Assembly: GCA_964455625.1 (NCBI GenBank)
Contig: CAYVXZ010000001.1
Location: 8,150-72,149, forward strand
From: an uncultured Planctomycetales bacterium
Lineage (GTDB): Bacteria; Planctomycetota; SBBH01
Reading direction: 5' to 3'
DNA: 64,000 bases
The notes under the pieces are model-generated. The model had not been told where the DNA came from, made no database searches, and saw only the letters and a list, made by a program, of their open reading frames with translations. Within the stretch, counting starts at the first letter, position 1, and every line of letters begins with the position of its first letter. Positions 1-64,000 of the stretch are shown here, in pieces. Made by a program: the position numbers and the translations under genes.

Positions 1-55
1 GTCCGGGACCTGCCGCGCGCGGTGGCCGGCGCTCGCAAGGACGCGCCCCGCTGAC

Positions 56-2455
56 TCATTCCTTCCCGAGATGTTTCCGGAGCGCGGCCAGGCGCCCGGC
101 GCATGCTTTCTCGATCCGCTGCGACAGGAACTTCCTCCGGAGCGCGTTCTCGTATTCCCGGATCGCCTCATCTCCCTTGCCCGTCCTCTCGAGACAGATC
201 GCCCGGAGGAAAACGGGATCCCCCAGCTCCGGGGCCGCTCCCGTCGCGGCCGCGATGGCCGCGAGCGCCTCGTCGAACCGGCCCAGATTCGTCAGCGCCG
301 CCGCCCTGTTCAGCATCAGCTCGAGACTTTCCGGATGGAGGGCCAGTCCCCGCTCGGCGGCCTCCAGGCTCTCCTGATGCCTGTCCAGCCGCATGAGAAC
401 GTCCGACAGGTTGATGCGGGCGCCCGGCAGGGCCGGATCCAGCGCCAGGGCCTCGCTATAGGCGGCGACCGACGCTTCCCATCTCCGCAGATCACGCAGG
501 ATGTTCCCCTTCAGCAGGAATGCCTCCGCCGATGCCGGCCGGACCTCCAGCCGCTGCTCGCACGCGGCCAGGGCCTCCTGCAGGCGCGACAGCGTCACCA
601 GGGATCTGGCCCTTGCCAGGAGCGCTTCCGGATGGTGCGGATTGACCCGCAAGGCCACGTCGAAATCGTCGAGCGCCTCGGCATCCCGCTTCAGGGAAAC
701 CAGGACCTGCCCGCGGCGATATCGGGCGTCCACGTTCGCCGGCTCGGCGGCGAGGCACCGGTCGAAGGCGGCCAGCCCGCCTTCCCGATCCCCCGTCCTG
801 ATCAGGCAGACCCCGATTCCCAGATGGGCGTTCGGGTAGTCCGGCGTGATCTCGATCGCCCGCCGGAGGGACGCAAGGGCTTCGGGAAAGCGCCCCAGAT
901 CGATCAGGACCGCGCCCCTGATCTGGTGGGCCGGCGCGAAATCCGGATCGATCGCGATCGCCCGGTCGCACGCTTCAAGCGCGCGGTCCGGCTTCTTCTG
1001 CATGCGCAACGTTCGGGCGATGCCGGCACAGGCGTCCGGATAGCGCGGGTCGATCTCCAGGATCCTCCCGTATTCCGCCACGGCGTCCTCGAGACGCCCC
1101 CGCTCGACGAGGAGAAACGCCTTTTTCATGCGAACGATCAGCATTCCGGGATCCAGTGCCAGCGTCTCGTCGTACATCTCGAGCCTCGTGTCCGGATCGA
1201 CGACGCGCTCCGCGGCCCCGAACAGGGATTCCGCCCGGGCACGCTTCTCGCGGACTTCGAGTTCGGTCCGGAGGCGGTCGAGCGCGTCGACCGCCTTCTG
1301 CCGTTCCGCCCGGGCGTTCCGCGCCTCGGCGTCCGCGCGGCGCGCCTCGTCGACCGATCGACGGTTCTCCTCGTAAAGCCGCAGGAAGGCCCATCCCGCG
1401 AAGGCCACGATGATGACGAGCGCCGCGCCGACGCTCGCCGTCAGCTCCCGATGGCGCCGCGCCCACTTGCGCAGCCGGTATCCGCGCGTGTCCGGGTGCG
1501 CCTCGACGGGGCGTCCCGCGAGGAGCCGCCGCAGGTCCTCCGCCAGGGCGTGCGCCGTGAAGTAACGGCGGTCCTTTTCCTTCGCGATCGCCTTCAGGAT
1601 GACCGATTCCAGGTCCGCGGGGATCCGCGGCGCGTACGCCGAGGGGCGCGGCGGGTCCTTCTCGATGATCTCCTTCAGGAGGGCGTATGTCTCCCCGCCC
1701 GAGAAAGGGACGCGCCCCGTCACCAGCTCGTACAGGATCACGCCGAGCGCGTAGGTGTCGCTCCGCGTATCGATCTCCTTCACGCGCCCCTGCGCCTGCT
1801 CCGGGGCCATGTAGGACGGCGTCCCCATGATGACGCCGGAAACGGTCAGGAATCCCCCCGCCGGATCCGCCCGGGTGAGGCACGCGATCCCGAAGTCGAG
1901 AATGACCGGGCGCCCCGCGGCCGTGACCAGGATGTTCCCGGGCTTCAGGTCCCGGTGGATCACCCCCTTCATGTGCGCGTAATGGACCGCCTCGCACACT
2001 TCCGCGAAGAGGCGCACCAGGGCTGGCAGGGCAAGCCCCTTTTCCCGCACGAACCGGTCGAGGGGTTTTCCCTCGACGAGGTCCATCGTGTAATAGGGAA
2101 CACCGTCGACGATCCCCATGTCGTGGACCGGGACGATCCCCGGGTGCGACAGGTCCGCCATCAGGCGCGCCTCCCGCAGGAAGCGCTTCTGCTCCACGTC
2201 GCCCGACCAGGCGCCGCCGAGCATCATCTTCATGGCCACTTCGCGCCCCAGCCTGGGGTCCCTCACGCGATGGACCACTCCCATCCCCCCCTGCGCGATC
2301 GTGCCGAGAATCTCGTACGGGCCGACCGTCGGGGGGACCGGCGCGGCCGGCGCCGCACCGGTTCCGTCCGTGTTCAGGGTTCGCGTCTCGTCGGGAACCG
2401 GTGGAGTCGTGTCCGGGCCGCCTGTCGTCCGGTCCGGATCGTCCCGATGGGGCAT
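56..2455 (-). CDS. Ser/Thr protein kinase (Hanks-type) with C-terminal TPR-repeat domain
   Basis: Kinase motifs in the translation (GxGxxG-like 'AQGGMGVV', 'AMK', 'HRDLKPGNIL', 'DFG', 'APE'). A hydrophobic segment follows, then multiple TPR-like repeats. Stop at 56-58 (TGA on the minus strand). Confidence 0.85.
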   Translation of the reverse strand: MPHRDDPDRTTGGPDTTPPVPDETRTLNTDGTGAAPAAPVPPTVGPYEILGTIAQGGMGVVHRVRDPRLGREVAMKMMLGGAWSGDVEQKRFLREARLMADLSHPGIVPVHDMGIVDGVPYYTMDLVEGKPLDRFVREKGLALPALVRLFAEVCEAVHYAHMKGVIHRDLKPGNILVTAAGRPVILDFGIACLTRADPAGGFLTVSGVIMGTPSYMAPEQAQGRVKEIDTRSDTYALGVILYELVTGRVPFSGGETYALLKEIIEKDPPRPSAYAPRIPADLESVILKAIAKEKDRRYFTAHALAEDLRRLLAGRPVEAHPDTRGYRLRKWARRHRELTASVGAALVIIVAFAGWAFLRLYEENRRSVDEARRADAEARNARAERQKAVDALDRLRTELEVREKRARAESLFGAAERVVDPDTRLEMYDETLALDPGMLIVRMKKAFLLVERGRLEDAVAEYGRILEIDPRYPDACAGIARTLRMQKKPDRALEACDRAIAIDPDFAPAHQIRGAVLIDLGRFPEALASLRRAIEITPDYPNAHLGIGVCLIRTGDREGGLAAFDRCLAAEPANVDARYRRGQVLVSLKRDAEALDDFDVALRVNPHHPEALLARARSLVTLSRLQEALAACEQRLEVRPASAEAFLLKGNILRDLRRWEASVAAYSEALALDPALPGARINLSDVLMRLDRHQESLEAAERGLALHPESLELMLNRAAALTNLGRFDEALAAIAAATGAAPELGDPVFLRAICLERTGKGDEAIREYENALRRKFLSQRIEKACAGRLAALRKHLGKE

Positions 2456-2501
2456 CCCCTATCGATACCACACACCGGTGCGATGGCAACCACGGGAACC
2501 G

Positions 2502-2693
2502 CTAGATCCGGATCACGCCGAACCAGAACAGGCTCGCCAGGACGAGCATGAGGGCCGTCCCTGTCATGAACAACTTGCGGACCAGCGCCCGTTTCTCGAC
2601 CGGAACGCGCGGCTCGACCACGAAAAACCCCAGAAGCAGGTCCGCGACCCCCATCGCGGCCAGGACCAGGGCGAGAAGCTTGCCGGCCGACAT
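2502..2693 (-). CDS. small hydrophobic membrane protein (63 aa)
   Basis: The ORF encodes two predicted transmembrane helices. There is no detectable homology and the call rests on the ORF alone. Confidence 0.3.
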   Translation of the reverse strand: MSAGKLLALVLAAMGVADLLLGFFVVEPRVPVEKRALVRKLFMTGTALMLVLASLFWFGVIRI

Positions 2694-2904
2694 CGGTCCA
2701 TTCTAGCGGTTCCGGGAATCGGGTAAGGGGAATCGAGTCACACTCGGCGTCTCCCGACGCCTCGCGCGACCCCGGGTCGGCCGCCTCTCGGCGTCCTCCC
2801 GTTCGACTCCCATGCTCGCCGCCTCCCGGCGGCTTGACTCGTCGCGCGAAGCGTTGGCCAGGTGCAAGGCACGAGGCACGCCATGGTTCGGCAAGCTCAC
2901 CACG

Positions 2905-2975
2905 AGCGGGTGAGGGGAATCGAACCCCCATGGCCAGCTTGGAAGGCTGGAGCTCTGCCATTGAGCTACACCCGC
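2905..2975 (-). tRNA. tRNA-Gly (anticodon UCC)
   Basis: The reverse complement folds as a cloverleaf. The acceptor stem is GCGGGTG/CACCCGC. The D-arm is GCTCAATGGCAGAGC. The anticodon stem-loop is CCAGC-CTTCCAA-GCTGG. The T-arm is GGTTCGATTCC. The discriminator is U and CCA is not encoded. Confidence 0.9.
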
Positions 2976-2977
2976 GA
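2934..2977. repeat. 44-bp direct repeat, copy 1 (tRNA-Gly positions 1-42 plus 2 upstream nt); putative att site
   Basis: Identical 44-mer 'ccagcttggaaggctggagctctgccattgagctacacccgcga' also present at 24001-24044 in the same orientation. Confidence 0.85.
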
Positions 2978-3068
2978 CAAGGCGGGAATTGTATCTCTCC
3001 GAGGGGAAACGACCAATCCACGATGCAGCAGAGTGCAGCCCGGCGCACCCGGGGGCAGGGATTACCTG

Positions 3069-3086
3069 CAAGCCGGCCTACATGCC
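3069..3086. repeat. 18-bp direct repeat 'caagccggcctacatgcc', copy 1 (about 90 bp inside the left island end); candidate arm-type integrase site
   Basis: An identical 18-mer lies at 23915-23932, about 85 bp inside the right island end. Confidence 0.6.
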
Positions 3087-3849
3087 GGCGTACAGCAGTA
3101 TCATTGGAAATGTGGACATTGAAAAACACCGGCGTCAAAGGCTCCTGCAAGAAGCCGATAGTGCTTTTTGTCGGCAGCTGGACCAACTCTGTGGAGAGTA
3201 CTACCGATTGTGCAGGGCGATAAGAATGTGGGGTCCCATTTCCGAGCCCGAGATTGGTCAGGTGTTGGAAGCCGCCCGCGGTCTCCTGCCGGACTTCCTA
3301 AAAGTGATGTCGCAGGTGGAATTCAAGACGTGCCTCACGGAAATAAAATCGACCCCTTCGCATCCTGCCCACAAGCCACTTGCCGACCTGAAGCGGTTCA
3401 GCGAGAGGAAGCTGAAGCTGAGTGGTCACCCACGCGATTTTCTTGAAGCCATCCAGGGAGACATTCAGGCGGTCTACAAGGCAGTGCATGGTTCGCCGAG
3501 CCCTCTTCAGCGTGAGGCCAAGAAGCAAAAGAAGAGATCTCCTCGATCAATAAGCGCCAAAAAAGAAAAGATCTCCCATCAAGAATTCTCGCACTCACCC
3601 GACTACCGTTCTGTGAATCTACGTGGCAAACGGTTCACCTTTACAGCTTTTCAGGCAGAAGCTGTAAAGGAACTGCACAATGCATTCAAGAATGGGACTC
3701 CGGACCTCAGTCAAGCGACCATCCTGTCGAAAATCGCTGCGCAGTCAGCTCGGTTAAAAGACATTTTTCGGGGTTCCAATGCATGGGGTTCCGTGGTCGT
3801 AAGGTCCTCTAAAAGAGGCGCGTATCGCCTCGGTATCGAAATTTCCTAA
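3082..3849 (+). CDS. hypothetical protein (island cargo, low GC)
   Basis: The ORF track gives 2989-3849. The in-frame ATG at 3082 is chosen because the longer ORF overlaps the tRNA repeat. There are no recognisable motifs. Confidence 0.35.
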   Translation: MPAYSSIIGNVDIEKHRRQRLLQEADSAFCRQLDQLCGEYYRLCRAIRMWGPISEPEIGQVLEAARGLLPDFLKVMSQVEFKTCLTEIKSTPSHPAHKPLADLKRFSERKLKLSGHPRDFLEAIQGDIQAVYKAVHGSPSPLQREAKKQKKRSPRSISAKKEKISHQEFSHSPDYRSVNLRGKRFTFTAFQAEAVKELHNAFKNGTPDLSQATILSKIAAQSARLKDIFRGSNAWGSVVVRSSKRGAYRLGIEIS

Positions 3850-3944
3850 ATACGCCACTCCCTCCCCCCTTATTACCACCCACCCCCGGCTAGCTTCCGT
3901 GCACAGGGGCGGGACCGGCTCGCCCCAGATTTTGTGATTTCCAA

Positions 3945-4370
3945 GTGGGGGCCTGGCCGGATAGCGCCCGCCCCCGATGGGCTTCCGGAGGGACTATGAG
4001 AAAGGACGAAAATACGAAGAGGTATTTTCAGCTCGGTCTGAAGATGCCGTTGAATTCGCCTCGCAGGGCGGAGCTGGCGCTTGATGAGCATAAAGCGGCG
4101 ATCATCCGCGGTCTTCGCATCGCTGCGAAGTGCTCCGTGAAGCTAAGCGAGGTCACGCCGTTCACCGCATGGAATGTAGGCTCGGGTCGCCATCCCGCAG
4201 CCGCGATCAGCGCCGGCGTGGCCTCCGAGATCCTGGCGGCTTTCGATGAAGAGGATGGGTTTCCGCCTGCAAGAGATGAGCTTTCCCAAAGCTTTCGGAA
4301 AATGGTTCGCTATCTCCGTGCGAAATGGGCTGCCGAGGAGGGGAATCGCCAGAATGGTTGGGCGAAATGA
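3945..4370 (+). CDS. hypothetical protein
   Basis: An ORF of 141 aa with no recognisable motif. It overlaps the start of the primase gene. Confidence 0.3.
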   Translation: MGAWPDSARPRWASGGTMRKDENTKRYFQLGLKMPLNSPRRAELALDEHKAAIIRGLRIAAKCSVKLSEVTPFTAWNVGSGRHPAAAISAGVASEILAAFDEEDGFPPARDELSQSFRKMVRYLRAKWAAEEGNRQNGWAK

Positions 4371-6241
4371 GCGCTCATGCTCCACTTCTTGGAGCCGCAC
4401 TTGCGCTGTTGATGCGGGGCTTCTCCGTGATCCCCCTCCGGCCGGGCGACAAGCGCCCCCAGACCCGCTGGGAAGCGTTTCAGACCAACCTCCCGACGGA
4501 AGTTCAAGTGCAAGCAGCCTGGGCGCACTGTCCCGACGCCAACGTCGGGATCGTGACGGGACGGGTGTCGGGGATCATTGTCCTCGACGTGGACGGCGCC
4601 GCAGGGAGGGAAAGCATTAGAGGAAAACACCTCCCGCCGACCCCGACTTGCAAGACCCCCCGGGGCGGACACTACTACTACCGCCACCCGGGTGGGCATG
4701 TCCCCAACGCCGTCGGCCTCCTCCCAGGGATCGATCTGCGCGCGGATGGTGGCTACGTGGTTACTGCCCCCTCTGTAAACGCGGAAGGTGTTCGGTACGA
4801 GTGGTGCGAGGGGCTGAGATTGGACGAGGTCGATCTCGCCCCGCCTCCACAGTGGCTCCTGGATCTTCTCGCCAAAAAGGAGCCCGCTCCTGTCGCTGTT
4901 CCGGTTGCCCAGGGTGCCGACGTCCTTCAAGGCGTCCCCGAAGGGCAACGGAACAATACCGCCGCGCGGATCGCCGGTCGCGTGCTGAAAGCGGGGCTCA
5001 ACCCCCAAGAGACGGAGGAGTTCTTGCTGTTCTGGAACCGCAAGAACAAGCCGCCCCTTCCAGAAGAAGAGGTCCGGGCCGTCGCCCGTTCGATCTCCGC
5101 AAGGCATGTTCCCGCTGGCGCTCCTCCCGCGGCGATCCCGGCGAAGTTCGCCGTCCCGATTAGCGCCCTTATGTCCGAGCCCGATGTCGAGATCGATTAC
5201 TTGGTCGAGCCTTTGGTCGAAGCGGGGACCATCGGCTTCGACGGCGGCGAGCCGAAGCTCGCGAAGTCGTGGCTCGCCCTGGCGATCTCGCTCGGCATTG
5301 CGACCGGGACGCCGGTCATGGACACCTTCCGTGTCCCGTTGCGGCGGCGGGTCCTGTACATTCAGGAGGAGGACTCGGCTTCCCTCGTGCGCCGACGCAT
5401 TCACCTGCTCTGCAGGGGGCATGGGATTCCGCTCCCCGATGACCAGTACTTTAGGTGTGCCGTCAGGACGGGGTTCCAGATCGACGATCCCGTGTGGTTC
5501 GCCGCGCTCTGCAAGGAGGTCGAGGAGTTCCGGCCGTCCTTGGTCGTCGCCGATGTTCTGAACAAGCTGCATTCGCAAGACGAGAACGAGCAGTCTGGCA
5601 TGACCCTGGTGATGCGCCAATTCGAGGAAATCCGGCGAAAGTTCGGATGCGCCTTTTTGATCGTCCATCACTTCCGTAAAGGCGATGCCTCCCGGGGGAA
5701 TCAGCGGCTACGGGGGTCGAGCGTCCTGGGCGGATGGAGCGAGTGCTCGCTGTACCTGAGCCCGGGGGATAACGGAACCCTTCGCGTGGAACGCGAGTCG
5801 AAGGCGGCACAGACGGAGCCCTTTTCGTTTCGACTGGAGGACCTGAAGGACGCGGACGGTCACCTTGTCGGCGTCCGCCTGGTCCACTTGGGGGAGGCGG
5901 TCGTCACCCCCAAAGACTCCAAGGGCGACGCCTTCCTTCGGGCCGTCCTGGAAGCTCATGCTGAGGGAGGCGAAGCCGCCTGCACGGCGGATGCCCTCGC
6001 CGCCAGGGCCAAGGTATCCGCGAACACGATCCGGACCTGGATGCAGAAGCTTTCCGACAGGGTCCATACTCATCAGATCCGGAACGCCGACGGCCGGGAG
6101 GTCACCGTCTACACCCCGATCACCGTGTCCGGGTCGACGAACTCAACTCAAAACCCCGGGGGAGCTGAGCTTCTGAGCCGTCCCGAAGGGGTCAAGGAGA
6201 GGGTCCCTACTCCCCCCTTCCCAGGTCCGGAGGCGGCATGA
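4367..6241 (+). CDS. bifunctional DNA primase/polymerase (Prim-Pol N-terminal domain) fused to P4/RepA-like AAA helicase domain
   Basis: The N-terminus ('GFSVIPLRPGDKRP...GIVTGRVSGIIVLDVDG') resembles the bifunctional primase-polymerase domain. The C-terminal half has RecA/DnaB-like P4-type ATPase motifs ('LYIQEEDSAS', 'FLIVHHFRK'). ATG at 4367. Confidence 0.7.
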   Translation: MSAHAPLLGAALALLMRGFSVIPLRPGDKRPQTRWEAFQTNLPTEVQVQAAWAHCPDANVGIVTGRVSGIIVLDVDGAAGRESIRGKHLPPTPTCKTPRGGHYYYRHPGGHVPNAVGLLPGIDLRADGGYVVTAPSVNAEGVRYEWCEGLRLDEVDLAPPPQWLLDLLAKKEPAPVAVPVAQGADVLQGVPEGQRNNTAARIAGRVLKAGLNPQETEEFLLFWNRKNKPPLPEEEVRAVARSISARHVPAGAPPAAIPAKFAVPISALMSEPDVEIDYLVEPLVEAGTIGFDGGEPKLAKSWLALAISLGIATGTPVMDTFRVPLRRRVLYIQEEDSASLVRRRIHLLCRGHGIPLPDDQYFRCAVRTGFQIDDPVWFAALCKEVEEFRPSLVVADVLNKLHSQDENEQSGMTLVMRQFEEIRRKFGCAFLIVHHFRKGDASRGNQRLRGSSVLGGWSECSLYLSPGDNGTLRVERESKAAQTEPFSFRLEDLKDADGHLVGVRLVHLGEAVVTPKDSKGDAFLRAVLEAHAEGGEAACTADALAARAKVSANTIRTWMQKLSDRVHTHQIRNADGREVTVYTPITVSGSTNSTQNPGGAELLSRPEGVKERVPTPPFPGPEAA

Positions 6242-6492
6242 GGAGCCCGCCCCCTGAAAAAGGCACGTCCCTTGCGGGAAATGCCCCCCGTGCGCTGTTC
6301 CGAGTCGAAGATGTGGCCCTGCTCCTGGGGATATCCCGCCGCCAGGTCTTCGCCATGCTGGCGGCGGGGCGAATCCCCGTTGTCCGCGTCGGAAAGCGCG
6401 TCGTCCGCTTCATCCCAGGCGAGATCGACGCATGGGTCCGGGCCGGCTGTCCCGGCGTCACGGAGTTCCGCCGCGCGCATCCCGAAAATTGA
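6238..6492 (+). CDS. AlpA/excisionase-family helix-turn-helix DNA-binding protein
   Basis: The motif 'VEDVALLLGISRRQVFAMLAAGRIPVVRVGKRVVRFIPGEIDAWV' is typical of MerR-like excisionase/AlpA HTH. It lies immediately upstream of the integrase. Confidence 0.7.
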   Translation: MRSPPPEKGTSLAGNAPRALFRVEDVALLLGISRRQVFAMLAAGRIPVVRVGKRVVRFIPGEIDAWVRAGCPGVTEFRRAHPEN

Positions 6493-6535
6493 CATGGATA
6501 TGGGAGGCGTGTTTCGATTTTTCCGGTAAGACCAA

Positions 6536-7780
6536 ATGGCGAGCATCTTCCAACCCGTCTACGTGAAGAAGCTCGCTGACGGCCGGCGTGTGCGCCGGAA
6601 GAGCAAGGTGTGGCGGATCGAGTATTTCGACCCCGGCCTCGGCAGGCGGGTGAGGAAGAAGGGGTTCCGGGACAAGATGGCGACCGACATCCTGGCGGCG
6701 GACCTCGAAAGGCGCGCAGAGAGGCGCGTCGTCGGCGCCGTGGACGAGTTCGAAGAAGCGCGGGCGACACCGCTCGAACAGCACTTTTCCGATTATCAGG
6801 TTCATCTGGCGAACTCCGGGGTCTCGCAGAAGCATCTCGCGGAAACATCGAGGCGCATCAAGGAACTTATCAGTCATTCAAAAGTCGTCCGGCTCCATGA
6901 GATCCGGCCCGCCCACTGTGATGGTGCCTTGAAGGCCATCCGGACGCGGGGAGCCGGCCCCCGCACCCTCAACACCTACGGCGCCTCGTGGCGCGCATTC
7001 ATTCGCTGGGCTATACGGTCCAGGCGTCTTTCCGCCGACGCGGACCCGACGGTGACGATCGCCAAGCTGCGCGAGTCGGAAGACGTGCGCCGGCAACGGC
7101 GCGCCCTCGTGCCGAAAGAAATCGAGCGGCTTCTGACCGCTACCGCCTCCCGGCCGCTCGCCGAGGCCATCCGAAAGAACCCCGCCCTATCCATGGAATC
7201 GAGGCGTGCCTTGACCCTGGAGGGGATCGAGAGGGCCTTGATCTACAAAACCGCGATCCTGACGGGGCTCCGCCGAGGCGAGATTGAGGCGCTTCGCTGG
7301 AGCGACCTCCAACTGGATTCCAAGAGACCGAACGTCCATGTGCGGGGGTCAGTCGCCAAGAACGGCCGCGAGGAATACATGCCCCTCCGGGCGGATTTGG
7401 CGCATGAACTTTCGGAATGGCGCAAGATGCGGGTAACCCGTCCGGACGAACCGGTCTTCCAGGGACTCCGGAGAATCGTGGATCACCTGAAACTGGACCT
7501 TCAGTTCGCGGGGCTGAAGTACAGGGACGAATCCGGCCGCTTCTTCGATTTTCACGCATTCAGACACTGCACCGCAAGCTACCTCGCGCGGGGCGGTGTG
7601 GCCCCCCGCGTGGCGCAAAGCCTGATGCGACACGCTGACATCGGGCTCACGATGGGCGCCTATACCGACCCGATGCTTCTGGACAAGGTCTCCGCCCTTG
7701 ATGCCTTGCCGATCCTGCCGAGGGCGGTGCTTCCGGAAGGCCTTTTCGTGGTCGAGGAGCCGGTTACGAAGACAGCCTAA
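6536..7780 (+). CDS. tyrosine site-specific recombinase (phage-type integrase)
   Basis: The C-terminal catalytic region shows the R...HxxR...Y signature ('LRRGEIEALRWSDL', 'HAFRHCTASYLARGGV', 'LMRHADIGLTMGAYTD'). Confidence 0.85.
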   Translation: MASIFQPVYVKKLADGRRVRRKSKVWRIEYFDPGLGRRVRKKGFRDKMATDILAADLERRAERRVVGAVDEFEEARATPLEQHFSDYQVHLANSGVSQKHLAETSRRIKELISHSKVVRLHEIRPAHCDGALKAIRTRGAGPRTLNTYGASWRAFIRWAIRSRRLSADADPTVTIAKLRESEDVRRQRRALVPKEIERLLTATASRPLAEAIRKNPALSMESRRALTLEGIERALIYKTAILTGLRRGEIEALRWSDLQLDSKRPNVHVRGSVAKNGREEYMPLRADLAHELSEWRKMRVTRPDEPVFQGLRRIVDHLKLDLQFAGLKYRDESGRFFDFHAFRHCTASYLARGGVAPRVAQSLMRHADIGLTMGAYTDPMLLDKVSALDALPILPRAVLPEGLFVVEEPVTKTA

Positions 7781-7856
7781 GGCGGCACCGAGGGAATGAC
7801 CACTCGGGTCACAAGTAACGCCCTGTTTTGTCATATGACGTGCTCTGTCGGTTACT

Positions 7857-8456
7857 GTGGCTACGGGTCATGAAGGCCGGGCGGTGGAGCCCGGCGTATA
7901 CGACGAGGTGGGAAGAACTTTCCGCCGTGAGAAGATGAGTCTGACGATCCAAGGCTGGCCCTGCAAAATAAGATCACCCAACTTGCAGAAGGCGATTAGC
8001 CTCGTGCTACGTTCCGTCAGCAAGACCCATCCCGAGGATTATCAGAGGCTCATGAAGCGAGTGAGTGAATTCGGCCCCTTATCCATGCGCGATCGTAAAG
8101 ATGGAATCGTCGGTTGGTATGGCAAGCGGCGGCGCAGCGGGGAATATGACTTCGATTCTCCAGGGTCCATCCTCTTGCGCGAGGATGATTCGTTCTCCAT
8201 CGCAACTGTTGCTCACGAGCTTGGTCATGCATGCACGAGGGAGGATGATTTCTGGAAGCGCGATGGTTTAGATGCGGAGTGGGCGAGCGAGCTCTGCGCG
8301 GACATGTATGCGTACAAATGGGGTTTCGGCAGAGAGATTGCCCGAAGCCGCAAAGAGCGGGACTTCATGCATCACGGTCCACCGCCGGGAACTGTCGTCG
8401 AGTGCAATGGATCGAGGTTTCGGGTGACACGAGCTTTTTACATTAGACCTTTCTGA
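7857..8456 (+). CDS. hypothetical protein with HExxH motif (possible metallopeptidase-like)
   Basis: 'VAHELGHAC' matches HExxH. There is no other recognisable similarity. The gene is low-GC. Confidence 0.35.
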   Translation: MATGHEGRAVEPGVYDEVGRTFRREKMSLTIQGWPCKIRSPNLQKAISLVLRSVSKTHPEDYQRLMKRVSEFGPLSMRDRKDGIVGWYGKRRRSGEYDFDSPGSILLREDDSFSIATVAHELGHACTREDDFWKRDGLDAEWASELCADMYAYKWGFGREIARSRKERDFMHHGPPPGTVVECNGSRFRVTRAFYIRPF

Positions 8457-8571
8457 AATGCGCGACCGCTTCACCCTCGTAGCCACTCTTGATCAGAGCC
8501 TCACCCGATACAACCTGCCTTGTCATGGATGATGCCTCGTCTCGTCATGTGATGCGTTCGATCGGCACGAT

Positions 8572-8802
8572 GTGTTCGGGGCATCCATGCCAGCGAAACG
8601 TCCGCCCGTCTACGTCCTCAAGGTGACTCTTCAGGACAGCAAGCCGCCCATCTGGCGTCGGCTCGCCATCAAGCCGAACACCTCCCTCGCCAAGCTCTAT
8701 GCCCATGACCGAAGAGAATGTCCTGACCGGCATCGAGCTTGCCCTGAGCCGCCGCTAAGCTTTCCATCTCGGCATGATCGATCGTCCCATCGGGCATCCT
8801 GA
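8572..8802 (+). pseudogene. truncated fragment of plasmid pRiA4b ORF-3-like family protein
   Basis: The N-terminal 30 aa 'VYVLKVTLQDSKPPIWRRLAIKPNTSLAKLYAH' matches the conserved start of the PRiA4_ORF3 family. The reading frame then degenerates. Confidence 0.45.
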
Positions 8803-9090
8803 ATCCCGTGGAGCCGAGCCGTCTGGGCTTTCCAGAAATCAACCCGTAAATGGGGATGCAGCTATCCAGCGGCAGGACTTTTTTACGAATCGTTCATCCT
8901 GATGATTGCTGGGACACCGCCGGGTCTCCAGGGGCACCGTTCGCCTCGTAAAAACAGGCGTAGTCGCCCGGCGACCGGATTCCCGTGACGGCCGCGACCC
9001 CGATGAGACGCCGGGAATTCCGTTGATCGGAACGACCTCCGCGCTATTATGTGACGCATTAGTCCGTTATCTAAACGTCCAAGAGCCTCC

Positions 9091-9738
9091 TTGCCCGCGA
9101 CATCCCCGCCCCTTCCGAAACCCGGCCGGCCCCGCGATCCCACCCTGCCCGCCCGCCGCCGGGAGGAGATCCTCGAGGCCGCCCAGCGCGTCTTCGCCGA
9201 CCGCGGCTTCCACAAGACCGACGTCGGAGAGATCGCCGTGGATCTCGGTCTCGGCAAGGGGACCCTGTACCGGTACTTCCCGTCCAAGGAGGCGCTGTTC
9301 CTGGGCGCGGTGGACCGGGGCATGCGCCTCCTGAGGGAGGCGGTCGAGCGGGCGGAAGAGGGGGCGACGGATCCCCTCCAGCGCGTGTCCCGTGCGGCGC
9401 GCGCCTACCTGGCCTACTTCGACCGGAATCCCGCCCTGGTCGAACTCCTGCTCCAGGAGCGCTCGCATTTCAAGGCGCGCAAGAAGCCCACCTACTTTGC
9501 CCACCGCGACGCCAATCTCGGGCCCTGGCGGAAGACCTTCCGGAACCTCATCCGGGAGGGTCGGGTCCGGGACGTCCCCGTGGACCGCATCACCGACGTC
9601 ATCAGCGACCTCCTGTACGGAACGATCTTCACCAACTACTTCGCCGGACGCCGGAAGTCCTTCGAGGCCCAGGCACAGGACGTCCTCGACGTGCTCTTCC
9701 ACGGGATCCTGTCGCCGGGAGCAGGGCCGCCCGCATGA
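9091..9738 (+). CDS. TetR/AcrR family transcriptional regulator
   Basis: N-terminal TetR HTH ('ILEAAQRVFADRGFHKTDVGEIAVDLGLGKGTLYRYFPSKEALF'). It sits upstream of an efflux operon. Confidence 0.85.
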   Translation: MPATSPPLPKPGRPRDPTLPARRREEILEAAQRVFADRGFHKTDVGEIAVDLGLGKGTLYRYFPSKEALFLGAVDRGMRLLREAVERAEEGATDPLQRVSRAARAYLAYFDRNPALVELLLQERSHFKARKKPTYFAHRDANLGPWRKTFRNLIREGRVRDVPVDRITDVISDLLYGTIFTNYFAGRRKSFEAQAQDVLDVLFHGILSPGAGPPA

Positions 9739-11102
9739 CCCGGTTCCGTCGAGGCCTCCTTCTCGCGCTCCTATCCGCCTGTCCTGGCTGTGCGCCGCCC
9801 GGCGGAAACCCCGCCATCGTCCTTTCCCGTCCGGCCCCGGCGCCCTCCCCTCCTGCGGCCGCGGCGCCCGCCGCCCAGGGCCCGCTGACGCTGGAGGACT
9901 GCCTCCGCATGGCCGAGTCCCGCAGCCGCCTCATCGCCATCGCCGACCGGCGCGTCCTGATCGCCGACGACCGCCTGGGGGAGGACCTGGGCGCCGTGCT
10001 GCCCAAGCTGACGGCCGAGGGCCGGTACGACGGGCGCGACAACGACCGCGGGACGCGGCTCCCCACGGGAAGCTTCGTCGCGGGGGAACGGGAGACCACC
10101 TCCCTGCGGCTGGGGCTCGTGGTGCCGATCTACGATTTCGGACGTTCCTCCTCCCAACGCGACGCCGACCGCTTCCGGATCGACGCGGCACGCCATGACG
10201 CCAGGCACGTGCGCGGGGAGGTCGCCTTCGCGGTCAGCCAAGCCTATTTCCGCCTCCTGGAGGCACTGAAGATCCGGGACGTCGTCGAGGGGTCGATCCA
10301 GATCCTGGAGCGTCAGATCGAGACGGCCCGGGACTTCCTGAAGCAGGGTCTCGTGGCGCGCTCTGACGTGCTGACGGCCGAGGTGCAGATGGCCGAGCGC
10401 CGCCAGGACCTCGTCCGGTCGCGGAACAACATCGACCTCGCCCGGGCGACCTTGAACCGCCTCCTCGGGCTCGACGTCGAGCATCCGACCGAGGTGGTCG
10501 ACATTCTGGAAGCGCCCCCGTTCTCGGGAAGCTTCGGCCCCCTCCTGGAGCTCGCCCGGCAGCGGCGTTCCGACGTGGCGGCGTTGCGCGCCCAGCTCCA
10601 GGCCGTCCAGTTGGAGTACCGGTCCGTCAGCCGGGGCAACCTCCCCTCCCTCTTCGGCACGGCGGGCTACAACCGATCCTCGGACGACACTCTCCTCAAC
10701 CGGGACTGGAGCGACGCCGCCATCGTCATGCAGGTCCCCCTCTTCGACGGTTTCGTCAACCGCCACCGCACGGAGAGGACGGGCCGGGAGGCCGCCGAAG
10801 CGAAGGACCTCATCGAGAACCGCCTCGACGACCTTTCCCTGGAGGTGAAGCAGGCGTGCCTGCTGATCTCGGAGGCGGTGGAGCAGGTGCCTGTGGCGCG
10901 CAAAGGCGTCGCACTCGGCACCGAGAACCTCCGCGTGGTCCGCGACCAGTACGGGGAGGGGCTGGTGACGAGCGCCGACGTGCTGGCGGAGGAGGACCGG
11001 CTGAGCCGCGCTCGCACGAGCTACTTCCGCGCCCTCTATGAGAGCCACGTGGCCTACACGCGTCTGGTCCACGTGATCGCCGGTCCGCCGGCAGAAAGGT
11101 GA
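9735..11102 (+). CDS. TolC-family outer membrane efflux protein
   Basis: Lipoprotein-like signal ('LLSACPGC'). Two TolC-like repeats. The start overlaps the TetR stop. Confidence 0.75.
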   Translation: MTRFRRGLLLALLSACPGCAPPGGNPAIVLSRPAPAPSPPAAAAPAAQGPLTLEDCLRMAESRSRLIAIADRRVLIADDRLGEDLGAVLPKLTAEGRYDGRDNDRGTRLPTGSFVAGERETTSLRLGLVVPIYDFGRSSSQRDADRFRIDAARHDARHVRGEVAFAVSQAYFRLLEALKIRDVVEGSIQILERQIETARDFLKQGLVARSDVLTAEVQMAERRQDLVRSRNNIDLARATLNRLLGLDVEHPTEVVDILEAPPFSGSFGPLLELARQRRSDVAALRAQLQAVQLEYRSVSRGNLPSLFGTAGYNRSSDDTLLNRDWSDAAIVMQVPLFDGFVNRHRTERTGREAAEAKDLIENRLDDLSLEVKQACLLISEAVEQVPVARKGVALGTENLRVVRDQYGEGLVTSADVLAEEDRLSRARTSYFRALYESHVAYTRLVHVIAGPPAER

Positions 11103-12183
11103 GGCGACCCGTGGGGAAGCTATCGATCGTCCTTCTGTCGGCATTGCTGGCCGGGATCCTTGCCGCGGGAAAGGGGCCAGCCGCGGCGGAGGGGACCCCG
11201 GCCAATCCCGGGCCCGCGGCGGGCGGGACGGAGGCGCCGAAGGGCCGCTGGGCCGAGGCCCGACGGGACACGCTCCGCCGGTACGCCTCCGCCGTGGGCA
11301 ACTTCCAGGCCCGGCGGACCACCCAGGTCGGCTCGGGGGTATCCGGACGGGTCCTGGAGGTCCTCGTGGACGTGGGGGACGTCGTCCGGGCGGGCCAGGA
11401 GCTGGTGAAGCTCGAGCCGGCACTCTTCGAGATCGAGGTCGCCCAGCGCCGTGCGGACCTTGAGTCGGCCGGGGTCGTCCTGGCGGAGGCGGAACTCAAC
11501 CACACGCGCATGAAGAACCTCTGGGAGAAGCCCGACGGGACCGAGCCCTCCATTCCCCGGAAGCTCTACGACGACGCCCGTTCCCGCCGGGAGGGGGCCC
11601 AGTCCCGCCTTGCGCAATCGAAGGCGGCCCTGGACTGGGCGCTGGAGCGCCTCAAGGAGACCGTGGTGCGCGCGCCCTACGATTCGGTGGTCACCCGCCG
11701 CATGGTCGATCCCGGGGAGCCCGTGACCTCGCCCCCGCTCACGCACCTCCTGGAGATCCAGGAGGTGGGCATCCTCGAATTGGAGTACGCCCTGCCCCAG
11801 GAGATGCTGTCGCGCGTGCGGGAAGGAGCCCCCGTCACGTTCGAGGCGGAGGGGGCTTCCGGCGCGAAAGGCGAGGGAAAGGTCGACATCGTCTACCCGG
11901 TCGTGGACCCCGCCACGCGCTCCTTCCGGTGCCGCACCCTGGTGCAAAACGCCGATCGCTGCTTCCGTCCCGGCATGCTCGCCGCCGTGCGCATCCTGGA
12001 GCTGGAAGCGAAGGATGCGCTCCTGGTTCCCCGCTCTGCCCTGCGACAGGCCGCCTCGGGCTGGCAGGTGCAGGTCCTCTCCGGGAACGCGATCGCGGCG
12101 AGGACGGTCAAGGTGGGCCTGATGACGGACGACCAGGCCGAAGTCCTGGAAGGCCTGGCGCCCGGAGAGAAGGTGGTCCTGCC

Positions 12184-12187
<4 letters not shown>
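11099..12187 (+). CDS. RND efflux membrane fusion protein (HlyD/AcrA family)
   Basis: Signal/TM at the N-terminus. A coiled-coil hairpin plus barrel-sandwich motifs. It is translationally coupled to the flanking genes. Confidence 0.8.
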
Positions 12188-15285
<3,098 letters not shown>

Positions 15286-15784
15286 ACGACCGCTGAGATA
15301 TGCAAGCTTTCAGGTGGTACCAGACATCCTCTTCGCACATGGGAAGTTATTTACGCGTGCCCTGTGAGCGATATTAAATGGAAGAAATTCTATCCACAGT
15401 CCGAATTGCATGGAGGTGGTCCGCCAGAGCTAGTTAAGTTGGACAATACATGCGCCCCCTGATGCCATTCAGCGGCCCTTCCAGCGGTTCGCGTTTGTCG
15501 GGGGACACCAGCCCCTCTTGATTGACGTCCTGCGTCATATTCTGACGCGAACTGACTTTCTGTCGGTCTGACCTGCTCCTACGCTTTCGGAAGGTCTTCC
15601 TGCAAGACGATGCCCTTCCCTGTGTCTTTGGCCCCTCGGGTTGGCTTGATATAGCTGTCCCCTCCCCTCGGACCCCACGGAAATACCTCTCCGTGCAAAG
15701 AACGGGTATCTCGAAGGTACATCGACACCCGCCTGATCGGGTCTGACCGTTTCGGACCCCCTCTCACCCCTTCCAGAAGCAGGT

Positions 15785-16117
15785 ATGTCCCTTGCGGTAT
15801 TACCAGCCATGGCCAAGGTCCGCTCCCTTTTGGGACAGGGGTTCAGGAAGTCCTTTTCGCTGGGCAAGGTCCTGGCGACTCCTGGCGCTCTGCAAGCCCT
15901 GGAGGATTCCGGTCAGGCCGCCATCGAATTCTTACGCAGACATTTGTCTCGCGACTGGGGCGAGGTCGACCCGGAAGATGCGGCCGCCAATGACCGTGGC
16001 TTGATCGAAGGCGGTCGACTGCTGTCAGCCTACAAGACCGCGAAAGGCGTCCGACTATGGGTCATCACTGAAGCCGATCGGTCGGCGACGACCCTACTTC
16101 TACCGGAGGACTACTGA
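15785..16117 (+). CDS. hypothetical protein (110 aa)
   Basis: An ORF in the low-GC cargo segment with no assignable domain. Confidence 0.4.
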   Translation: MSLAVLPAMAKVRSLLGQGFRKSFSLGKVLATPGALQALEDSGQAAIEFLRRHLSRDWGEVDPEDAAANDRGLIEGGRLLSAYKTAKGVRLWVITEADRSATTLLLPEDY

Positions 16118-16269
16118 TGAAATCGGGCGATGCGACAGCGCTGAAAGCGCTCCACGAGATCCTGACCATCCTGGATTCCCATACCTGTCCTGGACCTGAC
16201 GAGGTCGACCAGATTGAGAAGCTCGTCCGGAAGGCGATCTGCTCCATCGATCAGGATGTGAAGTGGTGA
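16117..16269 (+). CDS. small hypothetical protein (50 aa)
   Basis: ATG at 16117 overlaps the preceding stop (TGATG). The ORF is not in the track because it is below 60 aa. Confidence 0.25.
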   Translation: MKSGDATALKALHEILTILDSHTCPGPDEVDQIEKLVRKAICSIDQDVKW

Positions 16270-16571
16270 AGTCATCAATCGAGATGGACAGGTCGGACCT
16301 GGCCACGTTCCTGGGAGCCCTTATTGCCAAACTCCATGCAGACAGCTGGGCTCTGACCGGCCTCGCCGAGTCCCACTTCCAATCAGGCCGGGACTACGAC
16401 GCCATGCACTCATTGGCCGGCTCCATGGGAAAGACGGCCGCCTTAGTGGCCGGGGTAAAGACCCACCTCTGTCGTGACTGCCAGCTCATGGGGATCTCCG
16501 AGCATGTCGTCCTGACCCCAAAAGAGACTGCCCCTCGAAAGCGCCCAAAACACAGGAAGGTCGCCAGATGA
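16263..16571 (+). CDS. hypothetical protein (102 aa)
   Basis: The ORF overlaps the previous stop and has no domain assignment. Confidence 0.35.
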   Translation: MVKSSIEMDRSDLATFLGALIAKLHADSWALTGLAESHFQSGRDYDAMHSLAGSMGKTAALVAGVKTHLCRDCQLMGISEHVVLTPKETAPRKRPKHRKVAR

Positions 16572-16582
16572 GGCTGGAAGGA

Positions 16583-16813
16583 CTACAGCCCTTCAAGGAG
16601 CTGTTTTGGCGGGCATCCCAAGGCCCGAGCCAGGGCAACAATCGTCTTGAGGGAAGGGTTTCGCTCAGCTCGTTCGATCATACCGATGAAGCGCGGATGA
16701 AGCCCTGCTCGATGGGCCAGTTCTTCCTGACTCCAATTTGCATTTTCGCGGTACTGGTAGATCGTCGCTCCGAACGCCTGGACAAGGGGGTCCTTCTTTT
16801 TCCGTGAAGGCAC
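16583..16813 (-). CDS. XRE-family (Cro/CI-type) helix-turn-helix transcriptional regulator
   Basis: 'QAFGATIYQYRENANWSQEELAHRAGLHPRFIGMIERAERNPSLKTIVALARALG' is a canonical HTH_XRE motif. Confidence 0.8.
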   Translation of the reverse strand: MPSRKKKDPLVQAFGATIYQYRENANWSQEELAHRAGLHPRFIGMIERAERNPSLKTIVALARALGCPPKQLLEGL

Positions 16814-16828
16814 ATATGAAAGCTAGAA

Positions 16829-17416
16829 ATGAAATACGATTGTAGACAGGTACAGTTGTATGTATTTACCATCCGGGTGGGAGGGAGAGCCGTTATGAGC
16901 CAGTGTCAGCCCGAACGCAACTTCGTCAGCACCTACCTCCGCCGATGCGAGGCGTACGACTTCATCGTCGAAGACCTCCCGCTCTTTCCGGAGCGCGGCC
17001 TGTGGGACACGATCGACCTGGCTGGATTCGACCTCATGAAGGGCCGCGGGGTCCTCTGCGAGGTCCTCCCCCTCCCACCGGGAAACGTCATCGGAGAACC
17101 TGATCGCCAAACCATCCAGAGGCTCGAAAAGAAGCTGGTCCATGCGTACAGGTTCGTGAGGGAGCGGATGGTGGTCCTGAAGCGGGGCATCCGCTTCCAG
17201 GTCTGGTCCCCCAGTCTTTCCGCTCCACTGAAGAGGGACCTCCAGAGGATTGCTAAGAAGGCTCATCTCCCCGTGGATGTGATCACGGACGAGGCGTATG
17301 CCGCTCGGGTCGATCAACTCCTCAAGAAAGCCAAGCAGGATAGGACGCTTTGGGGCGAGCCTTTCTATCGGCTGATGCGGATCGCTCAACACGCCGGCAA
17401 AAGCATGCGGAGGTGA
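16829..17416 (+). CDS. hypothetical protein
   Basis: An ORF of 195 aa (alternative start at the Met near 16895). It is divergent from the XRE regulator. No domain is recognised. Confidence 0.4.
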   Translation: MKYDCRQVQLYVFTIRVGGRAVMSQCQPERNFVSTYLRRCEAYDFIVEDLPLFPERGLWDTIDLAGFDLMKGRGVLCEVLPLPPGNVIGEPDRQTIQRLEKKLVHAYRFVRERMVVLKRGIRFQVWSPSLSAPLKRDLQRIAKKAHLPVDVITDEAYAARVDQLLKKAKQDRTLWGEPFYRLMRIAQHAGKSMRR

Positions 17417-17425
17417 CATGATCGG

Positions 17426-17758
17426 ATGGTCCTGGAAGGAGAGCACATGCAAAGCAGAATGATGGGGACGGTCTTACTGGCTTTCCTGACAGCAGGTTGC
17501 AACGAGCAGGAAAAGCTTCAGAAAGAAAACGCCTCTCTCGAAACACAAACCCAGAAGCTGGAATCGGAAATCGCGCAGCTCAAGGATATTCCGGGATGGC
17601 ACTTCTATATGGGAGTGGACGCCATGAATCGGAAAGACTGCCAAGTGGCTAAGAACGAATTCGATTGGGTGGTGTCGAAGACCAATGGTTTACTCAAGTC
17701 AGAAGCCAATGACCTCTGGTATGAGTTGGCAAGGCCGGAAGGGGGATCTCAACGATGA
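17426..17758 (+). CDS. lipoprotein with coiled-coil segment
   Basis: Lipobox 'LTAGC' after a hydrophobic signal. A heptad-rich region follows. Confidence 0.5.
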   Translation: MVLEGEHMQSRMMGTVLLAFLTAGCNEQEKLQKENASLETQTQKLESEIAQLKDIPGWHFYMGVDAMNRKDCQVAKNEFDWVVSKTNGLLKSEANDLWYELARPEGGSQR

Positions 17759-18513
17759 AATGCATAGTTGCGGGTGTGGCCCCCCTGATGATGGGGCTTC
17801 TGCTGGTCGGATGCGGTGATGAGAAAGAATTGGACCATCTCAAGGCTCGGAATTCCGAATTGGCAAGCAGGGTATCAGACCTCGAAAAAGAACTCTCAAA
17901 ACTGAAGGAAGCCGAAAGCTTTCAAGGCGCGCTTTTAGCACTCGATCGGCAAGACCATGACGTCGCGCTCATGTATCTCAAAAGTGTTGTCACTAATCAG
18001 AGAAGCCCGCTGGCACCATTCGCGAACCGGTATTTAAAACAAGTTGAATCCACCATTGAGGCAAGGCGTCAGGAGCAAGCGCGAAAAGAAAAGGAGAAAA
18101 AGCGGAGGACACAGGTCCTGGAAATCAATCGTCAATACGAGGCCGCCCTATTGTCCGGCGACAAACAGAAGATTTCCCTGCTGAGACCAAAATGGGAAGC
18201 GTTCCATCCGACTGCGAGAAAGGTCAGTGAAGATTTTGGGCGAGGCAAGGAGAAAGGACAGGCGTGTGCCAGATCCGGCACGGGAAGCCTTGGCCAGATC
18301 GGAGCTTTTCCAAACCACCTAGTGGATAACCTCGTCGACAAGATGTACGACCAAATGTCCGGTGGATTCGGATTTCGTGGAGAATCACAGGATTTTAGGC
18401 TTGGTTGGAAATGCGGTTTTATGGAAGCAAATGGTATCGGCGGTGAACCTTACAGGCGACTTCTGGAAAAGATTGCAGATCGAACCAGTGAAGCAATCAA
18501 GCAAGATGAATAA
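17755..18513 (+). CDS. lipoprotein with coiled-coil and K/E-rich region
   Basis: Signal plus lipobox 'LLLVGCG'. It overlaps the previous stop. Confidence 0.5.
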   Translation: MKCIVAGVAPLMMGLLLVGCGDEKELDHLKARNSELASRVSDLEKELSKLKEAESFQGALLALDRQDHDVALMYLKSVVTNQRSPLAPFANRYLKQVESTIEARRQEQARKEKEKKRRTQVLEINRQYEAALLSGDKQKISLLRPKWEAFHPTARKVSEDFGRGKEKGQACARSGTGSLGQIGAFPNHLVDNLVDKMYDQMSGGFGFRGESQDFRLGWKCGFMEANGIGGEPYRRLLEKIADRTSEAIKQDE

Positions 18514-18518
18514 GCCTG

Positions 18519-19220
18519 ATGCTGGCCGCTGCGTACGACCTGGTCATGATCCTGGACGGGCTGACCCCCGCTGAGAGGGACCTTGGTGGGATCTCCCGTT
18601 CCTTGGCCCGCTTCCTGTCCCAGCGGGGCGTCGACCAGGTATGGGCTCATGCCGGATCGGATGACCCGGAAGAGATCCGAAAGTCGCTACTCGACACTTT
18701 GGAAACCTGCCGGAGAAACGCCGTGGATGGGGAGAGATTTCCAGTCCATTTGGTCTGTCGGAGAAATCAGGAGGGAGTGATTTGCGGGAGTGGCCGTAGG
18801 GCAGGTCTCCTGACCTGGGATGAGCTATCGAAGCGGCTCGAAGTCATCAACCGGGCCATGAATGGCGCCCTCCTCGTCAACATCTCCTCCTGTCGTGGGA
18901 TGCAGGAAGTCGCCTCTTTCCGGCCTCCTCCTCTCAAGAGGCCGTCCTACGCCATGGTGGGGTTTCTGGAATCAGTTCCCGCCGGGGTCAACCGCAGAGC
19001 GAACGAACTCTTCTATGGACAGCTGATAGAGGGCTCGACGGTCCAGGGGGCAGTCAGGACCGTCAACCGGCAGATGGGCAGGAAGATCCTTTATTCGACT
19101 GTCCCGACAGACCGCCGAAAACTGTCCAGGGGCCTCTGGGACCGGCATCCGGGGCTCCGGGTTGCAGGGTCCTCCATATACCCATGCCCAATTTCCGGCC
19201 AGTCCCCGCACGAAAAATAA
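18519..19220 (+). CDS. hypothetical protein, possible caspase/CHAT-like (clan CD) fold
   Basis: A His-Gly segment ('VHLVCRRNQEGVICGSG') is followed by 'LLVNISSCRG', reminiscent of the caspase QACRG catalytic Cys motif. Weak; inference only. Confidence 0.35.
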   Translation: MLAAAYDLVMILDGLTPAERDLGGISRSLARFLSQRGVDQVWAHAGSDDPEEIRKSLLDTLETCRRNAVDGERFPVHLVCRRNQEGVICGSGRRAGLLTWDELSKRLEVINRAMNGALLVNISSCRGMQEVASFRPPPLKRPSYAMVGFLESVPAGVNRRANELFYGQLIEGSTVQGAVRTVNRQMGRKILYSTVPTDRRKLSRGLWDRHPGLRVAGSSIYPCPISGQSPHEK

Positions 19221-19831
19221 AAGATTCTTCTCGCCGCCTATCCAGGGGTAAGTCCCCATCCGATCAGAAATATCTTCCTCTCAAGGTACCCGACGTATTT
19301 CTGGCACCCATGTCTCCAATCGCATCAAATCTCGAATATCCCCTGCCAGTTATTCTGGAAAGTAAACGTGTGGGCATAGCCGCCAGCCGATCACGCAAGA
19401 TGAACTCCAGAACCCGATTCGGACCCATCGAGATCCCCCTCCGATCCATCCTATTGGTCGAGGCGTCAGACGATTCCACGACAGCATGGGTCAAGAATCT
19501 GGCGATCCGGGAAGCCACCAGAGGCAGACGGGTCGTCTGGGTCTCCCTCCGGGAATCCGCCGATGCCCTACAGCCGCTCGCGGAGAAGGGGGTGACCATC
19601 GTCGACATCGGCCGGATCGACGAGGCGACCTTCTTCCAGTTGATCCGGCTCAAAGGGAAGACTGACCGAATCCTCTTCGTAGACGGCCTGGACTTGGTCA
19701 GAGACAAAGGTCAGATAGACCCTGACCTGGCGGTAGAGACAGCCGTGGGGATTCTCATGAACCAGGCCAAGAGATACCCATTCACAGCCGTGGCCACCTA
19801 CCAGCAGGAACCAGCCCTCGATACTATCTGA
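19184..19831 (+). CDS. hypothetical protein, possibly degenerate RecA/KaiC-like fold
   Basis: 'RRVVWVSLRESADAL...ILFVDGLDLV' resembles RecA-superfamily strands without an intact Walker A. Inference. Confidence 0.3.
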   Translation: MPNFRPVPARKIKDSSRRLSRGKSPSDQKYLPLKVPDVFLAPMSPIASNLEYPLPVILESKRVGIAASRSRKMNSRTRFGPIEIPLRSILLVEASDDSTTAWVKNLAIREATRGRRVVWVSLRESADALQPLAEKGVTIVDIGRIDEATFFQLIRLKGKTDRILFVDGLDLVRDKGQIDPDLAVETAVGILMNQAKRYPFTAVATYQQEPALDTI

Positions 19832-19928
19832 CCGTCAAGCGGACCCCTCCCCCTCCGAAAGGGTATCGGGCAACTTCCGATAAGGTTGGTGCCTATCTTG
19901 AAAGAACTGTTATTTTGTCCTGCAGGAC

Positions 19929-21158
19929 TTGGGTGCTTGCAACGAGGAGATGGGTATGACTGAAGCCACGCGCTCATATGGCGACCGTGCGGACCAGGTC
20001 CACCAGTTCTTCGAGAAGAAGCGAGAGTGGTCCAAGATCAAGGACAGGATAGTTGGGTCCTACATTTCCTGTTACCTGAAGACGGTTCAGCATCGTGGTC
20101 GTCCCATCATCATTGTGGATGCCTTTTGCGGCCCTGGGCGTTTCGGCGACGGTAATGATGGATCGCCAGTGATCATTTGTGACACGATCGCCAAGATGAA
20201 CGCCGGCGTTGGCATTGGGTGCTTGTTCGCCGATTCACATCAAAAACATCGTGACGAGCTTGAAGCTTGCCTGGCTGAACACATGAAAACCGGAATTGCA
20301 GGGAAGCCTCTGTCGGATTTCTCAGAGGCTCTTTCACAAGCATTAACAGTAGGTAGAGGCTCAACCTTGTTCTTCTACCTGGACCCATATGGCATCAAAG
20401 ATTTGGATTTCGAGGTCGTGAAACAAATCTACGAGCGGGACACCGCCCAAAGCACTGAGGTTCTGATTAATTTCAATTTCAAAGCCTTCATGAGAATGAG
20501 CGGGAACTGGTCCTACGCTGATTCAGTCGACGAAGTGGCCCGGAAGGTGAAGGAATCGAAAATCGAAAAAGTTAACAGCGTCATGGGCGGCGACTACTGG
20601 TTGGCAATCGTCACCAACCCAGCTCTGAACAAGATTCAGCGAGAAGACGCGGTAGTGGACGCGTATATGGGGCAAGTCAGAAAATACTTCAAGTACACCT
20701 ACTCGATTCCTGTGAAGGAAATGGATGAGGGTGATCGGGACGTTCCGGCTGACGACCTAGCAAAGTATCACCTGATTTTCGGCACGCGCAGTCGCAGAGC
20801 AGTTCTGTACATGAACGATGTGGCCGGCAACGCGTTGGAGCCGTACTTCAAACAGTTCAAAGACGGTCTCCTTTTCGAGATGACTCCGGAAAGGTACGCA
20901 GCAGCCTCGAGGGAGGCAGTGAAGGCTGAAATCCTGAAGGTGCTTGCCAGTGGTCCTATGAAAAGGAAAGAAATCTACGAAGCCGTGGTCCCGGGTTTTT
21001 TTCTGCACTACCGCTCAAAACATTACCGAGCCATGATTGACGAAATGGTCTTCAGTGAGGGACAGCTATTTGCCGATCCAAAGACGATGAAGCGAAAAAA
21101 CCAGCTTAACGAAACGACGCGCCTCGCGACGAAACCTTGGCCAGCTGGCCAGCGCTAA
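19929..21158 (+). CDS. three-Cys-motif partner protein TcmP-like
   Basis: About 400 aa. It lies directly upstream of, and is translationally coupled (TAATG) to, a Gp37/Gp68 three-Cys protein, which is the characteristic TcmP arrangement. Assignment is by context and length. Confidence 0.5.
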   Translation: MGACNEEMGMTEATRSYGDRADQVHQFFEKKREWSKIKDRIVGSYISCYLKTVQHRGRPIIIVDAFCGPGRFGDGNDGSPVIICDTIAKMNAGVGIGCLFADSHQKHRDELEACLAEHMKTGIAGKPLSDFSEALSQALTVGRGSTLFFYLDPYGIKDLDFEVVKQIYERDTAQSTEVLINFNFKAFMRMSGNWSYADSVDEVARKVKESKIEKVNSVMGGDYWLAIVTNPALNKIQREDAVVDAYMGQVRKYFKYTYSIPVKEMDEGDRDVPADDLAKYHLIFGTRSRRAVLYMNDVAGNALEPYFKQFKDGLLFEMTPERYAAASREAVKAEILKVLASGPMKRKEIYEAVVPGFFLHYRSKHYRAMIDEMVFSEGQLFADPKTMKRKNQLNETTRLATKPWPAGQR

Positions 21159-21883
21159 TGAGCGCCACGTCAACCATAGAGTGGACCAACGCAACCTGGA
21201 ATCCGGTCACAGGTTGCACAAAGATCAGTCCTGGGTGCAAGCATTGCTACGCTGAAGTTTTTGCGGAGCGTTGGCGAGGGATCTCCGGGCATCATTTCGA
21301 GCAGGGATTTGACCTCCGGCTTTGGTTTAAGCGGCTAGAGCTCCCGCTTACCTGGAAAACGCCGCGAACCATTTTCGTGAACAGCATGAGCGACCTCCTT
21401 CATGAGAAGGTGCCCACTTCATTTATTCGGAGGGTATTCCAGACCATGGAGCAGGCATCGTGGCACACGTTCCAGGTTCTGACCAAGCGCTCGGAAAGGC
21501 TGGCAGAACTGGCACCAACCCTAGACTGGCCATCCAATGTGTGGATGGGGGTGTCCATTGAAAGCGCTGATTATCTGTGGCGAGCCGATCACCTTCGTGA
21601 AGTGCCTGCTGCGGTGAGATTCTTGTCCTTGGAGCCTTTGCTGGGACCTCTGGGAGTCATAGATCTGACAGACATTGATTGGGTCATCGTGGGCGGGGAG
21701 AGCGGTCCTGGTGCTAGACCTATGGAGGCCGACTGGGTTAGGGACATCAGCAAGCAGTGCCGGAGAGAAAATGTCTCATTCTTCTTTAAGCAGTGGGGCG
21801 GCGTACAAAAGAAGCGGACAGGAAGGACTCTCGATGGGCGTACGTGGGATGGCATGCCAAAGGGTCATCTTCTGGGAGTCTGA
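21158..21883 (+). CDS. phage Gp37/Gp68 family (DUF5131) three-Cys-motif protein
   Basis: N-terminal 'IEWTNATWNPVTGCTKISPGCKHCYAE' carries the C-x6-C-x2-C motif typical of the family. ATG at 21158 overlaps the upstream stop. Confidence 0.7.
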   Translation: MSATSTIEWTNATWNPVTGCTKISPGCKHCYAEVFAERWRGISGHHFEQGFDLRLWFKRLELPLTWKTPRTIFVNSMSDLLHEKVPTSFIRRVFQTMEQASWHTFQVLTKRSERLAELAPTLDWPSNVWMGVSIESADYLWRADHLREVPAAVRFLSLEPLLGPLGVIDLTDIDWVIVGGESGPGARPMEADWVRDISKQCRRENVSFFFKQWGGVQKKRTGRTLDGRTWDGMPKGHLLGV

Positions 21884-21973
21884 CCGGACCCCCCGGAACT
21901 AAACCATTCTTTTCGAAATCCAGCAAAACGTCTGAATGTCCACATCTCCCTTGGGAGCTGATATGGGGAACGT

Positions 21974-23116
21974 TTAAGGTTGCACAGCCAGTTTTAACAT
22001 TTCAGCCATCAACTCCTCTCGAACCAGAGGTTTCCCATTGAGGATTACTTGTCCGAAGGTGTCATTTTCAATTTCTCTCCCAGCACTATCGTAGGCATGG
22101 ACATGAATGCCAATTTCTTGTGGCCGATCCATAGTCCAAACGAATGCTGGGGTGGAAGCCCATATCTCATAGGTACACCCACGCAATTCATCTAAATTTA
22201 ACGATTTGTCGACAAGGATCACCTTCTTGTTTTGAGTGATCACATCGAAAACTCGTTTTAACGGATTACTAACGATGGCCTTCTTGCTCCAATTCGAATC
22301 TCTGCCACAACTAGCACAAAGATGTTTTCTGTGCGGAGCTGCGGCAAAGGCCCCAAGGTCCAAGTGTGGTTCGTTGCAATAGCTGCACATTAGGCAATCG
22401 AGTGGCAACTTCTTCTCCACAGCTTGAACAAATGACCACGCAGCCGGTGGTGTTGCGTTGATCCTCACGGTGGGCTCTTTAGAAAGAAAAAGTGACGGCT
22501 CCTTGAGCGATAACTGGATTGCCTTATAGGTCTTATCAATTATTTTTGTTCCGCCCGCCTTGATTCTTGCGTGCACATGAATTCCAACCTCGCAGCTTGG
22601 CTTCACACGGGTGCTGAGCGCTGTCGGGAGTGAAGCCCAGACGCCAACTCCTCCAGGATAGTCTGCTGGATCAATAATGACCGGGTCGATCACGTAGCTC
22701 AGCGGCATGGTGGCATTCGAGCAAACGATGCGCTGACCAGGTCTCTTTGGAGCTGTAGCTAGATCCGCCTGAGTACCCCAGTAGACTTGGTGTGTACGGC
22801 ACCACATCCGCTCTTTGCCATGTCTGTACTTTCCCGCTGGAATGATCTCGCATGGCAATACGGCATCTTCCCCGGATTTTTCTTTTGGAAAACTACCTAG
22901 TACGTCTTCGGAGTGAACTGCGATATTTCCTATTGTTCTGCCACGAGACCACACGATCGCTCTGCGATGTGCCAGCAAGTCGTCGTTTGGCGGCTGTTCT
23001 TTTCCAAGTATCTGAATGGGGCGAACCACGCCCTTTTTTTGGGCCTTGTCGTAATCCTCCTCAGCAAGCTCCAGGTAGGTACCGTCGAGATGTAGTACGC
23101 GTCTGATGAATGGCAT
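21974..23116 (-). CDS. hypothetical Cys-rich protein with internal duplication
   Basis: An ORF of 380 aa with repeated '(E)(V/I)GIHVHA' modules and a 'CSYC...CASC' cluster. No known domain. It is convergent with the TcmP pair. Confidence 0.45.
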   Translation of the reverse strand: MPFIRRVLHLDGTYLELAEEDYDKAQKKGVVRPIQILGKEQPPNDDLLAHRRAIVWSRGRTIGNIAVHSEDVLGSFPKEKSGEDAVLPCEIIPAGKYRHGKERMWCRTHQVYWGTQADLATAPKRPGQRIVCSNATMPLSYVIDPVIIDPADYPGGVGVWASLPTALSTRVKPSCEVGIHVHARIKAGGTKIIDKTYKAIQLSLKEPSLFLSKEPTVRINATPPAAWSFVQAVEKKLPLDCLMCSYCNEPHLDLGAFAAAPHRKHLCASCGRDSNWSKKAIVSNPLKRVFDVITQNKKVILVDKSLNLDELRGCTYEIWASTPAFVWTMDRPQEIGIHVHAYDSAGREIENDTFGQVILNGKPLVREELMAEMLKLAVQP

Positions 23117-23311
23117 CCAGAAATTCTCCTGGTAGCGTTAGAGCGTTGATTCCGGATTGCGGAAGTGCCTAAGCCCCAGATGGACTGTCATGGGATCATG
23201 CTAGTCGATTCTTAATCTGTTGCCCACCGAGCCGGACAGCGCTGTGTCAACCAGTACCAGAGGACGTCGGGGCCTGTTCCTCAAGGGCACGTGAAGCCCT
23301 CTTCAATTCCA

Positions 23312-23327
23312 GGTTGCACGGTTGCAC
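23312..23327. promoter_or_regulatory. tandem direct repeat GGTTGCAC-GGTTGCAC (candidate antitoxin operator)
   Basis: A perfect 8-bp tandem repeat about 80 bp upstream of the antitoxin start. Confidence 0.35.
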
Positions 23328-23370
23328 ACCGTCCCGTAGAGGTAGGCCCTCCCCCCTCCCCTGACGAAAA

Positions 23371-23399
23371 TTGGCTGGGGCGTTTCCCCATGATAGAAT
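23371..23399 (+). promoter_or_regulatory. sigma70-like promoter (-35 TTGGCT, 17-nt spacer, -10 TAGAAT) for the TA operon; likely leaderless transcript
   Basis: The -10 hexamer ends 7 nt before the ATG at 23406 and no Shine-Dalgarno sequence is visible. Confidence 0.4.
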
Positions 23400-23405
23400 C
23401 CTGCC

Positions 23406-23642
23406 ATGACTACTGCGACGATTGCCCAGGAGGCCGTGCGGCTCATCAAGCATCTGCCTCGTGAGAAGGCGCAGGCTCTTCTGGAATACGCCCGGTACTT
23501 GGTCGAAAGCACCGGCGAGGAGGTCTGGGAGCACAGGCTGAGTGACCCCAGGCATGCCAAGAAGCTGAAGGACTTGGGCGAAAAGGCGCGGAAAGAGTTC
23601 CGCGACGGGAAGACCCGGCCGCTCGACTCCGACAAGATGTGA
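23406..23642 (+). CDS. type II antitoxin (78 aa)
   Basis: A small acidic/basic protein whose stop overlaps the toxin start (ATGA). This is a typical TA pair organisation. Confidence 0.6.
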   Translation: MTTATIAQEAVRLIKHLPREKAQALLEYARYLVESTGEEVWEHRLSDPRHAKKLKDLGEKARKEFRDGKTRPLDSDKM

Positions 23643-23902
23643 TCTCACACGCCTCGGGTTCCTTCCGGAGGCAGCTCCAGACCCTCCAAAAAGATGTTCA
23701 GAAGAGGGCTCGATCAGCCTTCAGGTTGTTCAAGCGGAATCCCCATCACGCCTCCCTGAAGTTCAAGCGCCTCTCGGGCTTGACGGACTACTGGTCTGCC
23801 CGGATCGGCCCTCACTACCGCGCCGTAGCAGTCCGTGAAGGTTCGACCCTGATCTGGTTCTGGATCGGCAGCCACGCCGACTTCGACCGGGATTTCAGGT
23901 AG
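23639..23902 (+). CDS. RelE/ParE-family toxin (type II TA, mRNA interferase-like)
   Basis: 87 aa. 'LKFKRLSG...YWSARIGPHYRAVAV...LIWFWIGSHADF' matches the RelE/ParE plasmid-stabilisation toxin core. Confidence 0.7.
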   Translation: MISHASGSFRRQLQTLQKDVQKRARSAFRLFKRNPHHASLKFKRLSGLTDYWSARIGPHYRAVAVREGSTLIWFWIGSHADFDRDFR

Positions 23903-23914
23903 GGGGGTCGTCTA

Positions 23915-23932
23915 CAAGCCGGCCTACATGCC
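23915..23932. repeat. 18-bp direct repeat 'caagccggcctacatgcc', copy 2
   Basis: Identical to 3069-3086. Confidence 0.6.
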
Positions 23933-24000
23933 AGGCTTTCTGGAAGCTCCGGCAGGCTTTCTCTCCCTCGGGAAACGGCCGGTCTCGGGTCGGAACTGCA

Positions 24001-24044
24001 CCAGCTTGGAAGGCTGGAGCTCTGCCATTGAGCTACACCCGCGA
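24001..24044. repeat. 44-bp direct repeat, copy 2 (5' fragment of tRNA-Gly; putative att site)
   Basis: Perfect identity to 2934-2977. The flanks diverge. Confidence 0.85.
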
Positions 24045-24123
24045 AGACGGCGGGAAGTCTATCACGCCTGCCGCGGAACAGAATCCCCACGGACGCGGAA
24101 TCAGCCGATAGAATAAGGAACTG

Positions 24124-25551
24124 ATGGCACGGCTCCTCTTCCTCCAGAACCTCCAGTACGAGTACCTGGGCCCCATGTACATCGCGGCGAGCGTGCGCGC
24201 CCGGGGGCATGGATGCGAGCTCGCCTTCGGCCGGACCACGGAGGATTTCGCGCCGGTCATGGACCGGTTCCGGCCGGACGTGGTGGGCTTTTCGGTCATG
24301 ACGGGAAGCCACCGCTGGGCGGTGGGGGTCGCGCGCGACCTGAAGGCGCGCTACGGCGTCCGGACCCTCGTCGGCGGCGCGCATCCGACCTTCTTTCCCG
24401 ACTTCGTCAACGAGGAGGGGATCGACGGCCTCGTGCGCGGCGAGGGGGAGGAGGCATGCGTCGATCTTCTCGACCGCGTCGACCGGAACGCCGGCTGGGA
24501 AGGGATCGAGAACCTCGTCTGGAAGCGGGACGGCGCGGTCGAGCGGAACGACGTCCGGACGCTGCGGAAGGACCTTGACGATTACCCGTTTCCCGATCGC
24601 CGGCTCTACGATGCCCTCGAGGGACGCGTCGATCGCTCGGTCAGGACGCTCATCACCTCGCGCGGATGCCCCTTCCATTGCTCGTTCTGCTTCGAGGACG
24701 CGATGCGCGACCTCTACGCCGGCAAGGGAAAATACGTCCGGATCCGCCGGATCGAGCCGGTGATCGAGGAATGCCGGGAGCTCCGCGACCGGCACCATGT
24801 GAAAACGATCTACTTCGCTGACGACGTCTTCGGGATGAGCAAGCCGTGGCTCTACGAATTCATGGAGGTCTACCGGCGCGAGGTGGGGCTCCCCTTCATC
24901 TGCCTCGTCCGGGCGGATCTCGTGGCCTCCGACCCCGATTACGCCCGGAACCTGAAGGCAGGCGGATGCAAGTCGGTCTTCTTCGGCGTGGAGTCCGGAA
25001 ACGAGACCCTGCGGAACCGCGTCCTGGTGAAGCAGCTCACCGACGACCAGATCGTGCAGGGGGCGCGCTACCTCCACGAGGCGGGGATCCCGTTCCGGAC
25101 CTACAACATCGTGGGGCTACCGGACGAGACCATGAAGGACGCCTTCTCCACCGTGGAACTGAACATGCGGATCAAGGCGGACTACCCCTGGTGTTCGGTC
25201 TTCGCCCCCTATCCGGGGACGGCGCTCGCGCAGTACGCCCAGCAGCGCGGGTACCTCCCGCCGTCCTTCGACGTCGAGGAGATCGCCGGATCCTTCTTCA
25301 CCTCCTCCAACCTTGAAGGAGAGAACATCCGGGAAAAGCAGAACCTCCAGAAGTTCTTCCAGACCGCCGTCCGGTGGCCCTGGACCTGGCCGGTCATCAA
25401 GCGGCTGATCAGGCTTCCCTCCAACCGGCTTTTCGACGCCTGGTTCGGATGGGTCTATTTCCTCACGTACCTGAAAAGCGAGCAGAAATCGTTCTGGAAG
25501 ACGCTTCCGTTCGCCCTGCGGAACTGGCGCCACATCTTCGCCAAGGAGTGA
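24124..25551 (+). CDS. B12-binding domain-containing radical SAM protein (class B rSAM)
   Basis: The N-terminal Rossmann-like B12-binding region ('VVGFSVMTGSH...') is followed by the rSAM cluster motif 'CPFHCSFC'. Confidence 0.8.
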   Translation: MARLLFLQNLQYEYLGPMYIAASVRARGHGCELAFGRTTEDFAPVMDRFRPDVVGFSVMTGSHRWAVGVARDLKARYGVRTLVGGAHPTFFPDFVNEEGIDGLVRGEGEEACVDLLDRVDRNAGWEGIENLVWKRDGAVERNDVRTLRKDLDDYPFPDRRLYDALEGRVDRSVRTLITSRGCPFHCSFCFEDAMRDLYAGKGKYVRIRRIEPVIEECRELRDRHHVKTIYFADDVFGMSKPWLYEFMEVYRREVGLPFICLVRADLVASDPDYARNLKAGGCKSVFFGVESGNETLRNRVLVKQLTDDQIVQGARYLHEAGIPFRTYNIVGLPDETMKDAFSTVELNMRIKADYPWCSVFAPYPGTALAQYAQQRGYLPPSFDVEEIAGSFFTSSNLEGENIREKQNLQKFFQTAVRWPWTWPVIKRLIRLPSNRLFDAWFGWVYFLTYLKSEQKSFWKTLPFALRNWRHIFAKE

Positions 25552-26414
25552 GCGCCCCCGACCTGGATGCCGCCTGCCGCGCCTGCGGCGGCGGGTCGTT
25601 CCCCGTCCGGACGTTCGACCGCGACGGCGGCGTCCTCCTGCGGCGGTGCGCCGCCTGCCGCTCCGAATTCCTCCATCCCCAGCCGCCGGACGGGCGCCTC
25701 GCCGCCGAGTACGCCGACTACGGCGTGCGGCGGAAGGGAACCGCGCCCGGCGGGAAGACCCCGTACTTCAGGGATCTCCTCGCCGCGCTCGGCCTTCCGG
25801 CCGGCATCGGTTCGATCGCGGACCTCGGCGCCGCCGAGGGGGACGCCCTGCGCGCCGCGCGGGAGATCTGGCCCGGCGCACGACGCCTCGCCGTCGAGCC
25901 GCGCCCCGAAGGTCTCACGGGAACGGACTGCGAAACCGCCCGGACGTCCGTCGAGGAATGGCTCGCGGCGCCATCCGGCGAACGCTTCGACCTGGTCCTG
26001 GCCCTTGACGTCCTCGAGCACCTGCGGGACCCCGGCGAGGCCGTCACGCGTCTCGCGCGCGACCGGATCGCCCCGGGCGGGTTCCTCGTCGCCACCTTCC
26101 CGAACGGGACGTCGCTCTCCCGGCGCTGGATGGGACGTCTCTGGGTCCAGTGGCGGATCGAACACCTGCATTACCTCTCGGCCGCGGGCGTCCTGGCCCT
26201 GGCGCGGAACGCGTCGCTCGACACCGGTTTTCTCGCGCCCCACACGAAGCGGCTCCCGGTCTCCTATCTCCTGGCAGTGGGAAGCCGGTTCGGGCCGGCG
26301 CCGGTCCGTCCCCTGGTCCGCTTCCTCGCGCGGACGACGCCGGGACTCCTCGCCCGCCGCTCCGTCGGCCTTCCGCTCGGGGAATGGATCTGGGTCGCCC
26401 GGAGGCGCGCGTGA
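25546..26414 (+). CDS. class I SAM-dependent methyltransferase with N-terminal Cys4 zinc-ribbon
   Basis: GTG at 25546 overlaps the upstream stop. 'CRACGGG...CAACRS' is a zinc ribbon. 'IADLGAAEGD' is SAM-binding motif I. 'LVLALDVLEHLRDP' is motif II. Confidence 0.7.
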
Positions 26415-27079
26415 CCGGCGGGCGCCCCGAGTCGGCCGCCGCCTGGAGCGCCCTCTACGCGGCGGGGTACGAGGGCTCTCCCCTGCCAGCACTGCTCCTT
26501 GCCCTGCCCGTCCCTCCGGGCACGCGCGTCCTCGACATCGGATGCGGCCAGGGACGGCACATGACGCGCTGGGAGGGCCGCGCTGTCGGAATCGATTTCT
26601 CCATGACCGCGCTCGCAGATGCCGACGCGCGGGGACAGCGCGCCGCCTGCGCCCACGCCGGGCGGCTCCCGTTCCGCCCTGGCAGCTTCGGCCTTGCCTA
26701 CTCCCTGGGGGTGATCGAGCACCTGGCCGACACCGAGGGCGCGATCCGCGAATCCTTCACGGTCCTCGCCCCCGGCGGCTGGGCGTACCACTCGGTCCCC
26801 CACACGCGCTCCGTCTGGACCTGGTGCGTGCGCCCGCTCAAGAAAGCCCTCGGGAAGTTCCCGATCGGACGCGAGGCCTCCTTTTCCGTCCGGCGCATGC
26901 GGCGGATGTTCGAGGCGGCCGGCTTCACCGACATCGCGCACCGCGTGATGCCGTTCGCCGCCTACGACTGCCTCGGCGCGCGATGGCCCCTTCCGCTTCT
27001 CTACCGTGCCGAGGATTTCCTGAACGCCCGATTCGGGAACGTCGGCTTCTTCCTGCACATGTGGGGCCGGAAGCCTTAG
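26411..27079 (+). CDS. class I SAM-dependent methyltransferase (type 11-like)
   Basis: GTG at 26411 overlaps the upstream stop. 'RVLDIGCGQGRH' is motif I. 'GLAYSLGVIEHLAD' is motif II. Confidence 0.7.
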   Translation: MTGGRPESAAAWSALYAAGYEGSPLPALLLALPVPPGTRVLDIGCGQGRHMTRWEGRAVGIDFSMTALADADARGQRAACAHAGRLPFRPGSFGLAYSLGVIEHLADTEGAIRESFTVLAPGGWAYHSVPHTRSVWTWCVRPLKKALGKFPIGREASFSVRRMRRMFEAAGFTDIAHRVMPFAAYDCLGARWPLPLLYRAEDFLNARFGNVGFFLHMWGRKP

Positions 27080-28269
27080 CGGGGAGCCGTTGTCGATTCC
27101 GAAAGCATCTGCGATGCCGCCGAAAACGCCTCCTCCGGCCCGATCTCTTTCATGCAGATATTGTTCCCGTTGCAGGCGGCGATCTTCGCGCTGTAGGTGT
27201 TGAGGCACGGGCTGCAGAACACTCCCCTGTACAGGACACGGTGGCCAGGTTCCAGGGGACCGTACAGGGCCGGCGTCTCCGGGCCGAAGAGCGACAGCGT
27301 CCGTGCACCCGAGGCGATCGCGATCTGCAACGGACCGCTGTCGTTGGTGACCACGAGATCCATCCGGCGGAAGAGCCCCGTAAGCTCCTCGACCGTCAGG
27401 CGCCCCGCGGCGTCCACGGCGCGGACGGACGCCGGCAGCTCCCGCGCGAACGCCTCCACATAGTCCCGGTCGACACCGCCGCCAACCAGGAAAAACGTCC
27501 CGCCGCGCGCCGCCTGGAGCCGTTCCATGAGGACCCGGAAATGCGGGGCGGGCCAGCGCCGCTCCCAGGAAAGCTCGCTCACGTTGATGTTGACGGCGAT
27601 CCAGGGGCGCGGCCGGTCCGCGCCCGGCTCCCCGGCGAAACGCGCGGCCGCGGCATCCGCCGCGGCGCCGGGAACGAGCGCGCGGAGCGACAGGTCCGCG
27701 ACGATGATCCCCAGCGGGCGCAGGAGGTGTCCGTAGATCTCGCGGATGTGGCGCCGCGTGTTGTAGGGGACGGAGGCGGTCACCAGGCTCTCGAACCAGA
27801 AGGCCGGATGGAAGAATCCGATCCGCCGCGCCGCGCCGGAAAGGTACGCGATCACCACCGTGTAGCGGGCGTAGAACTCGAGATTCAGCACGGTGTCGAA
27901 CCGCTCGCGGCGGATGCGGATCAGGGCGCGCAGGGTCGAAAGGAGAAAGCGCCCGATTCCCCCGACGTCGATCCCGATCACGTCGTCGATCTCCGGGATC
28001 AGTCGGCAGACGGCGCGGTTGGCGGCGAAGGTAAGGAAGACGATCCGGACGCCGGGGCGTTCGCGCTTCAAGGCCAGGACCGCGGGGGTCGTGTTGACGA
28101 GGCTCCCCATCCCGAAGCACTTGATGAAGAGGACCCGCCGGACAGGCGGCGCCGCGCGCGCCGGCAGGAGCCGCGCGAGGAACGCGCGGGCCCTTTCCCA
28201 CAGGAAAAGCGCCACGCAGAACGGGGGGCCCAGGATCTTGTCGGCCCGCACCAGCGCGCGCGTTCTCAT
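27076..28269 (-). CDS. glycosyltransferase family 9 (ADP-heptose:LPS heptosyltransferase-like)
   Basis: 'RVLFIKCFGMGSLVNTTPAVLALK' at the N-terminus. 'GGGVDRDYVEAFA' and 'VVTNDSGPLQIAIASGARTLSLFGP' are GT9 signatures. Confidence 0.8.
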   Translation of the reverse strand: MRTRALVRADKILGPPFCVALFLWERARAFLARLLPARAAPPVRRVLFIKCFGMGSLVNTTPAVLALKRERPGVRIVFLTFAANRAVCRLIPEIDDVIGIDVGGIGRFLLSTLRALIRIRRERFDTVLNLEFYARYTVVIAYLSGAARRIGFFHPAFWFESLVTASVPYNTRRHIREIYGHLLRPLGIIVADLSLRALVPGAAADAAAARFAGEPGADRPRPWIAVNINVSELSWERRWPAPHFRVLMERLQAARGGTFFLVGGGVDRDYVEAFARELPASVRAVDAAGRLTVEELTGLFRRMDLVVTNDSGPLQIAIASGARTLSLFGPETPALYGPLEPGHRVLYRGVFCSPCLNTYSAKIAACNGNNICMKEIGPEEAFSAASQMLSESTTAPR

Positions 28270-28341
28270 GGATCGGCCACAGCATAGCAGCCCGCGCGAA
28301 ATTGTGGGGTGCGCGGGGCGCGGCTATGATCGCGTATCCCC

Positions 28342-30033
28342 ATGTCCAGGACGTCCATCCTTTCCCCGCGGCTCCTCGTGGCCGTCCTCATGCTCCTTTT
28401 CACGGGCGCCGGGCTCGTCGGAAGCGGCTGGGGGATCCCCGGACGCGACCGTGCGGAGATCGTGGGCGCGACGCCCGGCCCCTTTCTCGACAGCGTGAAG
28501 GCGCGCTGCGGAGAGGATCTCGAGACCCGCCGGGAAGGAGGGTTCGGCCGCGCGATCCCGGTCGCCCCGGACGACCACGCCGGGATCCTCGCCCGGATCT
28601 GCCGCCGCTTCCTCCTCTACACCCATCACCCGGACGAGGGGCGGGTCTTCTGGGCGTTCTCGAACATCCGGCCGTCGGACCTCGCGTTCAACCCGGGGAC
28701 CTTCGCCTACGGAGGGCTTTTCTTCTATTCCCTGGGAGCCTGGTACTGGATCGGGGCCAAGATCGGACTCTGCGCGCTCGTCCCGGACGCGGGGTTCTAT
28801 CTCGACCATCCAGAGGAGATGGGCCGTCTCGTCCAGCTGGGGCGGATCGGAATCATGCTGGCCGGGGCGCTCGCCATCCCGGTCCTCTTCCGGATCGGAA
28901 GCCTTCTCTGGGGCGCCCGGGGAGGAATGCTTCTCGCGCTCCTGTGGGCGGCCCATCCCCTGTGCGCCATCGGCGGGCGCGAGCTGAAGCCGTACCTTCC
29001 CGCCGCGTTCCTGGTGTCGCTTTCCCTCCTCCACGCCCTGCGCGCCGTGCGCGGGGGCGGCACCCGGAGCGCGCTCGCGGGTGCGGCCTTCGCGGGGCTC
29101 GCGGCCGGCGCCTCCCCGGCCAATTACCCGGTCGCGATCCTCCCGATCCTCGCGCTCTGGACGGCCCCCGCGCCCCGGACGAGGCGCGTCACCGGAACGG
29201 TCCTCGCCGGACTCGTCTCGGGTCTTGTCTTCCTCCTCTGCAACCCCTTTCTCCTCGTGTCGCTCGAGACGTTCCTCAAGGAGGCGGCCGCCATCGATGC
29301 CGTCTGCGGGACATTTCCCGCGGATCTGCCGTCCTATGGCGCGCTCCTCTTCCGGTCCATCCCGCTCGGGCTGCACCCTTTCCTTGTCCCGTTCCTCGCG
29401 CTCGGCGCATGGATGGCGTCCAGGCGGCCCGGAGGGCTCCTTTGCCCGGCGGCGCTCGGGTTCCTGCTTCTCCACTTCGCCGTCTTCACGGGAGAGCAGG
29501 TGCGCTACATGGCCATGGTCCGTTTCCTCTTTCCCTACCTGCCGATCGCGCTGGTGCTCGTCGTGGAAGGGATGTTCGCGGTCGGGCACCGGTTTCCCCG
29601 CGCGGGACGCGTCGCGACCGCGACGGCGGCCCTCGCTCTTGCCGCGACCGCGGCGACCCTCGTCGGACTCCACCGGGAAGACGCGGGCCCCTCCTCGACG
29701 CGTCTTGCGGCCGGTGCCTGGATCCGGGAGAACGTCCCGCCGGGAACGATCGAGGTCCCGACCGGCGTGGCCCCCTGGGACTTCCCGCCGCTCCCGTTTC
29801 CGGCCTACGCCGTCGGCGACATGACCTGGGGAACTCCGCATCACATCGCGACCACCGGCCGGGAATACCTCGTCCGCGTCGAAGCGAACGAGGCGTTCTC
29901 GCCGGTGGACCCCGCGTTCGAGCAGGTCCGGGAATGGGATGTCCGCTCCGGCCGGCTCCTCTCCCCCCTCCTCCCCCACCACCTGTTCTGGGCGCAATCA
30001 ACCGTGCGCCTCTACCGGCGGAAGGGCCCGTGA
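28342..30033 (+). CDS. polytopic membrane protein, GT-C fold (ArnT/PMT-like glycosyltransferase family 39/83)
   Basis: About 12 hydrophobic segments. An N-terminal loop with a D/E-rich motif. Glycosyltransferase gene neighbourhood. Confidence 0.55.
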   Translation: MSRTSILSPRLLVAVLMLLFTGAGLVGSGWGIPGRDRAEIVGATPGPFLDSVKARCGEDLETRREGGFGRAIPVAPDDHAGILARICRRFLLYTHHPDEGRVFWAFSNIRPSDLAFNPGTFAYGGLFFYSLGAWYWIGAKIGLCALVPDAGFYLDHPEEMGRLVQLGRIGIMLAGALAIPVLFRIGSLLWGARGGMLLALLWAAHPLCAIGGRELKPYLPAAFLVSLSLLHALRAVRGGGTRSALAGAAFAGLAAGASPANYPVAILPILALWTAPAPRTRRVTGTVLAGLVSGLVFLLCNPFLLVSLETFLKEAAAIDAVCGTFPADLPSYGALLFRSIPLGLHPFLVPFLALGAWMASRRPGGLLCPAALGFLLLHFAVFTGEQVRYMAMVRFLFPYLPIALVLVVEGMFAVGHRFPRAGRVATATAALALAATAATLVGLHREDAGPSSTRLAAGAWIRENVPPGTIEVPTGVAPWDFPPLPFPAYAVGDMTWGTPHHIATTGREYLVRVEANEAFSPVDPAFEQVREWDVRSGRLLSPLLPHHLFWAQSTVRLYRRKGP

Positions 30034-31172
30034 GCGCCCGTCCCCGGCTCCTCTTCCTGTCGCGCGCCGTGAACCCCCACGGCGGGATCCCGCGCGCGGC
30101 GTTCGAGACCCTGAAGGCGCTCGAGGGATCCGCGGATCTCGCCCTCGCGGCGATCGATTGCGACGCGGAGGCGGCGGGTTTCTCGTCCTGGATCCCCGTC
30201 CCGAAAGGGCGCGCGCGTTCGCATTTCGGGGAACTCGCGGGGTTTCTCCGCCGGACGCGCGCCGTCCCGCGGGACGGATTCGGCCTCTCGATCGGCGTCC
30301 TGGGAGAATGCCTCGATTCCGACGTCGCCTGGGCGCACTTCTGCTATCCGGCCTGGCGCGACGTGGCGCTCCCGGTCACCCCGTCCGGGCGCGCCCGCTG
30401 GGCGCGGCGCCTCAATCCCGCAGGGCTTCTCCAATGGCACGCGGAGCGCCGCCACGCGGCGCGCGCCCGCGCCGTCGTCGCCGTCTCGGAAGGGCTCCGG
30501 CAGGAACTGGTCCGGCATTACGGCCTGGCGCCCGGATCCGTCCGCGTGATCGAGAACGGCGTCGACGCGGGGGCGTTCACGCCCGCGGGGCGCGCGGTGG
30601 ACCGAGCGGCGCTCGCCCGGAAGTTCGGCCTGCCCGGGGACGCGCCCTGGATCCTTTTCGTCGCGAGCTATGACCTCGCCTGGAAGGGGCTCGCGCCCGC
30701 GATGGAAGGGCTTGCCCGGGCGGGCGGGACGGCGCGGCTTCTCGTCGCCGGCGGGCAGGACCCGCTCGGGCATTTCCGGCGCCTGGCGGAGACGCTCGGG
30801 ATCGCCGCGCGCGTTCATTGGCTGGGTCGCCAGGACGGCATGCAGGCGCTCTACCGGTCCTGCGACGTCTACCTGGCGCCTTCCGCCTGGGAGGCGATGT
30901 CGCTCGCGGCCCTCGAGGCGGCGGCGTCCGCCCTGCCGATCCTCGCAACACGCGTGAGCGGGATGACGGAGATCCTGGCGGACGGCGAGAACGGCTTTTT
31001 CGTGGCGCGCGACGCGGACGATATCGGGCGGCGCGTCGCGGAGCTGGCCGGGTCGCCGGAGCTGCGCGCCCGGATGGGGGCGGCGTCGCGGGAGCGCGCG
31101 GCGCGGTTCACCTGGAAGGCCGCCGCCGGGAAATGGCTCGCGCTCGCCGAAGAGCTTGCCGCGACCCGCTGA
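30030..31172 (+). CDS. glycosyltransferase family 4
   Basis: GTG at 30030 overlaps the upstream stop. The C-terminal GT4 motif is 'EAMSLAALEAAASALPILATRVSGMTEILADGENGF'. The track ORF 28302-31172 is a frame run-on. Confidence 0.75.
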   Translation: MSARPRLLFLSRAVNPHGGIPRAAFETLKALEGSADLALAAIDCDAEAAGFSSWIPVPKGRARSHFGELAGFLRRTRAVPRDGFGLSIGVLGECLDSDVAWAHFCYPAWRDVALPVTPSGRARWARRLNPAGLLQWHAERRHAARARAVVAVSEGLRQELVRHYGLAPGSVRVIENGVDAGAFTPAGRAVDRAALARKFGLPGDAPWILFVASYDLAWKGLAPAMEGLARAGGTARLLVAGGQDPLGHFRRLAETLGIAARVHWLGRQDGMQALYRSCDVYLAPSAWEAMSLAALEAAASALPILATRVSGMTEILADGENGFFVARDADDIGRRVAELAGSPELRARMGAASRERAARFTWKAAAGKWLALAEELAATR

Positions 31173-31176
31173 CCGT

Positions 31177-32319
31177 CTACTTGCCGGCCGCGAGGCGGAT
31201 GTCCCCGCTCGCCGTCCGGAGCGTCACCCGGGGACCGCCGCCGCCGACCGCGCCGGAAAGCCCCTGTCCGGAAACCCCTCCCGGCCCGACGGCGACGGAA
31301 AAGTCCGTCTCGATCCGGCCGAACCCGGTCGCCGCGTCGACCGTCAGGGCCGCGCCGGCCGGGAGCCCCAGCGTCACGTCGCCGAAGGAAGTGGCAAGCG
31401 CCCAGGGGACCTCGGGGGCCCGCGCGGCGACAACCCGGACCGATCCGGAGCCGGACCGGAGAGACAGCGTTCCGAACGCCCCTTCCGCCTCGATATCGCC
31501 GGAACCGGTCTCCCCCTCAAGACTTCCCGTGATCCCGCGCGCGACAAGACCCCCCGAGGCGAGCCGCACCGTCACGGCCCCGGAGACCTCCTTGAGGCCG
31601 CATTTTCCGGACCCGCCCGCCAGGTCGATGCGGGCGGCGGCGACCCCCTCGAGCGCGATCCGGCCCGACGCGGCGTTCGCCGAGACCCGCTCCGCCCTGA
31701 CCGAGACGATCCCGATCTCCCCGAAGGCGGTCGCGGCGGAAACCTCTTTCCCCTCGATGTTCCCGATCCGGACCTCCCCCGAACCGGACTGGAGCGAGAG
31801 ATCCCCGCGGATCCCGTCGCACCGGATGTCGCCGAAGCCGCTCCGGACCGCCACCGAGACGCCCGCGGGGACCCGGACCGTCCAGTCGATCCGCTCGCGG
31901 ACGTGATACGCCTTTCCCTTCTCCAGGGGGGCCGGGTATTCCGCCAGGATCCGGACCCCGTTCTCGCATCGTTCAACGACGACGCGCGTCGCGGACGCGC
32001 GGGCGTCCGCTTCCGCGCGGGTCTTCCCGGAAGCGGTGATCGCGGCGGAAAGCGAGGCTGTCCCGTCGGTCGAGGCCGCGACGACAATGTCGCCGGCGCG
32101 CCCCTCGAGAAACAGCGTCTCGCCGGCGGCGACCGTCACGGGGACTTCCTCGTTCCGGGACGCCTTCCGGAAGGATCCGGAGGCCTCCTCGTCCTCCCCG
32201 CCGCTCCCAGACTTCCACTCGAACGTCATCCCCCCCGCCTGGCACCCGGCCAGGACCGGAAGGAGAAGCACGACGCCGGAGATCCGTTTGACGCGCATGG
32301 TTTCCCCCTTACCGTTCAA
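31177..32319 (-). CDS. DUF4097-like beta-repeat lipoprotein (putative adhesin family)
   Basis: Signal plus lipobox 'VLAGCQ'. Repeated G/S/V-rich beta strands with 'GSG(D/E)(V/I)' repeats. Confidence 0.5.
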   Translation of the reverse strand: MNGKGETMRVKRISGVVLLLPVLAGCQAGGMTFEWKSGSGGEDEEASGSFRKASRNEEVPVTVAAGETLFLEGRAGDIVVAASTDGTASLSAAITASGKTRAEADARASATRVVVERCENGVRILAEYPAPLEKGKAYHVRERIDWTVRVPAGVSVAVRSGFGDIRCDGIRGDLSLQSGSGEVRIGNIEGKEVSAATAFGEIGIVSVRAERVSANAASGRIALEGVAAARIDLAGGSGKCGLKEVSGAVTVRLASGGLVARGITGSLEGETGSGDIEAEGAFGTLSLRSGSGSVRVVAARAPEVPWALATSFGDVTLGLPAGAALTVDAATGFGRIETDFSVAVGPGGVSGQGLSGAVGGGGPRVTLRTASGDIRLAAGK

Positions 32320-33490
32320 GCCGGCCGCGCCCGGACGCCGCCGCGGCCGCCACCTTGTGGTGGAACCAGTGTGGGCCGGCCTCGGCCTTCGGGGAGAACC
32401 GCCCCGGCGTCCCGCCGGAGGCGGCCATCCCCTGCAGGACCTGCGCCATCGCGTCCACGTCCTCGTCGTCCACCTGACGCGAGAGCCAGAGATCCTCGCG
32501 GCGCGCGTATTTCTGCGGATCGAGGACCCAGTGATACCACCGGAACAGGGTCCGCGCGGGATCCCCGGGGACCGGCTCGTAGACGTTCACCGAGAGCCCC
32601 CACGGGTAGAAATTCAGGGTCAGGTTCGGAAAGACGAACCACCAGAGGGCGAAGACGCGCCGCTCCGGATGCGCCGCGTCCCGGAAACGCGCCGGGAGGA
32701 TCTCCGGATCGAAGCCGTGCGCGGGATCCCGGGCGAACGCCCACTGGAGGGCGCAGTCCCCGAAAAGCTCCGTCCGGTAGGTCTCCATCAGAAGGGCGTC
32801 CGCGAGCCCTCCGGGTTTCCGGTGGATGTACGGGATGTGCAGGCTGTCCATGTAGTTCCAGGCGTGCTGCTTCCAGTTGCCGGAAAGGACCCGGCTTTCT
32901 CCTTCCACGGGGACGCGTTTCAGGCGGTCGAGGGGAAACCGTTCCAGGGAACCGGCCACCGGGGAAAACGCCTTCGCGAACGGCCGGTCCGGCTTTCCCG
33001 CGGCGGCGAAGAAAGAATCCCCCCACTCGGCGACCGGACAGGCCCGCAGGTGGTCCTCCGGCCCCGGAAAACCCGGAATCCCCTCGAACCCCGCCTGCGC
33101 GAGGAAGCGCCCGGCGCAGTCGAACTGCCGCCCGTGCTGGGGACAGGTGACGCGCCGGTCCCGCTCCGGTCCCCGCACGAGGGGGTGCCAGGCATGCGTG
33201 CAGGCGTTCGGAAAGAGGCGCAGCGTCCCGTCCCAGTCCCGCTGGAGGAAACAGGGGCGCCCCGCGAGCGTCACCGGGACGCGCGACCCGCGCCGCCGCA
33301 CCAGATCCGCCAGGCTCCGGGGGTCGGCGCGAAGCTCCGCCGCCTCCCGCTGGGGGACGAAAAGCCAAGACTTCGCGAAGACCGTCTCCAGCTCGCGCGC
33401 CAGGAACGCCGGATCGAGAAAGGCGGAAGGCGGAAGGATGCGCGCCCTCGCGATGTCGGTTCCCCTTCCTTTCCGCGACTTGGCCATCCC
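32309..33490 (-). CDS. Rieske [2Fe-2S] domain non-haem oxygenase alpha-subunit-like protein
   Basis: Rieske motif 'CTHAWHPL...CPQHGRQF' (CxH...CxxH). The C-terminal part resembles a ring-hydroxylating catalytic domain. Start Met taken at 'MAKSRKG'. Confidence 0.7.
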   Translation of the reverse strand, partial: GMAKSRKGRGTDIARARILPPSAFLDPAFLARELETVFAKSWLFVPQREAAELRADPRSLADLVRRRGSRVPVTLAGRPCFLQRDWDGTLRLFPNACTHAWHPLVRGPERDRRVTCPQHGRQFDCAGRFLAQAGFEGIPGFPGPEDHLRACPVAEWGDSFFAAAGKPDRPFAKAFSPVAGSLERFPLDRLKRVPVEGESRVLSGNWKQHAWNYMDSLHIPYIHRKPGGLADALLMETYRTELFGDCALQWAFARDPAHGFDPEILPARFRDAAHPERRVFALWWFVFPNLTLNFYPWGLSVNVYEPVPGDPARTLFRWYHWVLDPQKYARREDLWLSRQVDDEDVDAMAQVLQGMAASGGTPGRFSPKAEAGPHWFHHKVAAAAASGRGRLER

Positions 33491-33559
33491 GCCATCGTCC
33501 CCCAAGCGTCCTCCGCCATCAACCCCGGAAACGTTTGCGGAAGGCGGTCCTCGCCGGGA

Positions 33560-34532
33560 GGATGCCGGGATGGGACGCGCCGTCGCGCTGGATGTCGCGG
33601 GAATCGGGTCCATGGTCGTCGACCGGATCTTCAGGGCGCCGCGCCTCATCGGCCCCGAGGAAAAAATCCTGCTGGCGCGTCACACGGACGGCTCGGTCGT
33701 CCGGAAGCTCCACGGCGGCGTCACGCTGAACCATCTCGCCTGGGCGCGGGTGACGGGCGCCCGGACGGGCGTCTTCGGAAGCCTCCCGGACGACGCCGAC
33801 GGACGGTTCCTCCGGGCCGGCATGCGGTCGCTCGGTATCGCCGCGCACCTCTCGCCGAAAGGGTCCACCACCGCCGCCTCCCTTGTCTTCGTGGCCGACG
33901 ACGGCGCGCGGTGCATCTACATGGACCGGGGCGCGACGGGCGGGACCCGCCCGGCGGATATCCGCGCCCACCGGGCGTTCATCCGGCGCGCGCGTTTCGT
34001 CTCGACCGAGATCTCGCAGTTGCCTCTCGACACCGTCGCCGCGGTCCTCGCGCTCGCGCGCGAGGCCGCGGGAACGACGGTCCTTGATGTGGACATTCCT
34101 CCGCAGGATGCCGTCAGGACCCTGGGGAGCCGCCGGGATCTCGAACGCGCGCTCGCGCTTGCCGACATCCTGAAGCCGTCCCGGGCGGCGGCCCGGGAAC
34201 TCGCCGGCGGCGCCCCTCCCCTCCTGGCCGCGCGGCGGCTCCGCGCGCGATACGGATCCCGCGCCGTCGCCATCACGGACGGCGAACGGGGGTGCGCGAT
34301 CGACGCCGAGGGGTTTTCGGGGGCGCTCCCCGCCTTCCGCGTGAAGGCGGTCGATACCACCGGATGCGGGGATGCCTTTCTGGGGGGGCTTCTTGCGGCG
34401 CGCGCCCGGGGCCTCTCCTGGCCCGAGGCGGCGCGCCTCGCGAACGCCTGTGGCGCCGCCTGCGCCCTGCAGACGGGCGCCTTTCCCGCTCCCGGCACCC
34501 GCCGGACGGTCGAACGCCTCCTCGCGTACTGA
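33560..34532 (+). CDS. PfkB-family carbohydrate kinase
   Basis: 'DTTGCGDAFLGG' is the PfkB signature 2. N-terminal 'VAGIGSMVVD'. ATG at 33560. The upstream part of the track ORF 32877-34532 is antisense run-on. Confidence 0.8.
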
Positions 34533-34584
34533 CCCGCCTAGCGACCAGGCAAGGTTGCCGATATCATTCCCGCGCGCGCGTCGC

Positions 34585-34657
34585 GCTACCGTAGCTCAGC
34601 CGGCAGAGCACGTCCTTGGTAAGGACGAGGTCAAGGGTTCGAATCCCTTCGGTAGCT
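34585..34657 (+). tRNA. tRNA-Thr (anticodon GGU)
   Basis: Cloverleaf fold. Acceptor stem GCTACCG/CGGTAGC. Anticodon stem-loop CGTCC-TTGGTAA-GGACG. T-arm AAGGGTTCGAATCCCTT. Confidence 0.85.
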
Positions 34658-34747
34658 CCGTTTCGCATATCGGGGGCCGTCTTCGGGAGCGGCCATCAGC
34701 GCCACCAGCGCAACCGGGAAAAGCGTTATCCGTTATCGAAGAGGGCT

Positions 34748-35332
34748 TCAGTGCCCCTCGCCGGCGGGCGGGGGATGGTCCTTTTCCTTGTCCTTCTCTT
34801 CCTTGCCGTGGTCCTTCCCGTCCTTGTCCTTCTCTTTTTCCTTTTCCTTGTCCTTGCGCGCCTTCTCCTTGTCGGCCTTGGCCTTGGCGCGCGCGGCGGC
34901 GGCGTTCTCCTCGACCTGCTTGAGGAGCTTGCGGCGGTCGAGCCCCAGGAGCTGGTCGATCTTCGCGACCAGCGTCTCGCGCCGGTAGGGTTTCTGCAGC
35001 ACCTCGGCGATCCCGATCGACTTGGCCTCCTCCACCTCGCTCGGGCCGAACTTGGCGCTCATCATGAGGAAGATCGGCCGCCCCTCCTTGGGAGGCGCGG
35101 CCTTCCGGACCCACTCGATCCCGGTCATGCCGGGCATCGAAAGGTCGGTCATCACGAGATCGAAGGGGCCGTTCTGGGAAAGCTGCTGGAGCGCCTCCTC
35201 GCCGGAGCCGGCCTCCTCGACCTCGAAACCGGCCCCCTCGAGGACGATCCGGACCCCCTTGCGGAGCATCACGAGGTCGTCCACCACGAGGAGCCGCGCA
35301 AGCGCCTTCCCCATCTCCTGGCGGAGTCCCAT
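34748..35332 (-). CDS. single-domain response regulator (CheY-like receiver) with K/E/D-rich low-complexity C-terminal tail
   Basis: 'LLVVDD', phospho-acceptor 'LVMTDLSMPGMTG' and 'LMMSAKF'. The tail is 'KAKADKEKARKDKEKEKEKDKDGKDHGKEEKDKEKD', encoded by imperfect tccttg/tccttc repeats. Confidence 0.8.
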   Translation of the reverse strand: MGLRQEMGKALARLLVVDDLVMLRKGVRIVLEGAGFEVEEAGSGEEALQQLSQNGPFDLVMTDLSMPGMTGIEWVRKAAPPKEGRPIFLMMSAKFGPSEVEEAKSIGIAEVLQKPYRRETLVAKIDQLLGLDRRKLLKQVEENAAAARAKAKADKEKARKDKEKEKEKDKDGKDHGKEEKDKEKDHPPPAGEGH

Positions 35333-35402
35333 GCGGAGGATTGTCCGCCCGTGGCGGCAGGCCCCACAAGGGGAATCTGGACCTGACGCTCGCGAGCAGG
35401 AA

Positions 35403-35432
35403 AAAAAGAAGGGCCCGCCTTCCGGCGGGCCC
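35403..35432 (-). terminator. rho-independent terminator downstream of 5S rRNA
   Basis: Minus strand reads GGGCCCGCC-GGAA-GGCGGGCCC followed by UUCUUUUUUU. Confidence 0.7.
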
Positions 35433-35444
35433 TCTCGAGAATAT

Positions 35445-35556
35445 CCCCGGCGACGACCTACTTTCGCAGTTGACCCACTATCATCGGCCCGCAGGGCTTA
35501 ACGACCGTGTTCGGAATGGGAACGGGTGTGGCCCCTACGGTATGGTCGCCGGGAAA
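35445..35556 (-). rRNA. rrf: 5S ribosomal RNA (orphan copy, no adjacent 23S/16S)
   Basis: The reverse complement is 'UCCCGGCGACCAUACCGUAGGGGCCACACCCGUUCCCAUUCCGAACACGGUCGUUAAGCCCUGCGGGCCGAUGAUAGUGGGUCAACUGCGAAAGUAGGUCGUCGCCGGGG'. It aligns to bacterial 5S along its length (…CCCAU.CCGAAC…, …GCCGAUG.UAGUG…, …GCGA.AGUAGG…). The ends are complementary and form helix I. Confidence 0.85.
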
Positions 35557-35605
35557 CTTTGGGTTCCCTATGTGGCGGTGAGTATGTCAGGGGACCGCCC
35601 GGCTG

Positions 35606-35848
35606 TCAACGGTCTTCCCCGGGAGGCCTCGGGGGCGGGATCACCTCGACCTCGACCCCCTTGTGCGTGTAGCGGGGGGCGCCGCCCGGCCGGGAAGGGC
35701 GCGCGAACAGGCGTCTCACGCGCCAGGCCAGGTACAGGAAAACCGCGACGCCGAACCCCGCCGCCAGGGCCGCGAGCCCCAGAGCGGCGAGTCCCGCCAG
35801 CGCCAGGACGGCAAGCACCGCCCCCGCGAGGCGCGCGAGAAAATCCAT
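35606..35848 (-). CDS. small hydrophobic protein (80 aa), doubtful
   Basis: An Ala/Leu-rich TM-like ORF between the 5S and the STAS gene. It could be spurious. Confidence 0.2.
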   Translation of the reverse strand: MDFLARLAGAVLAVLALAGLAALGLAALAAGFGVAVFLYLAWRVRRLFARPSRPGGAPRYTHKGVEVEVIPPPRPPGEDR

Positions 35849-35879
35849 CCCGTCAGGGTATCACACGCCAGTCGGCGGG

Positions 35880-36893
35880 TCAGGCGGAGGGCTTTTCCGT
35901 CTCCAGGTGCGCGAAGAGCGCGGCCTGGCGGCGGATCTTCTCGTCGGCGGCCAGGAGATCCGCCCGGAGCGACCTGAAGAGGTTCGCCATCTCCGGGTCC
36001 ATCTTCACCATGGCCGACAGGATCAGGTGCGAGAGGGGCGGCTCGTCGGGGGACGTGCCCTCGGCAGGAAGCGAGACCCCGATCGTGAGGAACGCCTCCT
36101 CGACCCCGCGGCAGATGGTCGAGAGCGAGTCGGCATGGACCCGGGCCTGCTCCAGGGACGCCCGGATCCGCTTCTGGACCTCCCGCATCGGCGCCAGGGC
36201 GTCCTGCGTGCGCTGGCGGATCGTCTCCTGCTCGTCGGCGAGCTTCCGGTTCTCCTCGCGCATCGCCTCCACGCGGGCGCGCAGGTCGATGTAGAGCGAC
36301 TGCGCCTTTTCCCGGTCGCCGGCGGCCGACTGGGCGTCCTCCTTCGCGGCGGCGAGATCCGCCTCCATGAGCGCGAGGTCCCGCTTCAGGCGCTCCACCT
36401 CGCCGGCGAGGTCCGCCCCGCCCGACAGGGCCGCCGGGGAGGGGCGCGGCGGAGGCTCCCCGCCGGGGGCGGGCGTCTCCGGCGCCGCGGCTTCCGGGGC
36501 GGGGGCCGCCGGCGCCAGACGCGGCTTGGGGGGGGCCGCGGGAGGCTCCTCCCGGACCGCCTCGGCCGCGGGCCGGCCCGACAGGATCGAGTCGGGCTCC
36601 AGCCCCCCCCGCGAGAAGGTCGTCGCCACGGCGGAGCCGACGTTCACGAGGCGGAACGACCGCCCCTCCGCCTCGATGAACTCCCGCAGGCGCACCAGCG
36701 CCGCCACCGCCATGGGCGAGATGCGGGTCAGCTTCGTGCAATCCACCGTGACGTCGCGCGGGGAATCGGCGAATGCCTGCCGGATCAGGCGGAGCTTCTC
36801 GCCATAGACCGTCCGGTCGAGCTCCCCCTCGAGAACGGCGGAAATCGCGTCCATCGTGTCCCTGGAACCTTCCGTCTGTCGCGTGGCCTCCAT
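35880..36893 (-). CDS. STAS-domain (anti-sigma-factor-antagonist-like) protein with Pro-rich linker and C-terminal coiled coil
   Basis: The N-terminus ('...VTVDCTKLTRISPMAVAALVRLREFIEAEGRSFRLVNV') resembles SpoIIAA/STAS. The linker is Pro/Ala-rich. The C-terminal part is heptad-rich. Confidence 0.6.
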   Translation of the reverse strand: MEATRQTEGSRDTMDAISAVLEGELDRTVYGEKLRLIRQAFADSPRDVTVDCTKLTRISPMAVAALVRLREFIEAEGRSFRLVNVGSAVATTFSRGGLEPDSILSGRPAAEAVREEPPAAPPKPRLAPAAPAPEAAAPETPAPGGEPPPRPSPAALSGGADLAGEVERLKRDLALMEADLAAAKEDAQSAAGDREKAQSLYIDLRARVEAMREENRKLADEQETIRQRTQDALAPMREVQKRIRASLEQARVHADSLSTICRGVEEAFLTIGVSLPAEGTSPDEPPLSHLILSAMVKMDPEMANLFRSLRADLLAADEKIRRQAALFAHLETEKPSA

Positions 36894-37021
36894 CGACGCG
36901 TGTACCTTACCCCGCCCGCGGAGGCCCGCAACGCCGCGGCACGGCGCCCGCCGGAGCGGCCGGGCCCGGCGTGCACGAATTGCATGGTCTTCCGGGCGGC
37001 TCCGCGCCGGTAGAATCCGGC

Positions 37022-37609
37022 GTGCTCAACTGGCCCAACCGCATCACGATCGCGCGGATCCTGCTGACGCCGGTCCTCGTGATGCTCGCGATCCGCGCCG
37101 ACGACGGGCCGCAGTTCCGCGCCTGGACGCTCGCCCTCTTCGTGATCCTGGCCCTCACCGACGCCGTGGACGGGTTCCTCGCGCGCACGCTGAAGCAGAA
37201 GACGGAGCTCGGGACGTTCCTCGATCCGCTGGCGGACAAGGTGCTTCTCGTGACAGCGACGGTGCTTCTCGTCTGCCCGCTCTGGCCGGACGCGGCGGCG
37301 GGGGCCCGGACGCGCATCCTCCCGGCCTCGATCGCGGTCATCGTCATCAGCCGGGAGGTGCTCCTCGCGCTCGGGACGCTCCTCATTTTCGTCCTGGCGG
37401 GGAACGTCGTCATCCGCCCGTCGGTGCTGGGGAAGCTCACCACGCTCGTCCAGATCGCGATGATCGCCGGAACGCTCGCCGGGGTCCGCGAGCCGGTCCG
37501 GACCCCCCTTCTCTGGGGGACGGCCCTCATCACGATCGCCTCGTTCGTCGGCTACGCCTACGACGGATGCCGGCAGCTCGCGCGGATCGGCGACGACAAG
37601 AAGCCCTAG
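37022..37609 (+). CDS. pgsA: CDP-diacylglycerol--glycerol-3-phosphate 3-phosphatidyltransferase
   Basis: GTG at 37022. CDP-alcohol phosphatidyltransferase motif 'DAVDGFLAR...G..LDPLADK'. Confidence 0.8.
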   Translation: MLNWPNRITIARILLTPVLVMLAIRADDGPQFRAWTLALFVILALTDAVDGFLARTLKQKTELGTFLDPLADKVLLVTATVLLVCPLWPDAAAGARTRILPASIAVIVISREVLLALGTLLIFVLAGNVVIRPSVLGKLTTLVQIAMIAGTLAGVREPVRTPLLWGTALITIASFVGYAYDGCRQLARIGDDKKP

Positions 37610-37639
37610 GTATTTTTTCCATCCGGCGGGAGCGTTTGC

Positions 37640-37775
37640 GGGGGCCTGATGAAGCCGGGCCGGTCAGGAGGTGCGAGGCCCGGCGGAATCGGAGAGACCG
37701 AGCGGCACGGATGCCGCGAGGGAACGTCCCCCGCCAAATGCGACCGCCGAAAGGGCAAGCGAGCGAGCGTTTCGG
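37640..37775. repeat. ~135-nt structured repeat, copy A (about 85% identical to 54735-54870)
   Basis: It starts 'gggggcctgatgaagccgggccggtcagga' and contains the inverted repeat GCCGGGCC/GGCCCGGC. Confidence 0.7.
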
Positions 37776-37799
37776 GAGTCTGAACACAAGAAAAGAGGT

Positions 37800-39092
37800 T
37801 CATCGGGGTTCGACCACCGCCATCGCGGAAAGGTCCGCACGGAAATGGGCCGCCAGGCGCGCCGACACGTCCGCGGGAGTCATCCGCCCCAGGATCCGGT
37901 GCCACGCGAAGGGATCGACCCCCGCGAAATGGCAGGAGGCCGCCGACCGGGCGACCGCCGACGGGGAATGGAACGCCTTGAGGGCCGCCCCCATCGACTT
38001 CGCGCGGACCCGCTCGAAGTCCGCAGGCGCGATCCCCTCCAGCCGCGCGCGCGCGACCTCGTCCAGGACCGCCCGGCGCAGGCGCGCCGGGTCGCGCGTG
38101 CGCCCCCCGACGACGCTGTAGCCGAAGTCGTCACCGGCCTGGTGGCCGAACCCGAAATCGTCGTCGACGAGCCCCTCACCGAAGGCGCGCTCCCGGAAGC
38201 GCGAGGCCGGGCCGAAGAGGAGGTCCCCGGCGAGCGCCGTCGCGATCCGCTGGCGCACCAGCGCGTCCCCCGCGAGCCCCGTCTCCGTCTCCTTGAACGC
38301 CACGAGCGCCTTGGGCCGGGGGACGTCCATCCGGCGCCGCGAGAGCCGACCCGCCACGCGCGCGGGCTCGCGGACGGCACGCCGGACAGGGCACGTGCCG
38401 GGCGCGGGACGGTCGAACGCGGCGTCGACGGCGGCCAAGACCGCCTGCAGCGACACGTCCCCGGCCGCGGCCACGACCATGTTGTCCGGACGGTAGAAGG
38501 CCCGGTAGGCGGCGCGCAGGTCCTCCGCGCGCGTCGCCCGGACGCTCGCCACGGTCCCGGCGATGTCGTCCCGGACGGGATGCCGCGCGTAAAGGAGGCG
38601 CTGGAGGTCCTGGACGCAGGCGCTGTCCGGGTCGTCCTGGTACATCCGGATCTCCTGGGCGATGATCCCCTTCTCCTTCCGGACGGTCTCGTCGGTGAAC
38701 GCGGGGCGGCGGACGAACCCCAGGAGCTCGTCGAGGGCTTTCCCGAACCGGTCCACGCACGAGACGTGGTAGGCGGTCTCCCCGTAGTCGGTGTACGCGT
38801 TGGCGGAGGCACCCAACGCCGCGAAGCGCTCCATGGCGTTCACGGACTCCCCCTCGAACAGCTGGTGCTCCAGGAAATGCGCCGCCCCGGACGGGATGGG
38901 CCGCCACCGGTTCCCCTCCCGGAACGCCCGGTCCTTCGCCCCGAACCGGACGGCGACCAGGGCGAACTTCTGGACGGTCCCCGGCACCGGCGCGCACCGG
39001 ACCGCGGGCCGGCCGCTCCGGCGCGCGGCGAGGACCGCCTCCCCGGTCAGGGGGTCGCGCATCTCCCGGACGGTCCACCCGCGCCGCGTCAT
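37800..39092 (-). CDS. M16-family zinc peptidase (pitrilysin/insulinase-like), active-site type
   Basis: Inverzincin motif 'GAAHFLEHQLFEG' (HxxEH). ATG at 39092 overlaps the stop of the upstream M16 gene (ATGA). Confidence 0.8.
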   Translation of the reverse strand: MTRRGWTVREMRDPLTGEAVLAARRSGRPAVRCAPVPGTVQKFALVAVRFGAKDRAFREGNRWRPIPSGAAHFLEHQLFEGESVNAMERFAALGASANAYTDYGETAYHVSCVDRFGKALDELLGFVRRPAFTDETVRKEKGIIAQEIRMYQDDPDSACVQDLQRLLYARHPVRDDIAGTVASVRATRAEDLRAAYRAFYRPDNMVVAAAGDVSLQAVLAAVDAAFDRPAPGTCPVRRAVREPARVAGRLSRRRMDVPRPKALVAFKETETGLAGDALVRQRIATALAGDLLFGPASRFRERAFGEGLVDDDFGFGHQAGDDFGYSVVGGRTRDPARLRRAVLDEVARARLEGIAPADFERVRAKSMGAALKAFHSPSAVARSAASCHFAGVDPFAWHRILGRMTPADVSARLAAHFRADLSAMAVVEPR

Positions 39093-40393
39093 GCCGCTCC
39101 CCGGCCTGGCCCGGCGGTGAAGACCGCCTTGAGCGCGAGGCCCCGCGCCGCGCGGGCGACATCGGCGGGGCGCAGGACCGCGAGATCCGCGAGCGCCGCG
39201 TGCCGCGTGAAGGTCCGCCCCAGGAGCCCTTCCTCGTAGTGGGCGTCGATCTGCGCGGCGCGCAGGTCCGCGAGGCGCCGCAGCCCCTGGCGCAGGCAGG
39301 CGCGGGTCTTGGCGAACTCGTCCGCCGTGAAGCGCCCCCGGCGGACGTTGTCGATCTCCTCCCGGATGAGGTCGAGCGCCCGCCGCGTGTTCGCCGGCTC
39401 CACCCCCGCGTCGACGAAGACCCATCCCGTGGCGCGGTCGGCGAAGCACCCCACCGAGTAGGCGAGGCTCTTCTCCTCCCGCACCGTCCGGAAGAGCCGC
39501 GAGTGGGAGAATCCCCCCAGAAGCGCGGCCGCGAACCCCAGCGCGTCGGCGGCGCGGCCCGCGCCCGCCGGGTCGATGCCGCTCGCGAACCCCAGGCAGA
39601 GCCGGGCCTGTCGGGCGTCGAGCCGCTCCGCGGCGCGGCGGACGGCCCCCCCGGTCCGGAACCGCGTCGCGGAACGGCCGTCGGCGGCCTCGCGTCGCGG
39701 GAAGGCGAGAGCCGCGGCCGCCCGCGCGAGAACCGCGTCGGGCGGCACCGGCCCCATCGCGTAGAGGTCGAAGGACGACTCCGCGAGCCAGCGGCGCCAG
39801 CGCCGGAAGAGCCCCGCGGGCCGGATCCGCCGGATGCCGGCGGCCGAGCCGTACGGATGCCGCCCGGCCGGGTCCGCCCCGGCCAGCATCCGCCGGCATT
39901 TCTCGTAGGCGTAGCGCTCCTTCTGCTCGATCTGGGCGGCGAGCAGCATCGCGAGGTTTTCCTTCTCGCGCGCCACGACGTCGGCCCGGAACGCCGCGCC
40001 GTCGGTCAGGGGATCGGCCAGGATCTCGCGCAGGAGGAAAAACGCCTCCCCCAGGAAATCCCTCCTCAAGGAGGAGGGCAGGAACCGTTCGCAGGGGACC
40101 TCCATCTCCCAGGCCGCCACCTGGTGGCGGCCGAACCGGTGGACCTCGACGTCGAGCGTCGTCCCGCACAGTTCTTCGAGGCGCCGCCGGATCGCGCGCT
40201 CGGTGGGGAGACTCCGCGTCCCCTGCTTCAGGACGAACGGGATCAGGGCGGTCGGCGCGGGATCACTCCCCAGGGGAGACCGCAGGAAGGCCGAGATCCA
40301 GGTCGACTTGAACCGCGGCGCCTCCCGGACGAAAAGCCGCGTTCCGTTCGGCAGGACCGCGCGACGGAAATCGCCCGAGCGCTCCCACCTCAT
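39089..40393 (-). CDS. M16-family peptidase, non-catalytic-type subunit
   Basis: M16 fold similarity without HxxEH. It pairs with the downstream active subunit. Confidence 0.65.
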   Translation of the reverse strand: MRWERSGDFRRAVLPNGTRLFVREAPRFKSTWISAFLRSPLGSDPAPTALIPFVLKQGTRSLPTERAIRRRLEELCGTTLDVEVHRFGRHQVAAWEMEVPCERFLPSSLRRDFLGEAFFLLREILADPLTDGAAFRADVVAREKENLAMLLAAQIEQKERYAYEKCRRMLAGADPAGRHPYGSAAGIRRIRPAGLFRRWRRWLAESSFDLYAMGPVPPDAVLARAAAALAFPRREAADGRSATRFRTGGAVRRAAERLDARQARLCLGFASGIDPAGAGRAADALGFAAALLGGFSHSRLFRTVREEKSLAYSVGCFADRATGWVFVDAGVEPANTRRALDLIREEIDNVRRGRFTADEFAKTRACLRQGLRRLADLRAAQIDAHYEEGLLGRTFTRHAALADLAVLRPADVARAARGLALKAVFTAGPGRGAA

Positions 40394-42111
40394 CGGCGGA
40401 GGAAGCGCTTCTCGAGATCCTTGAGCGTGAGGGAGAACGACGTCGGCCGGCCGTGCTCGCAGCAGCCGGGAAACTCCGCCGTGACGCGCCGCGAGAGGAG
40501 GGAGCGCACCGCCTCCGCCGAGAGCGCGTCGCCGGCGCGCACCGCCGCCTGGCAGGCGACGATCCGCGTGATCTTCTCCCGCAGGTGCCCGGGGTCGCCG
40601 GCCTTTTCCTCCCCCCAGCGGTCAAGAAGCACCCGGAAGAACTCCCGCAGGCGCTTTCCGGCCAGGAGGGACGGCGTCGCGTGGACCGCGAGCGCCCCCT
40701 CGCCGAAGAGCCCCACGTCGAACCCCAGGGCCGCGAGAAGCGTCTTCGCCTCCAGGATCTGCGCCGCCTCGACCGGCGTGAACTCGAGGACCTCCGGAAT
40801 CAGGAGCTGCTGGCTTTCCACCGCCGCGCGCTCGCTCTTCGACTTCAGCTCGTCGTAGAGGATCCGTTCGTGGAGCGCGTGCTGGTCGTAGATCTCGATC
40901 CCGTGCGGCATCTCGACCACGAGGAACGTCCCGTGGACCTGCAGGAACCGGATCTCCGGCTCCGGCATGAGCGCGGGATCGACCTGGACCTGGCGCTCGA
41001 ACCGGGACGGGGACGTTTCCGGCGCCCCCTCGGCCGGGGGGACGGGTCGCTCCGCGCCGAACGCCGCGTGCGACTCGAACGCCCCGTGCCGCGCCGGTTC
41101 CGGCTCCGGGTAGGGGTCGCGCGCGGCGGACCCGGCGAGCGCGCGCTTCACCGCCGAGCGCACGAACGGATGCAGGCGCGACGCGTCCCGGAAGCGCACC
41201 TCGGTCTTCATCGGATGCACGTTCACGTCCACCGCGTCCGGCGGAACGGTCAGGAAGAGGAAGGCGGCCGGGTACTTCCCGCGCGGCACCAGCGTCTCGT
41301 ACGCCTGGCGGATCGCCGCCGAGACGACCCGGTCGCGCACGAAGCGGCCGTTCACGAACAGCATCTGGTGCCTCGCCGTCGCGTGGTGCACCGAGGGTTT
41401 CGAGACCGCCCCCGTCACGCCGAACGCCCCCTCGGCGTGGTCCACGGAAACAAGCTCGGAAGCGACCTGCGGGCCGAAAAGGAACCGGATCCGCTCGAGG
41501 ACGGACGCGGCCGGAAACGCGCGCACCGCCTGGTGGGCGTCCACCGAGAGGAAGAAGGCGACCTGGGGATAAGCCAAAGCAAAGCGATGGATCCACTCCT
41601 GGACGTGCGCCGCCTCGGTGGCGTTCGACTTCAGGAACTTCCGCCGCGCCGGCACGTTATGGAAGAGGTCCTTCACCTCGACGCGCGTCCCGGACGGGAC
41701 CCCCGCCGCGCGGACCTTCCCCGCCTCGCCGCCCGCCACCTCGATCAGGTGCCCCGCGCCGGAGGCCGGGGCGCTCGAAAGGGTCAGGTTCGAGACCGAT
41801 CCGATCGCCGCCAGGGCCTCCCCCCGGAACCCGAACGTCGAGACGCGAAAGAGGTCCTCGACGTCGGCGATCTTGCTCGTCGCGTGGCTCTGGACGGCCA
41901 TGGCGAGGTCCGCGGCGTCCATCCCGCGGCCGTCGTCGATGACGCGGATGGTCTTGCGGCCTCCCTCCTCGATTTCCACCGTGATTCGGCTGGCGCCCGC
42001 GTCGAGGGCGTTCTCCACGAGCTCCTTCACCACCGACGCCGGCCGCTCCACCACCTCGCCGGCCGCGATCTTTTCCACCGTGGTCCGGTCGAGCAGTCTG
42101 ATCTTCGGCAT
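40390..42111 (-). CDS. mutL: DNA mismatch repair protein MutL
   Basis: The N-terminus 'MPKIRLLDRTTVEKIAAGEVVERPASVVKELVENALDAGA' is the GHKL ATPase. The C-terminal dimerisation domain is present. Confidence 0.9.
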   Translation of the reverse strand: MPKIRLLDRTTVEKIAAGEVVERPASVVKELVENALDAGASRITVEIEEGGRKTIRVIDDGRGMDAADLAMAVQSHATSKIADVEDLFRVSTFGFRGEALAAIGSVSNLTLSSAPASGAGHLIEVAGGEAGKVRAAGVPSGTRVEVKDLFHNVPARRKFLKSNATEAAHVQEWIHRFALAYPQVAFFLSVDAHQAVRAFPAASVLERIRFLFGPQVASELVSVDHAEGAFGVTGAVSKPSVHHATARHQMLFVNGRFVRDRVVSAAIRQAYETLVPRGKYPAAFLFLTVPPDAVDVNVHPMKTEVRFRDASRLHPFVRSAVKRALAGSAARDPYPEPEPARHGAFESHAAFGAERPVPPAEGAPETSPSRFERQVQVDPALMPEPEIRFLQVHGTFLVVEMPHGIEIYDQHALHERILYDELKSKSERAAVESQQLLIPEVLEFTPVEAAQILEAKTLLAALGFDVGLFGEGALAVHATPSLLAGKRLREFFRVLLDRWGEEKAGDPGHLREKITRIVACQAAVRAGDALSAEAVRSLLSRRVTAEFPGCCEHGRPTSFSLTLKDLEKRFLRR

Positions 42112-42272
42112 GAAGGCGCCGATTGTAGCCGAAGAGCGCCACCCGGACGAATGGCGCCGGAGCTCCGCTCGCGCCCCTGTCGGCGGTTCGCCTGCTCCGC
42201 GGAACGCTCCACGACCTCGCTGGCCGCGATCTTCTCGATCGTGGTCCGGGACAGAAGGCGGATCTGGGACAT
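42112..42272 (-). repeat. partial tandem duplication of the mutL 5' end (pseudo N-terminus 'MSQIRLLSRTTIEKIAASEVVERS') plus shared leader motif
   Basis: 42206-42272 repeats mutL codons 1-24 at about 75% nt identity. 42140-42205 matches 50575-50640 (a roughly 65-nt dispersed motif). Confidence 0.6.
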
Positions 42273-42311
42273 CGCCGGCGAATTGCAGCCAGTAGCTATA
42301 CTGCCGACACG

Positions 42312-42524
42312 ATGAAGCAGAAACTTGCCCGGATCTGCCTCACCGTGGCAATCGTGTTATCCCTTCCGACACCATTTGTATTGGGGGATCCCACCGTCTT
42401 CTTCGTCCTGTCTGGCGCGTTCGCCGGAGTGGCAGTCATCTGTGGCGCCGGTTCCGTTCGAATTGTGAGCGTGATCCTCCTCGCAATGTCTATTGCGGCG
42501 GTCGGAGTGGCACGGCTTACCTGA
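42312..42524 (+). CDS. small membrane protein (70 aa, two TM helices)
   Basis: A hydrophobic ORF followed by a terminator. Confidence 0.35.
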   Translation: MKQKLARICLTVAIVLSLPTPFVLGDPTVFFVLSGAFAGVAVICGAGSVRIVSVILLAMSIAAVGVARLT

Positions 42525-42589
42525 TGGTGGTTTAGAGGACCCACCCCTTATAACAATTTTCCTGGCCCACCCACCCCCGACAGAACGCT

Positions 42590-42640
42590 TCGCCGGGCAA
42601 GTCCCCGGCGAAGCGGGGTTGTTTTAGTGAAAAGCAGTCA
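42590..42640 (+). terminator. rho-independent terminator
   Basis: CGCTTCGCCGGG-caagtc-CCCGGCGAAGCG followed by gggTTGTTTT. Confidence 0.6.
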
Positions 42641-42684
42641 CCCGGACCGTACGAACGCGACAGCGCGCGGCCAAGGGGCGGGGG

Positions 42685-43062
42685 TTACCCGCTGGCGATG
42701 AACTTCCCGAGCATTCGGGTCACATGGTCACAGGCATCCCAGAGGGCCCGGAAGCGTGGCTCCGCGAGGAGGCCCAGGCGATGCCCGACTTCGAGGCAGG
42801 CGGCGAGCTCGTGCGTCGAGCCGATCGCGATCTCGAAGAACCGCCGGCGCTCGGCCCGCGAGGGACGACCGAGCCCTTCGGCGATGTTGAGCGGGACCGA
42901 CCCGGCCGCCCGGCGGGCCTGATCGGCAAGCCAGCCGTAGCCGCGCGGCAGATTCCGGGTCCAGATCGCGGCCTCCGTCACCAAGTCCACCGATTTCCGA
43001 TATGCCCGACATCCGTGCAGATCCATTCGCGTCTCCTTTCTGGCGCCGAGGCGGCGCCTCAC
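42685..43062 (-). CDS. four-helix-bundle protein (23S rRNA intervening-sequence protein family)
   Basis: 'AIWTRNLPRGYGWLADQARRAAGSVPLNIAEGLGRPSRAERRRFFEIAIGS' is the hallmark of the family. It is a paralog of 54390-54743. Confidence 0.8.
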   Translation of the reverse strand: MRRRLGARKETRMDLHGCRAYRKSVDLVTEAAIWTRNLPRGYGWLADQARRAAGSVPLNIAEGLGRPSRAERRRFFEIAIGSTHELAACLEVGHRLGLLAEPRFRALWDACDHVTRMLGKFIASG

Positions 43063-43189
43063 CCGGCTGGGGCGTCGCCGAGGCGCTTTGCGGGAGACGC
43101 GAATCAGGTTTCAGATGTCGGGGTTCGGGTTACGGAGATCGGGACACGGGTTTCGGAAAGCGGGTTCCTGGTTTCGAAACCCGATCACC

Positions 43190-43225
43190 CCCACCCTCCC
43201 CTCCCCCATCAAGGGGGAGGGATTC
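43190..43225. repeat. C-rich hairpin motif CCCTCCCC(T)CCCCC-ATCNA-GGGGGAGGG, copy 1
   Basis: The same motif appears at 54920-54955. It is preceded (43100-43190) by degenerate GGGTTTCGG-like short tandem repeats. Confidence 0.55.
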
Positions 43226-43291
43226 AAATAGACGACTGGCCGGGGCTCCGGAGACGTGTTCCGGAGTCGGGATCCGGGTTTCGTCCGTGAG

Positions 43292-44167
43292 CTATTTGTC
43301 GATCAGAGACCGGAGGACCTTCAGATTCTCGACATCGTCCTTCAGGTCTTCTTCCTTCGGCGTCTCGAGGACCATGGGAAGCCCGGCAAAGCGGGGGTCG
43401 TTCAGGATCATGCGGAACGGTTCCAGGCCCAGGAACCCCTTGCCGATGTGCTCGTGGCGGTCGACGCGGGAACCGAGATCCTTCTTGGCGTCGTTCAGGT
43501 GGAAGCACCGGACGCGCGGGATCCCGACTTCCTTGTCCAGTTCGGCCACCATCGCCTCGTACCCGTCCTTCGTGCGGAGCTCGTACCCGGCCGCGAGCAG
43601 ATGACAGGTGTCGAGGCACAGGCCGATCCGGTCCGGGTCCTTCACGCGCTTCAAGATCTCCTTCATGTGAGCGAACTTGTACCCCACGTTCGAGCCTTGC
43701 CCCGCCGTCACCTCGAGGCAGAGCGTGGCGCGGAACCCTTTTCCCTTGGCTTGCACTTCGTCCAGGGCCCGGGCGATGTTGTCGAAAGCGACTTCCTCTC
43801 CCGCCCCGACGTGCGCCCCCGGGTGCATGACGACGTGGTCGAGCCCCAGCAGCTCGGCGCGCTCGAGCTCCCCCCAAAGGGCGGAAACGGAGCGCTTCCA
43901 GAGGACGGGGTTCGCGGACCCCACGTTGATGAGGTAGGAGTCGTGCGCGAAGGCGGCCTTCACGCCGTGAGCGGCAATTCCTTTTTTAAATGCCTCCGCC
44001 TCCTCGGGCGGGATCTTCCGGGCATGCCACTGGTTGGAGCTCGAGGTGAAGATCTGGAGCGCCTCCCCCCGGACCGCGGCGAGCCGCTCGACCGCCTTCT
44101 CGACGCCGCCGGCGATCGACATGTGGGCGCCGAGAAGCGGCGCGGCGGCGGCGTTTTTTTTCGGCAT
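43292..44167 (-). CDS. nfo: deoxyribonuclease IV (endonuclease IV, AP endonuclease family 2)
   Basis: Nfo motifs 'GAHMSIAGG', 'HDSYLINV', 'HPGAH', 'LCLDTCHL' and 'HLNDAKK'. Confidence 0.9.
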   Translation of the reverse strand: MPKKNAAAAPLLGAHMSIAGGVEKAVERLAAVRGEALQIFTSSSNQWHARKIPPEEAEAFKKGIAAHGVKAAFAHDSYLINVGSANPVLWKRSVSALWGELERAELLGLDHVVMHPGAHVGAGEEVAFDNIARALDEVQAKGKGFRATLCLEVTAGQGSNVGYKFAHMKEILKRVKDPDRIGLCLDTCHLLAAGYELRTKDGYEAMVAELDKEVGIPRVRCFHLNDAKKDLGSRVDRHEHIGKGFLGLEPFRMILNDPRFAGLPMVLETPKEEDLKDDVENLKVLRSLIDK

Positions 44168-44174
44168 CGCGCGG

Positions 44175-44642
44175 CTAGAAATAGCGGATCAGGTCCTGGA
44201 ATCCCTCGAGCTGGTCGTCGACCTTCTTCAGGCGGTCGCTCATCTTGCGCACCAGCCCCTGCAGGACCTTGTTGGCGAGCGGGAGGTCGTTGGCGAAGAG
44301 CTTGTCGAGCGTCGCCCGGTCGGCCACGAACAGGGTCGCCCGCACGGCGGCGACGGCGTTGGCGGAGCGGGGGCGCTCGTCGAGGTACGACATTTCACCC
44401 AGGATCTCACCCTGCGAGAGGCGCGCGAGGACCACCGCGCCCCCCTTCGGCTGGTCGCGCGTGATGTGGACGACACCGGCGCGGATCAGGTAGACGGTCC
44501 CGCCCGGGTCTCCCATCGAGAAGACGCGGGTCCCCTTCTCGAAGGTGCGCTCCGTGAGGACGGCGTCGACCCGCGCGAGCTCCGCGTCGTCGAGCCGGCT
44601 GAAGATGTCGACCTTCCGGAGGAACTCGACGCGCTCGGACAT
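44175..44642 (-). CDS. cyclic-nucleotide-binding domain protein (no DNA-binding domain)
   Basis: cNMP-binding beta-barrel motifs ('GDPGGTVYLIRAGVVHI', 'GEILGEMSYL'). Confidence 0.7.
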   Translation of the reverse strand: MSERVEFLRKVDIFSRLDDAELARVDAVLTERTFEKGTRVFSMGDPGGTVYLIRAGVVHITRDQPKGGAVVLARLSQGEILGEMSYLDERPRSANAVAAVRATLFVADRATLDKLFANDLPLANKVLQGLVRKMSDRLKKVDDQLEGFQDLIRYF

Positions 44643-44648
44643 GGGGGA

Positions 44649-46922
44649 CTAGCCGGAACTCTTGGCGGCCTCGAGGGTGCGGGCCACCTTCTGGATCTCG
44701 TAGACGTCGATGATGTCGCCGGGCTTCACGTCGTCGAAGTTGGCGATCCGGACGCCGCACTCCATCCCCTCCTTCACCTCGCGGACGTCGTCCTTGAAGT
44801 GCCGGAGCGACTCGAGCTTCCCCTCGTGGACGACAGTGCCGTCCCGGACGACGCGGACAAGGGCGTTCCGGCGGATGACGCCGCTCGTCACGCGGCATCC
44901 CGCGATGGCGCCGACCTTGGAGGCGTGGAAGATCTGGCGGATCTCGACGCGGCCCAGCTGCGCCTCGCGGCTTTCGGGCTCGAGCATCCCCTCCATCATC
45001 TTCTGCACGTCCTCGGTCATCTTGTAGATGATCTGGTAGGTGCGGATCTCCACCCCGTTGCCGGAGGACAGGGCCCGCGCCTTGTCCTCGGGAACGACGT
45101 GGAACCCGACGACGAGAGCCTTCGAGGCGTGCGCGAGAAGCACGTCCGACTCGCTCACGGCGCCCACCCCCTGGTGGAGCACCCGCACCTTCACCTCGTC
45201 GGTGGAAAGGTCGGCCAGGGCCTGCGCCACCACCTCGACCGACCCCTTGACGTCGGCCTTCACGATGACATTGATCTCCTTCGCCTTCTTCTGCTCGATG
45301 TGGCTGAAGAGGTTCTCGAGGGTCACGTTCTGCTTGCGGGCGATCTCCGCCTCGCGCAGCTTGTGGGCCTTCTCCCCGGCGATCTCGCGCGCCTTGTCGA
45401 TGTTGTCGACCACGAACATCCGCGCGCCCGCCTCGGGGACGTCGGAAAGCCCCGTGAGCTGGACCGGCGTCGAGGGGGGCGCGACGGAAAGGCTCTTCCC
45501 GGTGTCCGTCATCATCGCGCGCACCTTGCCGTACGCCTGCCCGCAGACGATCGTGTCGCCGACCTTGAGGGTCCCGTCCTGGACGAGGACCGTCGCCACG
45601 ATCCCGCGCGCTTCCGAGATCGACGCCTCGATCACCGTCCCGCGCGCCGGGGCCTTCGGGTTCGCCTTGAGGTCGAGAACCTCGGCCTCGAGGTGGATCC
45701 GCTCGAGGAGATCCGGGACCCCCTTCCCGGTGAGACCCGAGATCTCGATGAAGGCGACCTTGCCTCCCCACGACTCGGCCTGGACGCCGATCCGGGAGAG
45801 CTGCTCGGTGACCTTGCGGGCGTCGGCGCCGGGCTTGTCCATCTTGTTCACGGCGACGATGACCGGGACCTCCGCGGCCTTGGCGTGGTTCACCGCCTCC
45901 TCGGTCTGGGGCATCATGCCGTCGTCGCCGGCCACCACGAGGACGACGATGTCCGTCACGTTCGCCCCGCGCGAGCGCATCCGCGTGAAGGCGGCGTGGC
46001 CCGGCGTGTCCATGAAGGTGATCGGCCCCTGGGGGGTCTCGACCATGTAGGCGCCGATATGCTGGGTGATCCCCCCCACCTCGCCGGCGGCGACCTCGGT
46101 CTTCCGCAGGCGGTCGAGAAGCGTGGTCTTGCCGTGGTCGACGTGCCCCATCACCGTCACGACCGGCGGGCGGGGCTTCAGGTCCTTGGGGTTCGCCTTC
46201 TTGTCCGTCCCCGACAGGGCCTCTTCCTCGAGGGTCTGGCTCTCGGTGACGTCGATCGTGATCCCGAGCTTCTCCGCGATGAGACCCACCGAATAGGCGT
46301 CCAGGACCTGGTTGATGGTCGCCATGACGCCCAGGTCCATGAGCCCCTTCAGGAGGTCGCCCGTCTTGACGCCGATCACGGCCGAGAGGTTCTTGAGCGA
46401 GACCGGCGTCTGGACGGAGAAGGTCTTTCCCTTCGCGGCCTCGAGGACCCCGTCGGCCGGTTTCGCCCCCCCGCCGAAGGGACCGTGCCCGGGCGTCCGG
46501 TGGGCCGCGGCGCCGGACCCGCCCATCCCCATCCCGGGGCCGGGGGGGCTGCCGGGGCGGCGCGGCCCGCCGGGGCCGCGCTTGATGACGCGCTCAAGCT
46601 TGACGTGCTTCACCGATTGCCCGAAGTCGGGCTTTTCCTCGATGACCTTGACGGTGAAGGGGTTCTTCGCCTCCTGCGATCCGGGCGCGGCGGGGTCGGC
46701 GGGCTTCCCGTCCGCGGGCTTGGCGGCAGGGGCGCCGGCCGCCGGGATCTTGTGCCCCCGGGCCCGCAGCGAGATCTTGATCCGCTCGATCTCGACGGGG
46801 TCCAGGACCGAGGCGTGCGACTTCACCGGGATCCCGATCTGCTGGCAGATCCCGATCAGGATCTTGTTCTCGAGCCCCAGCTCCTTCGAGAGCTCGTGGA
46901 GGCGGCGCTTCATGCCGCCCAA
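44649..46922 (-). CDS. infB: translation initiation factor IF-2
   Basis: GTPase G1 '[12 protein letters not shown]', 'DTPGH', 'NKMD'. The Gly/Pro-rich N-domain and the C-terminal beta-barrels are present. Confidence 0.95.
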
Positions 46923-46923
46923 G

Positions 46924-48123
46924 CTACTTCACGGTCAACTGTTTTTCAAAGAGTTTCACCGCCGCGTCGAATCGGGCCGCGTCGATCCCGCCGACGCAGG
47001 CGAGAACCGCGTTCCCCGTGCGGCGCGCGTGGCACGGGGCCCCTACCGGGGCCCGTCGGGCGAAGGCGGCGGCCAGCGCCTCCTCGAACTCGGCGGCGTC
47101 CTTTTCGGTGTCCCAGACGGACCCCCACGCGAGGACCGCCCCGCCCTGGCCGTCCTCGTACAGGGCGAACCGGTCCCCTCCCCAGCCGGCGCCGGCCCGG
47201 GCCCCCCTCACGGCGTCCTCCGTGAGGATCCGCACGGCGACGGTGACCATCCACTCGCCGAAGGTGTCTTCCTCCGTCTTCTTCCAGCCCGCGCCCAGGA
47301 CCGCCGCGAGGTCGGGAAGGGCCACCGCCCGGGGCGGGTCGTCCCCGGCGAAGAATTTCTCCGGGTGCAGGATCTGCTCGCTCGACTCCGGCGGGCGGTC
47401 GAGGAGCGCGTTCACCGCCTCCCATCCCCCCCTGGCCCGGACGCGCTCGACGAACCGCTGTCCCTGGATGTACGGCATCGTCATCGGCTCGCTCAAGATG
47501 GCGGGGTATTCCGCCATCCCGAAGGAACCGACGAACTGCTGGCCCAGTTCCTCCGGGGAGAGTTTCGCCGACCCGGGATTGCGCTTCGCGTACTCCGCCA
47601 TCACCGCCATCGCGTCCCCCTCCAGGATCGCGTGGTACGCGAGAACACGGTCGCTGTCGGCCGCGCGCGCGCCGTCCCGCTCGGTGATGGGCCAATGCTG
47701 GTCCTGCAGGGCGTGCTGGATCTCGTGGGCAAGGATCGGGCCGGCCATCCCGGCGAGGTCCGAGAGATGCCAGAGCCCTCCGCGGCGCGGGATGTAGATC
47801 CCGCCCACCCCCAGCGTCAGCACCTCGCGCAGCGACCGGCGCATATCGAACCCCTCGGGGACCAGGCCCAGGAGGGCGTAGACCCGGGTGGTCGCCTTCT
47901 CCTTGGCGGACGGAAGCTCGTGGTCGATCTCCTCGGCGAGGATCTTCCCCAACCCCTCCCGGTCGATCGCGCTCGCGGTGAAGTCGCGCTTGAAGGCGAG
48001 CCCGCGGATCGCGGAGACGTCGCGCCGCAGCTCCGCGATGTCGGGGGCCCCTTCAACCGTCGGGGAAAACGCCAGGAACCCGCCGGCAAGCACCCAAACG
48101 GACAGGCGGGACGGCCGCGTCAT
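46924..48123 (-). CDS. secreted/lipoprotein with HExxH motif (putative zinc metallopeptidase)
   Basis: Signal peptide. 'LAHEIQHALQD' matches HExxH. The gene is inserted between nusA and infB. Confidence 0.5.
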   Translation of the reverse strand: MTRPSRLSVWVLAGGFLAFSPTVEGAPDIAELRRDVSAIRGLAFKRDFTASAIDREGLGKILAEEIDHELPSAKEKATTRVYALLGLVPEGFDMRRSLREVLTLGVGGIYIPRRGGLWHLSDLAGMAGPILAHEIQHALQDQHWPITERDGARAADSDRVLAYHAILEGDAMAVMAEYAKRNPGSAKLSPEELGQQFVGSFGMAEYPAILSEPMTMPYIQGQRFVERVRARGGWEAVNALLDRPPESSEQILHPEKFFAGDDPPRAVALPDLAAVLGAGWKKTEEDTFGEWMVTVAVRILTEDAVRGARAGAGWGGDRFALYEDGQGGAVLAWGSVWDTEKDAAEFEEALAAAFARRAPVGAPCHARRTGNAVLACVGGIDAARFDAAVKLFEKQLTVK

Positions 48124-50519
48124 TCGCCCACCGGGACGAACGGCCCGGGCGGACGCCCGGTTCCGCCGTCCTCCTTCAGGTAGTTCGCGACGCCGTCCTT
48201 CCAGGAGAAGCTCCCCTTCGCCTGATACAGGGCGCCGTCCGTCGCGCCGATGAAAACACGGCTTCCCGTCTTGCCGGGATCAACGGGGACCGCCAGGACG
48301 TACGCGGTCTTCTCGGGGTCTTTCCCCGCACGCATGGAAAAGCGGTACCCCTTCCAGACGCCATCGGTCTCGCAAAACGGAAGGAGGAAATTCCCGCCCG
48401 CATCGACGAACCCCTGCCACCCCTTCCCGTCGAGCGACGGATACTCGCCGGTCCCGTCGCCGTCGGCGTCGAAGAGGACCAGTTTCTTCCCGACGGCCGC
48501 CGCCTCCAGCGTCGCCCGGACCCCTTTCATGACCGCCATCTCGCCGGCGGAAAGCCGCGCGTCGTCCGCCGCTCCCTCGCGCTCGAAGGCGCCGGCAAGC
48601 GGGTCGTCCGCCGCTATCCCCTCCTCCTCTGCCCGTCCCCTGGCCCTGGCGATGGCCGGCAGGACCAGGGCGGCCCCGACCCCGAGAACTCCGATATCCG
48701 TCGTCAGGTTCACCGGCAGGACGCCGAACGACTCGAGGTAGACGCCATCGGCGTCCGCCCCCATCGCTTGGGCCGATCCGAAGAGGTGCCGGGCGATCGT
48801 GTCGGCCATCGGGAGTGTCGCGGGATCCGGGAACGGGACGTCCCCCATCGCCTGCTCGAGCGCCATCTGGACCATCGGCAGGGCGCTGACAATCTGGTTG
48901 TACTGCTTGCGGAAGGAATCGGGTCCCTCCTCGTACGCCATGAACGAAGCAGGTCTCGCGACGCGTGAAAAGGCCGCCTTGAAATCGGCGGTCGCCGCGA
49001 TCCCCTTCGCCGGATCGGGCGAGTCGATCCGGCGGCAGGCGGCCTTCACCGCGGTCTGCGTCATCCCCGCCACCAGCCACCCCTTGTGGATCGCGAAGGC
49101 GGGGAGGATCGGGACGTCCGGGAACGTGACCGTCGTCACGGCGGGGCCCGTCCCCATGGCGGGAAGGGTCTGGACCTTGAACCCCTTCTCTTCCGCGCCC
49201 CGCGCGAGGAGGTCCCCGACGAGGCGGCGCGCGGCTTCCTCGTCGGCGAGCTCGACGAAGAGGACGATCTCCGGGATCGGCATGACGCCGATCTGCTGCT
49301 TCAGGGCGAGACCGATCTCCCCTCCCAGGGCCGCGGGGAGGTCCCGCAGGACACCGGGCGGCAGGTCCTCGGCCATCTTCTCCCGCATCGAAAACAGGCC
49401 TGCCTCCCCCGCGCCCGCCCGGACGGCGTCCTGGACCGACCGCCAGACCTGCTTCGGATCGATCCGGCCGGCGAAAACGCTGTGCGTCCCGGCCGGGATG
49501 AACGCGAGGCTCCTGAACTCCCGCTTCGGGTTTCCGGCCATCGCGGTCAAGAGTCCCTTCTTCTCGCCGGGAGCCAGGAGCACGGTCGAACGGAGGAATC
49601 CCTTGTCCTTCACGACAAGCGACATCCCCATCGCACGGGCATTCGAGAACCCCAACCCGTCAATCATGGCGGGAGCGACGGTGCGCACCACCGGATCCGG
49701 CAGGGACTCCAGGATTTTTTCCCGGGTCCGGGCGGTGTTCAGGTAACCGTGCGCTATCGCCGCGCCCGAACGGTCGCAGCGGGCCTGCGCAGCCCGGTAG
49801 TCGGCATTCTGGACAAGGGTGGCTCCCGCCCCCCCTTTCTCGAGTCGGTCCGACCATGCCTCCAGCGCCCCTTTCGGTCCGCGGGCGAAGACAAAACGGT
49901 CGCCGTGGCGAGCCCAGCCGCTCTCTGTTGCGTCAGCGGTCTTTTCCGTCGCTCGAATCCCCTTCCAGTTCCCATGCTGGAACTCCTCGAAATTCTCCTT
50001 GCCGCTCGGTTCCGAAAGCTGGCACAACTTCCGCAGCATCGCCTCCCACCGCGGGGCGTTTCTGCACGGACCCCACGTGGCGACGGCGACAGGCCCTGTC
50101 TTGTCCGCGCCAAAAAGGGCCAGGGACACTTCCCCATCAATGCCACACAGAAGCCCAGGGAGCTCCGTCATGTTCCGCATGCAATAGGCCTCTGCGATGT
50201 CGGACGAGGTTCCTCCGGAGAGCACCTCGCGACCTATCCCGTCACCCGTCCTGGCCCACAAGGTCCGCACCATGGGCGTCAAGGTCCCCTGGAAAAAGTT
50301 CCGCACCTCCGGCTCGCGCCAGATGTCGGCGAGGGCCGTGGTCGCGAGCGCGTCCCGGGCGCGCGCGGCGTCCGGGATCGAGACGTAGAGGAGCGTGTCG
50401 GCCGGGACGATCTCGTCAAGCCGTCGCGGGGCCGGCGGCGCCCCTCTCTCCGGGGCGGCCACGCCCGCACCAAGAGCCGTCCAGAGCAACGCGACCGTCG
50501 GAAGCGTATTCAGTTTCAT
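48120..50519 (-). CDS. large secreted hypothetical protein (~800 aa)
   Basis: Start at the Met of 'MKLNTLPTVALLWTALGAGVAAPE' (signal peptide). The track ORF extends upstream to 50672. No domain is recognised. Confidence 0.5.
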   Translation of the reverse strand: MKLNTLPTVALLWTALGAGVAAPERGAPPAPRRLDEIVPADTLLYVSIPDAARARDALATTALADIWREPEVRNFFQGTLTPMVRTLWARTGDGIGREVLSGGTSSDIAEAYCMRNMTELPGLLCGIDGEVSLALFGADKTGPVAVATWGPCRNAPRWEAMLRKLCQLSEPSGKENFEEFQHGNWKGIRATEKTADATESGWARHGDRFVFARGPKGALEAWSDRLEKGGAGATLVQNADYRAAQARCDRSGAAIAHGYLNTARTREKILESLPDPVVRTVAPAMIDGLGFSNARAMGMSLVVKDKGFLRSTVLLAPGEKKGLLTAMAGNPKREFRSLAFIPAGTHSVFAGRIDPKQVWRSVQDAVRAGAGEAGLFSMREKMAEDLPPGVLRDLPAALGGEIGLALKQQIGVMPIPEIVLFVELADEEAARRLVGDLLARGAEEKGFKVQTLPAMGTGPAVTTVTFPDVPILPAFAIHKGWLVAGMTQTAVKAACRRIDSPDPAKGIAATADFKAAFSRVARPASFMAYEEGPDSFRKQYNQIVSALPMVQMALEQAMGDVPFPDPATLPMADTIARHLFGSAQAMGADADGVYLESFGVLPVNLTTDIGVLGVGAALVLPAIARARGRAEEEGIAADDPLAGAFEREGAADDARLSAGEMAVMKGVRATLEAAAVGKKLVLFDADGDGTGEYPSLDGKGWQGFVDAGGNFLLPFCETDGVWKGYRFSMRAGKDPEKTAYVLAVPVDPGKTGSRVFIGATDGALYQAKGSFSWKDGVANYLKEDGGTGRPPGPFVPVGE

Positions 50520-50945
50520 GCGGCGAGTGTACCAATCGTGATAGCGGGAAACGACCGCTGGAGGCCTCTGGGCACTTACGGCGCCGTTGTCCGGCTTCAG
50601 CGCCCCTTTTGGCGGTTCGCCTGTTCCGCGGGACGTTCGGCGCGCAGCAGACCCGCCGGACGCGCGCCTCACTGCGAACCGGCGGCGGCGAGGCGGAGCC
50701 TGCGAGGGCTTCTCCGGAGACGCCAGACCGCGCCTCGCCTTGCCGGTTCAGCCCCGCGGCCAGGCTCCCGCCACGGGGCGCGCGCCGCCTGGCGCCGGAC
50801 TCTCCATGCCGGCCCCCCGTTTTTTATTAGTTTGGTCTGCCCCCCCACCCCCGGCGGAATCGCCTTCGGCCTCCCGGCCTTGGCTCTTTCCCCCAGGCCC
50901 CCGCCTTCCCTGTTGCTGTTGGAGGCAGGGGGCCGGTGGAAAAAA

Positions 50946-50975
50946 GACGGCCCGAAGGGCCGGCACTCCGCTTGG
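50946..50975 (-). terminator. rho-independent terminator inside the long noncoding region
   Basis: Minus strand reads GCCGGCCC-UUC-GGGCCGUC followed by UUUUUU. Confidence 0.45.
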
Positions 50976-51242
50976 GGGTGGGCGGGGAATGAGTGTTTTC
51001 TTGTCTCGTGCGGCGGCCGGAGATCCGGCTAAGGGGCCGCAGGCGGGCTTGCGAGAGGGCCTCATGCGCAGGCCGGTGGCAGGACACCACGCGCTTCCCG
51101 TCCGCCTTGCGGACGGAAGCGAAGGCCGTCGCGCATGGGAGGGAGGAGCGGACCGGATGTCCGCGACGACCGTCCCGCGAGCAAGCCTGCCGAGAGGCCC
51201 CTGCAGTCCGCCGCGGTCACCTGCGTGAGAATCCTGACAGGC

Positions 51243-51275
51243 CAAAAACAGCGGGGGGCCCTTTCGGGCCCCCCG
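51243..51275 (-). terminator. rho-independent terminator downstream of nusA
   Basis: Minus strand reads GGGGGGCCC-GAAA-GGGCCCCCC followed by GCUGUUUUUGG, starting 32 nt after the nusA stop. Confidence 0.75.
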
Positions 51276-51306
51276 TCGCCGGATACCGCTCCGTTACGGA
51301 AAAATC

Positions 51307-52635
<1,329 letters not shown>

Positions 52636-52685
52636 GATTCCTCCCGGTTTTTAAACACCCCGCGTCAGCGGCTTTTACGGGGGAG

Positions 52686-52716
52686 AAAAAAAGAAGGCGG
52701 GGCACCTGCCCCACCT
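52686..52716 (-). promoter_or_regulatory. hairpin + U-tract in the nusA 5' leader (possible attenuator)
   Basis: Minus strand reads GGUGGGGCAGGUGCCCCGCC followed by UUCUUUUUUU, 50-80 nt upstream of the nusA start. Confidence 0.4.
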
Positions 52717-52777
52717 GCAAGGGGAATCCTAGGAGAGCGCTGGCGCGGCGTCAACCGTTTTTGATAGGCTCTGCCTG

Positions 52778-53707
52778 ATGGCGATGACAAGGGTCCTCGT
52801 GTGCGACGCGCTCCCCGCGGCGGCGGTCGAGAAACTCAAGAATGCAGGCCTCGAGGCCGACGTCCGGACCGGCCTCGCCCCGGAGGCCCTGGTCGCCGCG
52901 ATCGGGCCCTACCACGGCGTGATCGTCCGGAGCGCCACGAAGATCACGAAGGATGTCATCGTCGCCGGGAAGAACCTGAAGGTGATCGGCCGGGCCGGCG
53001 TGGGACTCGACAACGTCGATGCGGCGGCGGCCAAGGAACGGGGGATCATGGTCGTGAACACCCCGTCGGCGACGGCGATCTCGGTCGCGGAGCTCGCGAT
53101 CGGGCTCATGCTCGCCCTCGCCCGGAAGATCCCGGCCGCCCACGCGAAGACCGCGACCGGCGTCTGGGACAAGAAGAGCTTCGAGGGGATCGAGCTCGCC
53201 GGGAAGACCCTGGGCCTGGTGGGCCTAGGCTCGATCGCCAAGGAGACCGCCAAGCGCGCCCGGGCCCTCGGGATGCAGGTGATCTGCCACCGGAAGGACC
53301 CGAAGAAAGTGGACCCCGAAGCCCGCCTCTGGGAGATCGAGGTGGTGGCACTCGATGCGCTTCTCGCGCGCGCCGATTTCGTGAGCCTCCATATCCCGCT
53401 GACGGCGGACACGAAGAACCTGATCGGTGCGGCCCAGCTCGCGAAGATGAAAAAGGGGGCGTTCCTCGTCAACTGCGCCCGGGGCGGCGTCGTGGACGAG
53501 CAGGCCCTGGCCGAGGCCCTGAAGTCGGGACGCCTCGCGGGAGCCGCCGTGGATGTCTTCTCGAAGGAGCCCGTCGAGGCCGCGAATCCCCTCCTTGCGG
53601 CCCCGAACGTGATCCTGACCCCTCACGTGGGGGCCTCCACCGCCGAGGGACAGCTGCGGGCCGGGACCGAGATCGCGGACCTGGTGATCCAGCATCTCGC
53701 GAAATAA
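52778..53707 (+). CDS. D-isomer-specific 2-hydroxyacid dehydrogenase (D-3-phosphoglycerate dehydrogenase-like, no ACT domain)
   Basis: NAD-binding motif 'GLVGLGSIAKETAKRA' and the catalytic 'CARGGVVDEQAL...H' region. Confidence 0.8.
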   Translation: MAMTRVLVCDALPAAAVEKLKNAGLEADVRTGLAPEALVAAIGPYHGVIVRSATKITKDVIVAGKNLKVIGRAGVGLDNVDAAAAKERGIMVVNTPSATAISVAELAIGLMLALARKIPAAHAKTATGVWDKKSFEGIELAGKTLGLVGLGSIAKETAKRARALGMQVICHRKDPKKVDPEARLWEIEVVALDALLARADFVSLHIPLTADTKNLIGAAQLAKMKKGAFLVNCARGGVVDEQALAEALKSGRLAGAAVDVFSKEPVEAANPLLAAPNVILTPHVGASTAEGQLRAGTEIADLVIQHLAK

Positions 53708-53750
53708 CCCGCATCGGCCGCGCGGCCCGCCGATGCAGGACCCGTGACCT

Positions 53751-54221
53751 ATGACCGAGGAATCCCCGAACATCCTGATCGCCAAGAATCCCAAGGCGTT
53801 CCACGACTACCACATCACCGCCAAGGTCGAGGCGGGACTGGTCCTGAAGGGAAGCGAGGTGAAGAGCCTCCGCAACAAGAAAGCCTCCATCGCCGAGGCG
53901 TTCGCGCGCGTCGAAAAAGGGGAAGCGTTCCTGCACCACATGACGATCCCGACCTATGAGCCGGCCGGGATCATGAACCACGAGCCGGGCCGGAAGCGCA
54001 AGCTCCTCCTCAACGCCCGCGAGATCAGGGAACTCGAGATCCACATCTCCCGCAAGGGGTTCACGATCGTCCCGCTCTCCCTCTACTTCCGGAACGGCTT
54101 CGCCAAGGTCGAGCTGGGGCTCGCCAAGGGAAAGACCCACGCCGACAAGCGCCAGTCGATCAAGAAGAAGGAAGTCGAACGGGAGATGCGCCAGAGGACC
54201 GGGGCCAGAAGACGGTTTTGA
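53751..54221 (+). CDS. smpB: SsrA-binding protein SmpB
   Basis: 'IAKNPKAFHDYHI...GLVLKGSEVKSLR' is the canonical SmpB sequence. Confidence 0.9.
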   Translation: MTEESPNILIAKNPKAFHDYHITAKVEAGLVLKGSEVKSLRNKKASIAEAFARVEKGEAFLHHMTIPTYEPAGIMNHEPGRKRKLLLNAREIRELEIHISRKGFTIVPLSLYFRNGFAKVELGLAKGKTHADKRQSIKKKEVEREMRQRTGARRRF

Positions 54222-54389
54222 CGACATAAAGGCCGAACCCCGCGGCCCGATTCCCGATCCTAGGACCCCGCGCTCCGTCACCCGATCTCCGGTACCCGCC
54301 TCCCGATCTCCGGCATTGGCCTCTTTCGCGCCACCGCAGCGCCCCCTCCGGGCGAGGCGCCGCGGTGGCGCCCAATTAAGGAGGCGCAA

Positions 54390-54743
54390 ATGGATCTTCA
54401 AAAATGGCGGGTGTATCAGGAATCGATCGGACTCGTGTCGGAAGCAGCGGTTTGGACCCGGGAGCTTCCCCGTGGCTACGGCTGGCTCGCTGATCAGGCC
54501 CGACGGGCGACCGGATCGGTCCCGCTCAATATCGCCGAGGGGCTTGGCCGTCCCTCGCGGGCCGAGCGTCGGCGTTTCTTCGAGATCGCCATCGGCTCGG
54601 CGCACGAACTCGCCGCCAGCCTCGAAGTGGGCCATCGCCTCGGTATTCTTTCCGAGACCCGGTTCCGGGCCCTCTGGGATGTCTGCGATCACGTCACCCG
54701 GATGCTGGGCAAGCTCGTGGCGGGAGCCTTTTCGGGGGCCTGA
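54390..54743 (+). CDS. four-helix-bundle protein (paralog of 42685-43062)
   Basis: About 80% aa identity to the other copy across the 'PRGYGWLADQARRA.GSVPLNIAEGLGRPSRAERRRFFEIAIGS' core. Confidence 0.8.
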   Translation: MDLQKWRVYQESIGLVSEAAVWTRELPRGYGWLADQARRATGSVPLNIAEGLGRPSRAERRRFFEIAIGSAHELAASLEVGHRLGILSETRFRALWDVCDHVTRMLGKLVAGAFSGA

Positions 54744-54870
54744 TGAAGCCGGGCCGGTCAGGACGTGAAAGGCCCGGCGACATCGGAGCGACGAGGCGGC
54801 ACGGATGCCGACGAGAAGCGTCCCCCGATAAACGCGAACCGCCGATAGGGGCGCATAAGCGAAGCTTCAT
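54735..54870. repeat. ~135-nt structured repeat, copy B
   Basis: Aligns to 37640-37775. It begins within the last codons of the four-helix-bundle gene. Confidence 0.7.
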
Positions 54871-54919
54871 CACTATCCGCGGCGAGAGGCCCCCGGCGGC
54901 CGCCGAGTATCCACCCCCA

Positions 54920-54955
54920 CCCCAACCCTCCCCCATCCAGGGGGAGGGAGACGTT
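54920..54955. repeat. C-rich hairpin motif CCCTCCCCC-ATCCA-GGGGGAGGG, copy 2
   Basis: Same motif as 43190-43225. Confidence 0.55.
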
Positions 54956-54970
54956 CAGCTATACTGCGCC

Positions 54971-55990
54971 ATGGCCATCGGAATCGCCGTCATCGGCGCG
55001 GGGCAGTGGGGCGCGAACCACATCCGGAACCTCGCGGCGCTTCCGGGGGCGCGTCTGGCCTGGATCTGCGACCCCGACGCCGCGCGCCTGGCGGAGATCG
55101 CCGAGCGCTTCCCGGGGCCCCGGACCGCAGCCTCGATCGACCCCCTCCTGGCGGACGCGGACACGTCCGCCGTGGTGATCGCCACACCCGCCGGGACGCA
55201 TGCCGAGACGGCCCGAAAGTGCCTCGCGGCGGGCAAGCATGTCCTCATCGAAAAACCGTTCGCGCGCTCCGTCGCCGAGGCGCGGGAACTCCTCGCGCTC
55301 GCGGCGTCAAAAAAACAGGTTCTCATGGCGGGGCACACCTTCCTCTACAACGCCGCCGTGCGCTGGGCGCACGATGCCATCGCCCGCGGCGAACTGGGGG
55401 ACATCCTCCACGTCTACGCGAAACGCTTGAGCCTGGGGCAGGTCCGGAGCGACGTCGACGTCCTCTGGAACCTCGCGCCGCACGACTTTTCCATCCTCGA
55501 CTACCTGCTGGGGGCGGCGCCGGTGCGCGTTGCGGCCCATTGCCATTCCTTCTTCCAGAAGGGGATTTCAGACGTCGCGTTCGTCCACCTGGAGTACCCC
55601 GGCGGGCGCGGGGCGCATGTCCATGTCTCGTGGTGCGACCCCCAGAAGGTGCGCGAGATGGTCGTGGTGGGAACGCGAAAGATGCTCGTCTACGACGACG
55701 TCGCGGCCGACAAGATCCGGGTCCACGACAAGGGGATCGACCGCGCCGTCCCCCCCTACAGGGACTTCCGGGAGTTCCAGCTGATCCTGCGTCGGGGAGA
55801 GGTCGCGACGCCGAAGATCGATTTTCCCGAGCCCCTCTCGACGGAGCTTTCCCACTTCCTCGCCTGCATCGCGAGCGGCGAATCCCCCCTCACCGGCGGG
55901 GACCACATCCTGCGGGTCCTTTCCGTCCTGGAGGCGGTCGATCGCTCACGCGCGGCGGGCGGCGCGCCCGTTCCGGTCGAGGCCGTATAA
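54971..55990 (+). CDS. Gfo/Idh/MocA-family NAD(P)-dependent oxidoreductase (sugar dehydrogenase-like)
   Basis: 'IGIAVIGAGQWGANHI' Rossmann start, and 'KHVLIEKP' motif. Confidence 0.8.
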   Translation: MAIGIAVIGAGQWGANHIRNLAALPGARLAWICDPDAARLAEIAERFPGPRTAASIDPLLADADTSAVVIATPAGTHAETARKCLAAGKHVLIEKPFARSVAEARELLALAASKKQVLMAGHTFLYNAAVRWAHDAIARGELGDILHVYAKRLSLGQVRSDVDVLWNLAPHDFSILDYLLGAAPVRVAAHCHSFFQKGISDVAFVHLEYPGGRGAHVHVSWCDPQKVREMVVVGTRKMLVYDDVAADKIRVHDKGIDRAVPPYRDFREFQLILRRGEVATPKIDFPEPLSTELSHFLACIASGESPLTGGDHILRVLSVLEAVDRSRAAGGAPVPVEAV

Positions 55991-55998
55991 TCCCGGCC

Positions 55999-56955
55999 GT
56001 GACCGTCCTTCCTCGCGTTTCCGTCATCCTCCCGGCCGCGAACGAGGAAGGGAACCTCGGCGCGGTCCTCGACCGGTGCGCGGAGGCGTTCCGGAAGACC
56101 GGGCACCCTTACGAGCTCGTGGTGGTGGACGACGGCTCGACCGACGAGACGGCGCGGATCGCGCGGGAGCGGGCCGCGGCCGGCGGGAGCGTCCGGATCG
56201 TCTCCCACGGCGTGCGGCGCGGGATCACGCAGGCGCTCCTTTCAGGGACGCGCGCCGCGACGGGCGACGTCCTCGTCTTCATGTGCGCAGACATGCAATC
56301 GGATCCGGCCGAGGACATCCCGAAACTGCTCGCGCCCCTCGCGGGAGACGCGGACGTCGTCCTGGGGTACCGCGAGAACCGCACCGACGGCAAGGAGCTC
56401 GTCTCCGGCATCTACCACGCCCTCACGCGCTTCCTCTTCGGGACGTCGTTCCGCGACATGAACTGGATCAAGGCGTTCCGGCGCGAGGTGGTGTCGGAGA
56501 TGCACCTGCGGTCCGACTGGCACCGCTACATCGCGATCCTGGCGCACACGGCCGGCTACCGGATCGTGGAGGTCCCGACCCGATGCCTCCCCCGGACCTG
56601 GGGGGTCTCGAAGTTCCGTGCGGGGCGCGTGGTCCCGGGGTTCCTGGACCTCCTCGTCGTGAAGTTCCACGCGTCGTTCCTGGATCGTCCCATGTTCTTC
56701 TTCGGGTCGATCGGCCTCTCGCTCGTGGGCGGGGCCGGGCTGATCGCGGCGTACGCCCTGGCCCGCTACGTCGCCGAGCGGTGGATCTGGCCCGTCCCGG
56801 ACGGGTACAAGCCGCTGGGGATCGTCTACATGGCGTTCCTCTCCTGCCTCCTGGGGGGCCTGCTCCTCTTCTGCTTCGGCTTCCTCGCCGAGTTCCTCGC
56901 CACGATCCGGGACGAGATCCGCGCCGCGCGCGGGCGGCCCGACAAGGACGCGTGA
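55999..56955 (+). CDS. glycosyltransferase family 2 (polyprenyl-phosphate sugar synthase, ArnC/DPM1-like)
   Basis: 'VSVILPAANEE', 'VVVDDGSTDET', 'FMCADMQSDP' (DxD region), and two C-terminal TM helices. Confidence 0.75.
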   Translation: MTVLPRVSVILPAANEEGNLGAVLDRCAEAFRKTGHPYELVVVDDGSTDETARIARERAAAGGSVRIVSHGVRRGITQALLSGTRAATGDVLVFMCADMQSDPAEDIPKLLAPLAGDADVVLGYRENRTDGKELVSGIYHALTRFLFGTSFRDMNWIKAFRREVVSEMHLRSDWHRYIAILAHTAGYRIVEVPTRCLPRTWGVSKFRAGRVVPGFLDLLVVKFHASFLDRPMFFFGSIGLSLVGGAGLIAAYALARYVAERWIWPVPDGYKPLGIVYMAFLSCLLGGLLLFCFGFLAEFLATIRDEIRAARGRPDKDA

Positions 56956-58571
56956 AGCACCGTTTCCTCTTCTCCCTTCTCGTCCTCCTGCACGCCTGGC
57001 TCCTCGTGCACGACCTGACGGCGGACCCCCCCGCCGGCCTCGACGACAGCCTCGGGATCTGGACCGACGAAGGGTGGAAGACCTACGCCGCGCGCAACAA
57101 GGCGCTCTTCGGCGACTGGCAGCCGCGGGAAGGGCTCTCGCGCGGCTGGATCGACGGGTCGCCCGTGCCTACGTGGATCTGGTATGGCGCGTTCGAGGCG
57201 TTCGGCGTCTCGCGCGCGGCGGCGCGCTTTCCGAACCTCGTCTTCTCGATCGGGACCCTCTTCCTCCTCTACGCCCTCGCGCGCCGGGCCTGGGGGGAGC
57301 GCGCGGCGTTCCTGGCCGCCGCGCTCTGGGTCCTCGATTGGAACGTCCTCATGTTCGCGCGCCTCGCGCTCCAGGAGACGCAGGTCGCCTTCTGGCTGGC
57401 GGCGGGGCTTTACGGCTGGTGCCGGGCGGGGGAAGGAAACCCCGTCCGGTGGGGATGCGCGGCGGGCTTATGTCTCGCGGCGGCGTTCCTGTCGAAGGCG
57501 AGCGCGGCGGGCCCGATCGCGGGACTCGCGGCCGCCTTCCTGGCGGACGCCGCAGGCCCCGGCCGGAAAAAGGCGCTTCTCGCGGCGGCCGTCACGCTTG
57601 CCGCCGGCACCGGCGGCTTCTGCGCCCTCTCGCCGGCATCGATCCTCGACGCCTCGGGCGTCCACATGGCCGGACGCCTCGCTCCGATGGGCGACCGGAC
57701 CGCCCCGCTCTCCGCCGCGATCGTCCTCGAGAACGGCTACATGACGCGGACCCTCCCCGTGTTCCTGGCGGCGCTCGGAGGGGCACTCCTGACCCTCGCG
57801 CGTTTCCGCCATGCGCACGCCGCGGAGCGCGCATCGGTGCTGTGGCTCGCCGCGACCCTCGCCATGTTCGCGGTCGTGAATTACCGCCCCGCACGCTACT
57901 TCCCGGTCCTGGCGCCCCCCCTCGCGATCCTCGCGGGATCGTTCGCGTTCCACGGCCTCGGGGCCCTGCGCGCCTCCTTCCGGGCCGCGCCGGCCCGGAC
58001 GCGCGCGCTTCTCGTCCCGGCCACGCTCGCGGCGGCCTTCCTGGGGTCTTACGCGCTCCTGAAGCTCGCTCCGCCGGCGCACGGATTCCTGGCGGCGGCC
58101 GTGGCGGGAGGCCTCCTGGGGGGAGGCGGGCTCCTCTGGTTCGCGGCCCGGAGCCCCGCACATCGCTTGCAAGGGTCTCTTTGGGGGGTGATACTCGCCG
58201 GCGCGATGGGTTTCTTCGCGATTCCTTGTCTCCAGTGGGCGCGCGCGAAGGAGCACCGGCTCGCCGAATGCGGCCGGACGCTCGCGGCGGCGGTCCCCGC
58301 GAACGCCACCCTGGGCGGATACCAGGCGATCATGCTCTCCCTGGAGACCGGCGCCTACGTGGGAGACGTCGACAATCCGCCGGGCGGGACATACTCCCTG
58401 GCCGAAAAGCTCCGCCGCGTCCGGCCGGACCACCTGGCGACGACGCGGGAGGAGTTCGACGCGCTCCCGGAGGCGGTCCGGGCGTCGGCCGTCCACCTGG
58501 CCGACCTCCCGCTCATGCCCCCGTTCGCCGCCAGCGCCCTCTGGCGCGTCGACCCGGAGGCGTTCCGGTGA
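56952..58571 (+). CDS. GT-C-fold membrane glycosyltransferase (ArnT / family 39/83-like)
   Basis: Polytopic. N-terminal loop 'DDSLGIWTDEGWKTYAARN' resembles the ArnT/PMT periplasmic motif. Confidence 0.65.
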   Translation: MKHRFLFSLLVLLHAWLLVHDLTADPPAGLDDSLGIWTDEGWKTYAARNKALFGDWQPREGLSRGWIDGSPVPTWIWYGAFEAFGVSRAAARFPNLVFSIGTLFLLYALARRAWGERAAFLAAALWVLDWNVLMFARLALQETQVAFWLAAGLYGWCRAGEGNPVRWGCAAGLCLAAAFLSKASAAGPIAGLAAAFLADAAGPGRKKALLAAAVTLAAGTGGFCALSPASILDASGVHMAGRLAPMGDRTAPLSAAIVLENGYMTRTLPVFLAALGGALLTLARFRHAHAAERASVLWLAATLAMFAVVNYRPARYFPVLAPPLAILAGSFAFHGLGALRASFRAAPARTRALLVPATLAAAFLGSYALLKLAPPAHGFLAAAVAGGLLGGGGLLWFAARSPAHRLQGSLWGVILAGAMGFFAIPCLQWARAKEHRLAECGRTLAAAVPANATLGGYQAIMLSLETGAYVGDVDNPPGGTYSLAEKLRRVRPDHLATTREEFDALPEAVRASAVHLADLPLMPPFAASALWRVDPEAFR

Positions 58572-59695
58572 ACATCCCCGCCGCGAAGATCATCTTCTCG
58601 GACGAGGACCGGAAGAAAATCCTTTCCGCGATCGACGAGACCCTGAAGACGGGCCAGCTCACGCTCGGCCCCCGGACGAAGGAGTTCGAGGAGAAATTCG
58701 CCCGGCTGGTGGACGTCCCCCACGCGGTCGCCGTCTCGAGCGGCACGTCGGCCCTGGAGATCATCCTGCGCGCCTACGGCGTCGCCGGGAAGGAGGTCGT
58801 GGTTCCCGCCGACACCTTCTTCGCCACGGCCGCGGCGGTCGTCCACGCCGGCGCGCGGCCGCGCTTCGTCGACATCGAGCCGGAGACGCTCGGGATCGAC
58901 CCGGCGCGGCTCGAAAACGCCATCCGCCCCGGGACCGCCGGCGTCATCCTCGTCCATATCGGCGGCTGGATCTCGAAGCATGTCGACCGGATCCGCGAGA
59001 TCTGCCGCGCCCGGAACCTCTTCCTCGTCGAGGACGCGGCCCACGCCCACGGAAGCCGGGCCGCCGCGGGGATGGCGGGCTCGCTCGGGGACGCCGCCGC
59101 CTTCTCCTTCTATCCCACCAAGGTGATCACGAGCGGCGAGGGAGGGATGATCACGACGCGCGACCCCCGGATCGACGCGGAGGCCCGGCGCTACCGCGAC
59201 CAGGGGAAGGAGTCGTTCAACTCGAACTTCCACACGCACCTCGGGAACAACTGGCGCCTCTCGGAGCTCCATGCCGCGGTCGGCGTGACCCACCTGGCGC
59301 GCCTCGCCGAATGGATCGACGACCGGATCCGCGTGGCCCGGATCTACGACACGCTTCTCGCCGGAGACGCGCGGCTCGTTCCGCTTCCGTTCCCGGAAAA
59401 GGGGCGGACCAACTACTACAAGTACATCGTGAGGCTCGCCAACACCCCGCCCGGGTTCGACCGCAAGACCTTCAAGAAGGCCGTCCGGGAGCGCTTCTCG
59501 GTGGGCCTCGCGGGGGAGGTGTACGAGGTCCCCTGCCACCAGCAGCCGGTCTTCGCGGCCTGGCGCGAGGGGGCCTGCCCCGTCGCCGAGCGGTTCTGCG
59601 CCGAACACCTGTGCCTCCCGATCTATCCCGGCATGACCGAGGCGGAGGTGACGCATGTCGTCAGGGCCCTCCAGCAGACGCTCCAGCAGCCATGA
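58568..59695 (+). CDS. DegT/DnrJ/EryC1/StrS-family PLP-dependent sugar aminotransferase (ArnB-like)
   Basis: 'GQLTLGPRTKEFEEKFA', 'AVSSGTSALE', and the PLP-lysine region 'SFYPTKVITSGEGGM'. Confidence 0.85.
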   Translation: MNIPAAKIIFSDEDRKKILSAIDETLKTGQLTLGPRTKEFEEKFARLVDVPHAVAVSSGTSALEIILRAYGVAGKEVVVPADTFFATAAAVVHAGARPRFVDIEPETLGIDPARLENAIRPGTAGVILVHIGGWISKHVDRIREICRARNLFLVEDAAHAHGSRAAAGMAGSLGDAAAFSFYPTKVITSGEGGMITTRDPRIDAEARRYRDQGKESFNSNFHTHLGNNWRLSELHAAVGVTHLARLAEWIDDRIRVARIYDTLLAGDARLVPLPFPEKGRTNYYKYIVRLANTPPGFDRKTFKKAVRERFSVGLAGEVYEVPCHQQPVFAAWREGACPVAERFCAEHLCLPIYPGMTEAEVTHVVRALQQTLQQP

Positions 59696-60624
59696 AGATC
59701 GCGGTCACCGGCGGGTCGGGATTCATCGGCTCCCATGTCGTCGACCATTGCCGCGCCGTCGGCCATGACGTCGTGGTGATCGACCACCGCGTCCGCCCCC
59801 ACCGGGAGGACGTGGAGTTCCGCGATGTCGACCTCCTGCATTTCGAGTCGGTCCTCGACGCCACGAAGGGGTGCCAGGCCGTGTTCCACCTTGCCGCCGT
59901 CTCGAACGTCAATATCGCCTTCGAGCAGCCGGTCTACACGATGGAGCTCAACACCCTCGGGACCGCGCGCATCCTCGAGGCCGCCCGCAAGAACGGCATC
60001 GGCCGCGTGGTTTTCGCCAGCACCGTCTGGGTCTACTCGGGATGCACCGGCGAGAAGGTGGACGAGAGCGTCCCCTTCCATCTTTCCGGGGCCGGCCACA
60101 TCTACACCTCCAGCAAGATCGCCGCCGAGATGGTCTGCCACGACTACGCGAAGCTCTACAGGCAGGGTTTCACGATCCTCCGCTACGGGATCCCGTACGG
60201 CCCCCGGATGCGCGACGAGCTCCTGATCCCGATCTTCATCCGGAAGGCCCTGAAGGGGGAACCGCTCACCATCTCGGGCGACGGATCGCAGTACCGGAAC
60301 TTCATCTACATCGACGACCTGGCCCGGGCGAACCTCCTGGCGCTCGGACCCGCCGCCGCCGGAAAGACCTACAACCTCGAGGGGACGACGCGGATCACCG
60401 TGAAGCAGGTGGCCGAGGCGGTCCGGAAGATCCTCGGTGAATCCGGGATCAGTGTCCGGATCGAGAGCGTCCCGGCGCGGCCCGGCGACTACGGCGGCAA
60501 GGAAGTGGATGCGTCGCTTGCCGCGCGCGAACTCGGCTGGAAACCTTCCGTCCCCTTCGAGGAAGGGATGCGCCGCACCATCGCGTGGTACCGGCAGAAG
60601 CTCGCGGCCGCCCCGAAAGGCTGA
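59692..60624 (+). CDS. NAD-dependent nucleotide-sugar epimerase/dehydratase (SDR family)
   Basis: 'MKIAVTGGSGFIGSH' and the catalytic 'YTSSKIAAE' (YxxxK). Confidence 0.85.
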   Translation: MKIAVTGGSGFIGSHVVDHCRAVGHDVVVIDHRVRPHREDVEFRDVDLLHFESVLDATKGCQAVFHLAAVSNVNIAFEQPVYTMELNTLGTARILEAARKNGIGRVVFASTVWVYSGCTGEKVDESVPFHLSGAGHIYTSSKIAAEMVCHDYAKLYRQGFTILRYGIPYGPRMRDELLIPIFIRKALKGEPLTISGDGSQYRNFIYIDDLARANLLALGPAAAGKTYNLEGTTRITVKQVAEAVRKILGESGISVRIESVPARPGDYGGKEVDASLAARELGWKPSVPFEEGMRRTIAWYRQKLAAAPKG

Positions 60625-60633
60625 CCCCCGCTC

Positions 60634-61806
60634 ATGAAAATCTGCATCCTGGCGCACGTCTTCCCGGCGCGGCCGGGAGACATCCCCGGGATCTTCGTCC
60701 GGGAACTCGCGAGAAACCTCGCCGCGAGGGGGCATGCCGTCCATGTCGTGACGCCCCGGGTCGAAGGGGCCCCGGACGGGGAGTCGGCGGACGGCATCCA
60801 CGTCCACCGGTTCCGGCACCGGGGGCGGTTTCCGTCGCGCCTCGGGGCGCTGAAGCGGATCCCCTGGGGGACGTTTGCCTCCTTCCTCGCCTCGTGGACG
60901 CGGGAGACCGTCCGCGTCGTCCGTGCCCACGAGATCGACATCCTCCACGCCTACTGGGTCGCCCCGGCGGGGTTCGTGGGGGTCCTCGCGGGCCTCGCGA
61001 CGGGTCGCCCGACCGTCGCGACCGCGGCCGGCTCCGACATCAACGTCCTCCCGGAGAGCCCCCCCTACCGCCCCGTGATCCGCTGGACCCTCTCGCGTCT
61101 CGACGGCCTGATCGCGCTGGGATCCGCGATGCGCGCGCGGACGGTGATGCTCGGGATGTCCGGAAACCGCACGCACATGATCCCCGAGGACGCCGGGATC
61201 GACCCGGCCTTCCGCGTGGCGTCCCGGCCGTCTGTCGACCGGGTCCGGCTCCTCTTCGTGGGGCGCCTCGCGGCGCCCAAGCGGCTCGACACGGTCATCG
61301 CGGCCATGCCGGCGATCCTCGCGCGCCGGCCCGACGCGCGGCTCCGGATCGTGGGGGACGGCGAGGACCGGCCGTCCCTCGAGGCGCGGGTCCGCGGCCT
61401 CGGGATCGGCCATGCCGTCGAGTTCGCCGGCGCGTGCGCGCACGAGGACCTGCCGCGCCATTTCGCCGAGGGTGACCTCTTCGTCTACCCCACTGAAAAC
61501 GAAGGACTCCCCACGGCGATCGCCGAGGCGATGACATCGGGGCTCCCCGTGATCGCGAGCCCCGTCGGCGGGATCCCCGATCAGATCCGGAACGGCATCA
61601 CCGGGCTCTGGGCCCCGTTCGACGATCCGGACGCCTGGAGCGCGGCGATCCTCCGGCTCATCGGGAATCCCGCCGAACGGACGCGTCTCGGCGCGAACGC
61701 CCAGGCGTTCGCCGGGCGGGAATTCTCCACGGACCGGATCGCGGAGCGCGTCGAGGCGGCCTACCGGGCGGCCTTCGAACGGTCGACCTCCGCCCGACGG
61801 ACCTGA
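60634..61806 (+). CDS. glycosyltransferase family 4
   Basis: GT4 C-terminal motif 'ENEGLPTAIAEAMTSGLPVIASPVGGIPDQIRNGITG'. Confidence 0.8.
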   Translation: MKICILAHVFPARPGDIPGIFVRELARNLAARGHAVHVVTPRVEGAPDGESADGIHVHRFRHRGRFPSRLGALKRIPWGTFASFLASWTRETVRVVRAHEIDILHAYWVAPAGFVGVLAGLATGRPTVATAAGSDINVLPESPPYRPVIRWTLSRLDGLIALGSAMRARTVMLGMSGNRTHMIPEDAGIDPAFRVASRPSVDRVRLLFVGRLAAPKRLDTVIAAMPAILARRPDARLRIVGDGEDRPSLEARVRGLGIGHAVEFAGACAHEDLPRHFAEGDLFVYPTENEGLPTAIAEAMTSGLPVIASPVGGIPDQIRNGITGLWAPFDDPDAWSAAILRLIGNPAERTRLGANAQAFAGREFSTDRIAERVEAAYRAAFERSTSARRT

Positions 61807-62138
61807 TCCTCGAGAAGCGCCACCTTCTGCGCGAGGTTCTTCACCTGGACGGTCAGGACCGAGATCCGGACGGCGTACTGCAGGCAGATCAGCACGAGAA
61901 ACAGGACCCCGAAAAAGAAAAGGGTCGGCGGCGGGTTCGTGGAGCCGATGAGCCCGGAAAGCCCGGCCAGGAGCTCGTCCCAGACCGAAAGCACCAGGAC
62001 CGCGAGTCCCGTCAGCATCCAGAGCCAGGAATATTCCTCGCGGAGCTTCCGGCGGCGGATCAGCTCGAAGATGAGCGCCACCAGCCCCAGGGCCAGCGCC
62101 ACCGCGACCGCCTTCTGGCGCACCGTGAGGCCGTTCAC
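61761..62138 (-). CDS. DUF2304-like small membrane protein (GT2 partner)
   Basis: 125 aa with TM helices and a C-terminal amphipathic helix. It lies immediately downstream of, and overlaps, a GT2 gene, which is the typical pairing. Confidence 0.55.
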   Translation of the reverse strand: MNGLTVRQKAVAVALALGLVALIFELIRRRKLREEYSWLWMLTGLAVLVLSVWDELLAGLSGLIGSTNPPPTLFFFGVLFLVLICLQYAVRISVLTVQVKNLAQKVALLEDQVRRAEVDRSKAAR

Positions 62139-62953
62139 CGGGAGGCCTCGCGGAACGGGCTTCCGGACTCCGGGTTTCGGGCCCCTGACTCCGGGCCCCG
62201 GGCGCCGGGATTCCGGAACGGATCCGGCTCCCCCAGATGCGCGTGGCTCTCCCGGAAGACCGTCGCCAGGATCGAGACGCACACCTTGAAGACGTAATAG
62301 ATCCGGTGGCCGATGCCGGCGTGCATGGAGCGGCCCGTGCGGCGGGGGTGCATCCGGACGGGGCGTTCCACGATCCTGAAGCGCGCCTTCTGGAGCGTGA
62401 TCATCATGTCGGTGTCCGGGTAGTCGTGCGGGAAGACATCCCGCGCGCAGAAGGCGACCGCCGCGCGGGCGAGACACTTGTACCCGGAGGTGGGGTCCGT
62501 GATGACGCGCCGCGTCAGGACCCGGTACACACCCCGGAAGAAAAGGATCCCGGCGCGCCGCAGGGGATCGATGGCGAAGGCGGGGTCCGCAAGGAACCGC
62601 GATCCGACACTGATGTCCGCGGCGCCTTCCGTCACCGCCGAGACCAGGACCGGAATATCCCGCGCGTCGTGCTGGCCGTCGGCGTCGATCGTGACGACCC
62701 AGTCGTATCCGTGCGCGAGGGCGAACTTGAATCCCGTCTGGAGCGCCGCCCCGTAGCCGAGCCAGAAGGGGTGCGTGAGGACGCGCGCCCCGGCCGCCGC
62801 CGCGGCCAGGCCTGTCCCGTCGGTCGACCCGTCGTCGACGACGACGACGTCAAGACCCGGAACGGCCGCGTCGATCCGGGCCAGGGTCTCCGGGATCGAC
62901 GACGCCTCGTTCCGGGCCGGGACCACCGCCACCCCCCGCCCTGGCGCGTTCAC
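62135..62953 (-). CDS. glycosyltransferase family 2 (polyprenyl-phosphate glycosyltransferase-like)
   Basis: GTG at 62953. 'VAVVPARNEASS', 'VVVDDGSTDGT', 'TIDADGQHD'. Confidence 0.75.
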   Translation of the reverse strand: MNAPGRGVAVVPARNEASSIPETLARIDAAVPGLDVVVVDDGSTDGTGLAAAAAGARVLTHPFWLGYGAALQTGFKFALAHGYDWVVTIDADGQHDARDIPVLVSAVTEGAADISVGSRFLADPAFAIDPLRRAGILFFRGVYRVLTRRVITDPTSGYKCLARAAVAFCARDVFPHDYPDTDMMITLQKARFRIVERPVRMHPRRTGRSMHAGIGHRIYYVFKVCVSILATVFRESHAHLGEPDPFRNPGARGPESGARNPESGSPFREASR

Positions 62954-62975
62954 CCCCCCAGTATACTCCTCACCG

Positions 62976-64000
62976 ATGACGGACCCCGACCGGACCTTTC
63001 CGGGGACCTGGCGGATCCCGGCAGGCGTCCTGCTTGCCCTGGGTCTCGCCCTGCGGATCCACACCCTCGACGCCGGTTTCTGGCACGACGAGCTCGTCAC
63101 CTTCTCGATGCATGCCCGGGTTCCCTTCAGCGCGATCCCCGTCCTGAACGTGGACGGCGGGGACCACATGCTGACGCATCTCCTGTACCACGTCTCCCGA
63201 TCGGTCTTCGGACCCCATGAATGGGCCGCCCGCCTTCCCGACCTGGCGGCCGGCATGCTTTTCCTGTTCCTGATCGGCCGTTTCGCCTGGCGGATTTCCG
63301 AAAACCGCCTTGTCGCCCTCGCGGCCCTGGCGATCGCGGCGACCTCTCCCGTCCACGTGCAGCATTCCCAGTTCGCCAGGGGTTACGGCCTCCAGGTCCT
63401 GCTGGCGCTGTGGCTCCTCTGGATCGTATGGAGATCCCTGGAGGAACCGTCGTGGCGGCGGGGCTGGGCCGAGGGTGCGGCCGGGATCCTCGCGTTCTGC
63501 GGGACCTACAACAATCTCACGTGGGCGCTCTATGTCGCGGGCCTTGCAGTCTCCGCGGGGGCTTTCGGTCTCGTCCCCGCGGGGGCAGGACCGCCTCTCC
63601 TGCGGACCCGCGCCCGCCGGATCTGCACGGCCCTGGGCACGGGAGGAGCCCTGGCATTCGCCGCCTCGCTGCCAGTCCTCGCGCAGACCGTGCAGACGGC
63701 AGCCGCGGTGCAGGGGGAGGCAGACCGCTGGGAACGGCTCGTTTCCACCTACAGCGACTTCGGGGAGGTCGCCATGATGGGATTTCCCCCCTGGGCCCTT
63801 GCCGCCCTCCTGCCGGCCCTGGTTTTCCTCCGGAGAGAGCGTCCCCGGCTTCTCGTCCTGCTGGCGGGCCCGGTCCTCGTGCCGCCTCTTGCCCTCGCGG
63901 CCCTGGGAATGGGCGGGTCGGGCCGTCATCTCCTGTTCCTCTATCCGCCCCTGGTCGTCCTCCTGGCGCGAAGCCTCTTCTGGCTGGCCTGCCGGGCGGC
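62976..64000 (+). CDS. polytopic membrane protein, probable GT-C glycosyltransferase (partial; runs off the window end)
   Basis: ATG at 62976. The frame stays open to position 64000. There are multiple hydrophobic helices. It is not in the track because no stop falls inside the window. Confidence 0.5.
   Translation, partial: MTDPDRTFPGTWRIPAGVLLALGLALRIHTLDAGFWHDELVTFSMHARVPFSAIPVLNVDGGDHMLTHLLYHVSRSVFGPHEWAARLPDLAAGMLFLFLIGRFAWRISENRLVALAALAIAATSPVHVQHSQFARGYGLQVLLALWLLWIVWRSLEEPSWRRGWAEGAAGILAFCGTYNNLTWALYVAGLAVSAGAFGLVPAGAGPPLLRTRARRICTALGTGGALAFAASLPVLAQTVQTAAAVQGEADRWERLVSTYSDFGEVAMMGFPPWALAALLPALVFLRRERPRLLVLLAGPVLVPPLALAALGMGGSGRHLLFLYPPLVVLLARSLFWLACRA

Follow-up and report, generated by a model that had tools for sequence, protein, structure and literature searches.

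A solitary 5S rRNA gene with its own predicted promoter and terminator at a conserved locus of a small uncultured clade

The 64-kb stretch of DNA analyzed here, which we refer to as the window, carries a complete 5S rRNA gene that stands apart from any 16S or 23S rRNA gene. We interpret it as a functional 5S gene that forms a small transcription unit of its own, uncoupled from 23S, and that is most likely the normal 5S arrangement of its clade and probably the only 5S gene there; we put the probability of this reading at about 0.8. A detached 5S gene is an uncommon arrangement that is already documented in other bacteria. The features of the locus, listed in the direction in which the 5S gene is read, are as follows.

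35880-36893, minus strand: gene for a STAS-domain protein (Pfam STAS and STAS_2) with a long C-terminal extension
35606-35848, minus strand: conserved small hydrophobic open reading frame (ORF) of 80 aa, called by gene callers, between the STAS gene and the 5S gene
35581-35609, minus strand: predicted sigma-70-type promoter, with -35 TTGACA at 35609-35604, a 17-nt spacer ending in TGA, and -10 CATACT at 35586-35581
35580-35574, minus strand: GC-rich discriminator CACCGCC
35573-35554, minus strand: predicted 20-nt leader, ACATAGGGAACCCAAAGTTT, directly before nt 1 of the 5S gene
35445-35553, minus strand: 5S rRNA gene, 109 nt, RF00001 match, with a helix IV of 4 bp and a 5-nt loop
35398-35444, minus strand: 3' trailer, AUAUUCUC, and predicted intrinsic terminator, with a hairpin at 35434-35409 and T7 at 35407-35401
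34748-35332, minus strand: response-regulator gene downstream of the terminator (Pfam Response_reg, E = 2e-20)
34585-34659, plus strand: tRNA-Thr(GGU) gene (ARAGORN; Rfam, 70.6 bits), convergent with the response-regulator gene

When the 64-kb window was searched with cmscan, the 5S gene scored 83.2 bits against RF00001, for which the gathering score is 38 (E = 3e-16), and it was the sole rRNA match of the Rfam scan. The alignment spanned model positions 1 to 120 without truncation. Helices I, II, III, and V and loops C and E were intact, and helix IV was shortened to about four pairs with a five-base loop. Both the score and the three-way junction with its loops place 35445-35553 in the RF00001 family, and this segment is confirmed as a genuine full-length 5S rRNA. 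The first-pass annotation had called a clear 5S rRNA on the minus strand and had proposed an Infernal/Rfam scan as the check. The score, which lies well above the gathering threshold and not below it, upholds that call, and the length it had given, about 112 nt, is corrected to 109 nt. The 109-nt length is accounted for by the short helix IV. Work by Bomar and colleagues in 1988 reportedly put planctomycete 5S rRNAs at 109 to 111 nt.

No 16S or 23S (SSU or LSU) match was obtained by the Rfam scan anywhere in the 64 kb, and the stretch free of 23S reaches 28.4 kb upstream (5') of the 5S gene and 35.4 kb downstream (3') of it. A permissive Rfam scan of 30000-41000 returned no 16S or 23S fragment even at E <= 1. 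The claim that the window holds no 23S gene is therefore borne out by zero LSU matches over 64 kb, and a 23S gene that might have gone unrecognized just upstream was absent even at the permissive cutoff. In having no adjacent 23S gene, the locus agrees with solitary 5S units of the Leptospira/Mycoplasma type. LSU and SSU matches were also absent from the syntenic loci of three relatives (L004, L009, and L017, described below) in the Rfam scan. Two further matches in the window were below threshold and were taken as chance: sul1 RNA (28.9 bits; threshold, 36.2), inside the STAS coding sequence, and BjrC68 (20.7 bits; threshold, 39), on the terminator hairpin.

The window is ordinary chromosome, with infB, nusA, mutL, and efflux and glycosyltransferase genes. 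GC skew was negative in 29 of 32 2-kb windows, and the leading strand is therefore probably the minus strand, which carries the 5S gene, infB, nusA, and mutL. The 5S gene had been described as lying between a STAS-protein gene and a response-regulator gene, with a tRNA-Thr gene 800 bp away on the other strand. Both flanking genes are where they were said to be, but the conserved 80-aa ORF intervenes before the STAS gene; the tRNA-Thr(GGU) gene is indeed on the plus strand, at a distance of 786 nt from the 5S gene. The database entries for the STAS protein start later (324 aa), and its extension of about 230 aa follows the STAS domain. Among 5.8 billion proteins, this protein forms five clusters at 90% identity, all from this clade, and a STAS-family profile search returned no members past these five. 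The small ORF has a third-position GC of 0.86 and gave no Pfam or NCBIfam match; the -35 hexamer contains its stop codon.

Relatives of the locus were collected from the contigs of the STAS clusters and later from those of the neighboring M16 peptidase. They are listed here with the identity of the two proteins to those of the window.

L005, SRR22388166: STAS identity, 75%; M16 identity, 81%
L006-L008, SRR31738697/699/700: STAS identity, 66%; M16 identity, 69%
L009, SRR6202010: STAS identity, 64%; M16 identity, 70%
L004 (the same as L011), NCBI GCA_005239795.1, Planctomycetales bacterium isolate Bin_31: STAS identity, 49%; M16 identity, 57%
L017/L018, ERR15087766/790: M16 identity, 56%

The gene order mutL, M16, M16, CDP-alcohol transferase, STAS, small ORF, 5S recurs in five further lineages, whose neighboring proteins are 49 to 81% identical to those of the window. 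The STAS gene is always two genes upstream of the solitary 5S gene (L004, L005, L006, L009, L017, and the window), and the small ORF is called as 75 to 80 aa at the equivalent position in the Logan and NCBI loci. On the far side of the 5S gene, the response-regulator gene has the same position in L009, and a cut-off tRNA match occurs there at the same relative position as the tRNA-Thr gene of the window. The Bin_31 relative, L004, carries a heavy-metal P-type ATPase gene (10031-12265, opposite strand) between the 5S terminator and the response-regulator gene. With this insertion in place, the 5S gene is still joined to the STAS side of the locus, and the 5S hairpin of L004 may terminate both convergent genes, 5S and P-type ATPase. 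The more distant relatives L019-L021, with M16 proteins about 44% identical, showed no synteny and no 5S gene at this position. We propose that the solitary-5S arrangement is ancestral to a small uncultured clade.

In L004 and L009, Rfam detected a complete 5S gene at the syntenic place, with 80.1 and 81.5 bits, respectively; in L006-L008, L017, and L018, it detected the first 47 to 48 nt of the gene at the contig end. By sequence, L005 and L003, the latter being the upstream contig from the source sample, end 48 and 44 nt into the gene, respectively. Where the full 5S is available, identity to the window is about 97%, with 3 differences in 109 nt from L004 and 3 in 109 from L009, and the substitutions keep pairing, with G.U replaced by G-C in helices I and IV. 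The flanking proteins of L004 are only 49 to 57% identical to those of the window, and the intergenic DNA has diverged. That the 5S gene has changed at 3 of 109 positions despite such diverged flanks indicates strong purifying selection and fits a working gene. This strong conservation of sequence is also what suggests that the RNA is incorporated into the 50S subunit.

These results bear on whether the gene could be a decaying pseudogene, or could encode a 5S-derived regulatory RNA with no ribosomal role. Its 109 nt are fewer than in a typical 5S rRNA, it is detached from an rRNA operon, and ongoing pseudogenization has been proposed for some stand-alone 5S genes that contain insertions (PMC7812874). 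A degenerate gene would nevertheless have to account for a match of 83 bits along the full model in which every helix, as well as loops C and E, is intact, for a 5S sequence that is conserved while its intergenic flanks diverge, and for the presence of the same helix IV motif in 5S genes of the candidate phyla radiation (CPR) that adjoin 23S. We consider this explanation very improbable.

Another possibility to weigh is that two contigs were joined into a chimera at a conserved 5S sequence, rRNA genes being classic sites of misassembly in metagenome-assembled genomes (MAGs). Both flank-5S junctions, however, recur with 0 mismatches in L003 and in L015/L016 (SRR8109493 and SRR8109491), and the same junctions are found in L009 (SRR6202010) and in L004, which is a separate NCBI MAG. 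An assembly artefact is hardly credible in the face of these recurrences.

The first-pass annotation had named 35557-35700 as the interval in which an upstream promoter should be sought. A consensus scan found a sigma-70-type site there, at 35609-35581, with 10 of 12 matches to consensus and an extended -10 TG; it was the single site in 1.6 kb, compared with 0.1 expected in shuffled sequence. The corresponding promoter of L009 matches 11 of 12 consensus positions. When the six lineages were aligned, the -35 TTGAC was invariant, and the -10 read CATAAT, CATACT, or CATGAT in five of the six; the sequences of the 17-nt spacer vary freely. Consensus scans of L004 gave no -10 hexamer and no T-run. 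The -35 lies just outside the small ORF in L004 and about 140 nt past the end of the ORF in L017, and coding constraint therefore does not account for its conservation. In the alignment the -10 is succeeded by a GC-rich discriminator; GC-rich discriminators, like that at 35580-35574, are typical of stable-RNA promoters. Judging from the distance to the -10, transcription probably starts near A35573. The leader motif ACATA.GG.A.C and an A/T-rich tract abutting nt 1 of the 5S gene are kept in all six lineages of the alignment (window, L004, L005, L006, L009, and L017), and the A/U-rich end of the leader seems to recall RNase E-type processing sites.

The predicted promoter also bears on the idea that 5S has no promoter of its own and is made by read-through and processing of the STAS/small-ORF mRNA. 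Such a route has the layout of the locus in its favor, as the small ORF of the window, which is on the strand of the 5S gene, ends 52 nt before it and no terminator intervenes. We nevertheless judge it improbable. A near-consensus promoter stands at a fixed distance from the 5S gene in six lineages, and it persists in L017, whose small ORF ends farther upstream, as well as in L004, where it is outside the ORF. In addition, an RNA required at ribosome-level amounts would be poorly supplied by a promoter of mRNA-level output.

Downstream of the 5S gene, the terminator scan found a hairpin of 11 bp, 9 of them GC pairs, with a GGAA loop and then T7, in agreement with the GC hairpin and U-run terminator noted earlier. 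The hairpin folds at -26.6 kcal/mol in the window (z = -3.9), -25.9 in L009 (z = -4.9), and -28.2 kcal/mol in L004 (z = -4.7). A hairpin with a four-base loop is present in all three loci that have a 3' flank, although the stem sequence of L004 differs, and the terminator scan was positive in the window and in L009. RNAalifold, run on three sequences of the precursor, predicted five pairs between UUCUC of the trailer and GGGAA of the leader and found no double compensatory pairs. This leader-trailer pairing may form a short processing stem. As judged by the scans, the gene is thus predicted to have its own promoter and its own terminator, as solitary 5S units of the Leptospira/Mycoplasma type do. 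Together, the conserved locus, 5S gene, -35, leader motif, and hairpin indicate that this is a selected, self-contained 5S transcription unit and not a fragment or an assembly artefact.

Under the reading that we favor, RNA polymerase with the housekeeping sigma factor would start at the near-consensus TTGACA-17-CATACT promoter, which is followed by the GC-rich discriminator. The product would be a precursor of about 170 nt, composed of the 20-nt leader, the 109-nt 5S, and a 10-nt trailer and ending at the strong intrinsic terminator. The conserved A/U-rich flanks, and possibly the short leader-trailer stem, would guide trimming to the mature 5S, which would then join the 50S subunit. We infer this processing route, together with stringent-type regulation of the 5S unit.

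We next consider whether the solitary gene is the sole 5S gene of the lineage or an extra copy, for which the Logan contigs are informative. The graph behind these contigs is a de Bruijn graph of k=31 that contains each 31-mer a single time per accession (PMC12424806). The L009 contig covers the whole 5S gene, from unique flank to unique flank. Since it spans the gene in a graph of unique 31-mers, no other context in that sample shares even one 31-mer with it, which indicates a single 5S of this type in L009. The source sample, SRR8109493, behaves differently: the upstream contig L003 ends at nt 44 of the 5S gene, and the downstream contig L015 begins at nt 32, with 0 mismatches to the window. 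From these two ends it follows that only nt 15-61 of the 5S, a 47-nt core, are common to another sequence, and that nt 14 and 62 are where that sequence departs from the 5S. Had there been a second copy identical to the first but with other flanks, both contigs would have broken off at most 30 nt from the ends of the 5S, and such a copy is therefore excluded in the source sample. The other sequence could be a diverged 23S-linked 5S copy, differing at nt 14 and 62, or the 5S of another organism.

The solitary gene might instead be supernumerary, with a normal 23S-5S pair elsewhere in the genome and the detached gene adding 5S dosage as in Helicobacter pylori and Francisella. In the cultured Planctomycetota that have been described, 23S and 5S do remain a pair even where 16S is separate (PMC13514998, PMC7534041). 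The k=31 contigs of five of the six lineages, moreover, break 44 to 48 nt into the 5S gene, which indicates that those samples also contain another 5S with the same core, and the second source-sample sequence containing nt 15-61 could be a slightly diverged paralogue. On the other hand, the whole 5S gene is crossed in L009, the source sample has no identical second 5S, and the 5S motif occurs at just one locus in the sole genome of the clade among the GTDB representatives. Across deep divergence the lineages have also retained promoter, leader, and terminator, which fits an essential gene better than a spare. No 23S-linked 5S copy of the clade was found in the accessible sequence (MAG and metagenome contigs), and two scans of JGI metagenomes with 5S patterns gave no matches. 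MAGs are often without rRNA operons. On balance we regard a supernumerary copy as rather unlikely.

The L009 read-through and the 47-nt core argue against an identical second copy and favor, rather than prove, a detached 5S gene as the normal arrangement of the lineage. The first-pass annotation had offered two alternatives, an extra copy or a split rRNA operon organization. The evidence leans toward the split organization, by way of the six-lineage locus, the conserved promoter, the single context in L009, and the restriction of common sequence in the source sample to nt 15-61. For the narrower statement that the solitary gene is the only 5S of the lineage, the odds are slightly in favor. The most far-reaching form of this reading is a lineage whose only 5S gene is the solitary one, uncoupled from 23S, with a dedicated promoter of the stringent type and a conserved leader-trailer processing signal. 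Given the 16S-23S unlinking that is common in the Planctomycetota, such a lineage would have its three rRNA genes scattered in the manner of Leptospira, yet in a free-living organism with an unreduced genome. We would give that combination even odds.

Several known systems invite comparison with the detached 5S gene favored here. In Leptospira, all three rRNA genes are separate (PMC6582327). The rrf gene of Leptospira interrogans resembles the gene described here in that 5S is a separate transcription unit apart from 23S in a bacterium, free-living or pathogenic, whose genome is of normal size; the difference is that L. interrogans belongs to another phylum, and only the 5S is seen here, with 16S and 23S both outside the window. 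In Mycoplasma flocculare, M. hominis, and relatives, a 5S gene apart from the 16S-23S operon is the normal arrangement (PMC4357767, PMC4342427). The detachment of 5S from the large rRNA genes is thus shared with Mycoplasma, but Mycoplasma genomes are tiny, AT rich, and reduced, whereas the host here has about 70% GC and a contig of at least 332 kb. Other bacteria have 5S genes outside any rRNA operon, a feature common to them and to this locus. Orphan 5S copies occur in H. pylori and Francisella. Desulfallas gibsoniae has a stand-alone 5S gene (PMC7812874). The orphans of these three coexist with operon-linked copies, whereas the evidence here leans against a second copy. Within the Planctomycetota, unlinked rRNA operons have been described in which 16S is apart from a 23S-5S pair (PMC13514998, PMC7534041). 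The break in those planctomycetes is between 16S and 23S, whereas here it is the 5S itself that is detached. No paper citing the accession or run numbers of the locus was found in the literature.

The shortened helix IV has a counterpart in the 5S rRNAs of the "5Gap1" type, with a short helix IV, described in Parcubacteria/CPR (PMC9297842). A scan for the helix IV motif in a genome collection that does not include the source genome returned one genome of the clade and four CPR genomes. The 29-nt motif comprising loop E and helix IV is the same as in the 5S genes of Nealsonbacteria, Saccharibacteria, and Portnoybacteria (L012-L014) save for four loop bases. The loop E/helix IV sequence GATGATAGTGGG....CTGCGAAAGTAGG is nearly identical between the two groups, and the length, 109 to 110 nt, is also alike. 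The rest of the 5S molecule differs, however, and in L012-L014, the loci with upstream DNA, the CPR 5S gene lies about 50 to 100 nt downstream of 23S. The resemblance in helix IV is probably due to convergence or to retention of a minimal helix IV. The 23S gene of the CPR locus L014 contains a group I intron.

Should the lineage have no 5S gene other than the solitary one, it must balance its 5S output against that of 23S and 16S without cotranscription, and it would then be a natural test case for rRNA stoichiometry with a fully broken operon. If the placement in the Planctomycetota holds, a detached 5S would be a further step beyond the 16S-23S unlinking of that phylum. Under the MIMAG standard, the quality of a MAG is judged in part by whether it has 5S, 16S, and 23S. 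In this respect, the 5S gene here assembles in a 332-kb contig even where 16S and 23S may be lacking. In other respects the gene is an ordinary housekeeping one; its arrangement is unusual but has precedent, and it is mildly relevant to the fragmentation of rRNA operons in an uncultured lineage.

As regards placement, the label Planctomycetales comes from the submitter's record for the relative L004, and the named M16 homologues lend it weak support: the best of them include "Planctomycetota bacterium" entries, at 40 to 43% identity, beside Firmicutes at 38 to 40%. The Pfam and NCBIfam domain content of the window included nothing lineage diagnostic. The M16 peptidase genes (37803-40393, minus strand) matched the NCBIfam models YfmH, at 320.9 bits (above the cutoff of 250), and YfmF, at 258 bits (below the cutoff of 285). 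The NCBI name for YfmH/YfmF is "EF-P 5-aminopentanol modification-associated," after a system described in Bacillus, and these matches are unexpected in an organism labeled Planctomycetales.

Other features of the window lie away from the 5S locus. At 42685-43062 on the minus strand is a gene for a four-helix-bundle "23S rRNA-intervening sequence protein" (PF05635; TIGR02436, 82 bits), with no 23S gene nearby; the name of the PF05635 family reflects merely where its first members were found. At 2904-8500, a tRNA-Gly(UCC) gene (2904-2975, minus strand) is followed by a block of lower GC with a Prim-Pol/AAA_25 primase-helicase gene (4325-6241) and a tyrosine integrase gene (6536-7780), and this block looks like a mobile element integrated beside the tRNA-Gly gene. 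A second low-GC island extends from about 16000 to 24050, with a GC content of 0.52 to 0.56 compared with about 0.70 elsewhere. The two island ORFs that were scanned, 16829-17416 and 19929-21158, had no Pfam match. At the right edge of the island, a weak tRNA-like match (23974-24042, minus strand; 32.8 bits), for which ARAGORN made no call, may be the remnant of an attachment site.
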